Shown: positions 1 through 64,000 of the stretch, in pieces
How the letters are laid out: each line of letters begins with the position of its first letter
How positions within the stretch are numbered: the first letter of the stretch is position 1
NCBI GenBank assembly: GCA_963749075.1
Contig: CAVVLJ010000020.1
Span: forward strand, 352,001-416,000
Length of the DNA stretch: 64,000 nt
Direction: 5' to 3'
Source of the DNA: an uncultured Pseudomonadota bacterium
Lineage (GTDB): Bacteria > Pseudomonadota > Alphaproteobacteria > JACZXZ01
Notes under the pieces: generated by a model
Told to the model about the DNA's origin: nothing
Database searches by the model: none
What the model saw: the letters and a program-made list of their open reading frames with translations, nothing else
Position numbers and translations under genes: made by a program

Positions 1-1
1 T

Positions 2-904
2 TGTCTCAACTACCAGCTCTGGATGGGCGGCCTCACCGACCACATGACGCTCGAGGCGACGGGTGCCACCGTCGTTCCCTTCGGCGTCGGCGGCAGCGAG
101 CTTCTCGTGCGCACCATCCGCGAGCTCGGCATCACGGCGATCTGCTGCACGCCCTCCTATCCCGCGGTGCTCGAGCGCGTGATCGCCGAGCGCTTCCCTG
201 GCCTCAAACCCAGCGACCTCGGCCTCGAGCTAGCACTCTTCGGCGGCGAGGCCGGCCTCGACGACGCGAATTTCCGCGCGCGGCTCGAGACGGTTTGGGG
301 ATTTGCGGCGCGCAACGCCAACTACGGCGTCTCGGACGTGCTGTGCAATTTCGCCGGCCAGTGCGAGGCCCAGGGCGACCTCCATTTCGTGGCGCTCGAC
401 GCGCTCTATCCCGAGCTCATCGATCCGGCCACGGGCGAGCAGCACCCCTTCGCGGCGGGCGAGGAGGGCGAGCTGGTGCTGACCCACCTCGCCAAGGAAT
501 GCCAGCCCCTCGTGCGCTTCCGCACGGGCGACGTTGTCGTCCTCACTGCGAGCGAGCCTTGCGCCTGCGGGCGCACGGCGCCGCGCTTCCGCGTCATCGG
601 GCGCAGCGACGACATGGTGGTGGTGCGCGGCATCAACGTCTATCCGACCATGGTCGCGGCCGTGCTCGGCGCCTTCCCCGAGCTCTCGGGCGAATACCGC
701 ATCCGCCTCCCGCGCCGCGGGCCCCACGACCGTCTTCCGGTCGAGGCCGAGCTCGCCGCCGGGGCGCCCGACGGCGCCGCCCTCGCCGATGCGGTCGCCG
801 CGGCGATCAAGCGGGAGCTCGGCGTCAGCGCGGCGGTCACGCTCGCGCCGCCGCGCTCGCTGCCGCGCAACGAAGGCAAGACTCGGCGAGTCTTCAAGGA
901 GTAG
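2..904 (+). CDS. phenylacetate-CoA ligase family protein (5'-truncated by window edge)
   Basis: Frame is open from position 2 (CLNYQLWMGG). PaaK-like motifs: CCTPSY, GGEAG, YGVSDV, LVRFRTGD, IGRSDDMVVVRGINVYP, EGKTRRV. Confidence 0.85.
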   Translation, partial: CLNYQLWMGGLTDHMTLEATGATVVPFGVGGSELLVRTIRELGITAICCTPSYPAVLERVIAERFPGLKPSDLGLELALFGGEAGLDDANFRARLETVWGFAARNANYGVSDVLCNFAGQCEAQGDLHFVALDALYPELIDPATGEQHPFAAGEEGELVLTHLAKECQPLVRFRTGDVVVLTASEPCACGRTAPRFRVIGRSDDMVVVRGINVYPTMVAAVLGAFPELSGEYRIRLPRRGPHDRLPVEAELAAGAPDGAALADAVAAAIKRELGVSAAVTLAPPRSLPRNEGKTRRVFKE

Positions 905-907
905 GCG

Positions 908-1663
908 ATGGCCAACGCGGTCTTGAGTGAGCACCACGACGGGGTCTCCACGATCACGCTCAACCGCCCCGAGCGGCTCAATGCGATCAACCCCGCACTC
1001 CTCGCCGGCCTCCTTGCGGCCATGCGCGCGGCCAATGCCGATGAGGGGGTGCGGGCGGTCGTGCTGCGCGGCGCCGGTCGCGCCTTCTGCGCGGGCGACG
1101 ATCTCAAGGAATTCAGCGAGCAGAGCCGCTCGCCCGACGGGGCGCGCGCCTACGTCGAGGAGATCCAGGAGGTGACGCGCGCCATCTCGCTCGGCGGCAA
1201 GATGGTGATCGGCGCCATCCATGGCTGGGCCGTGGGCGGCGGGCTCGAATGGGTGATCAACTGCGACCTCGCCATCATGGCGGAGGGCACGCGCTGCTTC
1301 TTCCCGGAGATCGCCCTCGGCGTCTTCGTGACGGGCGGCGTCACCACGCTCCTCCCCAAGCTCGTCGGCCTCCAGAAGGCGCGCGAGCTCATCCTCTTCG
1401 GCGAGCGCTTCGACGCGCGCGCGGCACTCGCCATGGGGATCGCCTGGAAGGTGGTGCCGGAGACAGCGCTCCTCGCCGCGGCGGAGGAGACGGCGCGCCG
1501 CATCGCGAGCCTGCCGGCGGGTGCGGTGAGCGATCTCAAGCGCGTCTTGAACCGCGCTTGCGCTCTCGACCTCGAGGCGGCGATGGCGCTCGAGACCGAG
1601 GCGACCGTGCGCGGCTTCCTCGATCCCGAGACCGCCGCGCGCGTGGCGCGCTTCGGCAAGTAA
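908..1663 (+). CDS. enoyl-CoA hydratase/isomerase family protein
   Basis: Crotonase motifs ITLNRPERLNAI, FCAGDDL, AVGGGLE, FPEIALG. Starts 3 bp after the ligase stop. Confidence 0.9.
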   Translation: MANAVLSEHHDGVSTITLNRPERLNAINPALLAGLLAAMRAANADEGVRAVVLRGAGRAFCAGDDLKEFSEQSRSPDGARAYVEEIQEVTRAISLGGKMVIGAIHGWAVGGGLEWVINCDLAIMAEGTRCFFPEIALGVFVTGGVTTLLPKLVGLQKARELILFGERFDARAALAMGIAWKVVPETALLAAAEETARRIASLPAGAVSDLKRVLNRACALDLEAAMALETEATVRGFLDPETAARVARFGK

Positions 1664-1715
1664 CGCTGGGAAGTCCGAGCCATGGAGGGCTTCCGCGCCG
1701 CCGCCGCCGGAGGCT

Positions 1716-1745
1716 TGACCGCGCGGGCCTTACCCTGTTAGCTTC
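1716..1745 (+). promoter_or_regulatory. putative sigma-70 promoter
   Basis: TTGACC followed about 17 nt later by TTAGCT/TAGCTT, upstream of a leader and the ACT gene. Confidence 0.35.
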
Positions 1746-1853
1746 CCGCCATGAGCGAGCAGCTCCGCATTCGGCGAATTAGCACCCCGGCGCCCCTTGG
1801 GCTGCCGGGCCTTGGTGCTATTGCGTCCGCCCGTTTGCAGGAGTCTGCTTGCC

Positions 1854-2165
1854 ATGCTTGCCACCGCTGAATCCCGACAACATCCGAGCCAATCCCCCTC
1901 GCAGCCGACCGCCTGTTTCGCCGTCGAGGCGCGCGCCGAGCCTGGCGCGATGCCGCGCGTCCTCGAGCTCTTCGCCAAGCGCGGCCTGGTGCCGCGGCAC
2001 TGGCACAGCACGCTTCATGGCTCGGGCGGCGCCGAGCTCCACATCGACATCCAAGTCGAAGGGATGGCGCACGAGCTCGCCCAATATGTGGCGCGCTGTT
2101 TACGCCAGCTGCCCGACGTGGTCCTCGTGCTCATCTCCGAGAAGGGCTACGCCGGGCGCGACTGA
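1854..2165 (+). CDS. stand-alone ACT-domain protein (IlvM-like)
   Basis: ATG at 1854 after CAGGAG. FAVEARAEPGAMPRVLELFAKRGL is an ACT-fold pattern. Confidence 0.7.
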   Translation: MLATAESRQHPSQSPSQPTACFAVEARAEPGAMPRVLELFAKRGLVPRHWHSTLHGSGGAELHIDIQVEGMAHELAQYVARCLRQLPDVVLVLISEKGYAGRD

Positions 2166-2265
2166 GGGGGTGCCGCCGCCGGGCGATTGTCACGGAAGCG
2201 AGGTTGCGGCCGGCCGCGGATACCGCTAGAGGAGCGGCTCAGCAAAAGGGCCGGAGCCGCGTCCG

Positions 2266-3111
2266 TTGAGCTTTCTCGACCGCATCCGCGAATGCAACAG
2301 CCGCGACATGTCCCGCTTCCGCCCCTTCGTCGCGGGCGGCGAGCGCGTCGGCTGGCTCAAGGCGCCCTTCGTCCACGAGCTCGAGGCCTTCCCCAAGCTC
2401 TTCGCGGTGAGCGAGGAGCGCGTGGTGCTGGCGCCCGAGCTCGCGACCGCCGAGGCGCGGACTGCGGCGCTCGACGAGGCGCTGCGCCGGCTCGCCGAGC
2501 GCGGCGTCATCGAGGGCTGGCGCGAGGAGGTCTATCCGGTGACGCTGGCCTGGGGCGCCGCACCCATCATGCTGATGGAGCGCGCCGCCACGCCCTACTT
2601 CGGCGTGCGCGCCTATGGCGTGCACATGAACGGCTTCGTTGCCGAAGGCGAGCGCATCTCCATGTGGGTGGCGCGGCGCGCCCTTGACAAGCCCACCTAC
2701 CCGGGCATGCTCGACAACATGGTGGCGGGCGGCCAGCCGGCCGGCATCTCGCTCGCGGACAATCTCGCCAAGGAATGCCACGAGGAGGCCAACATCCCGG
2801 ATTGGCTCGCGCGGCGTGCCGTGCCAACCGGTGCCGTCACCTACGCCATGGAGACGCCCGAGGGCCTCAAGCCCGACGTGCAGTTCGTCTACGACCTCGC
2901 CGTGCCGGCCGATTTCACGCCGCGGGCGCGCGACGGCGAGATCCACGAATTCATGCTGTGGCCCATCGAGCGGGTGATGGAGGTGGTGGACGGCAGCGCC
3001 GAGTTCAAGTTCAACTGCAACCTCGTCATCATCCACTTCCTCGTGCAGCACGGCCTCATTCCGCCCGAGCACCCGGACTACCTCGCGATCGTCAAGGGCC
3101 TGCACCAGTAG
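2266..3111 (+). CDS. NUDIX hydrolase, DUF4743 type
   Basis: GWREEVYPV, ERAATPYFGVRAYGVHMNG, PGMLDNMVAGG, KECHEEA Nudix box, FKFNCNLV. Confidence 0.85.
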   Translation: MSFLDRIRECNSRDMSRFRPFVAGGERVGWLKAPFVHELEAFPKLFAVSEERVVLAPELATAEARTAALDEALRRLAERGVIEGWREEVYPVTLAWGAAPIMLMERAATPYFGVRAYGVHMNGFVAEGERISMWVARRALDKPTYPGMLDNMVAGGQPAGISLADNLAKECHEEANIPDWLARRAVPTGAVTYAMETPEGLKPDVQFVYDLAVPADFTPRARDGEIHEFMLWPIERVMEVVDGSAEFKFNCNLVIIHFLVQHGLIPPEHPDYLAIVKGLHQ

Positions 3112-3146
3112 GGCGCGCAAGTATCTGGCCCATCGGCGCGTGGCGG

Positions 3147-3245
3147 ACCCCCCTCCCTCCCCTCCCCCTCAAGGGGGGAGGGGAGCTCTGAGCGGGCTCG
3201 ATTATTTCCCCCTCCCCCTTGAAGGGGGAGGGTTGGGGTGGGGGT
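3147..3245. repeat. about 100-bp palindromic MITE/REP-like element, family A copy 1
   Basis: Two inverted halves, each with a CCCTCCCCC-TCAA-GGGGG(G)AGGG hairpin. Same structure at 15227 and 32797. Confidence 0.8.
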
Positions 3246-3271
3246 GGCGCGTAAATTGGCGAGAGCTGGCC

Positions 3272-4138
3272 CTAATCCGGAAATCCCGCGAGCGCCCGGA
3301 CCTCCGCGGGGCTCTTGCCTGCTTCGCGCAAGGCGGCGAGCGTTGGTGCGCCCTCGCGCTTGGCGAGGCGCCGGCCGCTTGTGTCCTCGAGCAGCGCGTG
3401 GTGGCAATAGTCCGGCACCGCGAGGCCGAGAAGGGCCTGGAGGAGCCGGTGCACGTGGGTGGCGGCAAAGAGGTCCTCGCCGCGCGTCACCAGCGTCACT
3501 CCCTGGAGATGGTCGTCGAGAGTCACCGCGAGATGGTAGCTCGTGCCGAGCTCCTTCCTCGCCAGCACCACGTCGCCGTGGCTCTCGGGTGCTGCGCGCA
3601 CCTGGCCGCGGCCGCGGTCGTGCCAGGCGAGCGGACCCGCGGCAGCGATTGCCGCCGCCATGTCGAGGCGGAGTGCGTAAGGGCTGCCGGCGGCGATGCG
3701 CGCGCTTCGCTCGGAAAGTGGGAGGCGGCGGCAGGTGCCGGGATAGAGCGGGCCCTCGGCGCCATGGGGCGCTGCTGCGGCGCGCGCGATCTCGGCTGCG
3801 ATCTCCGCCCGCGTGCAGAAGCAGGGATAAAGGAGGCCCATGCCATCGAGCTCGCGCAGCGCCGTGGCGTAGTCCGCCATATGCTCGGACTGGCGGCGCA
3901 CCGGTTCCTCCCAGGCGAGGCCGAGCCAGGCGAGGTCCGCGAGGATGGCGTCCTCGAACTCCTTGCGCGCGCGCGCGCGGTCGATGTCCTCGATGCGGAG
4001 GAGGAAACGGCCGCCCGCCTCGCGTGCAGCGGCCGCGGCGAAGAGGGCGGCATAAGCGTGGCCGAGGTGGAGGCGGCCGGTCGGGCTCGGGGCGAAGCGG
4101 GTTACCACGGCAGGGCCGCTCATCATGGCGCTCGTCAT
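3272..4138 (-). CDS. gluQ: glutamyl-Q tRNA(Asp) synthetase
   Basis: TRFAPSPTGRLHLGH, LRIEDID, YPCFCTR, VTRGEDL, RLAKR. Short protein lacking the anticodon-binding domain. Confidence 0.92.
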   Translation of the reverse strand: MTSAMMSGPAVVTRFAPSPTGRLHLGHAYAALFAAAAAREAGGRFLLRIEDIDRARARKEFEDAILADLAWLGLAWEEPVRRQSEHMADYATALRELDGMGLLYPCFCTRAEIAAEIARAAAAPHGAEGPLYPGTCRRLPLSERSARIAAGSPYALRLDMAAAIAAAGPLAWHDRGRGQVRAAPESHGDVVLARKELGTSYHLAVTLDDHLQGVTLVTRGEDLFAATHVHRLLQALLGLAVPDYCHHALLEDTSGRRLAKREGAPTLAALREAGKSPAEVRALAGFPD

Positions 4139-4193
4139 GGCGCTGGCAGTACGCCAAAGTTTCCGCTAAGGGAAGATGCGCGCGGAGCCGGGA

Positions 4194-4817
4194 ATGACGC
4201 AGCGATTGAGCCGCAGGATGCTGGAGGAAGCGCTCGCCGAGCTCGGCCGGCGCGACCCCGATCTTGCGCGCGCGCACCGCGAGGCGGGCACGCCCAACTT
4301 GCGCCGGCGCGAGCCGGGCTTCGCCGCCCTGCTCGACATCATCTTGGCGCAGCAGCTCTCGGCCGCCTCGGCCAATGCGATCAAGGGGCGCCTCCTGGCA
4401 CTCGCCGGGCCGCCCACGCCTGCGGGCTTCCTCGCCCTCGACGACGGGCAGTTGCGCGCCATCGGCTTCAGCCGCCAGAAGATCCTCTACGGCCGCGGCC
4501 TCGCCGAGGCGATCGCCGGCGGCGGGCTCGATCTCGCGCGCATCCACCGCATGGCGGACGAGGAGGCGATCGCCGCCATCACCGAGCTCAAGGGCCTGGG
4601 GCGCTGGAGTGCCGAGGTCTATCTCCTCTTCGCCATGCGGCGCCCCGACATCTGGCCGGTCGACGATCTCGCCGTCGTGGTCGCGGTGCAGCGCTTGAAG
4701 GGATTGAGGAAGCGCCCCGACCGCAAGCGCATGCTCGCGATAGCCGAGCCGTGGCGGCCGTGGCGCAGCTATGCGGCGCGGCTCATGTGGCACTACTACC
4801 GCAACGCGCCCGCTTGA
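4194..4817 (+). CDS. DNA-3-methyladenine glycosylase II family (AlkA, HhH-GPD)
   Basis: ILAQQLS, LKGLGRWSAEVYLLF, WPVDDL, WRPWRSYAA. Confidence 0.88.
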   Translation: MTQRLSRRMLEEALAELGRRDPDLARAHREAGTPNLRRREPGFAALLDIILAQQLSAASANAIKGRLLALAGPPTPAGFLALDDGQLRAIGFSRQKILYGRGLAEAIAGGGLDLARIHRMADEEAIAAITELKGLGRWSAEVYLLFAMRRPDIWPVDDLAVVVAVQRLKGLRKRPDRKRMLAIAEPWRPWRSYAARLMWHYYRNAPA

Positions 4818-4841
4818 GCGCCGGGAAGGACGACGCGAGCG

Positions 4842-5510
4842 ATGCCCGATCTTTTCGCGCTGAGCGGCCCGGGCTTTCCCCCGCTCGCGGGCGGCAAGGC
4901 CGCGGCACTCGTCATCCTGCTGCACGGCTGGGGGGCCAACGGCAACGACCTCATCGGCCTCGCGCCCCATTGGGCGCCGGCACTGCCGCACGCGGAGTTC
5001 CTCTCCCCGCACGGGCCCTTTCCTTGCGACATGGGCTTCGGCCGCCAATGGTTCAGCCTCGCCGACCGCTCGCCCGAGCGCATCATGGCGGGCGTGCGCG
5101 CGAGCGTGCCGGCGCTCGAGGGCTTCATCGACGAGGAGCTCGCGAAGCGCGGGCTCGAGGAGGACCGCCTGGCGCTCGTCGGCTTCTCCCAGGGCACCAT
5201 GATGGCGCTCTACGTGGCGCTCAGGCGCGCCAAGCAGCTGGCCGGCGTGCTCGGCTACTCGGGCCGGCTCATCGGCGGCCCGGCACTCGCGGGCGAGCTC
5301 GCCTCGCGGCCGCCCGTCCTCCTCATCCACGGCACGGCCAACGAGATGATCCCCATCGCCGCCATGCGCGAGGCGAAGCAACTGCTCGAGGCGCTCGGCG
5401 TGCCGGTCGAGGCGCACGAGCGCCCGGGCCTCGGCCACGGCATCGACGAGTTCGGCCTTGCGGCCGGCGGGCGCTTCCTCGCCAAGGTCCTGCCGGCGGC
5501 GCCGGGGTAG
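4842..5510 (+). CDS. phospholipase/carboxylesterase (alpha/beta hydrolase)
   Basis: LLHGWG, GFSQG nucleophile elbow, LIHGT, GHGID. Confidence 0.88.
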   Translation: MPDLFALSGPGFPPLAGGKAAALVILLHGWGANGNDLIGLAPHWAPALPHAEFLSPHGPFPCDMGFGRQWFSLADRSPERIMAGVRASVPALEGFIDEELAKRGLEEDRLALVGFSQGTMMALYVALRRAKQLAGVLGYSGRLIGGPALAGELASRPPVLLIHGTANEMIPIAAMREAKQLLEALGVPVEAHERPGLGHGIDEFGLAAGGRFLAKVLPAAPG

Positions 5511-5534
5511 GTTTTCGCCAGGCAATATCCGTAT

Positions 5535-6395
5535 CTACGCCTTGACGTTGAAGCGCCGTTCCAGCCGGGCCGTCCAGCGCGCGATCGGATAGCAGTAGAC
5601 GAAGAACATGAGGAGCAGCATCGCATACATCGGGATGAAGAGCTCGGTGCGGCCGTCCGCCACGAGCGCCTGCTCCGTCGTGGCAACCGCCTCCTGGACG
5701 CCGACGACGGAGATGAGGGAGGTCGCCATGGTCAGGATGGCATAGAGGTTCATCCAAGGCGGAATCATGCGCCTGATCGCCTGGGGAATGACGACCATCC
5801 ACAGCGTCTGACGGCGGTTCAGGGCCAGCGACTGGGCCGACTCCCACTGGCCATAGGGGATCGACGTGATGCCGCCGCGCATGATCTCGGAGACGTTGGC
5901 CATCACCGGAAGCGACAGGCCGATGATGGCCTTGAACCAGCCGGGAATCGGAATCTGCTGCCCCATGACCGTGAGCGAGAACGGGATGAGGAACATGACG
6001 TAGAAGAGCAGGACGAGCCAAGGCGCGTTGCGGAAGAACTGCGTCGCGAGCCAGGCCCCGTGGCGGAGCGGCCGGATGAGCGAGAGCTGCGCCAGCCCCA
6101 GCGCGACGCCGGCCGCCGATCCGATCAGCATGGCGAAGACGCTCACGAGCAGGTTGAAGAGGAAGTGCTCGAAGATCAGCGGCGCCCATCGCGCGAGCGT
6201 CATGACGATTCCCGGCGCGGCACTTCCGTTCGCCGCTTCGGCGGCCAGCACCGACGAGCAGAAGATCGCGAAGATCGCCGCAAGCATCCAGGCGCTCGGC
6301 CGGAATGCCGGGAGACCCGCCCGGCCGGCGGCGAGGCGGGCGGTCGGCGCTCGGATGCCGGCGGCAGGGGCCGGCTGCGATGCCGGGCGCCTCAA
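5535..6395 (-). CDS. polar amino acid ABC transporter permease
   Basis: FFRNAPWLVLL, SEIMRGGI, GQWESAQSL (EAA loop). GTGA/TTGA-type overlap with the upstream permease. Confidence 0.85.
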   Translation of the reverse strand: MRRPASQPAPAAGIRAPTARLAAGRAGLPAFRPSAWMLAAIFAIFCSSVLAAEAANGSAAPGIVMTLARWAPLIFEHFLFNLLVSVFAMLIGSAAGVALGLAQLSLIRPLRHGAWLATQFFRNAPWLVLLFYVMFLIPFSLTVMGQQIPIPGWFKAIIGLSLPVMANVSEIMRGGITSIPYGQWESAQSLALNRRQTLWMVVIPQAIRRMIPPWMNLYAILTMATSLISVVGVQEAVATTEQALVADGRTELFIPMYAMLLLMFFVYCYPIARWTARLERRFNVKA

Positions 6396-7138
6396 GCGTT
6401 ATAGCCCGGTATGTGCAGCGCACGCTCGATCCGCCGCATGATGAGGACCACGACGCTTACCAGGAGGATGTAGGTGACGAGCAGGACATTCATCATCTCG
6501 CGGACGTTCAGCGTCTCCGACCAGATCTGCGCGGACGCGTAAAGCAGCTCGGGAACCGCGATGGCATAGGCCAGCGTGGTCGTCTTCACGAGGTTGACGA
6601 GATTGTTGTTGAAAGCCGGCAGGCAGATGCGGAACCCGAGCGGCATCGCGACATGGACATAGATGCCCAGCCGCGTATAGCCGAGCGATTCTGCCGCCTC
6701 CCGCGTCGCCAGCGGTACCGCCTCGATGCCGGAGCGGAAAATCTCGATGTTGAAAGCGCCGCCGTAGAGCGAGAGCGCGATGATCGCCCAGCCGATGTTG
6801 TCGACGAGGGGCACCGAGATGCGCCCTCCGGCGGCGATGCTCGGCATGATCGAGCCGATTGCGAAAAAGAAGAAGAGAAGCTGGACGAGCGGCGGGGTAT
6901 TGCGGACGACGTGGATGTAGCCCTGCACGGCCGCGCGGACGACGGGCGAGCGGGCGCCCTGCAGCCAGCACCCGACGAGGCCGATGAGCGTGCTGACGGT
7001 GATGCAGACGACCGAGAGATAGACCGTCGTCCACAGGCCTTCGAGGAAGCGGCTCTCGTCGTAGGGGTCGTAGAAGATCGAGAAGTTCAGGCCATAGGAC
7101 TCATTGAGCCATCTGAAAAACTCGCTGATCGGGGACAT
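6392..7138 (-). CDS. polar amino acid ABC transporter permease
   Basis: RNTPPLVQLLFF, EIFRSGIEAV, EAAESLG, LVKTTTLA. Confidence 0.9.
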   Translation of the reverse strand: MSPISEFFRWLNESYGLNFSIFYDPYDESRFLEGLWTTVYLSVVCITVSTLIGLVGCWLQGARSPVVRAAVQGYIHVVRNTPPLVQLLFFFFAIGSIMPSIAAGGRISVPLVDNIGWAIIALSLYGGAFNIEIFRSGIEAVPLATREAAESLGYTRLGIYVHVAMPLGFRICLPAFNNNLVNLVKTTTLAYAIAVPELLYASAQIWSETLNVREMMNVLLVTYILLVSVVVLIMRRIERALHIPGYNA

Positions 7139-7211
7139 CGCGCAGCACTGCCAAAATCATCGCGCCAATCTGCCGAGTCCGCGGGCCGCAGCAAACGGGG
7201 AGCGCCTCTCC

Positions 7212-7272
7212 CGTCACCCCCGCGAAAGCGGGGGTCCAGAGCCGCCGGATTCCCGCTTTCGCGGGAATGACG
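7212..7272. repeat. RPE-like short palindromic element
   Basis: CGTCACCCCCGCGAAAGCGGGGGTCCA...GGATTCCCGCTTTCGCGGGAATGACG: two hairpins inside a terminal inverted repeat, lying between the binding-protein and permease genes. Confidence 0.75.
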
Positions 7273-7307
7273 ACCGGAGCGGCGATTCCGCTTGAGCGGG
7301 AACCGCT

Positions 7308-8135
7308 CTAGCTGGACTTGTATTTCTCGTGCATCTCTTCGAGGAACGGGCTCGGCTTCATCTTCCACTTGCGCTCGAGCTCGATCAAGGTCCCCTTCTT
7401 GTGCCACTCGACGCTCACGGCCCTGAGGAACTTGCCGAAAGGCCCGTCGAGGTCGCCGAGCCGGACGCCGATCGCCCATGGCTGCGGGTCCTCGCTCACG
7501 AAGGGCATCTCGTAATCCGCCCAATTCGGGTCGCCGCTCGAGAGCGTCGATTCGATGAGCGTGTCATCGAAGAGGAAGGCCAGGCAGTTGCCGTTCTGCA
7601 GGGCCTTCATTGCCGAGGGCAGGTCCGGGAAGACCACGAGCTCGGGCGAATACAGCGTCGTCACGCGCCTGTTGTAGTAGGCGCCCTCGACGGCACAGAC
7701 CTTCTGTCCCTTGAGATCCGACCACTTCTTCAGCTTGGCGGACTTCGGCGCCAGGACGTTGGTGGCGCCGGCGAAGTAGTTCGGCACGATCATTCCCACG
7801 ACCTTGCGCCGGTCCGGCGTATCGCCCATGGTCGCAAGGATCATGTCGATGCGCCCCTGGTTGAGGAACTCCATGCGGTTCGCACCGGTGACGGGCACCT
7901 TCTCGAGCTTGACGCCCAGGCGGTTGGCGATGTCCTGCGCCAGGTCGATCTCGAACCCGACGATATTGCCGCTGGGGTCGAGGTAGCCCCAGGGCCGGTA
8001 GTCCGGCTTGACGCCGACGACGATCTTTCCGTGCTGCTTGATCGCGGCGAGGGTGTCCTCGGCGGAGGCGCTGCCCGGGCCGCCCGAAAAGAGCCATGCC
8101 AACGACAGGAGCAATACCAGATACCGACGCTTCAT
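7308..8135 (-). CDS. amino acid ABC transporter substrate-binding protein (family 3)
   Basis: Signal peptide, VGVKPDYRPWGY, GFEIDLA, NRMEFLNQGRID. Confidence 0.9.
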   Translation of the reverse strand: MKRRYLVLLLSLAWLFSGGPGSASAEDTLAAIKQHGKIVVGVKPDYRPWGYLDPSGNIVGFEIDLAQDIANRLGVKLEKVPVTGANRMEFLNQGRIDMILATMGDTPDRRKVVGMIVPNYFAGATNVLAPKSAKLKKWSDLKGQKVCAVEGAYYNRRVTTLYSPELVVFPDLPSAMKALQNGNCLAFLFDDTLIESTLSSGDPNWADYEMPFVSEDPQPWAIGVRLGDLDGPFGKFLRAVSVEWHKKGTLIELERKWKMKPSPFLEEMHEKYKSS

Positions 8136-8156
8136 GTCCCGACCTCCTTCAATCCA

Positions 8157-9168
8157 TCACTTCTGGCGGTAGATCAGCCGCGGCCGCGCGGCCGGTACGG
8201 GTGCAGCACCTGCAGGGCGCTCGACGATCATCATATTCGCGGCAAAGGGCAGCTGACGCCGCACCGCCGGCACGACATGCTCCTCGAGCGTGTCCCAGGC
8301 GATGCGCGCGACGCATTCCGCCAACTCGTCGTACTCGCCGCGCCGATGGATGAGCACGACGTGACGGGAGAACTCGAAGCCTGGCAGCGGAAGCAGCAGA
8401 AGCTGAGCCATGTCCGGCCGACCATGCACGACGCACAGGGGAGTCGTGATCGCCCAGCCGACGCCCGCCGCGACCATGGCAAGCAGCGACTCCGACGAGT
8501 CCATCTCGACGCGGCGATGCGGCCTGAGCCCGATCCTGCGCAAGTGCCGCTCGATCTGGATGCCGATGTGCGAACGGGAGGAGTAGCGGATCATCGGGCC
8601 GGCTTCGGCGAGCGCCTCGAAGCTCGCGCCGTGCGCCGTGCTTGCCATCGCCTTCGGCACGGCCAGAACGAAGGGTTCGCGCAGGAGCGGCACCTGACGC
8701 AAGCCGTCAACGTCCTCGATCTCTTCCGCGCAGATCACCAGATCGACGTTGCGGCTGAGGAAATCCTGGCTCAGCCGGGCCGTCAGGCCCGACCAAAGCA
8801 TCAGGTTCTCGACCTTTGCCATGAACATGCGGGCGACATGGGGCCCGACCGTGCCGGCAATGGAGTCGATCAGGCCGATGCGCAGCTCCGGGATGGTGGC
8901 CGCACTGCGGGTGGCGGCCACAAGCTGCTCCGCCTCCTCGATGATGTGCTCGGCGCGATGCGTCAGCACGACGCCGCTCGCGGTCAGGCGAAGCGGCCGG
9001 CGCGTGCGGTCGAAGAGCGGCGTGCCGACTTCGCGTTCGATCTGATGGACGACCTGGGAAACGGCGGATTGGGTCAAGCCCAGGAACCTCGCCGCATCCG
9101 TCATGCTGCCTCTCGCGGCGACGGCCGAGAGAATTCTGAGAGCCCTCAGAATCCAACGACGAGCGCAT
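8157..9168 (-). CDS. LysR family regulator with apparent +1 frameshift after codon 6
   Basis: HTH GSMTDAARFLGLTQSAVSQ...LFDR. ATG at 9168 reads MRSSLD, then one extra T, then LRALRILSAV in the long frame. Confidence 0.8.
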
Positions 9169-9329
9169 GGCGCCGTTACGATCTCCCACGACGAGCGGCG
9201 AATTCGCCGCCGCATCCTACCGGTCCGCTGCCGGCGCGCCAAAATGGGCGTGCCCCTACCAGAAAATCTAATCAATGATAGTGGCAAACCTAATGATGTG
9301 TCACCCCGCCGGCGCGCCGGGACGCAAGA

Positions 9330-10484
9330 TCAGGCATCGTGCCGCAGCGGAAGCCATCCCCGTCTCTGCCGCCAGTCCTCCTCAAGTCCCGAGAAGCGCG
9401 CGAGGCGAAGCGGCGACAGGTCGGCGAAGCCGCAGCGGCCGCGGAGGACGAGCTCCATGACGGCCTTGCCGCTCGCGGGCGACAGGCCGAAGCCGACGCT
9501 CGACATGGTGGCGACGACGACGTTCCCCGGCGTCTCCAGCCGGTCGATCACCGGCCGTCCGTCCGGCGTGTTCTCGACGAGCCCGGCCCAGCTCCTGAGC
9601 ACGCGCGCATGCGCGGCACCCGGGAAGAGCGCCGCAAGCCGGCGCGCGATATTGCGCAAGAGCGGCGTGCCGGCATTCGCCCGCGCCGCCGCCTCCGCGT
9701 CCCCGAGCCATTCATGGGGGCCGCCGCCGTAGACAAGGTTTCCACGCAGGGTCTGGCGCCCGTAGAGTCCGTTGCCGTCGACGCCGCCGTAGCGCATCGG
9801 CGGCAGCGCTTCCGTCACGATCATCTCGGCGCGCGCGGGAGCCATTGGCACCGCGGCGCCGACCATCGCGGCCAGCCGCCCGGTTTGCGGCCCGGCCGCG
9901 ATCACCAGCGCATCGCAGCCGAAGTCGCCGCGGTCCGTCCTGACGCCCGCCGCCCGATCGGCGCCGAGTGCTATCCCGGTGACCGTGGTGTGTTGCGCGA
10001 TGCGGCCGCCCAAGTCCTGCAGCGCCCAGGCGTAGGCCTGAACCGTGCGCTGCGGATTTGCGTGGCCGCCGAAATGAAGGAAGAGGCCTCCCGAAGCGGC
10101 GTTTCCGGCGAGCGGCACCAGCTCGGCGAGCTGCTTCGCATCGAGGGGCTCCGTCTTGAAGCCCTGATATCCGGCCGCTCTTGCGATTTCTCCGCAGCGC
10201 TCGCGATCTTTCTGGCTCGAGGCAACGCGGATGCGGCAGGGGCGGAATTCGGTGGGATAGCGGAGAAGTTCGTCCATCTGCGGCCACAGCCGCTGCTCCT
10301 CGGCGAACAGCGGGCTGTGCGGATGGGTCGCCCCGCCGCCGTTCCGTCCGGATGCCTCCCAGCCGACGATGCCCCTCTCGATCACCAGAACGTCGGCGCC
10401 GGAGCGGGCGAGCCACCAGGCGGCGCTCAATCCCGTGACGCCGCCGCCTATGACGATGACCGAGGCTCCCTTGGTGGCGCGCAT
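9330..10484 (-). CDS. FAD-dependent oxidoreductase (DAO / sarcosine oxidase beta / opine oxidase B family)
   Basis: VIVIGGGVTG, EASGRNGGG, SWAGLVENTPDGRPVI, GFGLSPASG. Confidence 0.85.
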   Translation of the reverse strand: MRATKGASVIVIGGGVTGLSAAWWLARSGADVLVIERGIVGWEASGRNGGGATHPHSPLFAEEQRLWPQMDELLRYPTEFRPCRIRVASSQKDRERCGEIARAAGYQGFKTEPLDAKQLAELVPLAGNAASGGLFLHFGGHANPQRTVQAYAWALQDLGGRIAQHTTVTGIALGADRAAGVRTDRGDFGCDALVIAAGPQTGRLAAMVGAAVPMAPARAEMIVTEALPPMRYGGVDGNGLYGRQTLRGNLVYGGGPHEWLGDAEAAARANAGTPLLRNIARRLAALFPGAAHARVLRSWAGLVENTPDGRPVIDRLETPGNVVVATMSSVGFGLSPASGKAVMELVLRGRCGFADLSPLRLARFSGLEEDWRQRRGWLPLRHDA

Positions 10485-10523
10485 TCCGACCGCGTGACTT
10501 GACGAAGATATCTGCAATGGCCG

Positions 10524-12212
10524 TCAGCCGCCCCGGCGCGTGCCGCGGCGCGCCGTGCCGCCGTCGCCCGCGGACGGCGCGTCGATCTCCCAGAACGGCG
10601 TCCACTGGCCGGGAATGCCGAACCACGCGTCCCACTCGGCGGCCATGGCCGTGACTTCCTCCCTGTCCTGGAGCACCGCCAGCGGCAGCGGCCGCACGGG
10701 CGCGCGGTAGCTGGGGAGCGGGATGCGGCCGACGTCGAGGTCCGCCGCCAGGGCCAGCAGCATGGCGACCTGCTCCCGGCAACGCCGCCCCTGGCAGTGG
10801 CCCATTCCCGCCCGCGTGAGACGCTTCAGCTGATCCTGGTTCGGCGGGCCGTCGGCGAGCAGGGTCTTGAGATCGCGCGGCGGGTTGCTCGAGCCGCTCC
10901 ATTCGAGGTAGCGCGGCGGGCGGACGTCCAGGATATCGCGGCAGGTGACCTCCTCGCACTGACAGACCACTGTGTCCTGCCAGCCCATGTTGAGCAAGGC
11001 CTTGACCCAGCTGAGGCGGCTGTCCGTCGGCTGCGACCGCGGCCGCGGCAAGGACGGCAGCACCGCCGCGCGGCGCGCGAACGTAGCCTCGTCGATGGCG
11101 CCGAGCGACAGGGCGGCGCTCAGGGCGGCAGTGCGGCCCTCCGTCTCCGCCACGATGGACTCGAGCGTCTTCTCCGCAAAGATGCCGGCACAGTCGCCGG
11201 CCGCGAAGGCGAAGGGCAGCGAGGTGCGCTGCCGGGAGTCGACCGCCGGGACGTGCCCGCCCAGCATGGCGTCGTAAGCGATATCGCAGCCGAGCACGTC
11301 AAGAAGCTCGATGTTCGGAACGGCGGCGATGCCGAGACACACCGTATCACAGGCAATCGCCCGCTCGCTTCCCGGGCGGGGATGGAGCGCAGAATCGACC
11401 TCCAGGATCGTCGCGCGGCACACGCCGTCGGCGCTCCCGTCGACCTGCGAGACGACGGAGGAGGGAACGAGCTGGACGCCCGCGTCCTGCAGTCTCTTGA
11501 TGAGATGGCGCGGACCGTGCAGCGCCGGCGCCACCTCGATTATGGCTGCCACCTCGACGCCTTGGTCGAGCGCCGCCGCTGCCGTAGAGAGGGCCTCGGC
11601 GCCGGAGCCGAGGACGACGATGCGGCGGCCTGCAAACGCCCGATAACGCGTGAGCAATGCGTGGGCGGCGCCAATTCCCATCACGCCGGCCATGTGCCAG
11701 CCGGGAAACGCCATGCCCATGTCGCGCCGGCCCGCCGCGATCACGACGCGCTCGAAGCCGACGAGCCACGATCCCTTGTCGTCCGCCAGTCCCATGACGG
11801 GCCCGGGCATCCAGTGGACGCCGGGACCGTTGGCAAAGGCGCCCCACGCGCAAGTGCCGAGCCGCACGTCGACGCCGAGCTCGAAGGCTTCCTCGATCGC
11901 GGGGTCCGCGGCAGCGATCCGCTCGAGCATGCGGCCGCGATGCCGGCTCGAGCCGTCCATGCGCTGCCCGAAATGCAAGGGAACATCCAGGCCCATCATC
12001 GCCGCGTCGATCGGATGCTCGTCGACCAACATGACCTTGAGCCCGAGCCCTGCCGCCTCGCGGGCCGCAGCGAGTCCGGCCGGGCCCACGCCCAGCACGA
12101 GAAGCTGCGCGTGCTCCTGCGCAACCGGCGTCTTCCCCGCGACGGACCGAGCATCGACGATTTCCCGCACCGCACCGCTCCTGGGGCCAGGTCGATCAGG
12201 ACCGCCATTCAT
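10524..12212 (-). CDS. NAD(P)/FAD-dependent oxidoreductase with C-terminal BFD-like [2Fe-2S] domain (opine oxidase A / HcnB-like)
   Basis: GVGPAGLAAA, AFPGWHMAGVM, AAGDCAG, VCQCEEVT, LKRLTRAGMGHCQGRRC, RAPVRP. Start codon uncertain. Confidence 0.82.
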   Translation of the reverse strand: MNGGPDRPGPRSGAVREIVDARSVAGKTPVAQEHAQLLVLGVGPAGLAAAREAAGLGLKVMLVDEHPIDAAMMGLDVPLHFGQRMDGSSRHRGRMLERIAAADPAIEEAFELGVDVRLGTCAWGAFANGPGVHWMPGPVMGLADDKGSWLVGFERVVIAAGRRDMGMAFPGWHMAGVMGIGAAHALLTRYRAFAGRRIVVLGSGAEALSTAAAALDQGVEVAAIIEVAPALHGPRHLIKRLQDAGVQLVPSSVVSQVDGSADGVCRATILEVDSALHPRPGSERAIACDTVCLGIAAVPNIELLDVLGCDIAYDAMLGGHVPAVDSRQRTSLPFAFAAGDCAGIFAEKTLESIVAETEGRTAALSAALSLGAIDEATFARRAAVLPSLPRPRSQPTDSRLSWVKALLNMGWQDTVVCQCEEVTCRDILDVRPPRYLEWSGSSNPPRDLKTLLADGPPNQDQLKRLTRAGMGHCQGRRCREQVAMLLALAADLDVGRIPLPSYRAPVRPLPLAVLQDREEVTAMAAEWDAWFGIPGQWTPFWEIDAPSAGDGGTARRGTRRGG

Positions 12213-12488
12213 GCCGCCCGCTCCCCGCGCGGGCGCCGATCGGGGCGACGATGACACGCGCCTTGAGCTCCGGCAAATGGCCGGCTAGGAGAATTAGCTA
12301 GATCGCTGGCAGACATAAGCGCGCATCCGGGTGCTTGCCGGGCATGCGCCCTCAGACTCTAGCGTTGGAACCACAAGATTTAGGGGGTCAAGCCCGAAAT
12401 TCGTCGATTTTTGGACTTCACTTCATCACGCTGTCACAATATGGTTCTATGCCTTGCGCGAGTGAGCGGCGGAGAGTGAGCGGACGGG

Positions 12489-13049
12489 ATGCTTTCACCG
12501 AACAGTTGGCCCGCGTTGGTGTTGAACGCCGATTTCCGGCCGCTCAGCTACTTCCCGCTTTCCCTGTGGTCATGGCAGGAGACGATCAAGGCCGTCTTCC
12601 TCGAACGGGTCAACATCGTCTCGCAATATGACGAGCTCGTGCATTCGCCGACCATGGCGATGCGGCTGCCGAGCGTGATCGCGCTCAAGGAATATATCCC
12701 GGCGGCGCGGCGTCCGGCCTTCACCCGTTTCAACGTCTTTCTGCGCGACCATTTCACCTGCCAGTACTGCGGCTCGCGCCGGCCAACCCAGGAGCTCACC
12801 TTCGACCATCTGGTGCCGCGCTCGCGCGGCGGGCACACGACCTGGCAGAACGTGGTCACCGCCTGCGGCCAGTGCAATCTTTTGAAGGGCAACCGGCTTT
12901 CCAGGGAGTCGGGTCTCTACCCGCGCACGCGGCCGTTGCCGCCCACCACCTACGAGCTCCAGGCGAACGGCCGCGCCTTCCCGCCGAACTATCTCCACCA
13001 GAGCTGGCGGGACTTCCTTTACTGGGATACCGAGCTCGATCCGAACTGA
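12489..13049 (+). CDS. HNH endonuclease (conserved alphaproteobacterial type)
   Basis: [49 protein letters not shown]. Confidence 0.92.
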
Positions 13050-14377
13050 GCCGGGAGGGCAAGCGCCTCCGCCGGATAGATCGGGAAGCGGCGCGTCAGC
13101 GCCCGCACTTGCGCATGCACGGCGCCCTCGACCGCGTCGTTCTGCCGGGGCGCCCGGGCGAGCCCGTCGAGAACTTGGGCGATCCAATTGCCCGTCGCCT
13201 GGAACTCGGGCACGCCGAAGCCGCGCGTGGTGGCGGCCGAGGCGCCGAGCCTGATGCCCGAGGTGAGGGAAGGCTTCTCCTCGTCGAAGGGCACGGCGTT
13301 CTTGTTGCAGGTGATGCCGGCGCGCTCGAGGCTCTCCGAGGCAGCCAGGCCCTTGAGGCCCTGGCGCCGCAGATCGAGAAGCACGATCGGCGTGTCCGTG
13401 CCGCCGCCCACCACGTCGTAGCCGCGCGCGGCGAGGATGGCGGCGAGTGCACGGGCATTCTCCAGCACGGCATGGGCGTAGAGGCGGAACTCGGGCCGCA
13501 ACGCCTCCGCCAGGCACACCGCCTTGGCGGCGAGCGCATGGAGGAGGGGGCTGCCCTGCACGCCCGGAAAGACCGCCTGGTTGATGCGGCGCGCCAGCGT
13601 CTCGTCGTTCGAGAGGATGACGCCGCCGCGGGCACCGCGCAGCGATTTGTAGGTCGTGGTCGTCGCCACGTCGGCGTATGGCAGCGGGTTCGGATGGACG
13701 CCGCCGGCGACCAATCCGGCAAAATGGGCCATGTCGACGAGGAGCTTGGCACCCGCCTCGTCGGCGATGGCGCGCATGCGCAGGAAGTCGATCGCCCGCG
13801 GGTAGGAGGAGCCGCCGGCCACCACGAGCTTCGGCCGGTGCGCACGCGCGAGGGCTGCCACCTCGTCGTAATCGATGAGGCCGTCCTGGCGGCGCGTGCC
13901 GTATTGCACGACGCGGTGGAACTTGCCGCTCTGGTTGAAGGGCGCGCCATGGCTCAAATGTCCGCCGGCGTCGAGCGCCATGGAGAGTACCGCGTCGCCC
14001 GGCTCGAGGAGAGCCATGAACACCGCCTGGTTCGCCTGGCTTCCCGAATGGGGCTGCACGTTGGCGAAGCGGCAGCCGAAGAGAGCGCAGGCACGCTCGA
14101 TGGCGACGCGCTCGACCACGTCCACGTTGGCGGCACCGCCATGGTAGCGCCGGCCCGGCAGCCCCTCGACCGTCTTGTTGGTAAGCAGCGAGCCCTGCGC
14201 CTCGAGCACGGCGCGGCTTACGATGTTCTCCGACGCGATGAGCTCGATCACGTCCCGCTGGCGCGCGTATTCCTGGGCGATGGCCTCGGCGATGGTGGGA
14301 TCGATCTCGCCGAGGTGCGCGGTGAAATAGCCGGCATGGAGGACCGGCCCGCGGCCGTCCTCGTCCGCATCGCTCAT
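13019..14377 (-). CDS. serine hydroxymethyltransferase-family enzyme with non-canonical active site
   Basis: [35 protein letters not shown] and SGIRLG are present, but TNKTVEG and TTTTYKS replace the canonical TNKYAEG and TTTTHKT. ATGA overlap with the upstream gene. Confidence 0.88.
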
Positions 14378-15160
14378 GCCGCCGCGGCCTCGAGGAGGCA
14401 ATCGTCGGCGAGGAGTGCGAGCGGCGCGAAGTCCCGGTGGTGCTTGTAGTCGGGCCGCGCGAAGCGCCTTTGCGCGTTGGCGACCGGATTGGCGATGAGC
14501 GAGAAGATGCGCCGGCTCCAGGGCGAGAGGTTGGGCGGCGAGGCGTGCACCAGGCAGTCGCCGAAGATGAGCGCCGTGCCCGCGCGTCCGGTCGCGGACA
14601 CGATGCCGTGCGCGTCGGCGAGCCGCGCAATGGTGTCGCGCTCGACGACCCAGAGCGGATAGCTCGTGGAGGTCGTGTCGAGCTCGGCCGGCGCCGGGCC
14701 GTGGCGCTGCGAGCCGGGGATGAAATAGAGCGGCCCGTTGAACTCGCTCACCTCGTCGAGGAAGACGTGGAGGTTGAGCGCCAACGGCTCGGGCACGCCG
14801 TCCTCATGGTGGTGCGTCGCGAAGTCGTAGTGCCACTGCCAGGCCTCGCCCTCGAAGGCGGCCTTGACGTTGACCTTGACCTGCTGGGCATAGAGCCGCT
14901 CGCCCAGGAGCTGGAAGGCGGGCTCGAGGAGGCGCGGATGGCGCACGAGCTTGGCATAGGCAGCACTCCTGAGATGGAGGCCCATGGCGGTGCGCACCTC
15001 GCCGCTCAGCTTCTCGCGCACGTTGGCGGCGCTGTCCTCGGCGAAGAGCGGGAGGAGCGCCTGGCGCAGCACCTCGACCTCGCGCGGCGAGAAGAGCGCC
15101 GGGAGCACGAGAAAGCCCCGGCGCCCGAACTCGTCCACCTGCTTAGCACTGAGTTCGCAT
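14374..15160 (-). CDS. PhyH-family 2-oxoglutarate/Fe(II) dioxygenase (ectoine/proline hydroxylase-like) with apparent +1 frameshift at codon 2-3
   Basis: WQWHYDF (HxD), [30 protein letters not shown]5-ATG at 15160 is one base out of frame. Confidence 0.82.
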
Positions 15161-15226
15161 GACCGCCTCCTCGCCTGCTGCGCGGCAATTCTCCGCCAAA
15201 GCTCCGGTGTGATGCAAGACGCCACG

Positions 15227-15325
15227 CCCCCCTCCCCAGCCCTCCCCCTCAAGGGGGGAGGGAGAAGATAGCGGGGTCCACCTCGCTTCCCCTCCCCCCT
15301 TGAGGGGGAGGGTAGGGTGGGGGGT
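15227..15325. repeat. palindromic MITE/REP-like element, family A copy 2
   Basis: CCCCCCTCCCCAGCCCTCCCCCTCAAGGGGGGAGGG...CCCTCCCCCCTTGAGGGGGAGGGTAGGGTGGGGGG. Confidence 0.8.
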
Positions 15326-15350
15326 ACGCTTGATCCCGTAGCCGGCTTCG

Positions 15351-15914
15351 CTACACCCGCGTCGAGAGCCAGATGGCGAGGCGCGAGGCGGCTTTGATGG
15401 CGCCGGAGAGGAGGGGATAGGCGGGAGCCGCCTCGGCGCCGTGGGCGAGAGCGGTCTCCTTGTGCTCGACCTCGTGCTGGCGGAACTCCTCAACCGTGCT
15501 CTTGAGCGCCGCCTCGTCGTCGCCGAGCGCTGCCGCCTGGCGCGCGTAATGCTCGTCGATCACCTCCTCGACCGCGACGGTGCAGGCCATTGCCGCGCGC
15601 CCGCCCAGGAGCGCCGTAGCAGCACCGAGGGCGAAGCCCGCCACGTGCCAGAGCGGGTAGAGGACCGTCGGGCGCACGCGGCGCTCGACGATGAGCCGCT
15701 CGAAGGCTTCGAGGTGGCGCTCCTCTTCTGCGGCCATCTTGCGGATGGCGGCTGCCTCGGGGCTGCTGCCGAGCACGGCGAGCTGGCCGTCGTAGATGCG
15801 CTTGGCGCCGAATTCGCCCGCATGGTCGACGCGGATCATGCGCTTGACGAGCTCTGCGCGGTCGGGATCGCCCGGCCAGCGCTCGGCCGCGGTCTCCTTG
15901 ACAGGCTCGCTCAT
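15351..15914 (-). CDS. coq7: demethoxyubiquinone hydroxylase (Coq7 family)
   Basis: MIRVDHAGEFGAKRIYDGQ, EERH, AMACTVAVEEVIDEHY, EVEH di-iron motifs. Confidence 0.92.
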   Translation of the reverse strand: MSEPVKETAAERWPGDPDRAELVKRMIRVDHAGEFGAKRIYDGQLAVLGSSPEAAAIRKMAAEEERHLEAFERLIVERRVRPTVLYPLWHVAGFALGAATALLGGRAAMACTVAVEEVIDEHYARQAAALGDDEAALKSTVEEFRQHEVEHKETALAHGAEAAPAYPLLSGAIKAASRLAIWLSTRV

Positions 15915-16447
15915 GAGCGGGCTCCCCTCCACGCCCGGCGCGCCGCGTAGAGAGCGAAGAGCGCCAGGCAAAGTGCTATGGCGAAATTGTAGCCCGCCAT
16001 GGAGATGCCGAACAGCGACCAGGGGATGCTGTCGCAGCGCACGACGGGTGCCGCCAGGATCTGCTGCCGGAGTGCCGCGAGCGAGCCGGCGGGAGCCGAC
16101 CCGGCGGCTCCGGTGCAGGCGGCAGTGCCTTCCCACCAGTGGTGCTCGACGCCCACATGGAAGGCGGCGATGCCGGCATCGGCGAGGAAGGCGAGGGCCG
16201 CGAGGGAGAGGGCGGCGCCGCGCAACCGGCGATCGGCGAGGAAGAGGGCGAGAGCCGCAAAGGCGATGGCGACGCCGTAGGGGTAGCGTTGGTAGATGCA
16301 GAGCACGCAAGGCTGGAGCTTGCCCACATATTGGAAGAGGAAGGAGGTGCCGAGGACGGCGGCCGAGGCGGCGAGGATGAGGGCGCCCGGCGCGTGGCGG
16401 CCGCGGGCCAGCCGGTCGAGCAAGGATTGCCGGGTGCGTTCGGACAA
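15911..16447 (-). CDS. dsbB: disulfide bond formation protein B family
   Basis: LQPCVLCIYQRYPY, FHVGVEHHWW, VVRCD, FGISMAGYN, transmembrane segments. Confidence 0.85.
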   Translation of the reverse strand: MSERTRQSLLDRLARGRHAPGALILAASAAVLGTSFLFQYVGKLQPCVLCIYQRYPYGVAIAFAALALFLADRRLRGAALSLAALAFLADAGIAAFHVGVEHHWWEGTAACTGAAGSAPAGSLAALRQQILAAPVVRCDSIPWSLFGISMAGYNFAIALCLALFALYAARRAWRGARS

Positions 16448-16456
16448 GGGCGGCTC

Positions 16457-17035
16457 CTAGAGAAAGCGCAGCACGAGGAAGCCGCCCACGAGTGCCGCTG
16501 CGAAGAGGCTCGTCATGAGGGCGAGGCGCCGCTCGATGAAGAGGCGGACCCTATCGCCGAAGCGCCAGAGCAGGGCCGCCACCAGGAAAAAGCGCAGGCT
16601 GCGCGAGACGAGCGAGGCCAGCGTGAAGGCCGCGAGGTCGAACTTGAGGGCGCCGCTCGCGATCGTGATGAGCTTGTAGGGGATGGGCGTCATGCCCTTG
16701 ATCATGATGATCCACGCCCCCCACTCGGCATAGGAGGCCTTGAGCGCCTCGTACTTGTCCATCACGTGATAGAACTCGAGCACGCGCACGCCGATGGTCT
16801 CGAAGGCGAAATAGCCGATGGCGTAGCCGAGATAGCCGCCGGCGACCGAGGCCAAGGTGCACACGCCGGCCAAGAGGAAGGCGCGGCGCGGCCGCGCCAG
16901 CACCATGGGGATGAGCAGCACGTCCGGCGGAATGGGGAAGAGCGAGCTCTCGATGAAGCTCACGGCGGCGAGGCCCCAGATGGCGTGGCGATGGCCGGCG
17001 ATCGTGAGAGTCCAGTCGTAGAGCCGTCGCAGCAT
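16457..17035 (-). CDS. YqaA/DedA family membrane protein
   Basis: SFIESSLFPIPPDVLLIPM, TPIPYKLITIASG, SRSLRFF. Confidence 0.9.
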   Translation of the reverse strand: MLRRLYDWTLTIAGHRHAIWGLAAVSFIESSLFPIPPDVLLIPMVLARPRRAFLLAGVCTLASVAGGYLGYAIGYFAFETIGVRVLEFYHVMDKYEALKASYAEWGAWIIMIKGMTPIPYKLITIASGALKFDLAAFTLASLVSRSLRFFLVAALLWRFGDRVRLFIERRLALMTSLFAAALVGGFLVLRFL

Positions 17036-17180
17036 CGCGATCCCTTGCTACCTCGTGGCCGCGCCGGTTTAGCAGGCGATGGCTGAGAGAGCAATGTCGC
17101 ATCCGGCCGCAGGCTCGGCTAGGCTTGCCCCGCGCAAATGGGGCGAAATCGCGGCGCGCGGCGCAGAGGGCGGCGGGGCG

Positions 17181-17879
17181 ATGTCGAAGTGGCTGGCCTT
17201 CTGGGAAGGCGACAATCCCATCTATGTGAGCGAGCGCCACCGCCGCGTCCACTACGCGCGCGTGGCGGAGGACATCCGCTCCGTGCTGCCGCCGGAGGGC
17301 GATGGAGCCGTGCTCGACTACGGCTGCGGCGAGGCGCTCGAGGCGGGCCGCGTGGCCGCGCATTGCGCCCGGCTCTATCTTTATGACGCCTCACGCACGG
17401 TGCGCGCGCGGCTCCTCGAGCGCTTCGAGGGCGCCGCCGGGCTCGCCGTGCTCGACGAGGACGGGCTCGCCGCACTCGGCGAAGCGGCGCTCGATGTCGT
17501 GGTCGTGAACTCGGTCATCCAGTATCTCGCGCGCGAGGAGCTCATGGCCCTCCTCGAGCGGGCGCTCGGCTGGCTCAAGCGGGGAGGCGCGCTCGTGCTC
17601 GCGGACGTGGTGCCGCCGGGGCCCCAGGCGGCGGCCGACGCCAAGGCGCTGCTCGCGACCGCCTGGCGGCACGGCTTCCTGGGTGCCGCCCTCATCGGAC
17701 TCGTGCGGGCGGCACTTTCCGACTACCGGCGCCTGCGCGCCGAGGCCGGCTTCGCCGCTTACGGCGAGGCGGAGATGCTGGCGCTCCTCAAGGATGCGGG
17801 CTTTGCCGCGCGCCGGCGGCGCACGAACTTCGGCTTCAATCCGGCGCGCATGACCTTCATCGCGACGCGGCCGCGCTGA
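17181..17879 (+). CDS. class I SAM-dependent methyltransferase
   Basis: VLDYGCGEA motif I, VVNSVIQYL, GGALVLADV. Confidence 0.82.
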   Translation: MSKWLAFWEGDNPIYVSERHRRVHYARVAEDIRSVLPPEGDGAVLDYGCGEALEAGRVAAHCARLYLYDASRTVRARLLERFEGAAGLAVLDEDGLAALGEAALDVVVVNSVIQYLAREELMALLERALGWLKRGGALVLADVVPPGPQAAADAKALLATAWRHGFLGAALIGLVRAALSDYRRLRAEAGFAAYGEAEMLALLKDAGFAARRRRTNFGFNPARMTFIATRPR

Positions 17880-17889
17880 AGCGGCGCCG

Positions 17890-17917
17890 TTGACCCGCGC
17901 CTCGCCTCGGCTATGAT
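17890..17917 (+). promoter_or_regulatory. sigma-70 promoter of tRNA-Leu
   Basis: TTGACC-N16-TATGAT, ending 10 nt before the tRNA. Confidence 0.6.
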
Positions 17918-17927
17918 CGCCGCGCTC

Positions 17928-18014
17928 GCGGGCGTGGCGGAACCGGTAGACGCGCTGGACTCAAAATCCAGTTCTGGCAACAGAGTGGGAGTTCGACTCT
18001 CCCCGCCCGCACCA
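17928..18014 (+). tRNA. tRNA-Leu(CAA)
   Basis: Acceptor stem GCGGGCG/CGCCCGC-A-CCA, anticodon arm CTGGA-CTCAAAA-TCCAG, long variable arm, GTTCGA T-loop. Confidence 0.97.
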
Positions 18015-18040
18015 GTTCGCAATTTACCCCTCGGCAATCT

Positions 18041-18940
18041 TCAGCGGATCGCCTGCAGCATGAAGTCGACGAACGCCCGGACCTTCGCGGCCTGGTGATG
18101 GCGCGAGGGATGCAGCGCATAGAGCGGGAATGTCTCCCCGGGCCAGTCCGGGAAGAGCTCGATCAGGCGGCCTTGCTCCAATAGCTCCTCTACGCCCAAG
18201 GCCATGACCTGGGCGATGCCGGCTCCGGCGACGCAGGCGCCGAGCATCGTGCCAACGTCGCTCAGCAAGAGGCGTCCGGCCGTCTTGACGGGAACGATCC
18301 TGCGGCCGCGGCGGAACTCCCAATCGAACGGCTGCCCCGTCAGCGGGTTGCGGAACTGGATGCAGGCATGGCGCGCGAGCTCGGCCGGCCGCCTGGGCCG
18401 GCCGTGCCGATCGAGATAGGCGGGTGCCGCCACGGTCAGGATGCGCGTCTCGATCAGCTTGCGCGCGACGAGGGATGACGATGGCGCTTCACCGAAGCGC
18501 ACCGCCACGTCGAAGCCCTCGGCGACGAGATCGCCTATGTGCTCGCGGGTGACGAGCTCGAGGGAGAGCTCGGGATAGCGCGCGAGGAAGGCGCCGAGTT
18601 GGGCGGCGAGAACGAGGCGCGAGAAGAACGGGTCGACATTGACGCGCAGGCGCCCGCGCACGGTCGCGGAGGAGCCTGCCGCCTGGGCCGCCGCCTCCTC
18701 GATGCCGGCAAGAAGCGGACCGACGTGCTCGTAGAAGCGGCGCCCCTCGTCGGTCAGCTTGACCGAGCGCGTCGTCCTGTCGAAAAGACGCACGCCGAGC
18801 CGCGCCTCGAGCCGGGCGACCGCGCGGCTGACGCCGGGCTGGGTCAAGCCGAGCGCCTCGGCCGCGCGCACGAAGCTGCCGGCCTCGACCACCGCCGCCA
18901 CCACGCCGATGCCGCTCAGGAGCCGCGCATCGAACGGCAT
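18041..18940 (-). CDS. LysR family regulator (CrgA/DmlR-like)
   Basis: GSFVRAAEALGLTQPGVSRAVARLE, LFDRTTR, EGFDVAVRFG. Confidence 0.92.
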   Translation of the reverse strand: MPFDARLLSGIGVVAAVVEAGSFVRAAEALGLTQPGVSRAVARLEARLGVRLFDRTTRSVKLTDEGRRFYEHVGPLLAGIEEAAAQAAGSSATVRGRLRVNVDPFFSRLVLAAQLGAFLARYPELSLELVTREHIGDLVAEGFDVAVRFGEAPSSSLVARKLIETRILTVAAPAYLDRHGRPRRPAELARHACIQFRNPLTGQPFDWEFRRGRRIVPVKTAGRLLLSDVGTMLGACVAGAGIAQVMALGVEELLEQGRLIELFPDWPGETFPLYALHPSRHHQAAKVRAFVDFMLQAIR

Positions 18941-18944
18941 TTCA

Positions 18945-18959
18945 ATGACTCCATGTCAT
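18945..18959. promoter_or_regulatory. LysR-type binding site (T-N11-A dyad)
   Basis: ATGAC-TCCAT-GTCAT dyad in the divergent lysR/nmrA intergenic region. Confidence 0.6.
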
Positions 18960-19058
18960 AAGTCAAATGACACTTATGCAGTCGCGTAATGCCCTGTCCA
19001 CCCCCATTTTCACCTCCGAAGCGGCGTCGGCCGCGGCAGGCGGAACAAGGAGATCGGC

Positions 19059-19928
19059 ATGTTTGCGATTACCGGGATCACCGGTCAGGTCGGCGGTGCC
19101 GCCGCCCGCGCCCTCATCGAGGCAGGCCACGCCGTGCGCGCCGTGCTGCGCGACCGGGCCAAGGCAGCGCCCTGGCAGGCGCTCGGCGCCGAGATCGCCG
19201 TCGCCGAATTCGGCGACGTGGCGGCTCTGACAAAGGCCTTCTCGGGCACCCAAGGGGTGTTCGCGATGGTGCCGCCGAACTTCGCCCCTGACCCTGGTTT
19301 TACCGCTGCCCGCACCGCCGCATCTGCTCACGCCGAAGCGATCGCGCTTGCAGCGCTGCCTAGGGTCGTCGCGCTCTCGTCCATCGGTGGGCATCGCGGA
19401 TCGCGTCTTGGCCTCATCACGCAGCTGCATATCTTCGAGCAGGCGATGAGCAGCCTCGCCGTCCCGAGCGCCGTTCTGCGGCCGGCCTGGTTCATGGAGA
19501 ACTCGCTGTGGGACATCGCACCGGCCCGCGAGACGGGAGAGATGGCGAGCTTCCTTCGGCCGCTCGACCGGCCCTTCCCCATGATCGCGAGCGCCGATAT
19601 CGGCCGGGTCGCCGCCGAGACGCTGCTCGAGAGCTGGAGCGGCCGCCGCGTGCTCGAGATCGAGGGGCCGAAACGCTATTCGCAGAACGAAATCGCGTCC
19701 CTGCTCGGGCTGGCCCTCGGGCGAACCGTGACGGCGAGGCCCGTGCCGCGCGGGGAGTGGGAAGCGCTGTTCCGCTCCCAGGGCACGAGCTCGGCGGCGC
19801 CGCGGATCGCAATGCTCGACGGCTTCAATTCCGGCTGGATCGCGTTCGAGGGCGTCGGCAACGAGCACGTCATCGGCAAGACGCCGTATGAGGCCGTGCT
19901 GGCAGACCTTGTCAAGCGCGTCGGCTAG
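19059..19928 (+). CDS. NmrA family NAD(P)-binding protein
   Basis: AITGITGQVG, LRPAWFMEN, MIASADIG. RBS AAGGAG. Confidence 0.88.
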   Translation: MFAITGITGQVGGAAARALIEAGHAVRAVLRDRAKAAPWQALGAEIAVAEFGDVAALTKAFSGTQGVFAMVPPNFAPDPGFTAARTAASAHAEAIALAALPRVVALSSIGGHRGSRLGLITQLHIFEQAMSSLAVPSAVLRPAWFMENSLWDIAPARETGEMASFLRPLDRPFPMIASADIGRVAAETLLESWSGRRVLEIEGPKRYSQNEIASLLGLALGRTVTARPVPRGEWEALFRSQGTSSAAPRIAMLDGFNSGWIAFEGVGNEHVIGKTPYEAVLADLVKRVG

Positions 19929-19967
19929 GCGATCCTCCGTGGGAGCTGCCTGCGAAAGGACCAAGCT

Positions 19968-20672
19968 ATGCCCATCTCACCCTCAGGCTCGACCGCGCTG
20001 ATCATTGGCGCATCCCGCGGCCTCGGCCTTGCCTTGGCTGAGGAATACGCGAACCGCGGCTGGCGCGTCTTGGCCACCGTGCGCGGCAGCGCCCGGACCG
20101 GCCTCCACGACCTCGCCGGCCGAGCGGGCGGACGGCTCGAGATCGAAACCCTCGACATCGTCGAGCCGGACGAGATCGCCGCCCTCCGCCGCCGTCTCGC
20201 CGGGCGCTCGTTCGATCTCCTCTTCGTCAATGCCGGCGTGGCCAACGACCCCGGCGAGACGATCGGCGAGGTCTCCACCGAGGAGTTCGTGCGCGTGATG
20301 GTGACGAACGCGCTCGGCCCCATGCGCGTCGTCGAGGCTCTGCAAGACCTCGTGCCCCCCGGCGGCACGATCGGCGTGATGTCTTCCGGCCTCGGCAGCG
20401 TGGCCGACAACGAGCACGGCGGCTGGGAGGTCTATCGCGGCAGCAAGGCGGCGCTCAACACGCTGATGCGCAGTTTCGCCGCCCGCCATGCCCGCGATCC
20501 GCGGGCCCTCCTGATCATCGCACCCGGCTGGGTGCGCACGGACATGGGAGGGCCGCAAGCCACGCTCGGCATCGAGGAGAGCATACCGCGCGTGGTCGAC
20601 GCCATCGCCGCCCAGTCGGGCAAGCCCGGTCTTCGCTATCTCGACTATCGCGGCCGCACCGTGCGCTGGTGA
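19968..20672 (+). CDS. short-chain dehydrogenase (CsgA-like)
   Basis: IIGASRGLG, VNAGV, YRGSKAALN, PGWVRTDMGG. Confidence 0.9.
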   Translation: MPISPSGSTALIIGASRGLGLALAEEYANRGWRVLATVRGSARTGLHDLAGRAGGRLEIETLDIVEPDEIAALRRRLAGRSFDLLFVNAGVANDPGETIGEVSTEEFVRVMVTNALGPMRVVEALQDLVPPGGTIGVMSSGLGSVADNEHGGWEVYRGSKAALNTLMRSFAARHARDPRALLIIAPGWVRTDMGGPQATLGIEESIPRVVDAIAAQSGKPGLRYLDYRGRTVRW

Positions 20673-20766
20673 GGGCACGGCCGCACCTCGCCCGCTTGAC
20701 CGCCGCCGCGGGCGGGGCGACATAGCACGGGCGCCACCTCTGCCCGTCACTCTCCCCGGAGGCCTC

Positions 20767-21786
20767 ATGAAAGCCGTAGCCCTCACCCGCTATCTCCCCA
20801 TCGACGACCCCGAGGCGTTCCTCGACGTCGAGATTCCCACGCCCGCGGCAACGGGCCGCGACCTCCTCGTCGAGGTCAAGGCCGTCTCCGTCAATCCGGT
20901 CGATTGCAAGACGCGCGCGCCCAAGGCGCAGGTCGAGACGGTGCCGCGCGTGCTCGGCTGGGACGCCGCGGGCATCGTCAAGGCGGCGGGCGGCGAGGCG
21001 ACGCTCTTCAAGCCGGGCGATGCGGTCTATTACGCCGGCAGCATCACGCGCGCGGGCTGCGACAGCGAGTTCCACCTGGTCGACGAGCGCATCGTCGGGC
21101 GCAAGCCGGCGAACTTGAGCTTTGCCGAGGCGGCGGCACTGCCGCTCACCACCATCACCACCTGGGAGGCGCTCTTCCATCGCCTGGGTGTGCCGCGCAG
21201 CACGGGCGGAGCGGGGTCGGCGACGGTGCTGGTGATCGGCGGCGCCGGCGGCGTCGGCTCGATCGCCATCCAGCTCGCGAAGAGGCTCGCCGGTCTCAAG
21301 GTGATCGCGACCGCCTCGCGGCCGGAGTCGATCCGCTGGGTGCGCGAGCTCGGCGCCGACGCGACCGTCGATCACAGCAAGGACTTGGCTGCCGGCCTCA
21401 AGTCGCTCGGCACGCCCGAGGTCGAGTACGTGCTCTGCTTCAACGATCTCGACCGCCACTTCCCGGCCTTCGCCCAGATCGTCAAGCCGCAGGGGAAGAT
21501 CTGCGCCATCGTGCGCCCGGCGGCCCCGCTCGAGCTCGGCCCGCTCATGGGGAAGAGCATCACCTTCGCGTGGGAGATGATGTTCACGCGCGCCATGTTC
21601 CAGACACCGGACATGACCCTTCAGCACGAGCTCCTCGACGAGGCGGCCGGGCTCATCGAGGCGGGCGTGCTCAAGACCACGCTCTCCCGCAACCTGGGCC
21701 CGCTCAACGCCGCCAACCTCAAACGCGCGCACAAGGCGCTCGAGGAGGGCCACACCATCGGCAAGCTGGTGCTTGAGGGCTTCTGA
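20767..21786 (+). CDS. zinc-binding alcohol dehydrogenase family / quinone oxidoreductase
   Basis: KAVSVNPVD, LGWDAAG, AAALPLTTITTWE, GGAGGVGS, WEMMFTR. Confidence 0.9.
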   Translation: MKAVALTRYLPIDDPEAFLDVEIPTPAATGRDLLVEVKAVSVNPVDCKTRAPKAQVETVPRVLGWDAAGIVKAAGGEATLFKPGDAVYYAGSITRAGCDSEFHLVDERIVGRKPANLSFAEAAALPLTTITTWEALFHRLGVPRSTGGAGSATVLVIGGAGGVGSIAIQLAKRLAGLKVIATASRPESIRWVRELGADATVDHSKDLAAGLKSLGTPEVEYVLCFNDLDRHFPAFAQIVKPQGKICAIVRPAAPLELGPLMGKSITFAWEMMFTRAMFQTPDMTLQHELLDEAAGLIEAGVLKTTLSRNLGPLNAANLKRAHKALEEGHTIGKLVLEGF

Positions 21787-21914
21787 AGCCGCTCGAGCGG
21801 CCGCGGTGCTGCCGCTTCGCCGAGCCTGGACAAAGGCGAAAGGCGCTTTAGAATCGGGCGCTCGCGGTGCCGTGCGCGCGTGCCCCGCGAAGAGAGGGTC
21901 GAGAGGACAGTGCG

Positions 21915-22307
21915 ATGTACCAGGAGACGACGCGCTCGATCAAGGTCAGCGTCGAGCCCATCTTCCTCGAGGACCAGTCGAACCCGAGACAGAACCATTT
22001 CGTCTGGGCCTATCACGTGCGCATCGAGAACCGCGGCGGCGAGACCGTGCAGCTGCGCAACCGCTACTGGCACATCACCGACGGCATCGGCCGGGTGCAG
22101 GAGGTGCGCGGCGCCGGCGTGGTGGGCGAGCAGCCGATCCTGCGTCCGGGCGAGCATTACGAGTACACGAGCGGCACGCCGCTCGCCACCCCGTCCGGGA
22201 TCATGCGCGGGACTTACGAGATGGAGAGCGAGCGGGGCGAGCGCTTCGAGATCGCCGTTCCGGCCTTCTCCCTCGACAGCCCCTATGACAGCGTGCGGCT
22301 CAATTGA
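21915..22307 (+). CDS. apaG: ApaG protein
   Basis: WAYHVRIEN, RYWHITDG, GAGVVGEQP, YTSGTPL, FSLDSP. Confidence 0.93.
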   Translation: MYQETTRSIKVSVEPIFLEDQSNPRQNHFVWAYHVRIENRGGETVQLRNRYWHITDGIGRVQEVRGAGVVGEQPILRPGEHYEYTSGTPLATPSGIMRGTYEMESERGERFEIAVPAFSLDSPYDSVRLN

Positions 22308-22415
22308 GGGGCGACCTCTGCGCTTGACTCGCACTGGGCAAGGCCCAAATTGAAGCTTCCGGGGCGCCGTGCCCGCCTCCCGTGTCAGCAGCGTGAAGCC
22401 GAGAAGGAGACCGCC

Positions 22416-23081
22416 GTGGCGATGAAGCCCGTGACATTCCCGAGCGCCGTGGCGGAGGCCCCCAAGCCCGCCCATGAGGAGGCGGCACCCGAGGAGCCCG
22501 CGCGCGAGGAGGTGGAGCGCGCGATCCGCACGCTCATCGCCTGGGCCGGCGACAACCCCGACCGCGAGGGTCTGCGCGAGACGCCGGCGCGGGTGGCGCG
22601 CGCCTTCAAGGAGTGGTTCTCGGGCTACGGCGAGGACCCTTACGCCTTCCTCAAGGCGACCTTCGAGGAGACCGACGGCTACGACGAGATGGTGGTGCTG
22701 CGCGACATCCGCTTCGAGTCGCACTGCGAGCACCATCTCGCCCCCATCATCGGCAAGGTGCACATCGCCTACCTGCCGTCCCGCCGCGTGGTCGGCATCA
22801 GCAAGCTCGCCCGACTCGTCGAGGTCTATTCGCGGCGCCTGCAGATCCAGGAGAAGCTCACGGCGCAGATCGCCAACACCATCGAGGAGGTGCTCGAGCC
22901 CCTCGGGGTCGCGGTCTGCATCGAGGCCTCGCACCAGTGCATGACGACGCGCGGCATCCACAAGACCGGCGTCACCATGGTGACGAGCCGCATGCTCGGC
23001 CAGTTCCGCAACGATCCCACGACCAGGCGCGAGTTCCTCTCCATGATCGGCAACCCGCGCACCATGCAGGCCGACAGCTGA
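22416..23081 (+). CDS. folE: GTP cyclohydrolase I
   Basis: [40 protein letters not shown]. Confidence 0.95.
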
Positions 23082-23104
23082 CGGCCCCTCCTCCGGCCGC
23101 CGCC

Positions 23105-24283
23105 ATGACGCGCGAGACGCCGACGCCCGCCGCCATGATCGAGCGCCTCGTCGCCTTCGATACCACCTCGGCCAAGTCCAATCTCGCCCTCATCGCGAGC
23201 GTGGCGGATTATTTGTCCGGCCACGGCATCGCATCGCACCTCACCCATAACGAGGCGCGCACCAAGGCCAACCTCTTCGCGACCGTGGGCCCCGCCGGGT
23301 CCGGCGGCATCGTGCTCTCCGGCCATACCGACGTGGTGCCGGTCGAGGGCCAGGCCTGGGAGAGCGATCCCTTCCGGGTCGTCGAGCGAGGGGGCCGGCT
23401 CTACGGCCGCGGCACGGCGGACATGAAGAGCTTCATCGCGACGGCGTTGGCACTGGTGCCCGAGATGGTCGAGCGCCGCCTGAAGACGCCGATCCATCTC
23501 GCACTCTCCTTCGACGAGGAGGTCGGCTGCCTCGGCGTCGGCCGCCTCATCCGCGGCATCGCGCAAGGGACGGAGCGCCCCAGCCTCGTCATCGTGGGCG
23601 AGCCCACGGGCATGAAGGTGGTGAACGCGCACAAGGGCGTCCTCGTCTGCGAGACCCGTGTCGTCGGCCGCGAGGCCCATTCGAGCGCCACCCACAGCGG
23701 CGCCTCCGCCATCATGGCGGCGGCCGAGCTCATCCAGTTCCTCTCGACCCTTGCCGCCGAGCTTGCCGCGCGCGGCATCAGCCCGGGCTCGGCCGACGGG
23801 GAGTTCGCACCGCCCCACAGCACGGTCAGCGTCGGCACCATCAAGGGCGGCACCGCCGTCAACATCATCCCCAGGGAGTGCTCATTCCTCTGGGAGTGCC
23901 GCCCGCTGCCGGCGAGCGGCGACGGCGAGGAGGTCCTGCGCCGCTTCAACGCCTTCGCCGAGGAGCGCGTGGCGCCGAGCTTGCGCGCGCGGAGTGCAGA
24001 CGGCGGCGTCTCGACGGAGGTGCTCGCGAACGTGCCGGCGCTCGCCCCCGAGCCCGGCTCGCCCGCCGAGGCGCTCGTCCTCGCGCTCACCGGCGAGAAC
24101 GGCACCGGCGTCGTCGCCTACGGCTCCGAGGCCGGGCTCTTCCAGGCGGCCGGCATCCCGGCCGTGCTGTGCGGCCCCGGCGACATCGCGGTGGCGCACC
24201 GGCCGAACGAGTTCATCGAACGCGCGCAGCTCGCCCTCTGCGAGGCCTTCCTCCGCCGCCTCATCGAGCATTGCGCGGGGTGA
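23105..24283 (+). CDS. argE: acetylornithine deacetylase
   Basis: LSGHTDVVP, YGRGTADMK, DEEVGC, VGEPT, AHSS, GPGDIAVAHRPNE. Confidence 0.9.
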   Translation: MTRETPTPAAMIERLVAFDTTSAKSNLALIASVADYLSGHGIASHLTHNEARTKANLFATVGPAGSGGIVLSGHTDVVPVEGQAWESDPFRVVERGGRLYGRGTADMKSFIATALALVPEMVERRLKTPIHLALSFDEEVGCLGVGRLIRGIAQGTERPSLVIVGEPTGMKVVNAHKGVLVCETRVVGREAHSSATHSGASAIMAAAELIQFLSTLAAELAARGISPGSADGEFAPPHSTVSVGTIKGGTAVNIIPRECSFLWECRPLPASGDGEEVLRRFNAFAEERVAPSLRARSADGGVSTEVLANVPALAPEPGSPAEALVLALTGENGTGVVAYGSEAGLFQAAGIPAVLCGPGDIAVAHRPNEFIERAQLALCEAFLRRLIEHCAG

Positions 24284-24300
24284 TGGCGGGAGGCCGCGGC

Positions 24301-24397
24301 GCCGTCCCTCACCCTTCCCATCGCTTCGCGATGGGCCCCTTCCCTCTCCCGCAAGCGGGAGAGGGTGGCGAGCGAAGCGAGCCGGGTGAGGGACGGC
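24301..24397. repeat. palindromic REP-like element, family B
   Basis: 14-bp terminal inverted repeat GCCGTCCCTCACCC/GGGTGAGGGACGGC, with internal hairpins CCCATCGC-TTC-GCGATGGG and CCCTCTCCCGC-AA-GCGGGAGAGGG. Confidence 0.78.
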
Positions 24398-24433
24398 GGC
24401 GCTGCTCTGCACCGCCGCCGAACTGCGGCAGAT

Positions 24434-24471
24434 TTGACATATAGCCGGCACGATGATATGTCGTGACATAT
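24434..24471 (+). promoter_or_regulatory. vapBC promoter/operator
   Basis: TTGACA at 24434. GACATAT/ATATGTC half-sites, including a perfect ATATGTC-GT-GACATAT dyad overlapping the ATG. Confidence 0.6.
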
Positions 24472-24746
24472 GGCAGAGCGAACCACCGTTCGACTTCCCG
24501 AAGACCTTCTCAACCGCGCGAAGCGCAAGGCGGCTGCGGAGGACCGCACCCTTACGTCGCTGATCGCGGACGGGCTGCGCTTGGTCGTAGCCGAAAATCG
24601 GACAGCCACGAAGTCGAAGCGCGTCATGCCTCGGGTGAGCAAGGCCGGCGGCGGCCCGCTGCCCGGGCTCGAGTTAACGTTCTCTATCGCCGCTCCAGGA
24701 GGCGGATGATCTGGACTACGTTCGGCGAATGAAGCATTTCAAGTGA
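24470..24746 (+). CDS. vapB: VapB-type RHH antitoxin with apparent +1 frameshift near 24680
   Basis: RTTVRLPEDLLNRAKRKAA RHH start. The +1 frame continues LQEADDLDYVRRMKHFK and its TGA overlaps the vapC GTG. Confidence 0.78.
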
Positions 24747-25192
24747 TCTTGCCGGACGTGAATGTCCTGATCCATGCCTTTCGCGCGGATTTGCCCCAGC
24801 ATGCGCGCTGCCGCCGATGGCTCCTGGACGTGATATCGGGCGACGCCCGCTTCGGCCTGTCGCCCATGGTCTTGAGCGCCGTCGTTCGCATCGCCACCAA
24901 TGCGCGCGCCTTCAGGACGCCGAGCGCCGTCGAGGAGGCGTTCGGGTTCTGCGGAGACCTCCTCGGGCAACGCCATTGCCAGATCGTGGAGCCCGGCGAG
25001 CGGCACTGGGACATCTTCAGACGCCTCTGCATCGAGACCGACACGCGCGGCTCTCGAACGAGCGATGCCTGGTTTGCAGCGCTTGCCATCGAATGGGGAT
25101 GCGAGTGGATCACGCTCGACCGCGACTATGCGCGGTTCCCGGGACTCGCATGGCGGGTGCCGGCGGCCCGACAGAGCTACTCCGCGAGATAG
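24743..25192 (+). CDS. vapC: VapC PIN-domain toxin
   Basis: ILPDVNVLIHA, DAWFAALAIE, TLDRDYARFPGL. Confidence 0.9.
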   Translation: MILPDVNVLIHAFRADLPQHARCRRWLLDVISGDARFGLSPMVLSAVVRIATNARAFRTPSAVEEAFGFCGDLLGQRHCQIVEPGERHWDIFRRLCIETDTRGSRTSDAWFAALAIEWGCEWITLDRDYARFPGLAWRVPAARQSYSAR

Positions 25193-25743
25193 CGCGACAG
25201 GTAGAAGCGGATCTGCTTGTCGAGCTCGGCATTGAGGTCGAGCATGGCGCCCTGCACGACGAGGTACCAAGCCTGCTTGACCTCGCGGTCGGAGACCTCC
25301 TTGGGTACCGTCTGAGAGTTGGTGGCGTCGGCCGCGGCCTGGGCGTCGATGGCGCCGCGCTCGTTGTGAACCTCGATGCGCACGGCAACGTGCCCGGTAT
25401 AGCGCCGCGCCTGCCGGTTCAGCGGCGGCGTCTCGACGATGCTGGCGTCGGTGACGACGAAGCGGGCGTAGCCGTCGTCGCCGTCCGCCTTCAGGCGGTC
25501 GCGCGCCCAGCCGTCGGCCAACGCCAGCAGGCTGCGCGGCGCCAGGGTCTCGACGTGGGGCGAGATCACGCGCGGCTGGTACTCGTTCGCCACCTCGATC
25601 TTGCCGACGTTGAGCTTGATCGGCGGCAGGTGCGTCCAGGTGAGCTCGGGGAACGGCTCGGGCGGCGGGCTCGAGCCGCAGCCGGCGGCGAGCGCAAGCA
25701 GCACTGCCGTGCCGGCGAGGCGGACGAGCATGCGTGTGGCCAT
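25177..25743 (-). CDS. putative lipoprotein
   Basis: Signal peptide with lipobox LAAGC. GC3-biased frame. Confidence 0.7.
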   Translation of the reverse strand: MATRMLVRLAGTAVLLALAAGCGSSPPPEPFPELTWTHLPPIKLNVGKIEVANEYQPRVISPHVETLAPRSLLALADGWARDRLKADGDDGYARFVVTDASIVETPPLNRQARRYTGHVAVRIEVHNERGAIDAQAAADATNSQTVPKEVSDREVKQAWYLVVQGAMLDLNAELDKQIRFYLSRYLAE

Positions 25744-25839
25744 GGTCCGGCGCTCCCCTCGGATGCAGCCTGATACCCCCGGCTGATACCCCCGGCCGGC
25801 ACCATACCCTCTAGCGGCCCGGCCCCTCAAGCGACCGGC

Positions 25840-26865
25840 TTACGCCGGGGGCGGCGCATCGCCCTTGCGGAGGGCTGCGAGCGCTGCCCGGTCGTAGGCG
25901 TATTCCCGCATGCAGAACTGGCACACCACGCTGACCCGGCCGTCGACCACCATGTCCTCGAGCTCGGCCTCGGAAAGCGAGCGCAGCACCATGATGACGC
26001 GCGCCTCGGAGCAGCGGCAGCCGGCGCGCAAGGGACGCTGGCGGAAGACGCGCACGCCGTCCTCGTGAAAGAGGCGATAGAGCAGGTCGTGCACGCCGAG
26101 GCCGGGGTCGAGGAGCTCGGCGGTGGTGGCGCTCGCCATCATGACGAGGGCGCGGCGCCAGCCCTCCTCGCGGGCCTCCTGGTGCACCTCCTCGGCGAGC
26201 GAGCCCTCCGCCGGCTCGCCCTCGGCCGCCCACCCGGCAGCTTGGCCGCCCGAGAGCGGCACGCGCTGCAGCATGAGGCCGGCGGCGCGCCAGCGGCCCT
26301 GGCCGCCCGCACCGTCGATGCGCCCGACCGCGAGCTTGAAGGCGGCGTCGAGCTGCTCGGATTGGCGGAAGTAGTGGTGCACGCAGTCGACGAGCTCGGC
26401 GCCCGCCAGCTCGACGATGCCCTGGTAGCGCTCGGTATTGACGCCCTGATCGACCGTGAAGGCGAGATAGCCGGCACCGAGGAGGCGGGGCACGGTGCCC
26501 TTGACGCCGTGCCCCGCCTGGTGCCCGCGCGCGGCCTCGGCCAGGCGGTCCTTGTCGAAGCGGGCGTAGGCGCGCACCTCGCCGGTGCTGGTCACATCGG
26601 TCACCAAGAGCCCGACCGGCCCGTCGCCCGAGGTCTGCAGCGTGAAGACTCCGTCGTACTTGAAGACGCCGGCGAGCGTGGCGGTGAGTGCTACGCTCTG
26701 GCCGAGGAGGGCCGCCACCTCCTCGGGATAGGCGTGCCGGGAGAGCACCTCATCGACGAGCGGCCCGAGCCGCACGAGGCGGCCGCGGATGGCCTGCGCC
26801 TCGATCTGGAACGGCTGGACGAGGTCGTCCGCGCGCTCCGCCGCGTCCCGGCCTGGGCCGCGCAC
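25840..26865 (-). CDS. hslO: Hsp33 redox-regulated chaperone
   Basis: IRGRLVRLG, YQGIVEL, YFRQSEQ, CRCS...CQFC zinc motif. Start codon uncertain. Confidence 0.9.
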   Translation of the reverse strand: MRGPGRDAAERADDLVQPFQIEAQAIRGRLVRLGPLVDEVLSRHAYPEEVAALLGQSVALTATLAGVFKYDGVFTLQTSGDGPVGLLVTDVTSTGEVRAYARFDKDRLAEAARGHQAGHGVKGTVPRLLGAGYLAFTVDQGVNTERYQGIVELAGAELVDCVHHYFRQSEQLDAAFKLAVGRIDGAGGQGRWRAAGLMLQRVPLSGGQAAGWAAEGEPAEGSLAEEVHQEAREEGWRRALVMMASATTAELLDPGLGVHDLLYRLFHEDGVRVFRQRPLRAGCRCSEARVIMVLRSLSEAELEDMVVDGRVSVVCQFCMREYAYDRAALAALRKGDAPPPA

Positions 26866-26879
26866 GGCCGGACTGTCGC

Positions 26880-27794
26880 CTACTTGAGACACCAGAGGAG
26901 GATGGCTTGCTGCGCCGGCAGCCGGTTGCCGGCCTCGTCCCACACCACCGACTGGGGACCGTCGATGACCGAGGGCGTCACCTCCTCGCCGCGGTGGGCC
27001 GGCAGGCAATGCATGAAAATGGCATCGCGCTTGGCGAGCTTCATCACCCGGTCGTCCACCCGGTAGGGCGGCAACAGCGCCTTGCGCGTCTCGACCTCCT
27101 CTTCGCCCATGGAGACCCAGGCGTCGGTGACCACGCAGTCCGCTGCGCCCACCGCCTCCTCGAGCTTGTCGGTGACGACGATCTTGGCCCCTTGCTTGAG
27201 CGCCCACTCGACGACCTGGCGCGGCGGCCCGAGCTCGCGCGGGCAGGCGAGCTTGAGGGTGAAGGCGAAGCGCACCGCCGCGTGGATCCACGAGGTCGCC
27301 ATGTTGTTGCCGTCGCCGGCCCAGGCCACCACCTTGCCGGCGATGGGCCCGCGATGCTCCTCGAAGGTCATCACGTCGGCCATGAGCTGGCAGGGGTGCG
27401 TGCGGTCGGTGAGGCCGTTGATGACCGGCACGCTGGCGTGCTCGGCGAGCTCGTGCAGCTTCTCCTCCTTGGTCGTGCGCAGCATGATGACGTCGACGTA
27501 GCGCGAGAGCACGCGCGCGGTGTCGGCGACGCTCTCGCCGCGGCCGAGCTGCATGTCGTTGCGCTCGAGCACCACGACCTCGCCGCCGAGCTTGCGCATG
27601 CCGACCTCGAAGGAGACCCGCGTGCGCGTGGACGGCTTCTCGAACAGCATGGCGAGCGTCTTGCCCTTGAGCGGCGGCACCTCGAGGCCTTCGCCGCGCT
27701 TGAGCGCCTTGCCCAGCTCGATGAGGCGCCTGAGCGTCGCCGCATCGAAGCGGTCGAGGTCGAGAAAGTGGCGCGGTCCGCCGCCAGCACTCAC
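26880..27794 (-). CDS. argF: ornithine carbamoyltransferase
   Basis: [30 protein letters not shown]. Confidence 0.95.
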
Positions 27795-27804
27795 GGCACG
27801 CCGC

Positions 27805-29043
27805 TCATGGTTGAGCTGCCTTGGGCTGGGCCGGCTTGGAGTCCGGCGCCTTGGCGGCGGCGAGCGCCGGTGCCGCGCGCTCGAGGATGGCGAGCGCCTC
27901 GTCGATGTGGCGCTCCTCGATGATGAGCGGCGGCAGGAAGCGCACCACGTTCTCGCCCGAGCCGACGGTCAAGAGGCCGTGGTCGCGCAAGGCGGCCACC
28001 ACGTCGGCGGCGACGATGCCGTCGGCGCATTTGAGGCCGCGCATGAGGCCCATGCCGCGCACCTCGGTGAAGAGGCCGGGATGGGCCTTGACGAGGCCAG
28101 CCAGGCGCTGGCCGAGGCGCTCGCCGCGCAAGACCACCTGTTCGAGGAAGCCGTCCGCCAGCATCACGTCGAGCACCGCGTTCGCCACCGCCATGGCCAG
28201 CGGGTTGCCGCCGAAGGTCGAGCCGTGGGTGCCGGCCGTCATGCCGGCCGCCGCCTTCTCGGTCGCCAGCACAGCGCCGATGGGGAAGCCGCCGCCGAGC
28301 GCCTTGGCGGTCGACAGCACGTCCGGCTTGACGCCGGCCCACTCGTGGGCGAAGAGCTTGCCCGTGCGCCCCATGCCGCACTGCACCTCGTCGAGGAAGA
28401 GGAGGAGGCCGAACTCGTCGCACACGGCGCGTAAGCCCCGCATGAACTCCGGCCTCGCCGCGCGCAGGCCGCCTTCGCCCTGCACCGGCTCGACGAGGAT
28501 GGCGGCGGTCTCGCCGGTAATGGCGTTGCGCACCTCGTTCAGGTTCTCGTAGGCCACGTGGTCGAAGCCCTCGACCGCGGGTGCGAAGCCCTTCAAGTGC
28601 TTCTCCTGGCCGCCGGCCGCGATGGTGGCGAGCGTGCGGCCGTGGAAGCCGTTGTGGAAGCAGATGATGCGGAAGCGCTCGGGATGGCCGGTATCGTCTT
28701 GGTATTTGCGCACGAGCTTGATGCCGCCCTCGAGCGCCTCGGCGCCAGAATTGCAGAAGAACACCGTGTCCGCGAAGCTGTGCGCGACCAGGCGCTCGGC
28801 AAGGCGCTCCTGGCCCGGGATCTGAAAGATGTTCGAGCAATGCCAGAGCTTGCGGCCCTGCTCGGTCAAGGCCTCGACGAGATGCGGGTGGGCGTGCCCG
28901 AGGCCGGTCACCGCGATGCCCGAGGCGAAATCGAGGAAGCGCCGTCCGTCGCTAGCGTAGAGATACGCCCCCTCGCCCCGCTCGAACGCGAGATTGGCCC
29001 GGGCATAGGTCGGCATCACCGCTGGGATCACTTGAGCCTCCAC
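27805..29043 (-). CDS. argD: acetylornithine aminotransferase
   Basis: [47 protein letters not shown]. Upstream of argF. Confidence 0.93.
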
Positions 29044-29125
29044 GACATGAGGACGGTTTGCGCGCGCGAAAGGCGGGGAGTATTGGCATTCGCCCGCGGA
29101 GTGTCAATGCGCACTCGTTCGACTC

Positions 29126-29929
29126 CTACGCCTTGAGCTTGTAGCCGGTGGCGAAGGCGCGGTGGCAGGCCCAGGCGAGGGCTGCGTTGGCGGCGATGAG
29201 CACCGCGAGGCCGGCTTGAAGCGAGCCGTCGGCCGCACCGATGAAGGCGTAGCGGAAGCCGTCGATCATGTAGAAGAACGGGTTGAGCCGTGCCAGCTCC
29301 TGCCAGACGCCGGGCAGCCGCCCGATCGAGTAGAAGGTGCCGGAGAGGAAGGTGAGCGGGGTCACCACGAAATTGGTGACGGCCGCGATATGGTCGAAGC
29401 GGTCGGCCCAGATGCCCGCCAGCATGCCGAGGAGCGACATCAGCGTCGCCGCGGCGGCGGCGTGGAAGAGCATGAAGCCCCAGTGCTGCACGTGGAGCGG
29501 CACGAAGGGCGCCACAGCCAGCGCCACCGCGAGGCCAACGGCCAAGCCGCGCACGACGCCGCCGAGTGCGAAGCCGAAGGTGAGCTCGCCCGGGCTCAAG
29601 GGCGGCATCAGCACGTCGACGATGTTGCCCTGCACCTTGGCGATGATGAGGGAGGAGGAGGTGTTGGCGAAGGCATTCTGCGCGATCGCCATGACGATGA
29701 GGCCGGGGACGAGGAATTCCTCGTAAGGCACGCCGCCGATGGTGCGCGTGGCCCCGCCGAGGGCGAGCGCGAAGATGGCGAGGAAGAGGAGCGTCGTCAC
29801 CACCGGCGCCAGGACGGTCTGGGAGGAGACCTTGCCGAAGCGGCGGATCTCCTTGAGGCAGAGAGTGCCGAGGCCGATCCAGTTGACGGCCCCGAAGCGG
29901 CGCGGCTGAGGCGGCGAGAGCTCGGTCAT
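29126..29929 (-). CDS. ABC-2 type permease (YadH family)
   Basis: KEIRRF, FLVPGL, AFANTSSS, TPLTFLSGTFYS, NPFFYMIDGFRY. Confidence 0.88.
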   Translation of the reverse strand: MTELSPPQPRRFGAVNWIGLGTLCLKEIRRFGKVSSQTVLAPVVTTLLFLAIFALALGGATRTIGGVPYEEFLVPGLIVMAIAQNAFANTSSSLIIAKVQGNIVDVLMPPLSPGELTFGFALGGVVRGLAVGLAVALAVAPFVPLHVQHWGFMLFHAAAAATLMSLLGMLAGIWADRFDHIAAVTNFVVTPLTFLSGTFYSIGRLPGVWQELARLNPFFYMIDGFRYAFIGAADGSLQAGLAVLIAANAALAWACHRAFATGYKLKA

Positions 29930-30048
29930 GGCAGCTCCTGGCTCCGGGCTCAGCTTGGGCTCCGCGGCTGAGCCAGCATAACAGGGTGACAGGTCGGGCG
30001 TCCTATAGCACAGTGCCGCAATTGGCGGCGGCTGCGGTCCACCCGAGC

Positions 30049-30315
30049 ATGACCCTGGCAAGGCGGGCTTTTCTTCTGGCACTCCTGGCGGCGCCGTCCT
30101 GGGCCCGCGGCGAGGAGCGCCCGCAAAGCATCGGCAGTGCGCACATGCTGCCCGACGGCACGATCGTCCTCCGCTTGCGCAGCCTGCCGCCGGGCCCCAT
30201 CGCCGAGGGCCGGTGGGAGGTCAAGCCGGGCGATGCGCAATATGAAGAGATCAAGCGTCACATCGGTGGCATAGCACCTGGGGAGTGGAAGCCCGTGCCG
30301 CCGTGGCCCGACTGA
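30049..30315 (+). CDS. small exported hypothetical protein
   Basis: MTLARRAFLLALLAA signal-like N-terminus. Globular remainder SIGSAHMLPDGTIVLRLR...KPVPPWPD. Confidence 0.6.
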   Translation: MTLARRAFLLALLAAPSWARGEERPQSIGSAHMLPDGTIVLRLRSLPPGPIAEGRWEVKPGDAQYEEIKRHIGGIAPGEWKPVPPWPD

Positions 30316-30348
30316 GCGGGCATGGCACGTCCGAGGGAGGCAGCCGAG

Positions 30349-30696
30349 ATGGCCGTCACGATCTACCACAACCCGCGCTGCGGCAAGTCGCGCGCCGCGC
30401 TCAAGCTCCTCGAGGGGCGCGGCCTCAAGCCCGTCGTCGTCGAATATCTCAAGACGCCGCCGAGCGCTGCCGAGCTCAAGCGCATCCTCAAGATGCTCGG
30501 GCTCACAGCACGCCAGCTCCTGCGCAGCAAGGAGAAGGAATACAAGGCGGCCGGGCTCGACGAGCCTGCGCTCCCCGAGGACAAGATCATCGCCGCCATG
30601 GTGAAGCATCCGATTCTGATCGAGCGCCCGATCGTGATCGCCGGCGACAAGGCCGCGCTCGGCCGCCCGCCCGAGGCGGTGCTGCGGATACTTTAG
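30349..30696 (+). CDS. arsC: arsenate reductase (glutaredoxin-dependent ArsC family)
   Basis: TIYHNPRCGKSR, EYLKTPP, HPILIERPIV, GRPPE. Confidence 0.9.
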   Translation: MAVTIYHNPRCGKSRAALKLLEGRGLKPVVVEYLKTPPSAAELKRILKMLGLTARQLLRSKEKEYKAAGLDEPALPEDKIIAAMVKHPILIERPIVIAGDKAALGRPPEAVLRIL

Positions 30697-31466
30697 TCCG
30701 AGGCCGGCGCGCGCGCGACGAGGGCCCAGACGCGGTGCGGCACCTCGAGCGGCTCGGCCGGGAAGTCGATGGCGAGCATGCTGGCATGGGCCGCATCGAA
30801 GCGCGCCACCGCGTCGGGCGGCAGGCTCGCGGCCACCCCGCCGCTCGCCCGGATGCGGCCGCGCCAGGCCGCATGGCTATAGGGGATGGCGATGTCGAAG
30901 GAGAAGGTCTCGAGGCCGACGAAGCCCGCCCGCCAGGCATCGCCGAGCCAGGCGGGATAGAGCCCGGTGCCGGCGGCGCGGTCCCAGGCTGGATTATGGG
31001 CGAGGATGAGCCGCTCGGTCGCCTCGACCGCATTGCCCGGCAGCGGCAGCCAGTCGAGCTGGGCGATGACCAAGGTGCCGCCCGGCACCAGGAGGCGCCG
31101 CGTCTCCTGAGCCGTCCGCCTGCGCTCGAACCAATGCCAGCACTGCCCGGCCGTCACCGCCTCGAAGCTCGCGGAGGGCAGGCCGGTCTCCTCGGCGCGG
31201 CCGAGGAGATACTCGACCTCGACCGCGGCCGCGCGGTCGAGCCGCTTGGCCTCCGCGATGAGCGCCGGCGCCGGATCGAGGGCGGTGACGCGGCAGCCGC
31301 GCCGCGCCAGGCCGCGCGCCACGGTGCCCGTGCCCGTGCCGAGGTCGAGCACGCGCTGGCCCGGCCGGCCGACGGCGAAGGCAGCGAGGCGCTCGAAGAA
31401 GGCCTCGGGGAAGCCGGCGCGGTGCCGGCCGTAATCCTTCGCGGTGCGTCCGAAATCGATCGTCAT
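30693..31466 (-). CDS. class I SAM-dependent methyltransferase
   Basis: DFGRTAKDYGRHR, VLDLGTGTG, AGQCWHWF. Confidence 0.87.
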   Translation of the reverse strand: MTIDFGRTAKDYGRHRAGFPEAFFERLAAFAVGRPGQRVLDLGTGTGTVARGLARRGCRVTALDPAPALIAEAKRLDRAAAVEVEYLLGRAEETGLPSASFEAVTAGQCWHWFERRRTAQETRRLLVPGGTLVIAQLDWLPLPGNAVEATERLILAHNPAWDRAAGTGLYPAWLGDAWRAGFVGLETFSFDIAIPYSHAAWRGRIRASGGVAASLPPDAVARFDAAHASMLAIDFPAEPLEVPHRVWALVARAPASD

Positions 31467-31619
31467 GGGCGTGACGGGCTTCATGGCGGCGACAATCGGG
31501 AGAGGTGTCGGTGCTCGTCAAGCAAATTGCGCAAGGCGGCGGTTGCCCGCGCGGCCGCCTGCGGTATCTTATGGCCGGGGCGGTGCGGTGGCCCCTGGTC
31601 CTCTTGAGGGAATGCGCTC

Positions 31620-32288
31620 ATGGGCGAGGACAAGCCCGTAATGCTCGCCGGGATCAAGGCGAAGCTTGTAGCACACAAGGAGAAGTGGGCGCGCGAGGGC
31701 CGCCTCCTGACCGGCAAGCGCGGCGATCCGGCGGCGGCCCGCCTGCCGCCCGGGCAGCGCGAGGTGAAGGACTGGCCGGTCCTCGATCTCGGCATCCAGC
31801 CCATGCTGCCGCCCGCGCGCTGGCGCCTCGCGGTCGACGGCCTGGTCGAGCATCCGCTGAGCTGGGAGTGGGACGATTTCCAGGCGCAGCCGCGCGTGCG
31901 CTCGACCTCCGACATCCATTGTGTCACCGCCTGGTCGCGCTACGACAACCGCTGGGAAGGGGTCTCGGCACGCCGCATTCTCGACCTGGTACGGCCCAAG
32001 CCCGAGGCCCGGCACGTGATCTTCCACAGCTTCGACGGCTATACGACCAACATCCCGCTTAGCGTCTTCGCGGGCGAGGACGTGATGCTCGCCGCGAGCT
32101 GGGAGGGCGAGCCGCTCACCCGCGAGCACGGCGGGCCGGTGCGCGCGCTGGTGCCCAGACTCTATTTCTGGAAGAGCGCCAAGTGGCTGAAGCGCATCGA
32201 GCTCAGCGCCGAGGACAAGCCCGGCTTCTGGGAGGTGCGCGGCTACCACAACGACGCCGACCCGTGGAAGGAGGAGCGCTACGGATGA
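31620..32288 (+). CDS. sulfite oxidase-like molybdopterin oxidoreductase
   Basis: RLPPGQ, DIHCVTAWS, HGGPVR, YFWKSAKW, GFWEVRGYH. Confidence 0.88.
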   Translation: MGEDKPVMLAGIKAKLVAHKEKWAREGRLLTGKRGDPAAARLPPGQREVKDWPVLDLGIQPMLPPARWRLAVDGLVEHPLSWEWDDFQAQPRVRSTSDIHCVTAWSRYDNRWEGVSARRILDLVRPKPEARHVIFHSFDGYTTNIPLSVFAGEDVMLAASWEGEPLTREHGGPVRALVPRLYFWKSAKWLKRIELSAEDKPGFWEVRGYHNDADPWKEERYG

Positions 32289-32782
32289 CCGCTTACGATT
32301 TCAGTTTCCGCTCGATCGACGGCACGCCGCTGCCGCTCGAGGCCTATCGCGGCAAGCCGGTGCTCGTGGTCAATACCGCCTCCGAGTGCGGCTTCACGCC
32401 GCAATATAAGGAGCTCGAGGCCCTCTGGCGGCGCTACCGCGCGCGCGGCCTCGTCGTCCTCGGCGTGCCGTCGAACGACTTCGGCGGCCAGGAGCCGGGC
32501 AGTGCCGCCGAGATCAAGAGCTTTTGCGAGCTCAATTACGCGGTCGACTTCCCGCTCGCCGGCAAGGAGAAGGTGATCGGCGCCGAGGCCCACCCGTTCT
32601 ACCGCTGGGTCGCGAGCGAGCTCGGCGAGGACGCGGCACCGCGCTGGAACTTCCACAAGTACCTCGTCGGCCCCTCGGGCGAGCTCGCCGGCATGTGGCC
32701 CTCGCGCGTGTCGCCCACGGCACCCGAGATCCTGCGCGAGGTCGAGGCGCTGTTGCCGGAAGCGGGAGCCGGGAAAGATTAA
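32285..32782 (+). CDS. glutathione peroxidase family protein
   Basis: VVNTASECGFTPQY, PSNDFGGQEPG, PRWNFHKYL. ATGA overlap. Confidence 0.92.
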   Translation: MTAYDFSFRSIDGTPLPLEAYRGKPVLVVNTASECGFTPQYKELEALWRRYRARGLVVLGVPSNDFGGQEPGSAAEIKSFCELNYAVDFPLAGKEKVIGAEAHPFYRWVASELGEDAAPRWNFHKYLVGPSGELAGMWPSRVSPTAPEILREVEALLPEAGAGKD

Positions 32783-32796
32783 AGATTGATGTGGCA

Positions 32797-32899
32797 TACC
32801 CCCCTCCCCAACCCTCCCCCTCAAGGGGGGAGGGGGCCCATTGTCGTCCACACTGGCATTTCCCTTCCCCCCTTGAGGGGGAGGGCAGGGAGGGGGGTA
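32797..32899. repeat. palindromic MITE/REP-like element, family A copy 3
   Basis: TACCCCCCTCCC...GGGAGGGGGGTA terminal inverted repeat with two internal TCAA/TTGA hairpins. Confidence 0.82.
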
Positions 32900-32917
32900 G
32901 CGCGCGCCGCAGTCGCC

Positions 32918-34030
32918 ATGAGCCGGGCGATGATTGCGCTGGCGCTTGCCGCAGCCGTCCCCGCCCGCGCCGCCGAGGTCGAGATCCCGGTCCTGGTGCC
33001 GCTCACCGGTGTCTTGGCGCTCGAAGGCACCAGCCAGAGGAACGGCGCTCTCCTCGCCTTCGCCCATCCGCCGCACGGCGTTCAGGTCAAGGGCGAGGTC
33101 TCCGACACCGGCAGTGCGCCCGAGGTGGCGGTCAATGCGCTCGAGCGCGCGGCGTTGGACGGCCATCCAATCGCCGTCGTCGCTTCCATGTTCGGGCCGC
33201 AGATCCTCGCCATGCTGCCGCTCGCCGCGCGCTACAAGCTGCCGCTCATCACCATCTCGGGCACGGCCAAGGTCACCGAGCTCGGCAATCCGTACGTCTT
33301 CCGCTTCTTCCCCGCCGACACTCTCGTCAAGCGGGCGCAGGCGCGTTTTGCCGTCGAGCGCCTGGGGAAGCGCCGGCCGGCACTCCTCTACCAGACGACC
33401 GCCTACGGCCAGAGCGGCGAGGCGGTGCTGGTGCCGGCCTTCAAGAAGCTCGGCGCACCGCTCGTCTTCGAGGACGCGCTCGATCTCTCGGTCAAGGATT
33501 TCCTGCCGATCCTCGAGCGGGTGAAGGCGGCCAAGCCGGACGTGCTCATCCTCCAGCTCCACGCCAGCTCGACGGCCCTCGTCGTGAAGCAGGCGGCGGC
33601 GATGGCGCTCGGCCTGCCCATCGTCGCCGGCTCGGCCATGCACCAGCCCTCGACCGCGGCCCTCCTCGATCCCGCCGACCTCAAGGGCGTGTGCGCCGAG
33701 ACGAGCGCTTCTCCCATCTCGGCCGAGACGCCGGAGATCGCGGCATGGCTCGCCGCCTACCGCGCGATGTTCCACGGCGATCCCGACGCCTACGCGCTCG
33801 CCCAATACGACGGCGTCGAGATGGTCGAGCGCGCGGTCGCCGAGGGCGCTGCGACGCCCGAGGCGGTGCGCGCCTATCTCGCCGGGAAGAGCTACAAGGG
33901 GCTCGCCATGACCTATAAATCCGACGGCAAGGGCAACATGGCGCATGCGGCCGAGATCGTCTGTTACGACGGCAAGACGCGGACGCCGGCCATAGCCGCC
34001 CATTACGAGAACCTCGACGCGGCGCCTTAG
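32918..34030 (+). CDS. branched-chain amino acid-type ABC substrate-binding protein
   Basis: Signal peptide, LVPLTG, GNPYVFRF, AYGQSG, YDGV (LivK-like fold). Confidence 0.85.
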   Translation: MSRAMIALALAAAVPARAAEVEIPVLVPLTGVLALEGTSQRNGALLAFAHPPHGVQVKGEVSDTGSAPEVAVNALERAALDGHPIAVVASMFGPQILAMLPLAARYKLPLITISGTAKVTELGNPYVFRFFPADTLVKRAQARFAVERLGKRRPALLYQTTAYGQSGEAVLVPAFKKLGAPLVFEDALDLSVKDFLPILERVKAAKPDVLILQLHASSTALVVKQAAAMALGLPIVAGSAMHQPSTAALLDPADLKGVCAETSASPISAETPEIAAWLAAYRAMFHGDPDAYALAQYDGVEMVERAVAEGAATPEAVRAYLAGKSYKGLAMTYKSDGKGNMAHAAEIVCYDGKTRTPAIAAHYENLDAAP

Positions 34031-34053
34031 GCGGCGGCCGGGCGGGCACCCCC

Positions 34054-34926
34054 TTGCAATTCCTCCAGCTCGTCTTGGACGGCGTCGCCCTCGGGGCCGC
34101 CTATGCGCTCGTGGCCTTGGGCTTCGTGCTCGTGCTCAACGCCACGGGTGCGGTCAACTTCGCGACCGGCGACATGGTGATGGCGGGCGGCTTCGTGGCG
34201 GTGGCGCTCGCGGGCGTGCTGCCGGTCCCGGGCATCCTCCTCCTGCCGCTCGTCCTCCTCCTCATGGCGCCGCTCGGGCTCGCGGCGGCAGTGCTCGCCT
34301 ATTTCCCGCTCATGCGCCGGCCGCCTACCGCGGTCTTCATCAGCACGCTGGCGCTCGGCGTCATCCTGCAGAATACGGCGAATGCGATCTTCGGTGCTGC
34401 ACCGCAGAAGGCGCCGGCGCTTTTGGGCGAGCGCGTCTTCCATTGGGGCGCCTTGGCGCTCGGCGAGCAGTCGCTCGCCATCATCGCGACGGCGGCCGTC
34501 CTCGTCTTGGGCCAGCATCTCCTCTTCGCGCGCACTCAGCTCGGCCGCGCGCTGCGCGCGACGGCAGAGGACCGCGAGATCGCCGAGGCGCTCGGCATCC
34601 GCACGAGGCGCATGATCGCCCTCACCTTCGCTCTTGCCTCAGCACTCGCCGGTGCCGCCGGGCTCCTCCTCGCCAACCGCTATTTCGTCGAGCCCGCGCG
34701 CGGCAACGAGCTCATGCTGAGCGCCTATATCGCCGTCGTCATCGGCGGCTGGGGCAGCTTGCCGGGGGCGGTCACCGCGGCCCTCCTCATCGCCCTCTTC
34801 CAGGTCATCGTCTCGGCCTACGTCTCCTATACGGCAGCGGCAGCCCTCCTCTATGGCGTCCTCCTCGCCGTGCTCTTCTTGCGGCCCAAGGGCCTCTTCG
34901 GCGAGGCCGCGGGGCGGCGCGCCTGA
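34054..34926 (+). CDS. branched-chain amino acid ABC permease (LivH-like)
   Basis: GAAYALVALGF, VNFATG, TQLGRALRA, VIGGWGS. Confidence 0.88.
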   Translation: MQFLQLVLDGVALGAAYALVALGFVLVLNATGAVNFATGDMVMAGGFVAVALAGVLPVPGILLLPLVLLLMAPLGLAAAVLAYFPLMRRPPTAVFISTLALGVILQNTANAIFGAAPQKAPALLGERVFHWGALALGEQSLAIIATAAVLVLGQHLLFARTQLGRALRATAEDREIAEALGIRTRRMIALTFALASALAGAAGLLLANRYFVEPARGNELMLSAYIAVVIGGWGSLPGAVTAALLIALFQVIVSAYVSYTAAAALLYGVLLAVLFLRPKGLFGEAAGRRA

Positions 34927-36716
34927 TGCCCGCAGCGCTCGCCAAGGGCATCCGGCTGCCGCTCCTCGCCGCGGCCCTCGCCCTGGCGATCTATCCCGCA
35001 CTTCTCGCCAACGCCTACGGCTTGCGCGTGCTGACGCTCGCCGGCATCTATGCGCTCCTCGTCATCGGCTACCAGTTCGTCTTCGGCCACGCCGGCGCCT
35101 TCTCGCTGGCGCAAGGCGCCTTCTTCGGCCTCGGCGCCTATGTGAGCGGCATCCTGGCGAGCGACCTCGGCTGGAGCTTTCCGCTCGCCTTCCCGCTCGC
35201 CGTGGCGGCACCCGCACTTCTCGCGGCCTGCGTCGCGGTGCCGGTGTTGCGGCTCGAGAGCCATTATTTCGCGCTCGCCACCTTGGGCCTCGCCCAGGTC
35301 GTGCTGCTGGCAGCGCTCGATTGGCAGGGTCTCACCGGAGGGGCGAACGGCATCGCGGCGATCCCCGCCATCGCCGCCTTCGGCGTGGCCGTGCCGGACG
35401 GCTGGCCGCTCCTCCTCCTCGTCTGGGCCTTCGTTGCGTTGGGCGGACTGCTCGCCTGGCAGCTCATGCGCGGCCTCTACGGCAGCAGCTTCCGCGTCAT
35501 GCGCGAGAGCACGAGCGCCGCGGCCTGCCTCGGCATCGACGCAGCGCGGCTGCGCTTCGCGGCTTTCCTCCTCTCGGCTGCTTACGCGGGCGCTGCCGGC
35601 GCCCTCTACGCCCATGCGATTGGCGTGATCTCGCCGAGCGTGCTCGAGTTTCCCGTCATGGTCGCCTGCCTCGCCATGGCGGTGGTGGGCGGCGCCACCC
35701 GCGTCGCGGGCGCCATCCTCGGTGCCGTGCTGCTCGTCCACCTGCCCGAGTGGTTCCGCCCCCTCGAGGGCTATTATCTCATCGCTTACGGTGCCGCACT
35801 CCTCGCCGTCATCACGGCAGCCCCCTCCGGGCTCGTGGGCGCCGCCGAGCGCCTGCGCGCCCGCCTCATGCCCGAGCCGCCGCCCGCGTGCCCGGCGCCC
35901 GCGACGACGGCTCTCCGCCCGCGCGAGGCGGCATCCGGCGCGCCCCTCCTCGAGCTCGAGCGCCTGGGCATCGCCTTCGGCGGCGTGCGGGCGCTCGGCG
36001 GCGTGAGCCTCGCCATCCGCGAGGGCGAGCTCGTGGGCCTCATCGGGCCGAACGGCTCGGGCAAGACCACGCTCGTCAACCTGGTGACCGGGCTCTACCG
36101 TCCGCGCGAGGGGCGCATCCGCTTTGCCGGCCGCGACGTCACGGGAGCGCCGGCGCACCGCTTGGCGCAGCTCGGCATCGCGCGCAGCTTCCAGAGCGTC
36201 GAGCTGGTGCCGCAGATGACGGCGCTCGACAATGTGGCCCTCGGCCGTGCTGCGCTCGAGGGCGCCGGCCTTCGCTCGGCATTCCTCGCGGGACGGCTCG
36301 ATCGGCAGCTCGCGCGCGCGCGCGCCCATGCCATGGCGCTCCTCTACGAGCTCGGCATCGCCGCCCACGCCGGCCGTGCCGCGGGCGAGCTGCCGCACGG
36401 CACCCGGCGCCTCGTCGAGATCGCGCGCGCCCTCGCCCTCGAGCCGCGGCTTCTCATCCTCGACGAGCCGGCGGCGGGCTTGGGCGAGGCTGCGGCGGCA
36501 GCACTCGGCGAGCGGCTCGAGCGTCTGATGCTGGGCGGCACAGCACTCCTCGTCGTCGAGCACGACATGCCGTTCCTCTTGGCCTTGGCGCGGCGCGTGA
36601 TCTGCCTGGCCGATGGCCGCGTCATCGCCGAGGGCACCCCCGCCGAGATGCGCGAGCATCCGCGCGTGATCGAAGCCTATCTCGGGCGCAGCGCCGAGCC
36701 GGGAGGGCTGCCGTGA
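34926..36716 (+). CDS. fused LivM-like permease / LivG-like ATP-binding protein
   Basis: GAFSLAQGAFFGLGAY and YFALATL, followed by GPNGSGKTT, ILDEPAAG, VEHDM, VIEAYLG. Confidence 0.88.
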   Translation: MPAALAKGIRLPLLAAALALAIYPALLANAYGLRVLTLAGIYALLVIGYQFVFGHAGAFSLAQGAFFGLGAYVSGILASDLGWSFPLAFPLAVAAPALLAACVAVPVLRLESHYFALATLGLAQVVLLAALDWQGLTGGANGIAAIPAIAAFGVAVPDGWPLLLLVWAFVALGGLLAWQLMRGLYGSSFRVMRESTSAAACLGIDAARLRFAAFLLSAAYAGAAGALYAHAIGVISPSVLEFPVMVACLAMAVVGGATRVAGAILGAVLLVHLPEWFRPLEGYYLIAYGAALLAVITAAPSGLVGAAERLRARLMPEPPPACPAPATTALRPREAASGAPLLELERLGIAFGGVRALGGVSLAIREGELVGLIGPNGSGKTTLVNLVTGLYRPREGRIRFAGRDVTGAPAHRLAQLGIARSFQSVELVPQMTALDNVALGRAALEGAGLRSAFLAGRLDRQLARARAHAMALLYELGIAAHAGRAAGELPHGTRRLVEIARALALEPRLLILDEPAAGLGEAAAAALGERLERLMLGGTALLVVEHDMPFLLALARRVICLADGRVIAEGTPAEMREHPRVIEAYLGRSAEPGGLP

Positions 36717-37423
36717 GCGAGCCGCTCCTCGACATCAGAGGCCTCTCGGTGTCCTACGGCGGCAGCACGGCGCTCGAGGGCGTCTCGCTCGCGCTCGAGG
36801 CCGGCGAGGCGGTGGCCCTCCTCGGCGCCAACGGCGCCGGCAAATCGACGCTCATCAAGGCGGTGATGGGCCTCGTGCCGCACGCGGCCGCGCGCTTGAG
36901 CTTCGCCGGCGCCGACCTCCGCCGCCTCGCCACAGCCGAGCGCGCGCGGCTCGGGCTCGGCTATTGCCCCGAGGGCCGCCGCGTCTTTCCCGGCCTCAGC
37001 GTGCGCGACAATCTCGAGGTCGCGGCGCGCGCCGGACGTGCGGCGAGGCGGCGGCGGCTCGAGTCCGTGCTGACGCTCTTCCCCGCACTTGCGGAGCGGT
37101 GCCATGCGCGCGCCTGGCAGCTCTCCGGTGGGCAGCAGCAGATGCTGGCGCTCGGCCGCGCGCTCATGTCGGCACCGCGCCTCCTCCTTCTCGACGAGCC
37201 CACGCTCGGCCTCTCGCCCATCCTGGCGGACGAGGTCCTCGAGAGCGTGCGCGCGATTCAGCGCGCGGGCACCGCGGTGCTGCTCGCCGAGGAGAACGCG
37301 CGGAAAGCGCTCGCGGTGGCCGAGCGCGGCTATCTCCTCGAGCTCGGCCGCGTGGTGCGCGCGGGCTCTGCTGCGGCGCTTGCCGAAAGTGGCGCCGCGA
37401 AGCAGGCCTTCCTCGGAGGCTAG
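36713..37423 (+). CDS. ABC transporter ATP-binding protein (LivF-like)
   Basis: GANGAGKST, PEGRRVF, LSGGQQQML, LLDEPTLGL. GTGA overlap. Confidence 0.9.
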   Translation: MSEPLLDIRGLSVSYGGSTALEGVSLALEAGEAVALLGANGAGKSTLIKAVMGLVPHAAARLSFAGADLRRLATAERARLGLGYCPEGRRVFPGLSVRDNLEVAARAGRAARRRRLESVLTLFPALAERCHARAWQLSGGQQQMLALGRALMSAPRLLLLDEPTLGLSPILADEVLESVRAIQRAGTAVLLAEENARKALAVAERGYLLELGRVVRAGSAAALAESGAAKQAFLGG

Positions 37424-37496
37424 CGCGCGAACGGCTGCCTGTGTGACGATGAGGCGCCATGCAGCGAAAAGACGCTCGAACGAAGGAGGCCAAGCC

Positions 37497-37883
37497 GTGC
37501 TCAAGCATCTCAACCCCGCGACCATCGCCAAGCCCGCCGGGCGCTACAGCCAGGCGGTCGAGGTGCCGGCGGGCGCGCGCCTGCTCTATATATCCGGACA
37601 GGTCGGGGTGACGCCCGACGGCACCATGCTCGAGGGCTTCGAGGCGCAGGCGGGCCAGGCCTGGCGCAATCTCCTCGGCGTGCTCGAGGCGGCGGGCATG
37701 GGCCCGGGCGATCTCGTGCGCCTCAACTACTACCTGACCGATGCGGCGAACGTGGCGGCGTTGCGCGCCGTGCGCGACCGCTTCCTCAAGGACCCGCCGC
37801 CGGCGGCCACGCTCGTCATGATCACGGCGCTCGCCTCGCCGGCCTGGCTCGTCGAGATCGAGGCGGTCGCCGCCAAGGCGTAG
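37497..37883 (+). CDS. RidA/YjgF family protein
   Basis: AAGGAGG RBS before GTG. YSQAV, LYISGQV, LVEIEAVA. Confidence 0.9.
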   Translation: MLKHLNPATIAKPAGRYSQAVEVPAGARLLYISGQVGVTPDGTMLEGFEAQAGQAWRNLLGVLEAAGMGPGDLVRLNYYLTDAANVAALRAVRDRFLKDPPPAATLVMITALASPAWLVEIEAVAAKA

Positions 37884-37895
37884 CGGGTGCGTCGG

Positions 37896-39125
37896 TTATT
37901 CCACCGCCTTGAGGTGCGGTCGCTTGGCAGCCGCCGCCTCGCGCAGGTGGCCGTCGCGCGTCTGCGGCAGCTTGCGGCCCAGGATGCGCGCCGCCACCAC
38001 GGTGCGCAGGATCTGCGCGGTGCCGCCGCCGATCGTGAACATGCGCGCGTCGCGCACCATGCGCTCGAGCGGGCGGTTGCGCGAGTAGCCGGCAGCGCCG
38101 TGGATCTGGAGGGCGTCGTTGGTCACCTGGATTGCGGTCTCGGAGGCGAGCAGCTTGGCCTGCGCCGCCTCGAGCGGGTCGGGGAAGCCGGCGCCGGCAT
38201 TGGCCGCCGCCTTGTAGACGAGGGCCTCGGCGGCGGCCAGGCGCACCGACATGTCGGCGAGCATCCACTGCAGGCCCTGGAACTCGGCGATCGGGCGGCC
38301 GAACTGCTCGCGCTCCTGGCTATAGGCAAGTGCCGCCTCGTAGCTGCCCTGTGCGATGCCGAGGGCGACTGCCGCAGCGCCCACGCGCTGGCCGTTATAG
38401 GCGTTCATGAGATCGCCGAAGCCCTTGCGGAAGCCGCCGGGCGAGGGCAACGCGCGCTCGAGCGGCAGCTCGAGGTCGCGAAAGAGGATCTCCGTCTCCG
38501 GAATGCCGCGCAGGCCCATGGCCGGCTCGCGCTTGCCGATGACGAGGCCGGGATGCTCGCCGCGCACCGCGATGAAGCCGCCGATGCCCTGCTCGGCACC
38601 GCGCTCGTCGAAGACGCGCGCGAAGATGAGATGGAGCTTGGAGACGCCGCCGCCGGTGATCCAATGCTTCTTGCCGTTGAGCACGTAGCGCCCTTGGCGC
38701 TTATCGGCGCGCGTCGTCATCTCGCTCGCGGCACTGCCGGCCTCGGGCTCGGTGATGCAGATGGCGGGCTTGTCGCCCGCGAGCACGAGCTCCGCCGCGA
38801 GCCGCTTCTGCGCCTCGCTGCCGTAGGCCATGATGGCGCCGATGGCGCCCATGTTGGCCTCGACCACGATGCGCGCGGTAACGCCGCAGCGCTTGGCCAT
38901 CGCCTGGACGACGAGAACCGCGTCGAGATAGCCGAGCCCGGCGCCGCCATAGGCTTGGGGGATGGTCATGCCGAAAAAGCCGGCCGCCTTGAGCGCCGCC
39001 ACATTGTCCCAGGGATAGGCCTCGCTGCGGTCGACCTCGGCGGCGCGCGCGGCGATCTCGCCGTCGGCCAGCGCCGCGGCGCGGGCCTTGAGCGACAGCT
39101 GGTCCGCGCCGAGCCGGAAATCCAT
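37896..39125 (-). CDS. acdA: 3-sulfinopropanoyl-CoA desulfinase (acyl-CoA dehydrogenase family)
   Basis: ACAD fold with subfamily-type segments YPWDNV, ARIVVEAN, GDKPAICITEP, WITGGGVSKLHLIFARV, AYNGQRVGA, KLPQTRDG (recalled similarity to the Advenella enzyme). Confidence 0.78.
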   Translation of the reverse strand: MDFRLGADQLSLKARAAALADGEIAARAAEVDRSEAYPWDNVAALKAAGFFGMTIPQAYGGAGLGYLDAVLVVQAMAKRCGVTARIVVEANMGAIGAIMAYGSEAQKRLAAELVLAGDKPAICITEPEAGSAASEMTTRADKRQGRYVLNGKKHWITGGGVSKLHLIFARVFDERGAEQGIGGFIAVRGEHPGLVIGKREPAMGLRGIPETEILFRDLELPLERALPSPGGFRKGFGDLMNAYNGQRVGAAAVALGIAQGSYEAALAYSQEREQFGRPIAEFQGLQWMLADMSVRLAAAEALVYKAAANAGAGFPDPLEAAQAKLLASETAIQVTNDALQIHGAAGYSRNRPLERMVRDARMFTIGGGTAQILRTVVAARILGRKLPQTRDGHLREAAAAKRPHLKAVE

Positions 39126-39213
39126 GGCAGCCGTCCTTACCTGGCCGTGTCCGGCGAGTATGGGCGCGCCTTCCTCGCGAGACAAGCAGCACCGCCCCGA
39201 GCGGCGCCCGCGT

Positions 39214-39729
39214 CTAGTAGGAGCCGGTCTGGGCCATGGCGCCGGGCGCCTCGGGATAGATGAAGCCGTAGACCGCGTAGACCTTGTTGCCGAAGTCGTT
39301 GAGCGGCCCGTACCACACGCGCACCTGGCTCCAGTCGTTGTCGGGCGATTCGTCGATCACCTCCACGTCCTCCTCGACGCGGCCCCTGCGGCCGGCGATG
39401 CGCGACCAGTTGGCGTGGTCGACCTTGATGGTGCGCGCGTCGACCATCTCGGTCACCACCGCCACGTGGCCGGCGGGCATGCCGCGGCTGCGCTTGAAGA
39501 CGAGGGCGGCACCCACCGCTGGCCGGCTGCCGCGCCCGTAGCGACCGTCGGCTTCGTGCCACCAGGTCCAGGCGGCGCCATAGAGGTCGAGGCCCGAGAT
39601 GTCCCGGGCATAGGGCGCGCATTGAACGGCCCAGCTGGGCGAGGAGATGAGACCGGAGATAAGGCCGAAGACAGGGAATGTCGCAACGATGCCAATAGCG
39701 ATCAGCTTGGCGAGCTTTCGCTCCCTCAT
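39214..39729 (-). CDS. CHAP-domain protein (peptidoglycan hydrolase)
   Basis: N-terminal hydrophobic segment, QCAPYAR catalytic Cys, GHVAVV, VDHANW, SPDNDWSQVRVW. Confidence 0.88.
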   Translation of the reverse strand: MRERKLAKLIAIGIVATFPVFGLISGLISSPSWAVQCAPYARDISGLDLYGAAWTWWHEADGRYGRGSRPAVGAALVFKRSRGMPAGHVAVVTEMVDARTIKVDHANWSRIAGRRGRVEEDVEVIDESPDNDWSQVRVWYGPLNDFGNKVYAVYGFIYPEAPGAMAQTGSY

Positions 39730-39917
39730 GCCGCCCCCTTTCCCGCGCCGCTCGTTGTGTCTGCAGTTTATTTTATTGTCCGCGACCTTGTCTCAATTCG
39801 CCGCGGATTTCAAGCGTCGCGTCGCCGGCTCCGGACGGGGGCCGCTGCGGCGCCGGCCGCTCAGCCGCGAATTCATCCAGGCCGCGAACTTTACTCTTGC
39901 GCACCGGCCAAATTGGC

Positions 39918-40030
39918 GTAGAAGAAAGGTCGACGCATACGCACGTGCCGCTGGCCCTCTGTGGTTATGCAACGACGGTCGCGTCTCTTTTGGCAACCCC
40001 GGCGCCGCGCCGGATCCGAGAGGGAGCAAT
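39918..40030 (+). promoter_or_regulatory. speF-leader-like cis-regulatory RNA
   Basis: GCACGTGCC...TGTGGTT...GCAACGACGGTCG...TTTTGG blocks directly upstream of an ornithine decarboxylase, resembling the alphaproteobacterial speF motif from recall. Confidence 0.55.
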
Positions 40031-40032
40031 CG

Positions 40033-41397
40033 ATGTTCGTAGCCAATAAGGGTGGCCCGGCCACCCGTCGTCGGATTTCCTCGTCTTCTCCGGCCGCCGC
40101 CGCGGCAGAGCGTCTGGATGCCCAGGCGGTTCCTGCGCGCGGGCGCGATGGCGTGCGGCTTGCCGGTGCGGCGCTGGCGCCGGAGCCGTCCCGCGCGCGC
40201 GCGCCGCACAAGCGCAAGGGCAAGCCGCGCCTTCGCGTCGTCGGCGCCGAGGTCGCGCGCGGCGACGTAACACCCAAGACCGCCGAGTTCCTCGCCACGG
40301 CGCGGCCGGCGACGCCCTGCCTCGTCGTCGATCTCGACGTGGTCGAGCAGAGCTATCTGGCGCTCGCCCGCTCGCTCGAGCCGGCGCAGATGTTCTATTC
40401 GGTCAAGGCGAACCCGGCGCCCGAGGTGCTGCGCCTGCTGGCGCGCAACGGCTCGGCCTTCGATGCGGCGAGCCTCGGCGAGATCGAGCTCTGCCTGGCG
40501 CTCGGCATCGATCCCGCGCGGCTCTCCTTCGGCAACACGATCAAGAAGCAGGCCGACATCGCCTTCGCCTTCGAGAAGGGCGTCCGCCTCTTCGCCTTCG
40601 ATGCGGAGAGCGAGGTCAAGAAGCTCGCCGCGGCGGCACCCGGGGCGCGCGTCTTCTGCCGCGTGCTGGTGGACAACGAGGGGGCGGAATGGCCGCTCTC
40701 GCGCAAGTTCGGCTGCGCACCCGGCATGGCGGGCGAGCTCATGCTCGCCGCCCGCTCGCTCGGGCTCGATGCCTGCGGCTTCTCCTTCCACGTCGGCTCC
40801 CAGCAGACCGACGTGGCGCAGTGGGACAAGGTGCTCGAGAAGGTCGCCCGCCTCTATCGCGAGGTGCGCGCGCGCGGGGTCGACCTCCGCCTGATCAATC
40901 TCGGCGGCGGCTTCCCGAGCCGCTATCAGCAGGACGTGCCCTCGGTCGAGGCCTATGGCGCCGCGGTGATCGCGGCGGCGCGCAAGCATTTCGGCGAGCC
41001 GTTGCCCGAGCTCATCGTCGAGCCGGGCCGCGGCGTGGTGGGCGACGCCGGCGTCATCGAGAGCGAGGTGGTGCTGATCTCGACCAAGGACGTGGGCGAG
41101 CAGACGCGCTGGGTCTACCTCGACGTCGGCAAGTTCTCCGGCCTCGCCGAGACCATGGACGAGGCGATCAAGTACCGTCTCTCGACCCCGCACGACGGCG
41201 GGCCAACCGGACCCGTGGTGCTGGCCGGTCCCACCTGCGACAGCGTCGACATCCTTTACGAGAAGGCCGGCTACCGCCTGCCGTTAGCGCTCAAGGAGGG
41301 CGACAAGGTGCACATCCTCTCCTGCGGCGCCTACACGACGACCTACTCGTCGATCGGCTTCAACGGCTTCCCGCCGCTCAAGACCTATTATCTCTGA
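40033..41397 (+). CDS. type III PLP-dependent ornithine/lysine decarboxylase
   Basis: FYSVKANP, FDAASLGE, WPLSRKFGC, SFHVGSQ, NLGGGFP, VEPGRG, GPTCDS, GAYT. Confidence 0.92.
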   Translation: MFVANKGGPATRRRISSSSPAAAAAERLDAQAVPARGRDGVRLAGAALAPEPSRARAPHKRKGKPRLRVVGAEVARGDVTPKTAEFLATARPATPCLVVDLDVVEQSYLALARSLEPAQMFYSVKANPAPEVLRLLARNGSAFDAASLGEIELCLALGIDPARLSFGNTIKKQADIAFAFEKGVRLFAFDAESEVKKLAAAAPGARVFCRVLVDNEGAEWPLSRKFGCAPGMAGELMLAARSLGLDACGFSFHVGSQQTDVAQWDKVLEKVARLYREVRARGVDLRLINLGGGFPSRYQQDVPSVEAYGAAVIAAARKHFGEPLPELIVEPGRGVVGDAGVIESEVVLISTKDVGEQTRWVYLDVGKFSGLAETMDEAIKYRLSTPHDGGPTGPVVLAGPTCDSVDILYEKAGYRLPLALKEGDKVHILSCGAYTTTYSSIGFNGFPPLKTYYL

Positions 41398-41514
41398 CGC
41401 CGCAAGGCGGGCCGCGGCAGCAGGGCCCGCTGCGCGCGGAAAAGAGCGCGGAGGCCGGTCGGCCGTGTGCGGTGAGTTCCGGCCTCCGCGCCGGGGAGAG
41501 CCCTCTGGACTCTA

Positions 41515-41618
41515 GGTTCCTCGCGTCGCTCCGCTCAGGCGGTTCCTCGCGTCGCTCCGCTCAGGCGGTTCCTCGCGTCGCTCCGCTCAGGCGGTTCCTC
41601 GCGTCGCTCCGCTCGGGC
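41515..41618. repeat. tandem repeat, 4 x 26 bp
   Basis: GGTTCCTCGCGTCGCTCCGCTCAGGC x4 (one mismatch in the last copy), no spacers. Confidence 0.92.
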
Positions 41619-42137
41619 GCGTGCCTGATGCGGGCGGGCATCGCCGCGCGGCTCTCTTGCCGTCAAGGTGTAGGGACCTCTGCGCTCGTCGAGCTTGGCT
41701 AAGAGCTGAGCGGGGCCGGCGATCGCATCGCTCCAGGCGTGGGCGGCGGTAAGCTTCAGGCCGCGGCAGAGCGGGCCCCAGCCCTGGTCGCGCAGCCGTC
41801 CCTCGATCTTGTCGAGGATGTGGCGCGCGAGGACCTGCTCCGCGTCCGCGCCGAGGCTGTGGGGCCCGAGGTAGAGCAGTCCGATGCGGCCGTCGGGCAG
41901 GCGGCCGACGACGCCGAGCGGTGAGAGCGCTTCGCCGACGGCATCGTTGGCCTCGACCAGGCCGCGCGCGGGCAGCTCGACGGCAAAGAGCGTCAGCGGA
42001 ACATGGCTCTGCCGCAGCAGGCGGAGGCTGTAGGCCATGCTGGCCTCGAAGGCGTGGCGGGGCCAGAGGCGGCGCGCCTTCTCCTCCGGCGCGCTGCTGC
42101 CGGCGGCCACGGCCCTGGCCTTGGAGAAAAGCGACAT
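41535..42137 (-). CDS. hypothetical protein with degenerate GGDEF-like fold
   Basis: LWPRHAF...PLTLFAVEL...DAVGEAL...VVGRLPDGRIGLL parallels the GGDEF topology without catalytic residues. The C-terminus runs into the tandem repeat. Confidence 0.5.
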   Translation of the reverse strand: MSLFSKARAVAAGSSAPEEKARRLWPRHAFEASMAYSLRLLRQSHVPLTLFAVELPARGLVEANDAVGEALSPLGVVGRLPDGRIGLLYLGPHSLGADAEQVLARHILDKIEGRLRDQGWGPLCRGLKLTAAHAWSDAIAGPAQLLAKLDERRGPYTLTAREPRGDARPHQARARAERREEPPERSDARNRLSGATRGTA

Positions 42138-42456
42138 GCTGCCGGCTCCGCTGATATCCTTGGGCCGAAATCGTTGCGCTTGACCGGGCGGCTCGCCGCA
42201 TCCGGTCCGTCATATTCAGGTAATTAGTGGAATTGCATGGGTCGGGAGGGCGACAATATTAAGACAATAAGTGGACGACCCCCGCTATCGGTTGTGGGGC
42301 CGGGGCGGGCAGCGAGCCGGCGTGCATGAGCGGGAGCGCACTGATCCGAGCGTGCCTTGCCGCGGCTCTTGCGAACACCCAAATGCGCCCTATGATGGGG
42401 ACGGATTGCGGCGGGCGTCTTTCCCGCCGCTGCGAGAAAGAAAAATGGAGGACGAG

Positions 42457-42813
42457 ATGATCAGCAAGATGATCGGCGCGGCCCTCGTCGCCCTGCTGTT
42501 CACGGGTCCGATGGCATTCGAGGCGTTCGCGCAGTCTTCCGGCGGCACAACGAGCGAGACCACGGCCCCGGCGAAGCCGAAGCCGCCTGTCAAGGCGCAT
42601 GCGGCGGCCAAGGCCAAGCCTAAGGCCATGCCGGAGGAGAGCGCCTCGACCGCGGGGCTCGATTACCCGCCGTGCTCCCGGGCGGTCAAGGACCACTGCA
42701 TCCAGCTTTGGCAGCGCAACCTCGCCAAGGCCTATCCGCAGTGCTCCTCCGTGAAGGGTGCCGACCGCCGGGCTGCCTGCATCGAGGATGCCTACAAGCA
42801 GACCAAGAGCTAG
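42457..42813 (+). CDS. small secreted protein with four cysteines
   Basis: GGAGGA RBS, signal peptide ending AFA, Pro/Lys/Ala linker, YPPCSRAVKDHCIQ and YPQC...RAACI. Confidence 0.7.
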   Translation: MISKMIGAALVALLFTGPMAFEAFAQSSGGTTSETTAPAKPKPPVKAHAAAKAKPKAMPEESASTAGLDYPPCSRAVKDHCIQLWQRNLAKAYPQCSSVKGADRRAACIEDAYKQTKS

Positions 42814-42931
42814 GCCGGGAAGGTCCGTCCCTCTGGGGCGCGGTGCGATCGGCCGGCGTCCGACGTTCGCATCGCCCGAGCGCTCGCCGTAGCCTTGGTC
42901 CGGCGGCCACAGCGGCCTCCTTGCTGCGAGG

Positions 42932-43396
42932 ATGATGCGAGAGCTGCGTGCCATAATGCTGCTGACGGCCGTTGCCTTGGCAGGCTGCGTAGCACCGCCT
43001 GCGCAGGAGCGGCGCGCCGCCGATGCGGCGTCGCCGAGCCGGAAAGATGCGGTCGCCGCCATCGCTCAGGCCCCGAGACAGCAGGCCGCCCTGCCCCCTG
43101 TCCCCGTGCCTCCGCCGCGCGAGCGGCAAGCCGGCGTGGTAGCACCCGAGCGCCTGGTCGGGCTCGGCGAAGCGGATGTGCGGGCGCTCATCGGCGAGCC
43201 GGCGAGCGTGCGCGAGGAGGCGCCGGCGCTGGTGTGGCGCTATGCCTCGGCCGGCTGCGGGCTCGAGGTGTTCTTCTACATGGACCTGGCGAGCCAGACC
43301 TTCCGCGCGCTCAGCTACGAGCTCAAGCCCAAGGTGCCGCACGGGCTTGCCGGCAGCGCCTGCCTCGCCTCCTTGCACCCGGCCGCTCATGACTGA
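42932..43396 (+). CDS. putative lipoprotein
   Basis: Lipobox LAGC, LVGLGEADVRALIGEP, VWRY...CGLEVFFY. Overlaps the response regulator start. Confidence 0.72.
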   Translation: MMRELRAIMLLTAVALAGCVAPPAQERRAADAASPSRKDAVAAIAQAPRQQAALPPVPVPPPRERQAGVVAPERLVGLGEADVRALIGEPASVREEAPALVWRYASAGCGLEVFFYMDLASQTFRALSYELKPKVPHGLAGSACLASLHPAAHD

Positions 43397-44156
43397 CGCC
43401 GAGGGGCCGGCGCGGGCGCGCGTCGTGCTGGTCGACGACGACGATCTCTTCCGCGAATCCCTCGGCCAGAACCTCGGCGACGCCGGCTTCGAGGTGCGCG
43501 ATTTCCCCTCCGCCGAGGCGGCGCTCGCGCATCTCCTCGACGGCGAGAGCGACGACATCGTGCTGCTCGACTGGAAGATGCCGGGGATGAACGGCATCGA
43601 GCTCTTGCGCCGCATGCGCCAGGCGGGCCTCGAGGCGCCGGTCATCTTCCTCACCGTGCTCAACGACCAGATCTACGAGGAGGCGGCGCTGCAGGGCGGT
43701 GCGGTGGATTTCGTCGAGAAATCGCGCAGCTTCGCGATCCTGCTGCGGCGCATGAACCTGATCCTTGCCGGGCGCAAGGGCGGCGACGCCGCCCAGGCGG
43801 GCGAGGCTGGGCCGCGCCCGGCGGTCTTCCGGCGCGGCGCCCTCGAGCTCAGGCGCGAGACGAGCCGCGTCTTCTGGAACGGCTCGGAAGTGCCGCTCTC
43901 CGTCACCGAGTTCAAGATGGTCGATCTCCTCGCCACGCGCGCCGGCCGCGACGTGCGCTACCGCGATCTCTACGACCTGGTGCACGGCTCCGGCTTCGTC
44001 GCCGGCTACGGCAGCGAGGGCTATCGCTCGAACGTGCGCGCCTTCGTCAAGCGCATCCGCCAGAAGTTCCGCGACGCGGATGCCGCCTTCGACGAGATCG
44101 AGAACTATTCGGGCTTCGGCTACCGCTGGCGCGAGGGAGAGAGCGGGAATTCATAG
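43389..44156 (+). CDS. OmpR-family response regulator (ChvI-like)
   Basis: VLVDDDDL, LLDWKMPGMNG, VIFLT, GAVDFVEK, LSVTEF, VKRIRQKFR, YSGFGYRW. Confidence 0.9.
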   Translation: MTDAEGPARARVVLVDDDDLFRESLGQNLGDAGFEVRDFPSAEAALAHLLDGESDDIVLLDWKMPGMNGIELLRRMRQAGLEAPVIFLTVLNDQIYEEAALQGGAVDFVEKSRSFAILLRRMNLILAGRKGGDAAQAGEAGPRPAVFRRGALELRRETSRVFWNGSEVPLSVTEFKMVDLLATRAGRDVRYRDLYDLVHGSGFVAGYGSEGYRSNVRAFVKRIRQKFRDADAAFDEIENYSGFGYRWREGESGNS

Positions 44157-44160
44157 GGCA

Positions 44161-45699
44161 ATGGGCGGCCTCGACCGGATCATGCGCTCGTTCGCTGCGA
44201 AGATCCTCGTTCTCGCCGCGATTTTCATCGCCGTGCCCGTCATCCTCTACCAGGAGTTCAAGGCGGCCGACGCGGAGAAGAACCGCCTCTTGTTCGAGAG
44301 CGTCGAGGCGCAGGGGCGGCTCGCGGCCGAGGCGTTGCGCCCCCTCGTCGCCAGCACCGACGCGCAGGCCATGCGCACGATCGCCGAGACGGTGGCGCGG
44401 CTCGGCGATTCCGGCTCCAACATCAAGCTGCTCTATCGCCCCGCGGGCGGCCCCTCGAGCCAGTCGTTCTTCTACGTGGCCTCCTCGCCGGCCGTCTCGG
44501 CTCAGTACCTCGACGAGGAGCGCCAGGATCTGCTGAACGCCGGCGTGCTCGACCGCCTCAAGGATTCCTGCGAGGAGGTGCGCTCGCTCGGCGTGCGCTA
44601 CACCAATCCGGCGGGCGGGCACGAGCTCCTCACCTCGATCACGCCCATCCGGGCCGCGAGCGGCTGCTGGGTGGTCATCACCTCCAACCGCACGGCGGAA
44701 TTCCTCGGCTCCTCGCTCGGCCAGCCCTATTGGCAGACCGATGCCGTGCGGCTCGCCGCGGCGATCTATCTGGCCATGGCGGCCCTCGTCGCGGTGCTCT
44801 TCGTCGAGGCGAGCCTGAGCCTGCGCCGCTTCGGACGGCTGGCGCGCGACTTGCGCACGGGACGCGAGCAGCGCGGCTCCTTCGCCTCGCTCAACCGCAT
44901 TCCCGAGCTCGCGGGCGTGGCCGAGGAGTTCGACCGCCTGGTCGCCACGCTGCGCTCCTCGTCCCAGGCCCTGCGCTTCGCCGCCCAGGAGATGGCGCAC
45001 GCGTTCAAGACGCCGCTCGGCATCATCGCCCAGAGCCTCGAGCCGCTCAGCCGCGGCCTCGCCGGCGAGGACGCGCGCGCTCGCCGCGCCGTCGAGCTCA
45101 TCGGCAAGTCGCTCGAGCGCCTCGACAGCCTGGTCGCCACCTCGCGCCGCCTGGACGAGGCGATCGCCGATTCGATCAACCCGCCGCGCGAGCGCGTGCC
45201 GCTCTCCGATCTCGTGGGCGAGATCGCCGGCGAGTATCGCGAGGCCCACGAGGAAGGCGGGGCGCGCTTTACCGTGGACATCGAGCGCGGCATCGCGGTG
45301 ACCGGCGCGCCGGATCTCCTCGAGATCGTCATGCAGAACCTGCTCGACAACGCGCTCAGCTTCAGCCCGCCGCAAGGCGAGATCATGGTGAGCCTGCGCG
45401 CGCGGGGCGGCGTGGCCGAACTTGCGGTCGCCGACCGCGGCCCGGGGGTGCCGGCCGACAAGATCGAGCGCATCTTCGAGCGCTTCGTCTCGCTGCGCGC
45501 GAGCGAGCCTTTGGCAAGCGGGACCGGAGAGCACGCCGCGGGCGGGCGGCGCGGCGGCGCCCACCTCGGCCTCGGGCTCTGGGTCGTGCGCCGCAACGTC
45601 GAGGCGATGGGCGGCGTCGTCGCCGCCGAGAACCGCGCGCAAGGCGGCTTCCGGGTCATCGTGGCCCTGCCGCTCGCGCGCTCGCGGCGGGCTCCTTGA
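44161..45699 (+). CDS. membrane sensor histidine kinase (ChvG-like C-terminus)
   Basis: Two TM helices, EMAHAFKTPL H-box, NLLDNALSF, DRGPGV, IFERF, HLGLGLWVV. Confidence 0.9.
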   Translation: MGGLDRIMRSFAAKILVLAAIFIAVPVILYQEFKAADAEKNRLLFESVEAQGRLAAEALRPLVASTDAQAMRTIAETVARLGDSGSNIKLLYRPAGGPSSQSFFYVASSPAVSAQYLDEERQDLLNAGVLDRLKDSCEEVRSLGVRYTNPAGGHELLTSITPIRAASGCWVVITSNRTAEFLGSSLGQPYWQTDAVRLAAAIYLAMAALVAVLFVEASLSLRRFGRLARDLRTGREQRGSFASLNRIPELAGVAEEFDRLVATLRSSSQALRFAAQEMAHAFKTPLGIIAQSLEPLSRGLAGEDARARRAVELIGKSLERLDSLVATSRRLDEAIADSINPPRERVPLSDLVGEIAGEYREAHEEGGARFTVDIERGIAVTGAPDLLEIVMQNLLDNALSFSPPQGEIMVSLRARGGVAELAVADRGPGVPADKIERIFERFVSLRASEPLASGTGEHAAGGRRGGAHLGLGLWVVRRNVEAMGGVVAAENRAQGGFRVIVALPLARSRRAP

Positions 45700-45799
45700 G
45701 GACCCGGCCGCGGCATGCCGGGCCAGGCCCGAGCGGGTGCGCGCGGCCCTGTGACGGCGGTCACTGATTTCCCTTGCCGGGTGCAGTAGGTAGAAAGCC

Positions 45800-45911
45800 G
45801 GATTGCTCGCTTACGGCCGTACCCATGCGGCGCCAGCAAGTGGAGCGATCTGGAACCGTCCATCCTCCTGTGGCACTTGGGGCCGGACATCGCGTCCGGC
45901 CCCCTTTTTTT
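45800..45911 (+). ncRNA. candidate small RNA with anti-SD motif and intrinsic terminator
   Basis: 5' stem GATTGCTC...GAGCGATC, unpaired CATCCTCCT, then a terminator hairpin and T7. Confidence 0.4.
45879..45911 (+). terminator. Rho-independent terminator
   Basis: GGGGCCGGAC-ATCGC-GTCCGGCCCC followed by CTTTTTTT. Confidence 0.85.
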
Positions 45912-45935
45912 GCCCGCCTGCCGCCGCGGCGGCGC

Positions 45936-46523
45936 TCACTTGCACTTGTCGGCGGCGGTGCCGACCCAGGCCCGGCGCGTCCCCTCGCGGAAGCAGCCGG
46001 CGGCCCAGCTGCCCGTATAGCTCTCGCCGCCGGCCTGCCGGTAGGTGCCGCGGCCCTCCGCGCGGCCATCCTTCCAGCCCCCTTCGTAGCGGCTGCCGTC
46101 CGCCCACAGATAGACGCCCTGGCCGCTCCTCAGCCCCTGGCGCCACTCGCCGTCGTAGCGGTCGCCGCTGGCCCAGGCGAAGAAGCCGTGGCCGCTCTCG
46201 GCGTCGTTGCTGAGCTCGCCCCAGTAGCGGTCGCCGTTGGCCCAGCCGTAGGCGCCATGCCCGTCGTAATGGCCGGCCTTGAGGTCTCCTTCGTAGCGGC
46301 CCTCGCGGCGGCCGTCCTCGTACCACTCGAGGACGCCGTGGCCTGCCGCCACGCCGCGGACGCAAGGCCCGCTCCAGCTCAAGGTGAGGGTGGCGCGCGG
46401 ATGCTGGCGCCACACCCGGCAGCCCTTGGCGTCGGCGACCCATCCGCCGCGCTCTGCCGCATGCGGCCCGGCAAGGCTCAGCGCGATCACGGCAGCGGCG
46501 ATGCCCAGTGCGTAGCAGCGCAT
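45936..46523 (-). CDS. secreted MORN-repeat protein
   Basis: Signal peptide. About five RY(E/D)G.W..G...G.G.Y.WA.G repeats of 23 aa. Confidence 0.85.
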   Translation of the reverse strand: MRCYALGIAAAVIALSLAGPHAAERGGWVADAKGCRVWRQHPRATLTLSWSGPCVRGVAAGHGVLEWYEDGRREGRYEGDLKAGHYDGHGAYGWANGDRYWGELSNDAESGHGFFAWASGDRYDGEWRQGLRSGQGVYLWADGSRYEGGWKDGRAEGRGTYRQAGGESYTGSWAAGCFREGTRRAWVGTAADKCK

Positions 46524-46738
46524 GCGGCGCTCCCGAAACGGCGGCCCAGGGAGCGTGGGCGCGGCTCGCTGCCGCCACAGAAGCTGCGCCGGCGCCCCTC
46601 GCGGGGCGCTGGCTTAAAATACAAGGCGCCATCGCCGGCCGCACGGCGAAATTCCACTTGCGCCCGCTGTGGAGGAGCGCTCCTCAACCCATGGCGAGAC
46701 GCTTGGCGAGCGCGGTCATGCCGCCCTTGGCCAGCCGG

Positions 46739-46777
46739 CGATTGGCGCCCACGATTGGCGCCCACGATTGGCGCCCC
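46739..46777. repeat. tandem repeat, 3 x 13 bp, in a divergent promoter region
   Basis: CGATTGGCGCCCA x2 plus CGATTGGCGCCCC. Confidence 0.85.
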
Positions 46778-46886
46778 AAACTATACTCCGCGGCCAAAGT
46801 CGTATATAAAGTTGCGTCCACCGTGCCAAGCCGGGTCCGGCGGAGGCGTTGGCGTGGGCGGCGAGACGCAAGCGGCGGTGAGGGGG

Positions 46887-48366
46887 ATGCTGGAACGGGC
46901 GGCAATGCGCAAGCCGCGTCGTGGCTTGGCGGGGGGGCGGACGCGTGTCCGGTGCGCGGCCGTGCTCCGGCGGGGTGCCTCGGGCGGCCGCCGCATGCTC
47001 GTTGCCGGCGCGTTGGCGCTCGCAGCACTGGGCCTCGGCACCGGCGCGGCGGCGGCGGCGCAGACGGGTTCGGCTCCTCAGAACGTCGCCCCAGACGCCG
47101 CCTCAGACGAAGGAAGGTCTGCAGGCGCAGTACAACGACCTCTTCCAGAAGCTGCTCAAGGACCCCACCAACGTCGATCTCACCTTCCAGTTCGCCGACG
47201 TCGCCACCAAGATCGGCAACTACGAGTCGGCGATCTCGGCGCTCGAGCGCCTGCTGCTCTATGATCCCGATTTCCCGGAGGTGAAGCTCGAGCTGGCCGA
47301 GCTCTATCTCCACATCGGCTCCTACGACGTGGCGCGGGTCTATCTCAAGCAGGCCCAGCAGGAACCGAACATGCCGCTGAAGGTCGTCGCGCGCGAGAAG
47401 GCGATCGAGGACGAGCTCAACCGCCAGTCGGCAACTTCGAGGATCACCGCCAGCGTGCTCGCGGGAGCGCGCTATCAGACCAACGCCAATGCGGGTCCGG
47501 CCGGCGCCAACATCATCGTCGGCGGCGTGCCGTCGACGCTGAGCTCGATCTTCGCGCGCAAGTCCGATTGGGACGTGTTCTTCGACGGCAACATGGAGCA
47601 CAGCTACGATCTCAGCCCGGCGAGGAACGCGAAACTCGAGACCAACGTCCTCGTCTATTACTCGAAGCAGATCCGGCTGGGGCAATTCGATTCGGCGTCC
47701 ATCGAGGTGAACTCGGGGCCGCGCTTCGATATGGGCGACGGCGAGGAAGTCTATTTCCGCACGCGGCCCTATATCCTCGCCAACGAGGTGCTGCTCGGCA
47801 ACGAGCACCTCTTCTGGACGGTCGGCGGCGGCATCGAGGTGAGCCGCCCGATCACCAAGGAGCTCAAGCTCAGCGGCAACTACGAGTTCCGCTCGGAGCA
47901 TTTCTCCTACAACGACTCGGTCGGGGGCGCCCCCGGCCTGAGCGGGGGCGTGCACGCCTTCACCCTCGGCTGGAGCTACAACGTCCTCGAGAACGGCAGC
48001 CTCTCCTTCGATACGGACTACGCGATCGACAATGCGCGGGTGGACTTCAACGCCTCGCATTCGCTCGAGTTCCGCCTCAGCTACTCGCAGAGCGTGTCGC
48101 TGCCGTGGCATTTCCCGCGCGGGCCGCTCGTGCTGACGCCCGAGGTCGACCGCATCTATGCCCACTACGACCAGCCCGACCCCGGACTGGACCCGACGCG
48201 CTCGCAGGTCACCCAGGAATGGCGCTACGGCCTCAGCACCCAGCTCGGCCTGACCGAGAGCCTGGCCGCCAGCGTGCGCGTGGTCCGCGAGTTGGTGGAT
48301 GCCAACATCCCGATCAGCAAATACAACAACTCGCAGGTGATCTTCGGCCTGCTTTGGTCCTACTGA
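46887..48366 (+). CDS. TPR + outer-membrane beta-barrel protein (Slam/DUF560-like) with apparent +1 frameshift at about 47082
   Basis: Signal peptide (LVAGALALAALGLGTGAAAAAQ) in one frame. TPR (AISALERLLLYDPDFPEVKLELAELY), amphipathic beta-strands and C-terminal aromatic beta-signal (FGLLWSY) in the +1 frame. Confidence 0.75.
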
Positions 48367-48446
48367 GCGGCGGGCGAGGCCGCCCGCGTCGCGTCTCCGC
48401 CCCGCTCGGCCGCGGCGGGTTTGACGCGCTCCACCCGGATCGAGCG

Positions 48447-49964
48447 ATGGACACGGGCCCCGTCATCCATATCGAGCCGAAGGGCCTTCTTGCCAACCGC
48501 ATGATTCAATATCTGGCGGCGAAAAGACTGCAGGCGCACTGTCGCGGCAGCCGCCTATCCAACGTCAGTCTCCCCGAATGGGACCTCGTGATGCCGCCGC
48601 TCAGTAGCGGCGGAGAGGAAAGGGAGCTGGTGCTGCGCCACGAGGCGCGGGTGCCATTCCGCACCCTGGTCGAGCTGGTGAATGCCGGCGCATTCCAGCG
48701 CGTCGTGATCGCCGAAAACGCGCAACGGATGGACTATCTCGGCGAGCCCGCGGCTTGCGCGCGCGTCTTCCCGCCGAAGGCCACCCCCGCTCCGGTGGCG
48801 GACGACGAGCTCCTCATCCACATCCGCTCCGGCGACGCGGCCGGAGGCATCCAGCACTACCCGCTCGTCCCGGCGGAATTCTATCGCACGTTGAGCGAGC
48901 TGAGCGGGCTCAGGCCCTGCTTCATGGGGCAGCTCGAGAACAACGCGCACTGCGACCGGCTGCGCGAGGGCTTTCCGCACGCGCGGTTCATCGAGACGCA
49001 GGACGTCCTCAGCGACTTCGAGACGATCCGCTCGGCGCGGCACATTGCGATCGCCGTGAGCACCTTCTCCTGGCTCGCCGCCTGGCTGTCGTCGGCGGAG
49101 CGCATTTTCCTCCCCATACTCGGCTTCTTCAATCCGATGCATTTCCCGGGCTGGGGCGACATCGACCTTCTACCGACCGCGGATGCGCGCTACCGCTTCT
49201 TCCTCTTCCCGCTGCATTACGGCCTTTCGCTCGAGGAGGCTCTGCCCTCGCATGCGGAAATCGCCGCCCGTTGCAGGGAGATCTCGCCGCGCCAGGTCGA
49301 TGTCCTGCGCCAGCGCGCGCCCTACGTCCGCGTCGCTCCGTCCGACATCGACTTCAATCCGGTGTGGTACGCGCATGCCTATATCGACGCGGCGATGGAG
49401 ATCAGCGAGGGCTGGTTCGCCGGCCCGCTCGAGCACTATCTCGAGATCGGCTGCCGCCGGGGCTGCCGGCCGATGCCGCCCGGCTTTTCGCAGCGCCGCG
49501 ACCCGGTCGGCCGCGCAGCCGACGTGGCCGCCGGCAGGCCCGCGCAGCAGAGCTCGCTCAGCCCCTGGTCGGTCGGGCGCACCACGGAGGAGGACGCCGG
49601 ACGCGCCTTGCTCGGAGCGCCGCAGGAGCCCTATGCATTTCACACCAACTGGGAGAATTCTCCCTGGTGGCGCGTGGATCTCGAACGGCCCCAGGCAATC
49701 GCGGAGGTCCTCATTGACAATCGTGCGGACGATGTCCTCAATGCTGCGCGCGCCGGTCCGCTGCGCGTCGAGACGTCGATCGATATGGAGACGTGGGCCG
49801 AGCTCTTCACGACACCTCCCGGCTTGATGGGCGGCAGCGGCGGGAGAGCGGTGATTTGGACGGCACCCGCGCCGCGTGTCGCGCGTTTCGTCCGCATCGT
49901 CGTTCCGCGCTGGACCTGCCTCCATCTGCGGCAGGTGCAGATTTTCGCCAGCGCGGCAGGGTGA
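48447..49964 (+). CDS. GT11 (alpha-1,2-fucosyltransferase)-like protein fused to a discoidin/F-type lectin domain
   Basis: GLLANRMIQY, LIHIRSGD, DFETIRSARHIAIAVSTFSWLAAWLS. C-terminal VAAGRPAQQSS, FHT...PWWRVDL...NRAD, LHLRQVQIF. Confidence 0.65.
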   Translation: MDTGPVIHIEPKGLLANRMIQYLAAKRLQAHCRGSRLSNVSLPEWDLVMPPLSSGGEERELVLRHEARVPFRTLVELVNAGAFQRVVIAENAQRMDYLGEPAACARVFPPKATPAPVADDELLIHIRSGDAAGGIQHYPLVPAEFYRTLSELSGLRPCFMGQLENNAHCDRLREGFPHARFIETQDVLSDFETIRSARHIAIAVSTFSWLAAWLSSAERIFLPILGFFNPMHFPGWGDIDLLPTADARYRFFLFPLHYGLSLEEALPSHAEIAARCREISPRQVDVLRQRAPYVRVAPSDIDFNPVWYAHAYIDAAMEISEGWFAGPLEHYLEIGCRRGCRPMPPGFSQRRDPVGRAADVAAGRPAQQSSLSPWSVGRTTEEDAGRALLGAPQEPYAFHTNWENSPWWRVDLERPQAIAEVLIDNRADDVLNAARAGPLRVETSIDMETWAELFTTPPGLMGGSGGRAVIWTAPAPRVARFVRIVVPRWTCLHLRQVQIFASAAG

Positions 49965-50111
49965 GCCGCGCGGGCGGCCGCCGGTCATGCGGCACCGGAG
50001 GCGCCGGCGCGTCCTTCGCTCGCGCCGGATCGGCCGACGCTGTAAAATCCTTTGCTTCGAGCGGCGGAGTCCGATCGCCGGCTCCGGGTGGCAAGTCAAC
50101 GAGAGCGAGCG

Positions 50112-50282
50112 ATGGAGCCGCAGGATACCGGTGATTCCGACAGCGAAGACGCCGTCGAGCCCGAATGGGAGCGGCAGAAGCGGCGCCTGCGCCGCCGCGA
50201 GCTCATCATCACCATCGTCGGTGCGATCTTTTTTCTTATGTCGCTGTTGATCCCATTCGTCACCGGCATGCATCGTCCGTGA
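50112..50282 (+). CDS. small single-TM membrane protein (56 aa)
   Basis: Acidic N-terminus, basic RQKRRLRRR, TM LIITIVGAIFFLMSLLIPFV. A second diverged copy at 51.2 kb keeps the same frame pattern. Confidence 0.55.
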   Translation: MEPQDTGDSDSEDAVEPEWERQKRRLRRRELIITIVGAIFFLMSLLIPFVTGMHRP

Positions 50283-50342
50283 CCCGCGCGGGCGGACGGG
50301 CGCCCGCCGCCCAGCCGCGCGGCGATCTCTGACGAGCCGGCG

Positions 50343-51140
50343 TCACGTGCCGCGCGCTAACGCCGACGAGACCGGGTCGAGCCCGAATAGCACGTGGTCG
50401 ACGGAGTTGGGAAACAGGGTCTCCAAGAGAAAGCTTGGCAAGAGCTTCTGCACGAAGCATCGCGACGTATTCGTGGAATGCAGAATATGCAGGCATATGA
50501 AACTCATATCCGCCACGCCGTACATCCCGAACCGCTCCATGGCGCCCTCGGCGAACACGGCGTCCTCGCGCCAATCCAGATCCGGACACCGCACCTCGTT
50601 CCAGACCGACTTCCTGTACATGAACGAGAACCCGTAGCCGAAAACGGATCCACGCAGGTGCACATTGTTGCTGTCGTCGAAATTGACGAGCTGCACGGGC
50701 TCGTTGCCGAGGACATAATGGGGCCCGACGTGCTGGCACAAGTCGCAATGCGCAAAGATGCCATGGACCTTGCTGAAGATGAAGAAGCTGTCCAGCTTCA
50801 CGAAGCTCGCCTTCTCCTCGAACATGGCGCGGAGCATGTCCAACAGGTAGTGCTTTGCGTAAAAGTCGTCGTCGTCGAAATTTGCGATGATCTCTCCACG
50901 CGCCTGCTCGATGAGGATGTTGCGCTTCATGCCGATGGTGAGGGGTTGCGAGGAATGCCTGTAGATGACGCGCGGGTCGGCAAGTGCCGTCATGAAATCA
51001 CTGGGCGACGGACTGTCGTCCAGGACCAGCCACTCGAAATCGCTCATATGCTGAGCTTTGACGCATTCGTATATGAGCGGCAGGAAATGCTGCCGATTGC
51101 GAGTCGGCGTATTGATGCTGACTAAGGGATTTCCCGCCAT
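50343..51140 (-). CDS. glycosyltransferase family 2
   Basis: PLVSINTPTRNR, EWLVLDDS, IGMKRN, ARGEIIANFDDDDFY, EDAVF. Confidence 0.9.
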   Translation of the reverse strand: MAGNPLVSINTPTRNRQHFLPLIYECVKAQHMSDFEWLVLDDSPSPSDFMTALADPRVIYRHSSQPLTIGMKRNILIEQARGEIIANFDDDDFYAKHYLLDMLRAMFEEKASFVKLDSFFIFSKVHGIFAHCDLCQHVGPHYVLGNEPVQLVNFDDSNNVHLRGSVFGYGFSFMYRKSVWNEVRCPDLDWREDAVFAEGAMERFGMYGVADMSFICLHILHSTNTSRCFVQKLLPSFLLETLFPNSVDHVLFGLDPVSSALARGT

Positions 51141-51208
51141 GCGCGCGACTCAGGGCTCGCTTTAATCGACATTCTCCAGACGACCAAGAAAGGTAACATT
51201 CCGCTGGG

Positions 51209-51325
51209 ATGCCCGGAAGCGAAAAGGCGCCGCCGCGAGCTCATCATCACTATCGTCGGCGCGATCCTGCCGCTCATGTCGCTGGCAATCCCCGTCATCG
51301 GCGGCGCGCACCGCTGGCGACCGGC
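51209..51325 (+). pseudogene. degenerate duplicate of the 50112 membrane-peptide gene
   Basis: RRRELIITIVGAILPLMSLAIPVIGGAHR. ATG at 51209 is one base out of frame, and the position of the paralogue's TGA reads CGA. Confidence 0.5.
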
Positions 51326-51348
51326 AGAGGCAGACGGGGAGCGTCCGC

Positions 51349-52533
51349 TCACGCGCCGAGCGCCCGCTGCGCGTGCTGCAGGTTGCCCAAGACGCGCTCC
51401 CGCTCGCCGGCCGGCAGCTGGGTGCCGTCGAGCAGCATTTGGCAGACGCGCTCCGATTCGCGGTGTTCGCCTATCCAGTAGGTCGCGACCGCATATTCGT
51501 CCCAGTTGAGCCAGTCGTAGCATTCGCCCTCGATGAACAGATAGTCGCTGGCCGGCCGCGGGATTTCGGTGGCGCGCTTGGAGAAGAGATGCGCCAGCGC
51601 GTACCGGTTGCGTTCCCGGTAGAAGCGCGCCAGGCGGACGAGCGGCTCGGCCCGCTGCATGCGGTATTGGTAGGTCTGCAGATAGCACTCGACCACCGTC
51701 GCCTCGGGAAGCCCCAGGCTCTCGCTCAGGCGGGCGATCTGGTAGAGCGAATACCACACCTCTTCGACCCAGCCACCGAGCTCGGCGCGGCGCCGGTAAG
51801 TCTCGAGGGCGTCTTCCGGCCGCCCCATGTCCCTGTAGGTTTGCGCAAGATAGAAGATGTTGCGCGGCTTGAGCAGCCGCGCTTCGCCGAGAGGCTCCTT
51901 GAGATCGGCGCGCTCCGGCTCGTAGGCGGCCTGCCGCTCGAGCTCCTCGAGCGCCTCGAGGTCGCGCGTGAGGAGGGCGATGTCGCGGCTGTATTTCTCC
52001 GGCCTGCTGCTGCCGTCGGCATAGTCCAGGAACTCGATGGCATCGGTCAGCGGGGGGTCGCGGTGGATGTCGGGCGACACGCTGGCGCAATATTCGTGGG
52101 TCGAGCCCCAGTAGCGCCAGCGCCGGCCCCCGGTCAGGCGCGCGTTGACCAGGCGGACGTTGCCGTAGAAAAATCCCCATTGGTTGCGCTGGATGACGAG
52201 ATAGACGTCGGCCGCGAGCTTCTCCTTCCAGGCGGGGTCGCGCACCGTCAAGGTCATGTCCGCGTCGCAAAACAAGAGATAGTCCGCCTTGCCCTCCGCG
52301 AGACGGATCGCCTCGGTGCGATTATGGGCGAAATCGCGCCAGGGCCGCGCGTGGAGCTCGCCCGGAATCCCCCTCAAGTGGTCGAGAACGAGCTGTTGGG
52401 TGCCGTCGCCCGACCCCGTATCGACGATCACCCAGTAGTCGATGAACGGCCGCAGCGAGTCGAGGCAGCGCCCGATGACCCGGGACTCGTTCTTGACGAT
52501 CATGTTCAGGCAGACGCTGCGCTGCTGCGGCAA
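51349..52533 (-). CDS. glycosyltransferase family 2 with C-terminal TPR repeats
   Basis: TTG after GAAGGAG. VCLNMIVKNE, IVDTGSGDGT, FAHNRT, FCDAD, HEY, RNIFYLAQTY, RAEPL TPR helices. Confidence 0.9.
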   Translation of the reverse strand: MPQQRSVCLNMIVKNESRVIGRCLDSLRPFIDYWVIVDTGSGDGTQQLVLDHLRGIPGELHARPWRDFAHNRTEAIRLAEGKADYLLFCDADMTLTVRDPAWKEKLAADVYLVIQRNQWGFFYGNVRLVNARLTGGRRWRYWGSTHEYCASVSPDIHRDPPLTDAIEFLDYADGSSRPEKYSRDIALLTRDLEALEELERQAAYEPERADLKEPLGEARLLKPRNIFYLAQTYRDMGRPEDALETYRRRAELGGWVEEVWYSLYQIARLSESLGLPEATVVECYLQTYQYRMQRAEPLVRLARFYRERNRYALAHLFSKRATEIPRPASDYLFIEGECYDWLNWDEYAVATYWIGEHRESERVCQMLLDGTQLPAGERERVLGNLQHAQRALGA

Positions 52534-52867
52534 TGGGGCTCTCCTTCGGCGGCCGCCGGGGCGAGGGTGCGGCACTCGGCTCGCCCGGACTGGCCCCGGT
52601 CCGGGCTCCCGGGAGCGCGGCGGAAGTCTAGCAGAAGCGGGCATGGCGGCGGCAATGGCGCGCGCGCGGCATGGCAGACCGCCCAACGCCCTGCCGCGCG
52701 CACTTCCGCCAGGATTCCTTCTTGCGCAGCCGCCGCAACTCCCTTAAATTCGCTTAAAATTGATAACATCGACGGCAAGCCCGCATTGCTTGCCAGCCAC
52801 AGCGAGATGGCCCGCGCCAGAGAGATTGCGCGACGGTTCAAGTGGTTAGGGCGTTCGCTAGGGGGCC

Positions 52868-52883
52868 TGGCACAACGGTTGCA
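52868..52883 (+). promoter_or_regulatory. sigma-54 (-24/-12) promoter
   Basis: TGGCAC-AACGG-TTGCA, an exact consensus match, about 175 bp upstream of the FecR-domain gene. Confidence 0.75.
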
Positions 52884-53058
52884 TCTTAAGGCGGGCGATG
52901 AATTGCCGCACTGAATGGGCACCCGGAGCGCAGGCAACTCGGAGGACGGCGTCGCCGCTTCCGGGGAAGCCCGTGGGCTGACGCCCGATCTGTCGGGCGG
53001 CGGCCAGGACGAAGCGTGAAGCGCGCGGGGATCAGCCGCGCCGGCGGGGGAGCAGGGG

Positions 53059-56000
53059 ATGCGCGGGGTCACGTCTCGAAACGCGCTTCGCGAGAGGCTG
53101 TTAGCCGAAGCCGCCCGCTCGGTCTTCGTGGCGCTGCTCGGCCTGGGCGGCGGCGCCGGGTCCGTTGCGGCGGCCCAAGAGACGGTCGGCGTCACCTCCG
53201 CGGTCAATCCGGAGGCGGTGGGTCAGCCGCCGAATGAGCCGGAGAGCACGCTCATCGTCGGCCACGACATCATGCGCAATGAGCGCATCGCCACGAAGGG
53301 CCTGGGTCAGACGCAGATCCTCTTCGTGGACCAGTCGTCGCTGACGGTTGCCCCCAACTCGGAAGTGGTGATCGACGAGTTCGTCTACGACCCGCGCAAG
53401 CAGGCGGGCAACATGGTCGCGAATTTGACCACCGGCCTGCTCCGCTACGTGGGCGGCAAGGTGAGCAAGCAGAAGGACGTCACCTTCATGACGCCTTCGG
53501 CCGCGATCACCGTGCGCGGCGGCATCCTCTTCGTCAAGGTCGGCGCCAACGACCAGGTCACGGCGACCTTCGGCTTCGGCGAGCATATGTGCGTGCTCGC
53601 GGACGGACACAAGGTCTGCACCAACGTGCCCGGCACCTCGGTCGCCGTGCCGGGATCGGGCCAGCCTCCGTCAGCGCCCTTCGCGACCTCGCCTGCCGCC
53701 CTCCAGAGCATGATCGGCGAACTGGAAGGCGACGATCCGAACGCCCTCGCGGCCGTCATCGGCTCGATAGCACCACGAGCCGGGGGCGACCAGGGAAACC
53801 CGGGCCTAGGCGATGCCGGCCCGCCTTCGGGCGGCGGCAATGGGCTGGGCTCTTATTCGAACAGCGGGCCACAGACCTTCATTCCCAACCCGACGCCGAC
53901 GCCCACTCCGACGCCGGCGCCAACTCCTGCTCCGACACCTACGCCGACACCCACGCCGGCGCCGACACCCGCACCCACGCCCACCCCGACGCCCACGCCT
54001 ACTCCTACTCCTACGCCGACGCCGACGCCGACGCCGACACCCACGCCAACGCCAACGCCAACGCCGACCCCGACGCCCACGCCAACGCCAACGCCAACGC
54101 CGTCAAAGCACCACCATCACCACCACCATCACCATTACCAGTTCGAGTACCACCATCATTATTGGTACGACCACCATTGGTACGGCCATAGCGGCTCGTC
54201 GGGCCACAGCGGCTCCTCGGGCTACACCGGTTCCTCTGGACACAGCGGCAGCTCCGGCTTCTCCGGCTCGTCCGGGCACAGCGGGAGCTCCGGCGACAAG
54301 GGCTCGTCCGGGCATAGCGGGAGCTCCGGTGACAAGGGCTCGTCCGGCCATAGCGGCAGCTCCGGCTTCAGCGGCTCGTCCGGGCACAGCGGGAGTTCCG
54401 GCGACAAGGGCTCGTCCGGCCATAGCGGCAGCTCCGGCTTCAGCGGCTCGTCCGGGCACAGCGGGAGTTCCGGCGACAAGGGCTCGTCCGGCCACAGCGG
54501 CAGCTCCGGCTTCAGCGGCTCGTCCGGGCACAGCGGCTACTCCGGCTCCTCGGGCCATAGCGGCAGCTCCGGCTTCTCCGGCTCGTCCGGGCACAGCGGG
54601 AGCTCCGGCGACAAGGGCTCGTCCGGCCATAGCGGCAGCTCCGGCTTCTCCGGCTCGTCCGGGCACAGCGGGAGCTCCGGCGACAAGGGCTCGTCCGGCC
54701 ACAGCGGCAGCTCCGGCTTCAGCGGCTCGTCCGGCCACAGCGGGAGCTCCGGCGACAAGGGCTCGTCTGGCCACAGCGGCAGCTCCGGCTTCAGCGGCTC
54801 GTCCGGCGGCCACAGCGGCAGCTCCGGCTCGAGCGGCTCGTCCGGCGGCCACAGCGGCAGCTCTGGCTCGAGCGGCTCGTCCGGCGGCCACAGCGGCAGC
54901 TCCGGCTCGAGCGGCTCGTCCGGCGGCCACAGCGGCAGCTCCGGCTCGAGCGGCTCGTCTGGCGGCCACAGCGGCAGCTCCGGCTCGAGCGGCTCGTCCG
55001 GCGGCCACAGCGGCAGCTCCGGCTCGAGCGGCTCGTCCGGCGGCCACAGCGGCAGCTCTGGCTCGAGCGGCTCGTCCGGCGGCCACAGCGGCAGCTCCGG
55101 CTCGAGCGGCTCGTCCGGCGGCCACAGCGGCAGCTCCGGCTCGAGCGGCTCGTCTGGCGGCCATAGCGGCAGCTCCGGCTCTAGCGGCTCCTCGGGCTCC
55201 AGCGGCTCGTCCGGCTCCAGCGGCAGCTCCGGCTCGAGCGGCTCGTCTGGCGGCCATAGCGGCAGCTCCGGCTCTAGCGGCTCCTCGGGCTCCAGCGGCT
55301 CGTCCGGCTCCAGCGGCAGCTCCGGCTCGAGCGGCTCGTCTGGCGGCCATAGCGGCAGCTCCGGCTCTAGCGGCTCCTCGGGCTCTAGCGGCTCGTCCGG
55401 CTCCAGCGGCAGCTCCGGCTCGAGCGGCTCGTCTGGCGGCCATAGCGGCAGCTCCGGCTCGAGCGGCTCGTCTGGCGGCCATAGCGGCAGCTCCGGCTCG
55501 AGCGGTGCCTCGGGCTCGAGCGGCTCGTCTGGCGGCCACAGCGGCAGCTCTGGCTCGAGCGGCTCGTCCGGCTCCAGCGGCAGCTCTGGCTCGAGCGGCG
55601 CCTCGGGCTCGAGCGGCTCGTCCGGCTCGAGCGGCAGCTCCGGCTCGAGCGGTGCCTCGGGCTCGAGCGGCTCGTCCGGCGGCCATAGCGGCAGCTCCGG
55701 CTCGAGCGGTGCCTCGGGCTCGAGCGGCTCGTCCGGCGGCCATAGCGGCAGCTCCGGCTCGAGCGGCTCCTCGGGTCACAGCGGCAGCTCGGGCAACGCC
55801 AACAACTTGGGCGCGAGCGGAGACTCCGGCTCGTCGGGCCATAGCGGCAGCTCCGGCTTCAGCGGCTCGTCGGGCCATAGCGGCAGCTCCGGCTTCAGCG
55901 GCTCGTCGGGCCATAGCGGCAGCTCCGGCTCCAGCGGCTCGTCCGGTCATAGCGGCTCGTCGGGCCATAGCGGCTCGTCCGGGCACAGCGGGAGCTCCGG

Positions 56001-56418
56001 CTCCAAGGGCTCGTCGGGCCACAGCGGCTCCTCCGGGGACCACGGCTCGAGCGGCTCGTCAAGCCACAAGGACGGTAAGCACGACTACGACCGTTACACT
56101 TTCCACCGCGGGCACGAGCGCGATCTGCACGACGGCAGCGAGCACTCCAGCGGCTGGTCCGATCATAAGGACGCCAAGCACGACTACGACAAATACACGT
56201 TCCACCGCGGCAAGGACCACGAACGGCACGACAGCGGCGATCACGCCAGCAGCTGGTACCGCGATAAATTCCAGAACTATCTCGACCGCTTCGGGAAGGA
56301 GATGGACCGCTGGAAGAGAGCTGCCGAGGACCACCGCAGATGGCGGACGTGGCGCGAGCACTTCGGCATCTCGAAGGGCAAGCACCACGAGCACGATAAG
56401 GACAAGGAAGGCCACTGA
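53059..56418 (+). CDS. secreted FecR-domain protein with Pro-Thr linker, poly-His, Gly/Ser/His repeats and charged His-rich tail
   Basis: Signal peptide. [51 protein letters not shown] are FecR motifs. The ORF stays open for 1119 aa. Confidence 0.85.
53890..54102 (+). repeat. coding (Pro-Thr/Ala)n repeat
   Basis: CCN-ACN hexamer repeats with synonymous variation, about 70 aa. Confidence 0.92.
54184..56063 (+). repeat. coding Gly-Ser-His tandem repeats (9/18/36/39/72-bp periodicities)
   Basis: SSGHSG alternating with [12 protein letters not shown], then the 13-aa unit [13 protein letters not shown], then SSG/ASG runs. Confidence 0.95.
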
Positions 56419-56546
56419 GGCCGCCCCGCCTTCCTGACCTGCTTGCCGAGTGCCGAGTGTTGCCGCGCCGGCAAGCGGGCTCGGTTCATTGAGCTCGCAG
56501 CGATTGCGTGGCTCGCAAGGGGCCGCACTTCGCCCTGCGCCGGCGG

Positions 56547-58781
56547 CTATTTCGTGAGCGCGACGAACACCCCGTCCCAATCGGCGGGCGGCGGCTCCGC
56601 GCGGAAGCGCGCGATGCGGCCCTCGTAGAGCGTGTAGAGCGCCTGGAGCGTCTCGGGTGCCTGCGAGCTGCAGGCCTCGAGGTACCGGCACGCCTCGGCC
56701 CAGCGCCGCTCCCGATAGGCGGCCAGCATGGCGTCGTGGTCGGCCTTGAGCGCCGCGAAGGCGGAGTTCGCCGCGATCCCGGCGTCGCCGACGAGGGCGA
56801 AGATGTGCACCGGCACGGCCTTGCCCTTGACCCGCACCAGGTCGAGCTCGATGAAGGCGAGCCCCTCAGCCTCCTCGGCCGTCTTCTCGCCCACCACGAT
56901 ATCGACGCCGTAGCTCGCCGACTGCCCCTCGAGCCGCGAGGCCAGGTTCACGTCGTCGCCGAGCACCGAATAGTCGAAGCGCTGGGCCGAGCCCAGGTTG
57001 CCGACGCAGCAGGTGCCCGTATTGAGGCCGATGCCGATGCGCACCTGGTGGAAGGGGCGGTCCTCGGCCGCGGCTTCCTCGCGCCAGCTCTCATTGAGGC
57101 GCACGAGCTCGCTGCGCATGGCGAGCGCTGCGCGGCAGGCATGCTCGGAATGGCTCGCATCGTCGAGCGGCGCGTTCCAGAACGCCATGATGGCGTCGCC
57201 CATGTATTTGTCGACGGTGCCGCCAGCGGCAAGGATGGCGTCCGTCATGGGCGTCAAGAAGCGGTTGATGAAGCTGGTGAGGCCGTGGGCGTCGAGGCGT
57301 TCGGCGATCCCGGTGAAGCCGCGGATGTCGCTGAACATGAGCGTCATCTCGCGCATCTCCCCGCCGAGCACGAGCCGCTCGGGATGGCGCGAGAGCTGTT
57401 CGACGATGGCCGGCGCCAGATAGCGCCCGAAGGCGTGGCGCACGCGGCGGCGCTCGTTCTCCGTGCGGAAGAACAGCACGGCCGAGGAGGAGAGGTAGAC
57501 GAGGAGCACCACGATCGAGGGGAACGCCGGGTCGAACAAGAGATTGTGCGCGGCATAGGCGTACCATGACGCGCCGAACGCCGAAGCCATGGCGCCAAGG
57601 CCGAGGAAGGCCGTCCAGCGGGCACCCACCTTGGGCAGCAGCAAGAGGAGGGCGATCCCGATCACCAGCATGTAGACGAGCTCGGCCCCGAGCGCCCAAT
57701 TGGGCCGCTCGAGCGAGTCGCCGAGCAGCATCTGCTCGGTGAGCTGGGCATGGATCTCGACGCCCGGCGCGTCGGGGTCGAGCGGCGTCGGGCGGAATTC
57801 CTTGAGGCCCTGGGCGGTGGTGCCGACATAGACGATGTTGCCCTTGATCATGTCCGGGTCCACGCTGCCGTCGAGCACCTTCCAGGCGGGTACGTAGCGC
57901 TCGGGGACGGGTGGCGTGAAGTGGAGCCAGACGGTGCCGCGCGAATCGGTCGGCACCACGAGCCGGCCGACCTTGATCGAGTTCACGCCCACGTGCTCGC
58001 CGAAGCTCCTGACGCCGTTGGCACCCGTCGACTTGATGATGTAGGTGTGCGCCCCCTGCGCCACGCGCAGGGTCTCGAGCGCCACCGCCGGATAGAGCCA
58101 ATAATCGTCGAGGCCGCTCACGAGGGGCACCCGGCGGGTGATCCCGTCGATCCCGAGGATGTCGTTGAAGGTGCCGTTGCCCGCGGCGGCCGCCTCGATG
58201 CTGCCGATATTGACGACGGCGCCGCGGAACTGCGGGACCCAGGGCCGCGGATCGTCGCCGGCGATGGCGAAGCTGGCCTTTTCCCGCGGCAGGAGCGCGC
58301 CGTGCCGGTGGGTGAGCACGAAGCCGGTCACCACGCGGCTGCGCCGGATCGCGTCGCCGAGCACGTCGTCGTGGTCGGGGAGCGCCTCGATGCGCTGGAC
58401 CAGGGGGTCGTTGGGATCGAGTCCCTTGAGGTCCCCGAGGGTGTACGCCGGCGAGGTGCGGTCCGGCTCGGCAAAGACGATGTCGAAAGCGGTCACCGCG
58501 GCGCCGAGCGCGGTCAGCCGGTCGACCAGCTTGGCCATGAGCGTGCGCGGCCACGGCCATTGACCGAGGCGCGTCAGGCTGTCGTCGTCGATGTCGACGA
58601 TGCGCACCGGCACCGGCTCGTAGTCGCGCGGCTTGAGGCGCATGTAATCGTCGAAGACGAAGAGCCGCAGCTGCTCGAGCGGCACCGGCTCGGCGGCCCA
58701 GCCGGCGAGCGCTGCAAGAAGGATGACGAGGGGCACCAGAAGGTGCAGCTTGCTCTTGAGAAGGCGCTTCGCCTGTTGCAT
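56547..58781 (-). CDS. CHASE2-domain class III adenylate/guanylate cyclase
   Basis: IVDIDDDSL..LGQWPWPR, FDIVFAEPDR, PGVEIHAQ, three TM helices, MFSDIRGFT, DKYMGD, GDDVNLASRLEG, VKGK. Confidence 0.95.
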   Translation of the reverse strand: MQQAKRLLKSKLHLLVPLVILLAALAGWAAEPVPLEQLRLFVFDDYMRLKPRDYEPVPVRIVDIDDDSLTRLGQWPWPRTLMAKLVDRLTALGAAVTAFDIVFAEPDRTSPAYTLGDLKGLDPNDPLVQRIEALPDHDDVLGDAIRRSRVVTGFVLTHRHGALLPREKASFAIAGDDPRPWVPQFRGAVVNIGSIEAAAAGNGTFNDILGIDGITRRVPLVSGLDDYWLYPAVALETLRVAQGAHTYIIKSTGANGVRSFGEHVGVNSIKVGRLVVPTDSRGTVWLHFTPPVPERYVPAWKVLDGSVDPDMIKGNIVYVGTTAQGLKEFRPTPLDPDAPGVEIHAQLTEQMLLGDSLERPNWALGAELVYMLVIGIALLLLLPKVGARWTAFLGLGAMASAFGASWYAYAAHNLLFDPAFPSIVVLLVYLSSSAVLFFRTENERRRVRHAFGRYLAPAIVEQLSRHPERLVLGGEMREMTLMFSDIRGFTGIAERLDAHGLTSFINRFLTPMTDAILAAGGTVDKYMGDAIMAFWNAPLDDASHSEHACRAALAMRSELVRLNESWREEAAAEDRPFHQVRIGIGLNTGTCCVGNLGSAQRFDYSVLGDDVNLASRLEGQSASYGVDIVVGEKTAEEAEGLAFIELDLVRVKGKAVPVHIFALVGDAGIAANSAFAALKADHDAMLAAYRERRWAEACRYLEACSSQAPETLQALYTLYEGRIARFRAEPPPADWDGVFVALTK

Positions 58782-58790
58782 GGCGCCATG

Positions 58791-59600
58791 CTACCCGCTG
58801 GCGCGCCGCTCCGCCACATGGCCGGCGAGGGCGGCAATCAGCTGCTCGAGGACGGGGCGCAGCCGCTCGGCGCGCTCGGCGCGGTAGCGGAAGGGCGGGC
58901 TCTCGTCCATGTAGGTGATCTGGCTGAGCTCGAGCTGGACGGCCTGCACGGCGTCCGCGGGGCGGCCGTACCGCCGCGTGATGTAGCCGCCGGTGAAGCG
59001 GCCGTCGAGCACGCTCGTGAAGCCCTCGGCGCTCTGGCAGAGCTCGAAGAGCCTGCGGGCGAGGCCGGCCTCCATGCTGGCGCCCTTGGCGGTGCCCAGG
59101 TTGAGGTCGGGGAGGCGGCCAGGGAAGAAGCGCGGCACGCGCGAGCGGATCGAGTGGGCGTCGAATAGGATGGCGAAGCCGAACTTGCCGCGGATGCGCT
59201 CCAGCTCGTGTGTGACGCGGTCGTGATAGGGCTTCCAATAGACGTTGATGCGGCGGTGCACCTCCTCGGCGTCGGGCTCCTCGCTTGGGCGGTAGAGCGG
59301 CAGACGCTCGAAGGTGTCGAGCGGGACGACGCCGGTGTTCTCGGCACCCGGATAGAGGGCCTCGCCGCTCGGGTCGCGGTTGAGATCGACCACATAGCGC
59401 GAGAAGTTCGCCATCAGGAAATGGGCGCCGAGCGCGCCCGCGAATTCATAGAGCCGGTCGACGTGCCAGTCGGTATCGGCCAGCACGAGCGCGGCGGGCG
59501 TCATGCGCGCCGCCAAGTGATCTGGAACGCTCGTGCCACAATGGGGGATCGAGATGAGGAGCGGTGTGCTTCCCGGGAGGAGACGGTAGATTTCGCTCAC
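58791..59600 (-). CDS. hutG: N-formylglutamate deformylase/amidohydrolase
   Basis: LLISIPHCGT, DTDWHVDRLY, SRYVVDLNR, YWKPYH, FDAHSIRS, GRFTGGYITR, QLELSQ. Confidence 0.9.
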   Translation of the reverse strand: MSEIYRLLPGSTPLLISIPHCGTSVPDHLAARMTPAALVLADTDWHVDRLYEFAGALGAHFLMANFSRYVVDLNRDPSGEALYPGAENTGVVPLDTFERLPLYRPSEEPDAEEVHRRINVYWKPYHDRVTHELERIRGKFGFAILFDAHSIRSRVPRFFPGRLPDLNLGTAKGASMEAGLARRLFELCQSAEGFTSVLDGRFTGGYITRRYGRPADAVQAVQLELSQITYMDESPPFRYRAERAERLRPVLEQLIAALAGHVAERRASG

Positions 59601-59625
59601 GGCTTCTCCCCGCGTGAGAGGGCTT

Positions 59626-60642
59626 CTAGGCCGAACCCCGCGCGCCTTCCGTGAGGAGGCGGCAGTAGAGCGCCGCATCCACGTTGCCGCCCGAGCAGAC
59701 GACCGCGACCGCGCGCCCGGCAATAGGCAGCTTGCCGGCGAGCACGGCCGCGAGCGCCACGGCACCCCCCGGCTCGACCACCAGCTTGAAATGCTCGAAG
59801 GCTGCCGCCATGGCCGCTGCCACCTCGGCTTCGCTCACGGCAAAGCCGCTCGCGACGCGGCCCTGCATGGCGGCGAAGGTGAGCTCGCCCGGCTGCTCCG
59901 CCATGAGCGCATCGCAGATCGAGCGTCCGCCGCTGGCGTTGCTCACGCGCCTGCCTGCCGCGAGCGAGCGGGCGGTGTCGTCGAAGCCTTCCGGCTCGAC
60001 GCTGTGCACGCGCGTCGCCGGCGAGAGCTCGCTGAGGGCGATCGCGATGCCCGAGGCGAGCCCGCCGCCGCTCGCGGGCACCGCCACCGCGGCAAGCTCG
60101 ACGCCGAGCGCCGCCGCATCCTCGGCGATCTCCAGGCCCGCGGTGCCCTGGCCCGCGATGATCTCGGGGTCGTCGTAGGGCCGCACGAGCGTGGCGCCGC
60201 GCTCGGCCAGGAGCCGCGCCGCGACCGCCTCCCGGTCCTCCTTGTAGCGGTCGTAGAACACCACCTCGGCACCGTAGCCGCGGGTATTGGCGACCTTGAT
60301 GGCGGGCGCATCGGCCGGCATGACGATCACGGCCGGCATGGCGAGAAGCTGGGCCGCGGCCGCAACGCCCTGCGCATGGTTGCCGGAGGAGAAGGCGACG
60401 ACGCCGCGCGCCCGCGCCTCGGCGGGGATCTGGCTCATGCGGTTATAGGCGCCGCGGAACTTGAACGAGCCCGTGCGCTGCAGCGTCTCGGCCTTGACGA
60501 AGAGCCGGCCGCCGAGCCGGGCATCGAGCACCGGCGATGCGAGGAGCGGGGTGCGCACCGCCTGCCCGGCAAGCCGCGCCGCGGCCGCGCGCACCGCCGC
60601 CAGCGTCGAAATCGCCTTTATCTCGGGCCTCGCGTCGTTCAT
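59626..60642 (-). CDS. threonine/serine dehydratase family PLP enzyme
   Basis: RTPLL, KAETLQRTGSFKFRGA, SSGNHAQG, GQGTAGLE, GGGL, VEPGGA, SGGNVD. No regulatory domain. Confidence 0.9.
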   Translation of the reverse strand: MNDARPEIKAISTLAAVRAAAARLAGQAVRTPLLASPVLDARLGGRLFVKAETLQRTGSFKFRGAYNRMSQIPAEARARGVVAFSSGNHAQGVAAAAQLLAMPAVIVMPADAPAIKVANTRGYGAEVVFYDRYKEDREAVAARLLAERGATLVRPYDDPEIIAGQGTAGLEIAEDAAALGVELAAVAVPASGGGLASGIAIALSELSPATRVHSVEPEGFDDTARSLAAGRRVSNASGGRSICDALMAEQPGELTFAAMQGRVASGFAVSEAEVAAAMAAAFEHFKLVVEPGGAVALAAVLAGKLPIAGRAVAVVCSGGNVDAALYCRLLTEGARGSA

Positions 60643-60849
60643 GGGCTCACCCCCCTCTCGAGAAAGTATATGACGACACGAGGCGCCTGCAACCGCGGCC
60701 TGGCTCCCGCGGCCTGGCTCCCGGCCGGCCCGCCCGCCCCGCCTGCGGCAAGCGGTCCCATGGCGTGGCCCCGATCTTGCTCTACCTCGAGGGAGCGGGG
60801 AGAAGGCTTCCCGTTCGGATGCAGGATCAGGATAGCGAGAGGTTCGGTC

Positions 60850-61038
60850 ATGGCATGGGTCGCAACGCACGGGCAAAACAGCCGGGAAATGGTCTCCGAG
60901 CGGCCGGCAAAAGCCGCGCGATCCGGCCTTCTTCGGCGGCTGAGAGGGGTGCGGGACATCTCCCTCCTGCTCACCGCCTGGCTGGGCAGCTGGGCCCTAG
61001 TGGTCCTCGTGGCCAGAGGCCTGTGGGGCATCCTCTAA
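60850..61038 (+). CDS. small membrane protein (62 aa)
   Basis: ATG after GAGAGG, basic stretch, then C-terminal TM ISLLLTAWLGSWALVVLVARGLWGIL. Confidence 0.4.
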   Translation: MAWVATHGQNSREMVSERPAKAARSGLLRRLRGVRDISLLLTAWLGSWALVVLVARGLWGIL

Positions 61039-61211
61039 GCGCGCCGTCGCCAGGCGGAGCCCACCCGCTTCGCAATTTGCAAATTGCAAGGCAAATTGCC
61101 TAAAATCCACTTCAAATCTGCTGAGCTCCTCGCGCTCCTCGTCTTAGGCCGCATCCGCACCTCCCAAGGAGGCTTGCAGCGCCGCGCGATGCCTGGCGCA
61201 GCGCGGCCCGC

Positions 61212-62015
61212 TCACGCGAAGTAGCAGGAGACCGAGCCGAAGGGGCCGTAATCCGCGTGGATCGTATCGCCCTTCTTCACGTCGATCGGCCTGATGAAGG
61301 AGCCGCTCAGGACGACTTGGCCGGGCTCGAGGGCCAAACCGTGGAGTGCGAGCTTGTTGGCGAGCCAGGCGATGCCGTTGGCCGGATGGTTGAGCACCGC
61401 CGCCGCGACCCCGGTCTCCTCGATCTGGCCGTTCTTCGCGCAGAGGCCGCCGATCCAGCGCAAATCCGTCTCGAGCGGCTTGAAGGGCCGCCCGCCCACC
61501 ACGATGCCGGCGTCGCTCGCGTTGTCGGCGATGCCGTCCGTGATCTTGCGCGTGGCCTTGCTCTCGCGGTCGACGCGCTCGATGCGCGCGTCGAGTATCT
61601 CGAGCGCCGGCACCACGTAGTCCGTGGCGTTGAGCGCATCGAAGATCGTGGCGCCGGGGCCGGAGAGCCGCCGCGCCAGCACGAAGGCGAGCTCCATCTC
61701 GATCTTGGGCTGGATGAAGCGCTCGGTCGGGATGTTCGAGCCGTCATGGAAGAACATGTCGTCGAGGAGGAAGCCGTAGTCCGGCTCGTCGATGTTCACG
61801 GTGCGCTGCATGACCTTGGAGGTGAGGCCGATCTTGCGCCCCTTGACGGTGCGCCCGCGCGAGAGCTTGAGCTGCAGCCAGGCGTGCTGGATGGCGTAGG
61901 CGTCCTCGATGGTCATGGCCGGATGCTCGCGGGTGAGCTGGCGCATGAAGGTGCGCGTGCGCTCGGCCTCCTCGAGGCGGGCGACCGCGGCCTCGATGCT
62001 CGTCTTGTCCAACAT
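61212..62015 (-). CDS. hpaH: 2-oxo-hept-3-ene-1,7-dioate hydratase
   Basis: EDAYAIQ, GRKIGLTS, EPDYGFL, IEMELAF, PALEILDAR, ADNA, VLNHPANG, SGSF. Confidence 0.85.
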   Translation of the reverse strand: MLDKTSIEAAVARLEEAERTRTFMRQLTREHPAMTIEDAYAIQHAWLQLKLSRGRTVKGRKIGLTSKVMQRTVNIDEPDYGFLLDDMFFHDGSNIPTERFIQPKIEMELAFVLARRLSGPGATIFDALNATDYVVPALEILDARIERVDRESKATRKITDGIADNASDAGIVVGGRPFKPLETDLRWIGGLCAKNGQIEETGVAAAVLNHPANGIAWLANKLALHGLALEPGQVVLSGSFIRPIDVKKGDTIHADYGPFGSVSCYFA

Positions 62016-62078
62016 CGTCTTGCCTCCCTCGGATGATTTCTCTCGACGGTGCGCGTCGGACGCCGCCCGGGCGGGGTG

Positions 62079-62843
62079 TTATGCCAGCGCCACCAGGAAG
62101 AGGCGGCGGAAGGGATAGAGCGTGCGGCCGTCGGCCTCGGGCGGGTAGGCCTTGAGCACGCGCTCGCGGTACTGCGCCTCGAAGGCGCTGCGTGCCGGCT
62201 CCTCGAGTGCCGCGAGGAAGGGGCTCAACGCCGTGCCCTTCGTCCATTCGACCACCGGGTTCTCGCCGCTCAGGACCTGGAGATAGTCGATGTCCCAGAT
62301 GTTGAGGCCCTTGGCGAGGGGGGCTAGGAGGCGGTGATAGAACTGAGGGGGCGCCACGCGCGCGCTGCGCACCAGGGGCTCGAGGTGCTGGCGCCAGGGT
62401 CCTGCCGCCACCGTCTCGCGGATGGCGACGTGGGAGGGGCTGTCGTCGTTGCGCGGTACCTGCACGGCGAGTGCGCCGCCCGGCGCCACCTGTGAGAGGA
62501 GCCTCGGATAGAGCCTCTCGTGATCGTCGAGCCACTGCAGCGCCGCGTTGGTGAAGACGAGGTTGACGGGCTCCTCGGCGCGCCAGCTCGCGATGTCGCC
62601 TTGGCGCCACTCGAGCGCCGGATAGTCCTTCCGCGCTCGCTCGAGCATCTCGGCCGCGTTGTCGATGCCGATGACGTGCGCGCCCGGCCAGCGCTCCGCG
62701 AGCAGTTTGGTCACGTTGCCGGGGCCGCAGCCGAGATCGACGATGCGCCGCGGTGCCGCGAGCGGCACGCGCGCCATGAGGTCTAGCGCCGGCCGCAGCC
62801 GGTGATCGCCGAAGGCGAGGTAGAGGTCGGGGTTCCAGCTCAT
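62079..62843 (-). CDS. tam: trans-aconitate 2-methyltransferase
   Basis: MSWNPDLYLAF, RPALDL, VDLGCGPGN, NAALQW, WTKGTAL, YPFRRLF. Confidence 0.88.
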   Translation of the reverse strand: MSWNPDLYLAFGDHRLRPALDLMARVPLAAPRRIVDLGCGPGNVTKLLAERWPGAHVIGIDNAAEMLERARKDYPALEWRQGDIASWRAEEPVNLVFTNAALQWLDDHERLYPRLLSQVAPGGALAVQVPRNDDSPSHVAIRETVAAGPWRQHLEPLVRSARVAPPQFYHRLLAPLAKGLNIWDIDYLQVLSGENPVVEWTKGTALSPFLAALEEPARSAFEAQYRERVLKAYPPEADGRTLYPFRRLFLVALA

Positions 62844-63082
62844 GGGGCGGTCTCGGGCGAAGGGTCGCGGCGATGGCGCAACGATAATGCCGCGGCTAAT
62901 CTAGCGGACGGAGAACCCCGCGCATAGCGGTGCACGTGGTGCCGGCGTCCAAACCCACGTCGGCGCCGCCCGGCGGCCGCGGCGCTTGACGGTCGGCTGG
63001 GCTGTGCATACATTGATGCACATCGTGTGTACAGAACCGCGGGCCGGGCCGGTGCGTGGCGGGACGAAGGACGTTTTTCCCG

Positions 63083-63379
63083 ATGGAGCCCGACAGGTTC
63101 GAGTGGGATGAAGCAAAGCGTCGCTTCAATCTCGAGAAGCACGGCGTCGACTTTGCAACGGCCAAACGGGTCTTTTCGTGCCCACGTCTCGAGCAAATCG
63201 ATGCGCGCCGGGATTATGGCGAGCAGAGGATCATCTCTATCGGCACGGTCTTCGGGCTTGAACTCGTCATCGTCTGCACCTTGCGCGGCAATGTGTGTCG
63301 CCTGATCTCAGCGAGAAGAGCGAATGAGCGCGAGAGACAAGCGTATCGTCAGACGTTCCCGGATATCGGCCGCGCGTGA
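63083..63379 (+). CDS. brnT: BrnT family toxin
   Basis: FEWDEAKRRFNLEKHGVDF, DYGEQR, RLISARRAN..ER. Confidence 0.92.
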   Translation: MEPDRFEWDEAKRRFNLEKHGVDFATAKRVFSCPRLEQIDARRDYGEQRIISIGTVFGLELVIVCTLRGNVCRLISARRANERERQAYRQTFPDIGRA

Positions 63380-63644
63380 CCGCACCGATTGGAAGCGTCT
63401 CAAGGCGCTCACCGACAGGGAGATCCAGCGGGCCGTTGCCGAGGATCCCGACGCGGCACCGCTCCTCGATGCCGATTGGTTCAAGAGTGCCAGGCACGTC
63501 AGTCCGCCCGAGAAGGGCCGCATCACGATTCGCCTCGACAAGGACATTCTCAGCTTCTTTCGCACGTTGGGCCCGCGGTATCAGACGCGCATCAATACGG
63601 TTCTGCGCGCCTACGTCGAGCACGTCCAGCGGGCTCGCAAATAG
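63324..63644 (+). CDS. brnA: BrnA family antitoxin
   Basis: TDWKRL, DPDAAP, ITIRLDKDILSFF, YQTRINTVLR. Confidence 0.92.
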   Translation: MSARDKRIVRRSRISAARDRTDWKRLKALTDREIQRAVAEDPDAAPLLDADWFKSARHVSPPEKGRITIRLDKDILSFFRTLGPRYQTRINTVLRAYVEHVQRARK

Positions 63645-63651
63645 ACTTGGA

Positions 63652-64000
63652 CTGACAATACGCACGATCCTCATCCTCCGCCCAGGCGCCCTCGGCGACG
63701 CGCTTCTGACCCTGCCGCTCGTGGAGGCGCTCGCCGCGCGCGGGGCGGCGCGCATCCTTCTCCTCGGCACGCCGGGCTCGTGGCGCTTCCTGCGCGTCCC
63801 TTCGCCGCCGCTCGAGGTTCTCGACATGGGCGGGCGGGAGTGGCTCGGCCTCTTCGCCGGAGACGCCGAGCTCGGCGTCCGCGCCCGCGCGCTGCTTGCC
63901 GGGGTCGACGCGGCCCTCGTCCTCGCGGGCGCCCACCGCGCGGCGCTCGAGGCGGGATTGCGCGCCGCGGGCGTGCCGCAGGTCCGTGGCGCTCGACCGG
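63652..64000 (+). CDS. glycosyltransferase family 9 (heptosyltransferase-like), 3'-truncated by window edge
   Basis: TILILRPGALGDALLTLPLVEAL motif, frame open to the end of the window. No clear ATG. Absent from the ORF track. Confidence 0.7.
   Translation, partial: MTIRTILILRPGALGDALLTLPLVEALAARGAARILLLGTPGSWRFLRVPSPPLEVLDMGGREWLGLFAGDAELGVRARALLAGVDAALVLAGAHRAALEAGLRAAGVPQVRGARP

Follow-up and report, generated by a model that had tools for sequence, protein, structure and literature searches.

A locus combining a putative glyco-collagen cassette with an outer-membrane barrel/FecR gene pair near a CHASE2 cyclase gene

The barrel of Slam, the outer-membrane protein of T11SS, is built of 14 strands. 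The main text of two T11SS survey papers contains none of the words FecR, CHASE2 and cyclase. Signalling from the outer membrane to a cyclase is described for NsrA-CyaK of Sinorhizobium meliloti (PMC7529298, PMC13001267), where the barrel of NsrA is placed at aa 600-1200 (PMC7529298). SMc02177, the partner of CyaD1, is described as a FecR-domain protein (PMC5498481), and adjacency of FecR and CHASE2 genes is on record for Burkholderia (PMC5192318). On pSymB of S. meliloti, the gene that overlaps cyaK and lies directly upstream of it encodes a protein of 1197 aa with FecR (66-160), TPR (417-531) and a C-terminal region. Judging by its size and position, this protein is presumably NsrA, and its domain content bears out the parallel to NsrA/CyaK that was drawn in a preliminary description of the locus studied here. 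A different kind of system is represented by SgtA of C. difficile, which according to the published description attaches O-GlcNAc to Thr, and also to Ser-substituted peptides, of the collagen-like exosporium protein BclA3 (PMC7157674).

The locus lies at 46887-58781 of the window, a 64,000-nucleotide stretch of alphaproteobacterial DNA; the source is a soil bacterium. All six genes of the preliminary description were recovered at their coordinates by GC3 frame analysis and Pfam searches, and its domain calls are right for each of the six proteins. It had assigned the wrong strand to the two GT2 genes, which lie on the minus strand according to both GC3 frame and Pfam; the plus-strand reading frames opposite them (50394-51125 and 51373-52914) have no Pfam match. 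ORF and GC3 calls place three glycosyltransferase genes, and no others, between the barrel gene and the FecR gene. Each building block of the locus is of a known kind, and no published description of all of them combined was found. We propose, with moderate confidence, that two modules are combined in this locus, a barrel/FecR envelope pair and a "glyco-collagen" cassette, close to a CHASE2 cyclase gene, and that its product is a glycan-decorated stalk with a possible link to the cyclase.

The gene at 53059-56418 (plus strand) encodes a secreted FecR protein of 1119 aa. It begins with a Sec signal peptide (aa 1-39), which contains no lipobox Cys, and a FecR-type head (aa ~40-245; together 53059-53793). 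The Pfam FecR match of the head is just above the cut-off (3.1e-5, 24.7 vs 24 bits), and the head shares 60-69% identity with its counterparts in L015, L006 and the metagenome contig L141. A Pro-Thr linker (PT repeats), a run of nine His and a His/Tyr/Trp-rich segment follow (53890-54183). The PT linker is also found in the paralogue L006 and, together with a His/Asp-rich run, in the L141 orthologue ahead of its contig end. The next region (54184-56052) consists of Pro-free collagen-like triplets (G-S-S, G-H-S, G-F-S, G-D-K; Pfam Collagen 5.4e-57), a better description than the "mucin-like" Ser-rich repeats reported at first. Its 623 residues (aa 376-998) include 321 S, 218 G and 44 H. G-X-Y triplets in runs of at least five number 162; the unbroken runs comprise 69 (the longest), 28, 16 and three times 10 triplets, with GG breaks in the central part, and represent long unbroken repeats of the PF01391 type. 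In the whole 5.49-Mb genome, runs of at least eight such triplets occur in this gene only. The Ser-rich repeat is genuine coding sequence: both Ser codon families are used (129 AGC/AGT and 192 TCN), the DNA copies match at only 61-79% and the copies found by TRF are degenerate, and an ORF end of the GSS/GHS type is convergent on the orthologous cyclase gene in two congeneric genomes, G001 and G002. The C-terminal tail (56053-56418) is rich in His, Asp, Lys and Trp, carries a 33-aa direct repeat and resembles the tail of the FecR paralogue L006 (BLASTP 3e-5). The tail does not form a TbpB-like barrel domain.

The TPR-barrel gene (46887-48366, plus strand) encodes a Slam/T11SS-like outer-membrane protein with a signal peptide, about six TPR helices and a 14-strand beta-barrel that ends in FGLLWSY. 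The signal peptide (ATG at 46887 or 46905) is one base off the frame of the mature part (ORF 46921-48366) in the window sequence. The reading frame is restored by contigs from two metagenome runs of one study, which lack one base at 47082. Pfam searches of the protein returned TPR families, TPR_Slam at 0.0065-0.0078 and SlipAM (PF04575) at 0.19, the last missing its gathering score with 11.6 vs 22 bits. Five of nine members of the aligned barrel family match SlipAM at E<=1 (best 3e-5) and eight match TPR_Slam. On these profile matches, the protein would be a distant relative of Slam/T11SS at best. Its AlphaFold model (pLDDT 80.7) has six helices and 14 strands, with an N-terminal TPR domain and a C-terminal 14-strand barrel as in Slam, and the closest PDB folds are the 14-strand barrels CymA and OmpG.

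The first glycosyltransferase gene of the cassette (48477-49964, plus strand) encodes a fusion of a GT11-like N-domain (about aa 1-345) and a C-terminal lectin domain of the F-type (fucose-binding type). Sequence and fold agree on the fucolectin assignment of the latter: Pfam matches F5_F8_type_C at 3.1e-11, the PDB sequence matches are the fucolectins FBP32, 1K12 and lectinolysin (profile to FBP32 1.9e-18), and in the model (pLDDT 91.6) the domain aligns with lectinolysin 4gwi at a TM of 0.80 (Foldseek). The N-domain has no Pfam match to PF01531 (GT11). Atlas clusters named GT11 score 0.93-0.94 for it, three homologues among those listed carry PF01531, and the homologue in L140, a locus of Mesorhizobium sp. 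WSM4311, reaches 5.4e-4 and 19.7 bits vs a cut-off of 23.9; the matches of the fold search are dominated by the lectin domain.

The other two genes are read from the minus strand. The GT2-TPR gene (51349-52686) is divergent from the FecR gene, at a distance of 373 bp, and encodes a putative protein glycosyltransferase of the SgtA/GmaR/SunS type, in which a GT-A (GT2) domain is followed by TPR repeats (Pfam GT2 1.1e-8, TPR matches weak). Against the PDB, its profile matches GmaR (1.2e-19), SunS (2.4e-11), 7msk (3.2e-10) and designed TPR proteins (1e-11). D141, A142 and D143 are invariant in the family alignment, and this DAD triad is read as the DxD motif. Since the first ~55 aa show no conservation, the protein probably starts further downstream than 52686. 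Downstream of it on the same strand, the gene at 50343-51140 encodes a GT2 enzyme of 265 aa (Pfam Glycos_transf_2 7.3e-16). Signal peptides are absent from the cassette enzymes, so the chain, once glycosylated, would have to go through Sec.

The cassette was compared with related loci in other genomes. Of 80 loci that contain a GT2-TPR homologue and come from many phyla, 56 have a G-X-Y run of at least eight triplets; in 48 of the 56 the run lies within 3 kb, and of the 42 loci flanked by 5 kb or more on each side 35 contain one. As a control, 42 other loci (371 kb) and the whole source genome were searched, and among the control loci only two orthologues of the present FecR-collagen gene had triplet runs. 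In the congener G003, the only one of 40 relatives with GT2-TPR homologues, four GT2-TPR modules adjoin a 1759-aa (GAT)n protein at another locus. Six of seven loci with a GT11-like homologue also contain a GT2-TPR gene and five a collagen-like ORF. The nesting of glycosyltransferases between the barrel and FecR genes, which the preliminary description had pointed out, has a second instance in L141. The gene order on this contig is rearranged, and the identities are 60% for the barrel, 67% for GT2-TPR, 70% for the GT11-like enzyme, 64% for GT2, 40% for a second GT2-TPR and 64% for the FecR head. Glycosyltransferases and repeat proteins do, then, occur together in other genomes. From the association of GT2-TPR genes with collagen-like genes and from the nesting in L141, the FecR protein is therefore a probable glycan acceptor, as had been supposed, and the collagen-like triplet region is, as far as sequence comparison goes, probably the part that carries the O-glycans. 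The same nesting was found in none of 80 alphaproteobacterial barrel loci, which contain neither a GT2-TPR nor a GT11-like gene, and in none of the 40 relatives, which lack the GT11-like gene and the GT2 gene. In G001 and G002, a gene end of the GSS type adjoins the orthologous cyclase gene, and no glycosyltransferase homologue was detected; since the searches also failed to recover barrel and FecR-head orthologues for this copy, the segment may be unassembled in these genomes.

The cyclase gene (56547-58781, minus strand) encodes a CHASE2 sensor/class III nucleotide cyclase with a first transmembrane helix, a periplasmic CHASE2 domain (~31-362), three further transmembrane helices and the cyclase domain. 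Both domains pass their Pfam cut-offs (CHASE2, PF05226, 6.3e-58, 196.8 bits; Guanylate_cyc, PF00211, 1.2e-19, 71.1 bits), and hydrophobic segments at 7-35, 361-390 and 414-441 in the hydropathy profile agree with a periplasmic domain flanked by membrane helices. Orthologues in G001, G002 and G003 are 78-79% identical. The gene is convergent with the FecR gene, from which 128 bp separate it, and the two are not co-transcribed. This arrangement would also suit a glycosylated surface fibre or adhesin without any signalling, in which the barrel exports the sugar-coated collagen-like protein with the FecR head, and the neighbouring CHASE2 cyclase has no part. In 62 of the 80 barrel loci no CHASE2 gene occurs within 8 kb, and in all five more distant genomes examined the cyclase is not beside the barrel/FecR pair. 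However, the remaining 18 loci have a CHASE2 ORF within 8 kb, often within 200-300 bp, and the source genus contains two paralogous barrel-FecR-cyclase triads, both of which have kept the convergent cyclase. FecR-CHASE2 adjacency also recurs: a FecR gene adjoins three of the five CHASE2 genes of the source genome, and S. meliloti and Ensifer show the same neighbourhood, as does Burkholderia in the report cited above. We consider a fibre with an uninvolved cyclase rather unlikely.

The glycosyltransferases might instead produce a polysaccharide or another glycoconjugate, exported by the TPR-barrel in the manner of BcsC or PgaA, with the FecR protein not being their substrate. The barrel model does match BcsC (9b8a, 6tzk) and PelBC among its folds, the GT2 enzyme has weak NCBIfam matches of the WcaA, TuaG and EpsD type, and the GC content of the cassette, 0.61-0.65 vs ~0.70, makes it look like an acquired island. 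Yet the calls between barrel gene and FecR gene include no synthase, no flippase, no polymerase and no sugar-nucleotide gene. In 64 of the 80 alphaproteobacterial barrel loci, the barrel gene is directly followed by a FecR-head ORF, and none of these loci has the enzymes. The GT2-TPR family tracks collagen-like genes, and the solved proteins nearest to it are enzymes that glycosylate proteins or peptides. Polysaccharide export is thus an improbable explanation. It is very improbable that the FecR-collagen fusion or the nesting of the genes results from misassembly of this metagenome-derived genome: at least one base of the window is wrong (at 47082), no run contig bridges the PT linker or the whole repeat, and the assemblies of short-read relatives break inside the repeats, but the 3.36-kb frame of the FecR protein is open throughout, its tail has a match in a FecR paralogue, run contigs cover 47025-49385 and 52669-53105, L141 independently has the barrel, the glycosyltransferases, the FecR head, the PT linker and the His-rich run, and in G001 and G002 GSS ends adjoin the orthologous cyclase gene.

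Under the two-module reading, the first module would be the Slam/T11SS-like TPR and 14-strand barrel protein, encoded directly upstream of a Sec-exported FecR-head protein with a lineage-variable tail; in the source genus this pair is convergent on a CHASE2 adenylate/guanylate cyclase gene. The second would comprise the SgtA/GmaR-type GT2-TPR O-glycosyltransferase, a second GT2 and the GT11-like/fucolectin enzyme, which elsewhere adjoin collagen-like proteins with G-x-T triplets. The FecR tail would, in this lineage, have turned into a collagen-like stalk of Pro-free, His-studded G-S-S/G-H-S sequence, with the cassette placed between the barrel gene and the FecR gene. In the cytoplasm, the GT2-TPR enzyme would attach the first sugar to the triplet Ser, and the other two enzymes would extend it, the lectin domain keeping its enzyme on sites already glycosylated. 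Sec would then carry the FecR-collagen protein across the inner membrane; the head would dock on the TPR domain of the barrel, and the stalk would be handed on to the cell surface. Depending on its state, this complex may modulate the CHASE2 cyclase encoded nearby, by which surface display would be coupled to cAMP. We count several observations against this reading: nesting is absent from the 80 barrel loci and the 40 relatives, position Y of the triplets is Ser here and mostly Thr in acceptors elsewhere (Thr 66%, Ser 2.6%), the enzymes lack signal peptides, a TbpB-like tail is missing, the barrel is short of the SlipAM score, and the cyclase is convergent and located away from the pair in the five more distant genomes.

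In NsrA-CyaK, as here, FecR, TPR and an outer-membrane barrel are encoded beside a CHASE2 cyclase, and the barrel/FecR pair corresponds, in two pieces, to the FecR+TPR+barrel protein presumed to be NsrA. The domains are distributed here over two proteins, and the cyclase gene is convergent here but co-transcribed in S. meliloti; NsrA, unlike this locus, comes without collagen-like tail and glycosyltransferases. Homology to the presumed NsrA is not significant at the sequence level (BLASTP E 0.027 with the FecR part, 0.14 with the barrel protein). The Slam/T11SS systems (DUF560, PF04575) share with the locus an N-terminal TPR domain with a 14-strand barrel, weak SlipAM/TPR_Slam family matches and the partner gene directly downstream. 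The partners of relatives end in a TbpB-like domain (L023, Pfam TbpB_B_D at 4.5e-4; a strict motif in 14 of 65 FecR ORFs), whereas the partner here has a FecR head and no TbpB-like cargo tail, and the barrel of the window is under the Pfam cut-off. Alphaproteobacterial glyco-collagen clusters such as L140 were not found described in the literature. In L140, the collagen-like gene is likewise divergent from a GT2-TPR operon, which includes the same GT11-like/F5-8-C enzyme (43% identity), but the collagen protein there has a DUF4347 head; FecR, barrel and CHASE2 homologues were not detected in any of the seven loci with GT11-like homologues (tblastn, E <= 1e-4). The SgtA/BclA3 system differs in that the host here is a Gram-negative alphaproteobacterium, two more enzymes accompany GT2-TPR, and the acceptor has G-S-S/G-H-S rather than G-x-T triplets, a fused FecR head and a Sec signal. 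By the published description, SgtA likewise has a GT-A/GT2 domain followed by TPR, and its gene lies beside that of a collagen-like G-X-Y substrate; the nearest solved relatives of the present GT2-TPR enzyme by sequence profile are Listeria GmaR and Bacillus SunS.

The window has a G+C content of about 70%, and its genes were therefore picked by the phase of third-position GC (GC3) together with Pfam. Six genes were assigned to the block in this way. The first encodes a TPR and beta-barrel protein (46887/46905-48366, plus strand). This gene is followed by the gene of a 495-aa enzyme in which an F5/8-type-C domain follows an N-domain (48477-49964, plus), a GT2 gene (50343-51140, minus), a GT2-TPR gene (51349-52686, minus), the gene of the 1119-aa FecR protein (53059-56418, plus) and the gene of a CHASE2/class III cyclase (56547-58781, minus). 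The gene content agrees with the preliminary description, but the strands given there for the two GT2 genes do not, as both are minus by GC3 phase and Pfam. Two plus-strand ORFs overlie these genes (50394-51125 and 51373-52914) and were discarded, as neither matches Pfam and both have the wrong GC3 phase. The block is flanked by response regulator, histidine kinase and MORN-repeat genes on its 5′ side and by FGase and PLP-enzyme genes on its 3′ side. The response regulator and histidine kinase pair occupies 43176-45699 (plus), just 5′ of the MORN and barrel genes. The MORN gene (45936-46523, minus) is divergent from the barrel gene and has a 62% orthologue at the equivalent position in the congener G003; its paralogues are numerous in the window's own genome, where contigs C17 and C2 hold them in tandem clusters. 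The two promoter-like and four terminator-like sites found in a scan of 46400-59900 did not stand out above shuffled sequence.

In the window, the signal peptide and the mature protein of the barrel gene lie in different frames. At 47082 the window contains one base more than the contigs of two soil-metagenome runs of one study, and the absence of this base joins the frames. The frameshift is probably an assembly consensus error, and similar indels may occur elsewhere in the genome. It may also be a real strain variant; the two runs may be the source of the window itself and hence not independent of it. The model of the barrel protein (pLDDT 80.7) shows six helices of TPR type and 14 strands. 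Among nine members of the barrel family, Pfam detects TPR_Slam in eight and SlipAM in five (best 3e-5), the SlipAM score of the window protein itself being under the cut-off. The family profile matched only TPR proteins among the PDB sequences, and no Slam structure was among the fold matches of the model.

The FecR protein starts with a Sec signal peptide that contains no lipobox, followed by a FecR head (Pfam 24.7 bits, cut-off 24), a Pro-Thr (PT) linker, a His9 run, a repeat region of 623 residues and a tail rich in His, Asp, Lys and Trp. The repeat region is built from the triplets G-S-S, G-H-S, G-F-S and G-D-K, with a composition of 52% Ser, 35% Gly and 7% His, and is matched by the Pfam family Collagen with an E value of 5.4e-57. 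The longest unbroken run of triplets is 69, and in the middle part GG interruptions recur at intervals of about 13 residues or more. The DNA copies of the repeat match each other by just 61-79%, and Ser is encoded by 129 AGY and 192 TCN codons. The use of both codon families and the divergence of the copies indicate selection on the protein in the FecR frame. A paralogue in the same genome (contig C16, 1263756-1265264) has a head 69% identical to that of the window protein, about 100 aa of PT repeats, no triplets, and a tail resembling the window's (BLASTP 3e-5); tblastn found no barrel, CHASE2 or glycosyltransferase homologue at its locus. Since head, PT linker and tail are shared without the triplets, the window protein is, on this comparison, a genuine family member whose triplet region looks like an insert. 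The contigs of the two runs neither cover nor bridge most of the triplet repeat or the PT linker. In both runs, contigs agree with the window as far as 53523, beyond which they carry a FecR-head-like sequence of the G003 type; this implies a related strain or species in the same sample. The His9 run lies with a His/Tyr/Trp cluster at 54109-54183, in some stretches of the stalk every second triplet contains His, and the His/Asp/Lys-rich tail (56053-56415) contains a 33-aa repeat. In combination, these features suggest that the protein may bind metal.

The tails of the FecR proteins in the window's genus are of low complexity and differ between species and between copies. The closest orthologue of the window's head, in G003 (contig C108, 1-3180, minus), has a very different Ser/Thr/Ala repeat (ATATQSSSSYSTSTYSV) of over 800 aa, which continues past the contig end. 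As judged from these sequences, tails of this family are replaced completely between congeners. A further protein, P0004, has a head 61% identical to the window's, followed by Pro-rich linkers, pentapeptide repeats and a His-rich tail, and by this layout is a further tail type on the same head. Outside the genus, most of the related FecR proteins contain a TbpB-like C-terminal domain (one matches TbpB_B_D at 4.5e-4), a mark of cargo of type 11 secretion. Congeners also contain short paralogues that consist of FecR alone (L126, L128-L130), a third, unrelated class.

The barrel and the FecR head form a recurrent module, which at times includes the cyclase. The barrel family is present in 15 of the 41 genomes searched, the window's own counted. 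A five-sequence alignment was used as the query against a collection of species-representative genomes, from which a single protein had retrieved none. All of the 80 barrel loci obtained are from Alphaproteobacteria; in 64 the barrel gene is immediately followed by a co-directional FecR-head ORF, in 18 a CHASE2 ORF lies no more than 8 kb away, and GT2-TPR and GT11-like genes are absent from all 80. In the window's genus, the triad of barrel, FecR and convergent cyclase exists as two paralogous copies. Orthologues of the window's cyclase (78-79% identity) sit at contig ends in congeners, and in G001 and G002 the ORF convergent on this orthologue terminates in GSS/GHS triplets. FecR genes adjoin three of the five CHASE2 genes of the window's own genome; in five more distant genomes CHASE2 genes are located away from the barrel/FecR pair. 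When the FecR head (aa 38-245) and the periplasmic CHASE2 domain (aa 31-362) were modelled as a complex, the score was 0.00, which speaks neither for nor against contact between them.

The second module is the glycosyltransferase cassette. The nearest matches of the GT2-TPR profile are GmaR (1.2e-19) and SunS and a relative (about 1e-10 to 1e-11), all of which act on proteins or peptides. When the window enzyme was aligned with four congeneric modules and the alignment used as the query, 586 relatives were returned, of which the best 80 loci were analysed. These 80 derive from many phyla at 38-47% identity. A run of at least eight G-X-Y triplets, 66% of which have Thr at position Y, is present in 56 of them and lies within 3 kb of the GT2-TPR gene in 48 (median distance 711 bp). 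When the count is limited to those of the 80 whose flanks each extend 5 kb or more, the share is 35 of 42. In 42 unrelated control loci (371 kb), such runs occurred only in two orthologues of the window's FecR gene, and in the window's own genome of 5.49 Mb only in that gene itself. On contig C55 of G003 (17789-32663), a gene for a 1759-aa (GAT)n collagen-like protein is directly adjoined by three large ORFs containing four GT2-TPR modules fused to further domains. The C-domain of the enzyme encoded at 48477-49964 is an F-type lectin by PDB sequence and fold matches, and its N-domain is weakly assigned as GT11-like. Against PDB the family profile matched only in the lectin part, which also dominated the Foldseek matches of the whole model. 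Among seven genome loci with homologues of this enzyme, six contain a GT2-TPR gene and five a collagen-like ORF; in Mesorhizobium a DUF4347-collagen gene is divergent from a five-gene glycosyltransferase operon. Sections of PMC7157674 describe the C. difficile enzyme SgtA, encoded just upstream of bclA3, as attaching O-GlcNAc to Thr of the collagen-like BclA3 and also modifying Ser-substituted peptides; the architecture given for SgtA there is that of the window's GT2-TPR enzyme. A literature search for glycosyltransferases together with collagen-like GXT/Gly-X-Thr proteins found no description of such a pairing. The recurrence of glycosyltransferase and collagen-like genes side by side in many phyla suggests a general glycosylation system for collagen-like proteins, which in the searchable literature has been studied in C. 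difficile spores alone.

In the window the cassette lies nested within the first module. Its GC content is below that of its surroundings, and its GT11-like and plain GT2 genes are absent from all 40 relatives. In the congeners bearing GSS triplets the glycosyltransferases were not detected, and the neighbouring genes are also absent from their assemblies. Both modules occur together on a metagenome contig of a different organism (L141, GC 0.64), in the order barrel (60% identity), GT2-TPR (67%, opposite strand), GT11-like/lectin (70%), GT2 (64%), a second GT2-TPR (40%) and a FecR head (64%) with PT linker and His/Asp run, followed by the contig end. In gene order, the nesting is thus maintained through rearrangement in a second lineage, which argues for function rather than accident.

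On the strength of these comparative data, the triplet stalk of the FecR protein is the probable acceptor of the cassette. Against this reading count the Ser at position Y of the stalk, where acceptors elsewhere have Thr, the glycosyltransferase-free assemblies of the GSS-bearing congeners, incomplete as these are around the locus, and the prediction that the enzymes are cytoplasmic yet the substrate is Sec-exported. HMW1C and Aah/TibC are precedents for cytoplasmic enzymes acting on Sec substrates. By analogy with NsrA-CyaK and type 11 secretion, and from synteny, the stalk could be exported through the barrel, with the head positioned so as to affect the cyclase. The FecR protein lacks the TbpB-like tail of type 11 cargo, and the convergent orientation of the cyclase counts against coupling. 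One further reading, a trans-envelope antenna, seems improbable to us. In it, the head would sit in the periplasm on the TPR domain of the barrel and in contact with the CHASE2 domain, the glycosylated, His-studded stalk would be threaded via the Slam-derived barrel to the cell surface, and events at the stalk, be they binding, pulling or metal loading, would be reported as cAMP. If the antenna were true, a secretion channel would serve as a signalling conduit with a glycan-tuned, fast-evolving sensor tip.

CHASE2 is a widespread sensor domain. We know of no ligand for it, and to our knowledge NsrA-CyaK of Sinorhizobium is the sole studied route into it. Together with its 80 relatives and the division of FecR and barrel over two genes, the window locus offers a testable model for the passage of outer-membrane signals to CHASE2 enzymes, and the FecR-collagen fusion is a single natural substrate for testing both ideas in a heterologous host. 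On a plasmid of Ensifer sp. PDNC004, the gene of a CHASE2 cyclase that shares 50% identity with the window's diverges from a group made up of a small TPR gene, a FecR gene and the genes of an NHLP-type bacteriocin export system; a gene for a cyclic-nucleotide-binding protein is found next to them. Other FecR-CHASE2 neighbours are described in parts of PMC5498481 and PMC5192318. In the main texts of two type 11 secretion surveys, the terms FecR, CHASE2 and cyclase are all absent. On pSymB of S. meliloti, a 1197-aa gene overlapping cyaK encodes FecR, TPR and a C-terminal region, and is taken as NsrA because of its size and position; according to PMC7529298, the NsrA barrel extends over aa 600-1200. 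The window proteins show no homology to NsrA at the sequence level, but an equivalent domain set is present: FecR, TPR and barrel are joined in one gene in NsrA and divided over two genes in the window.
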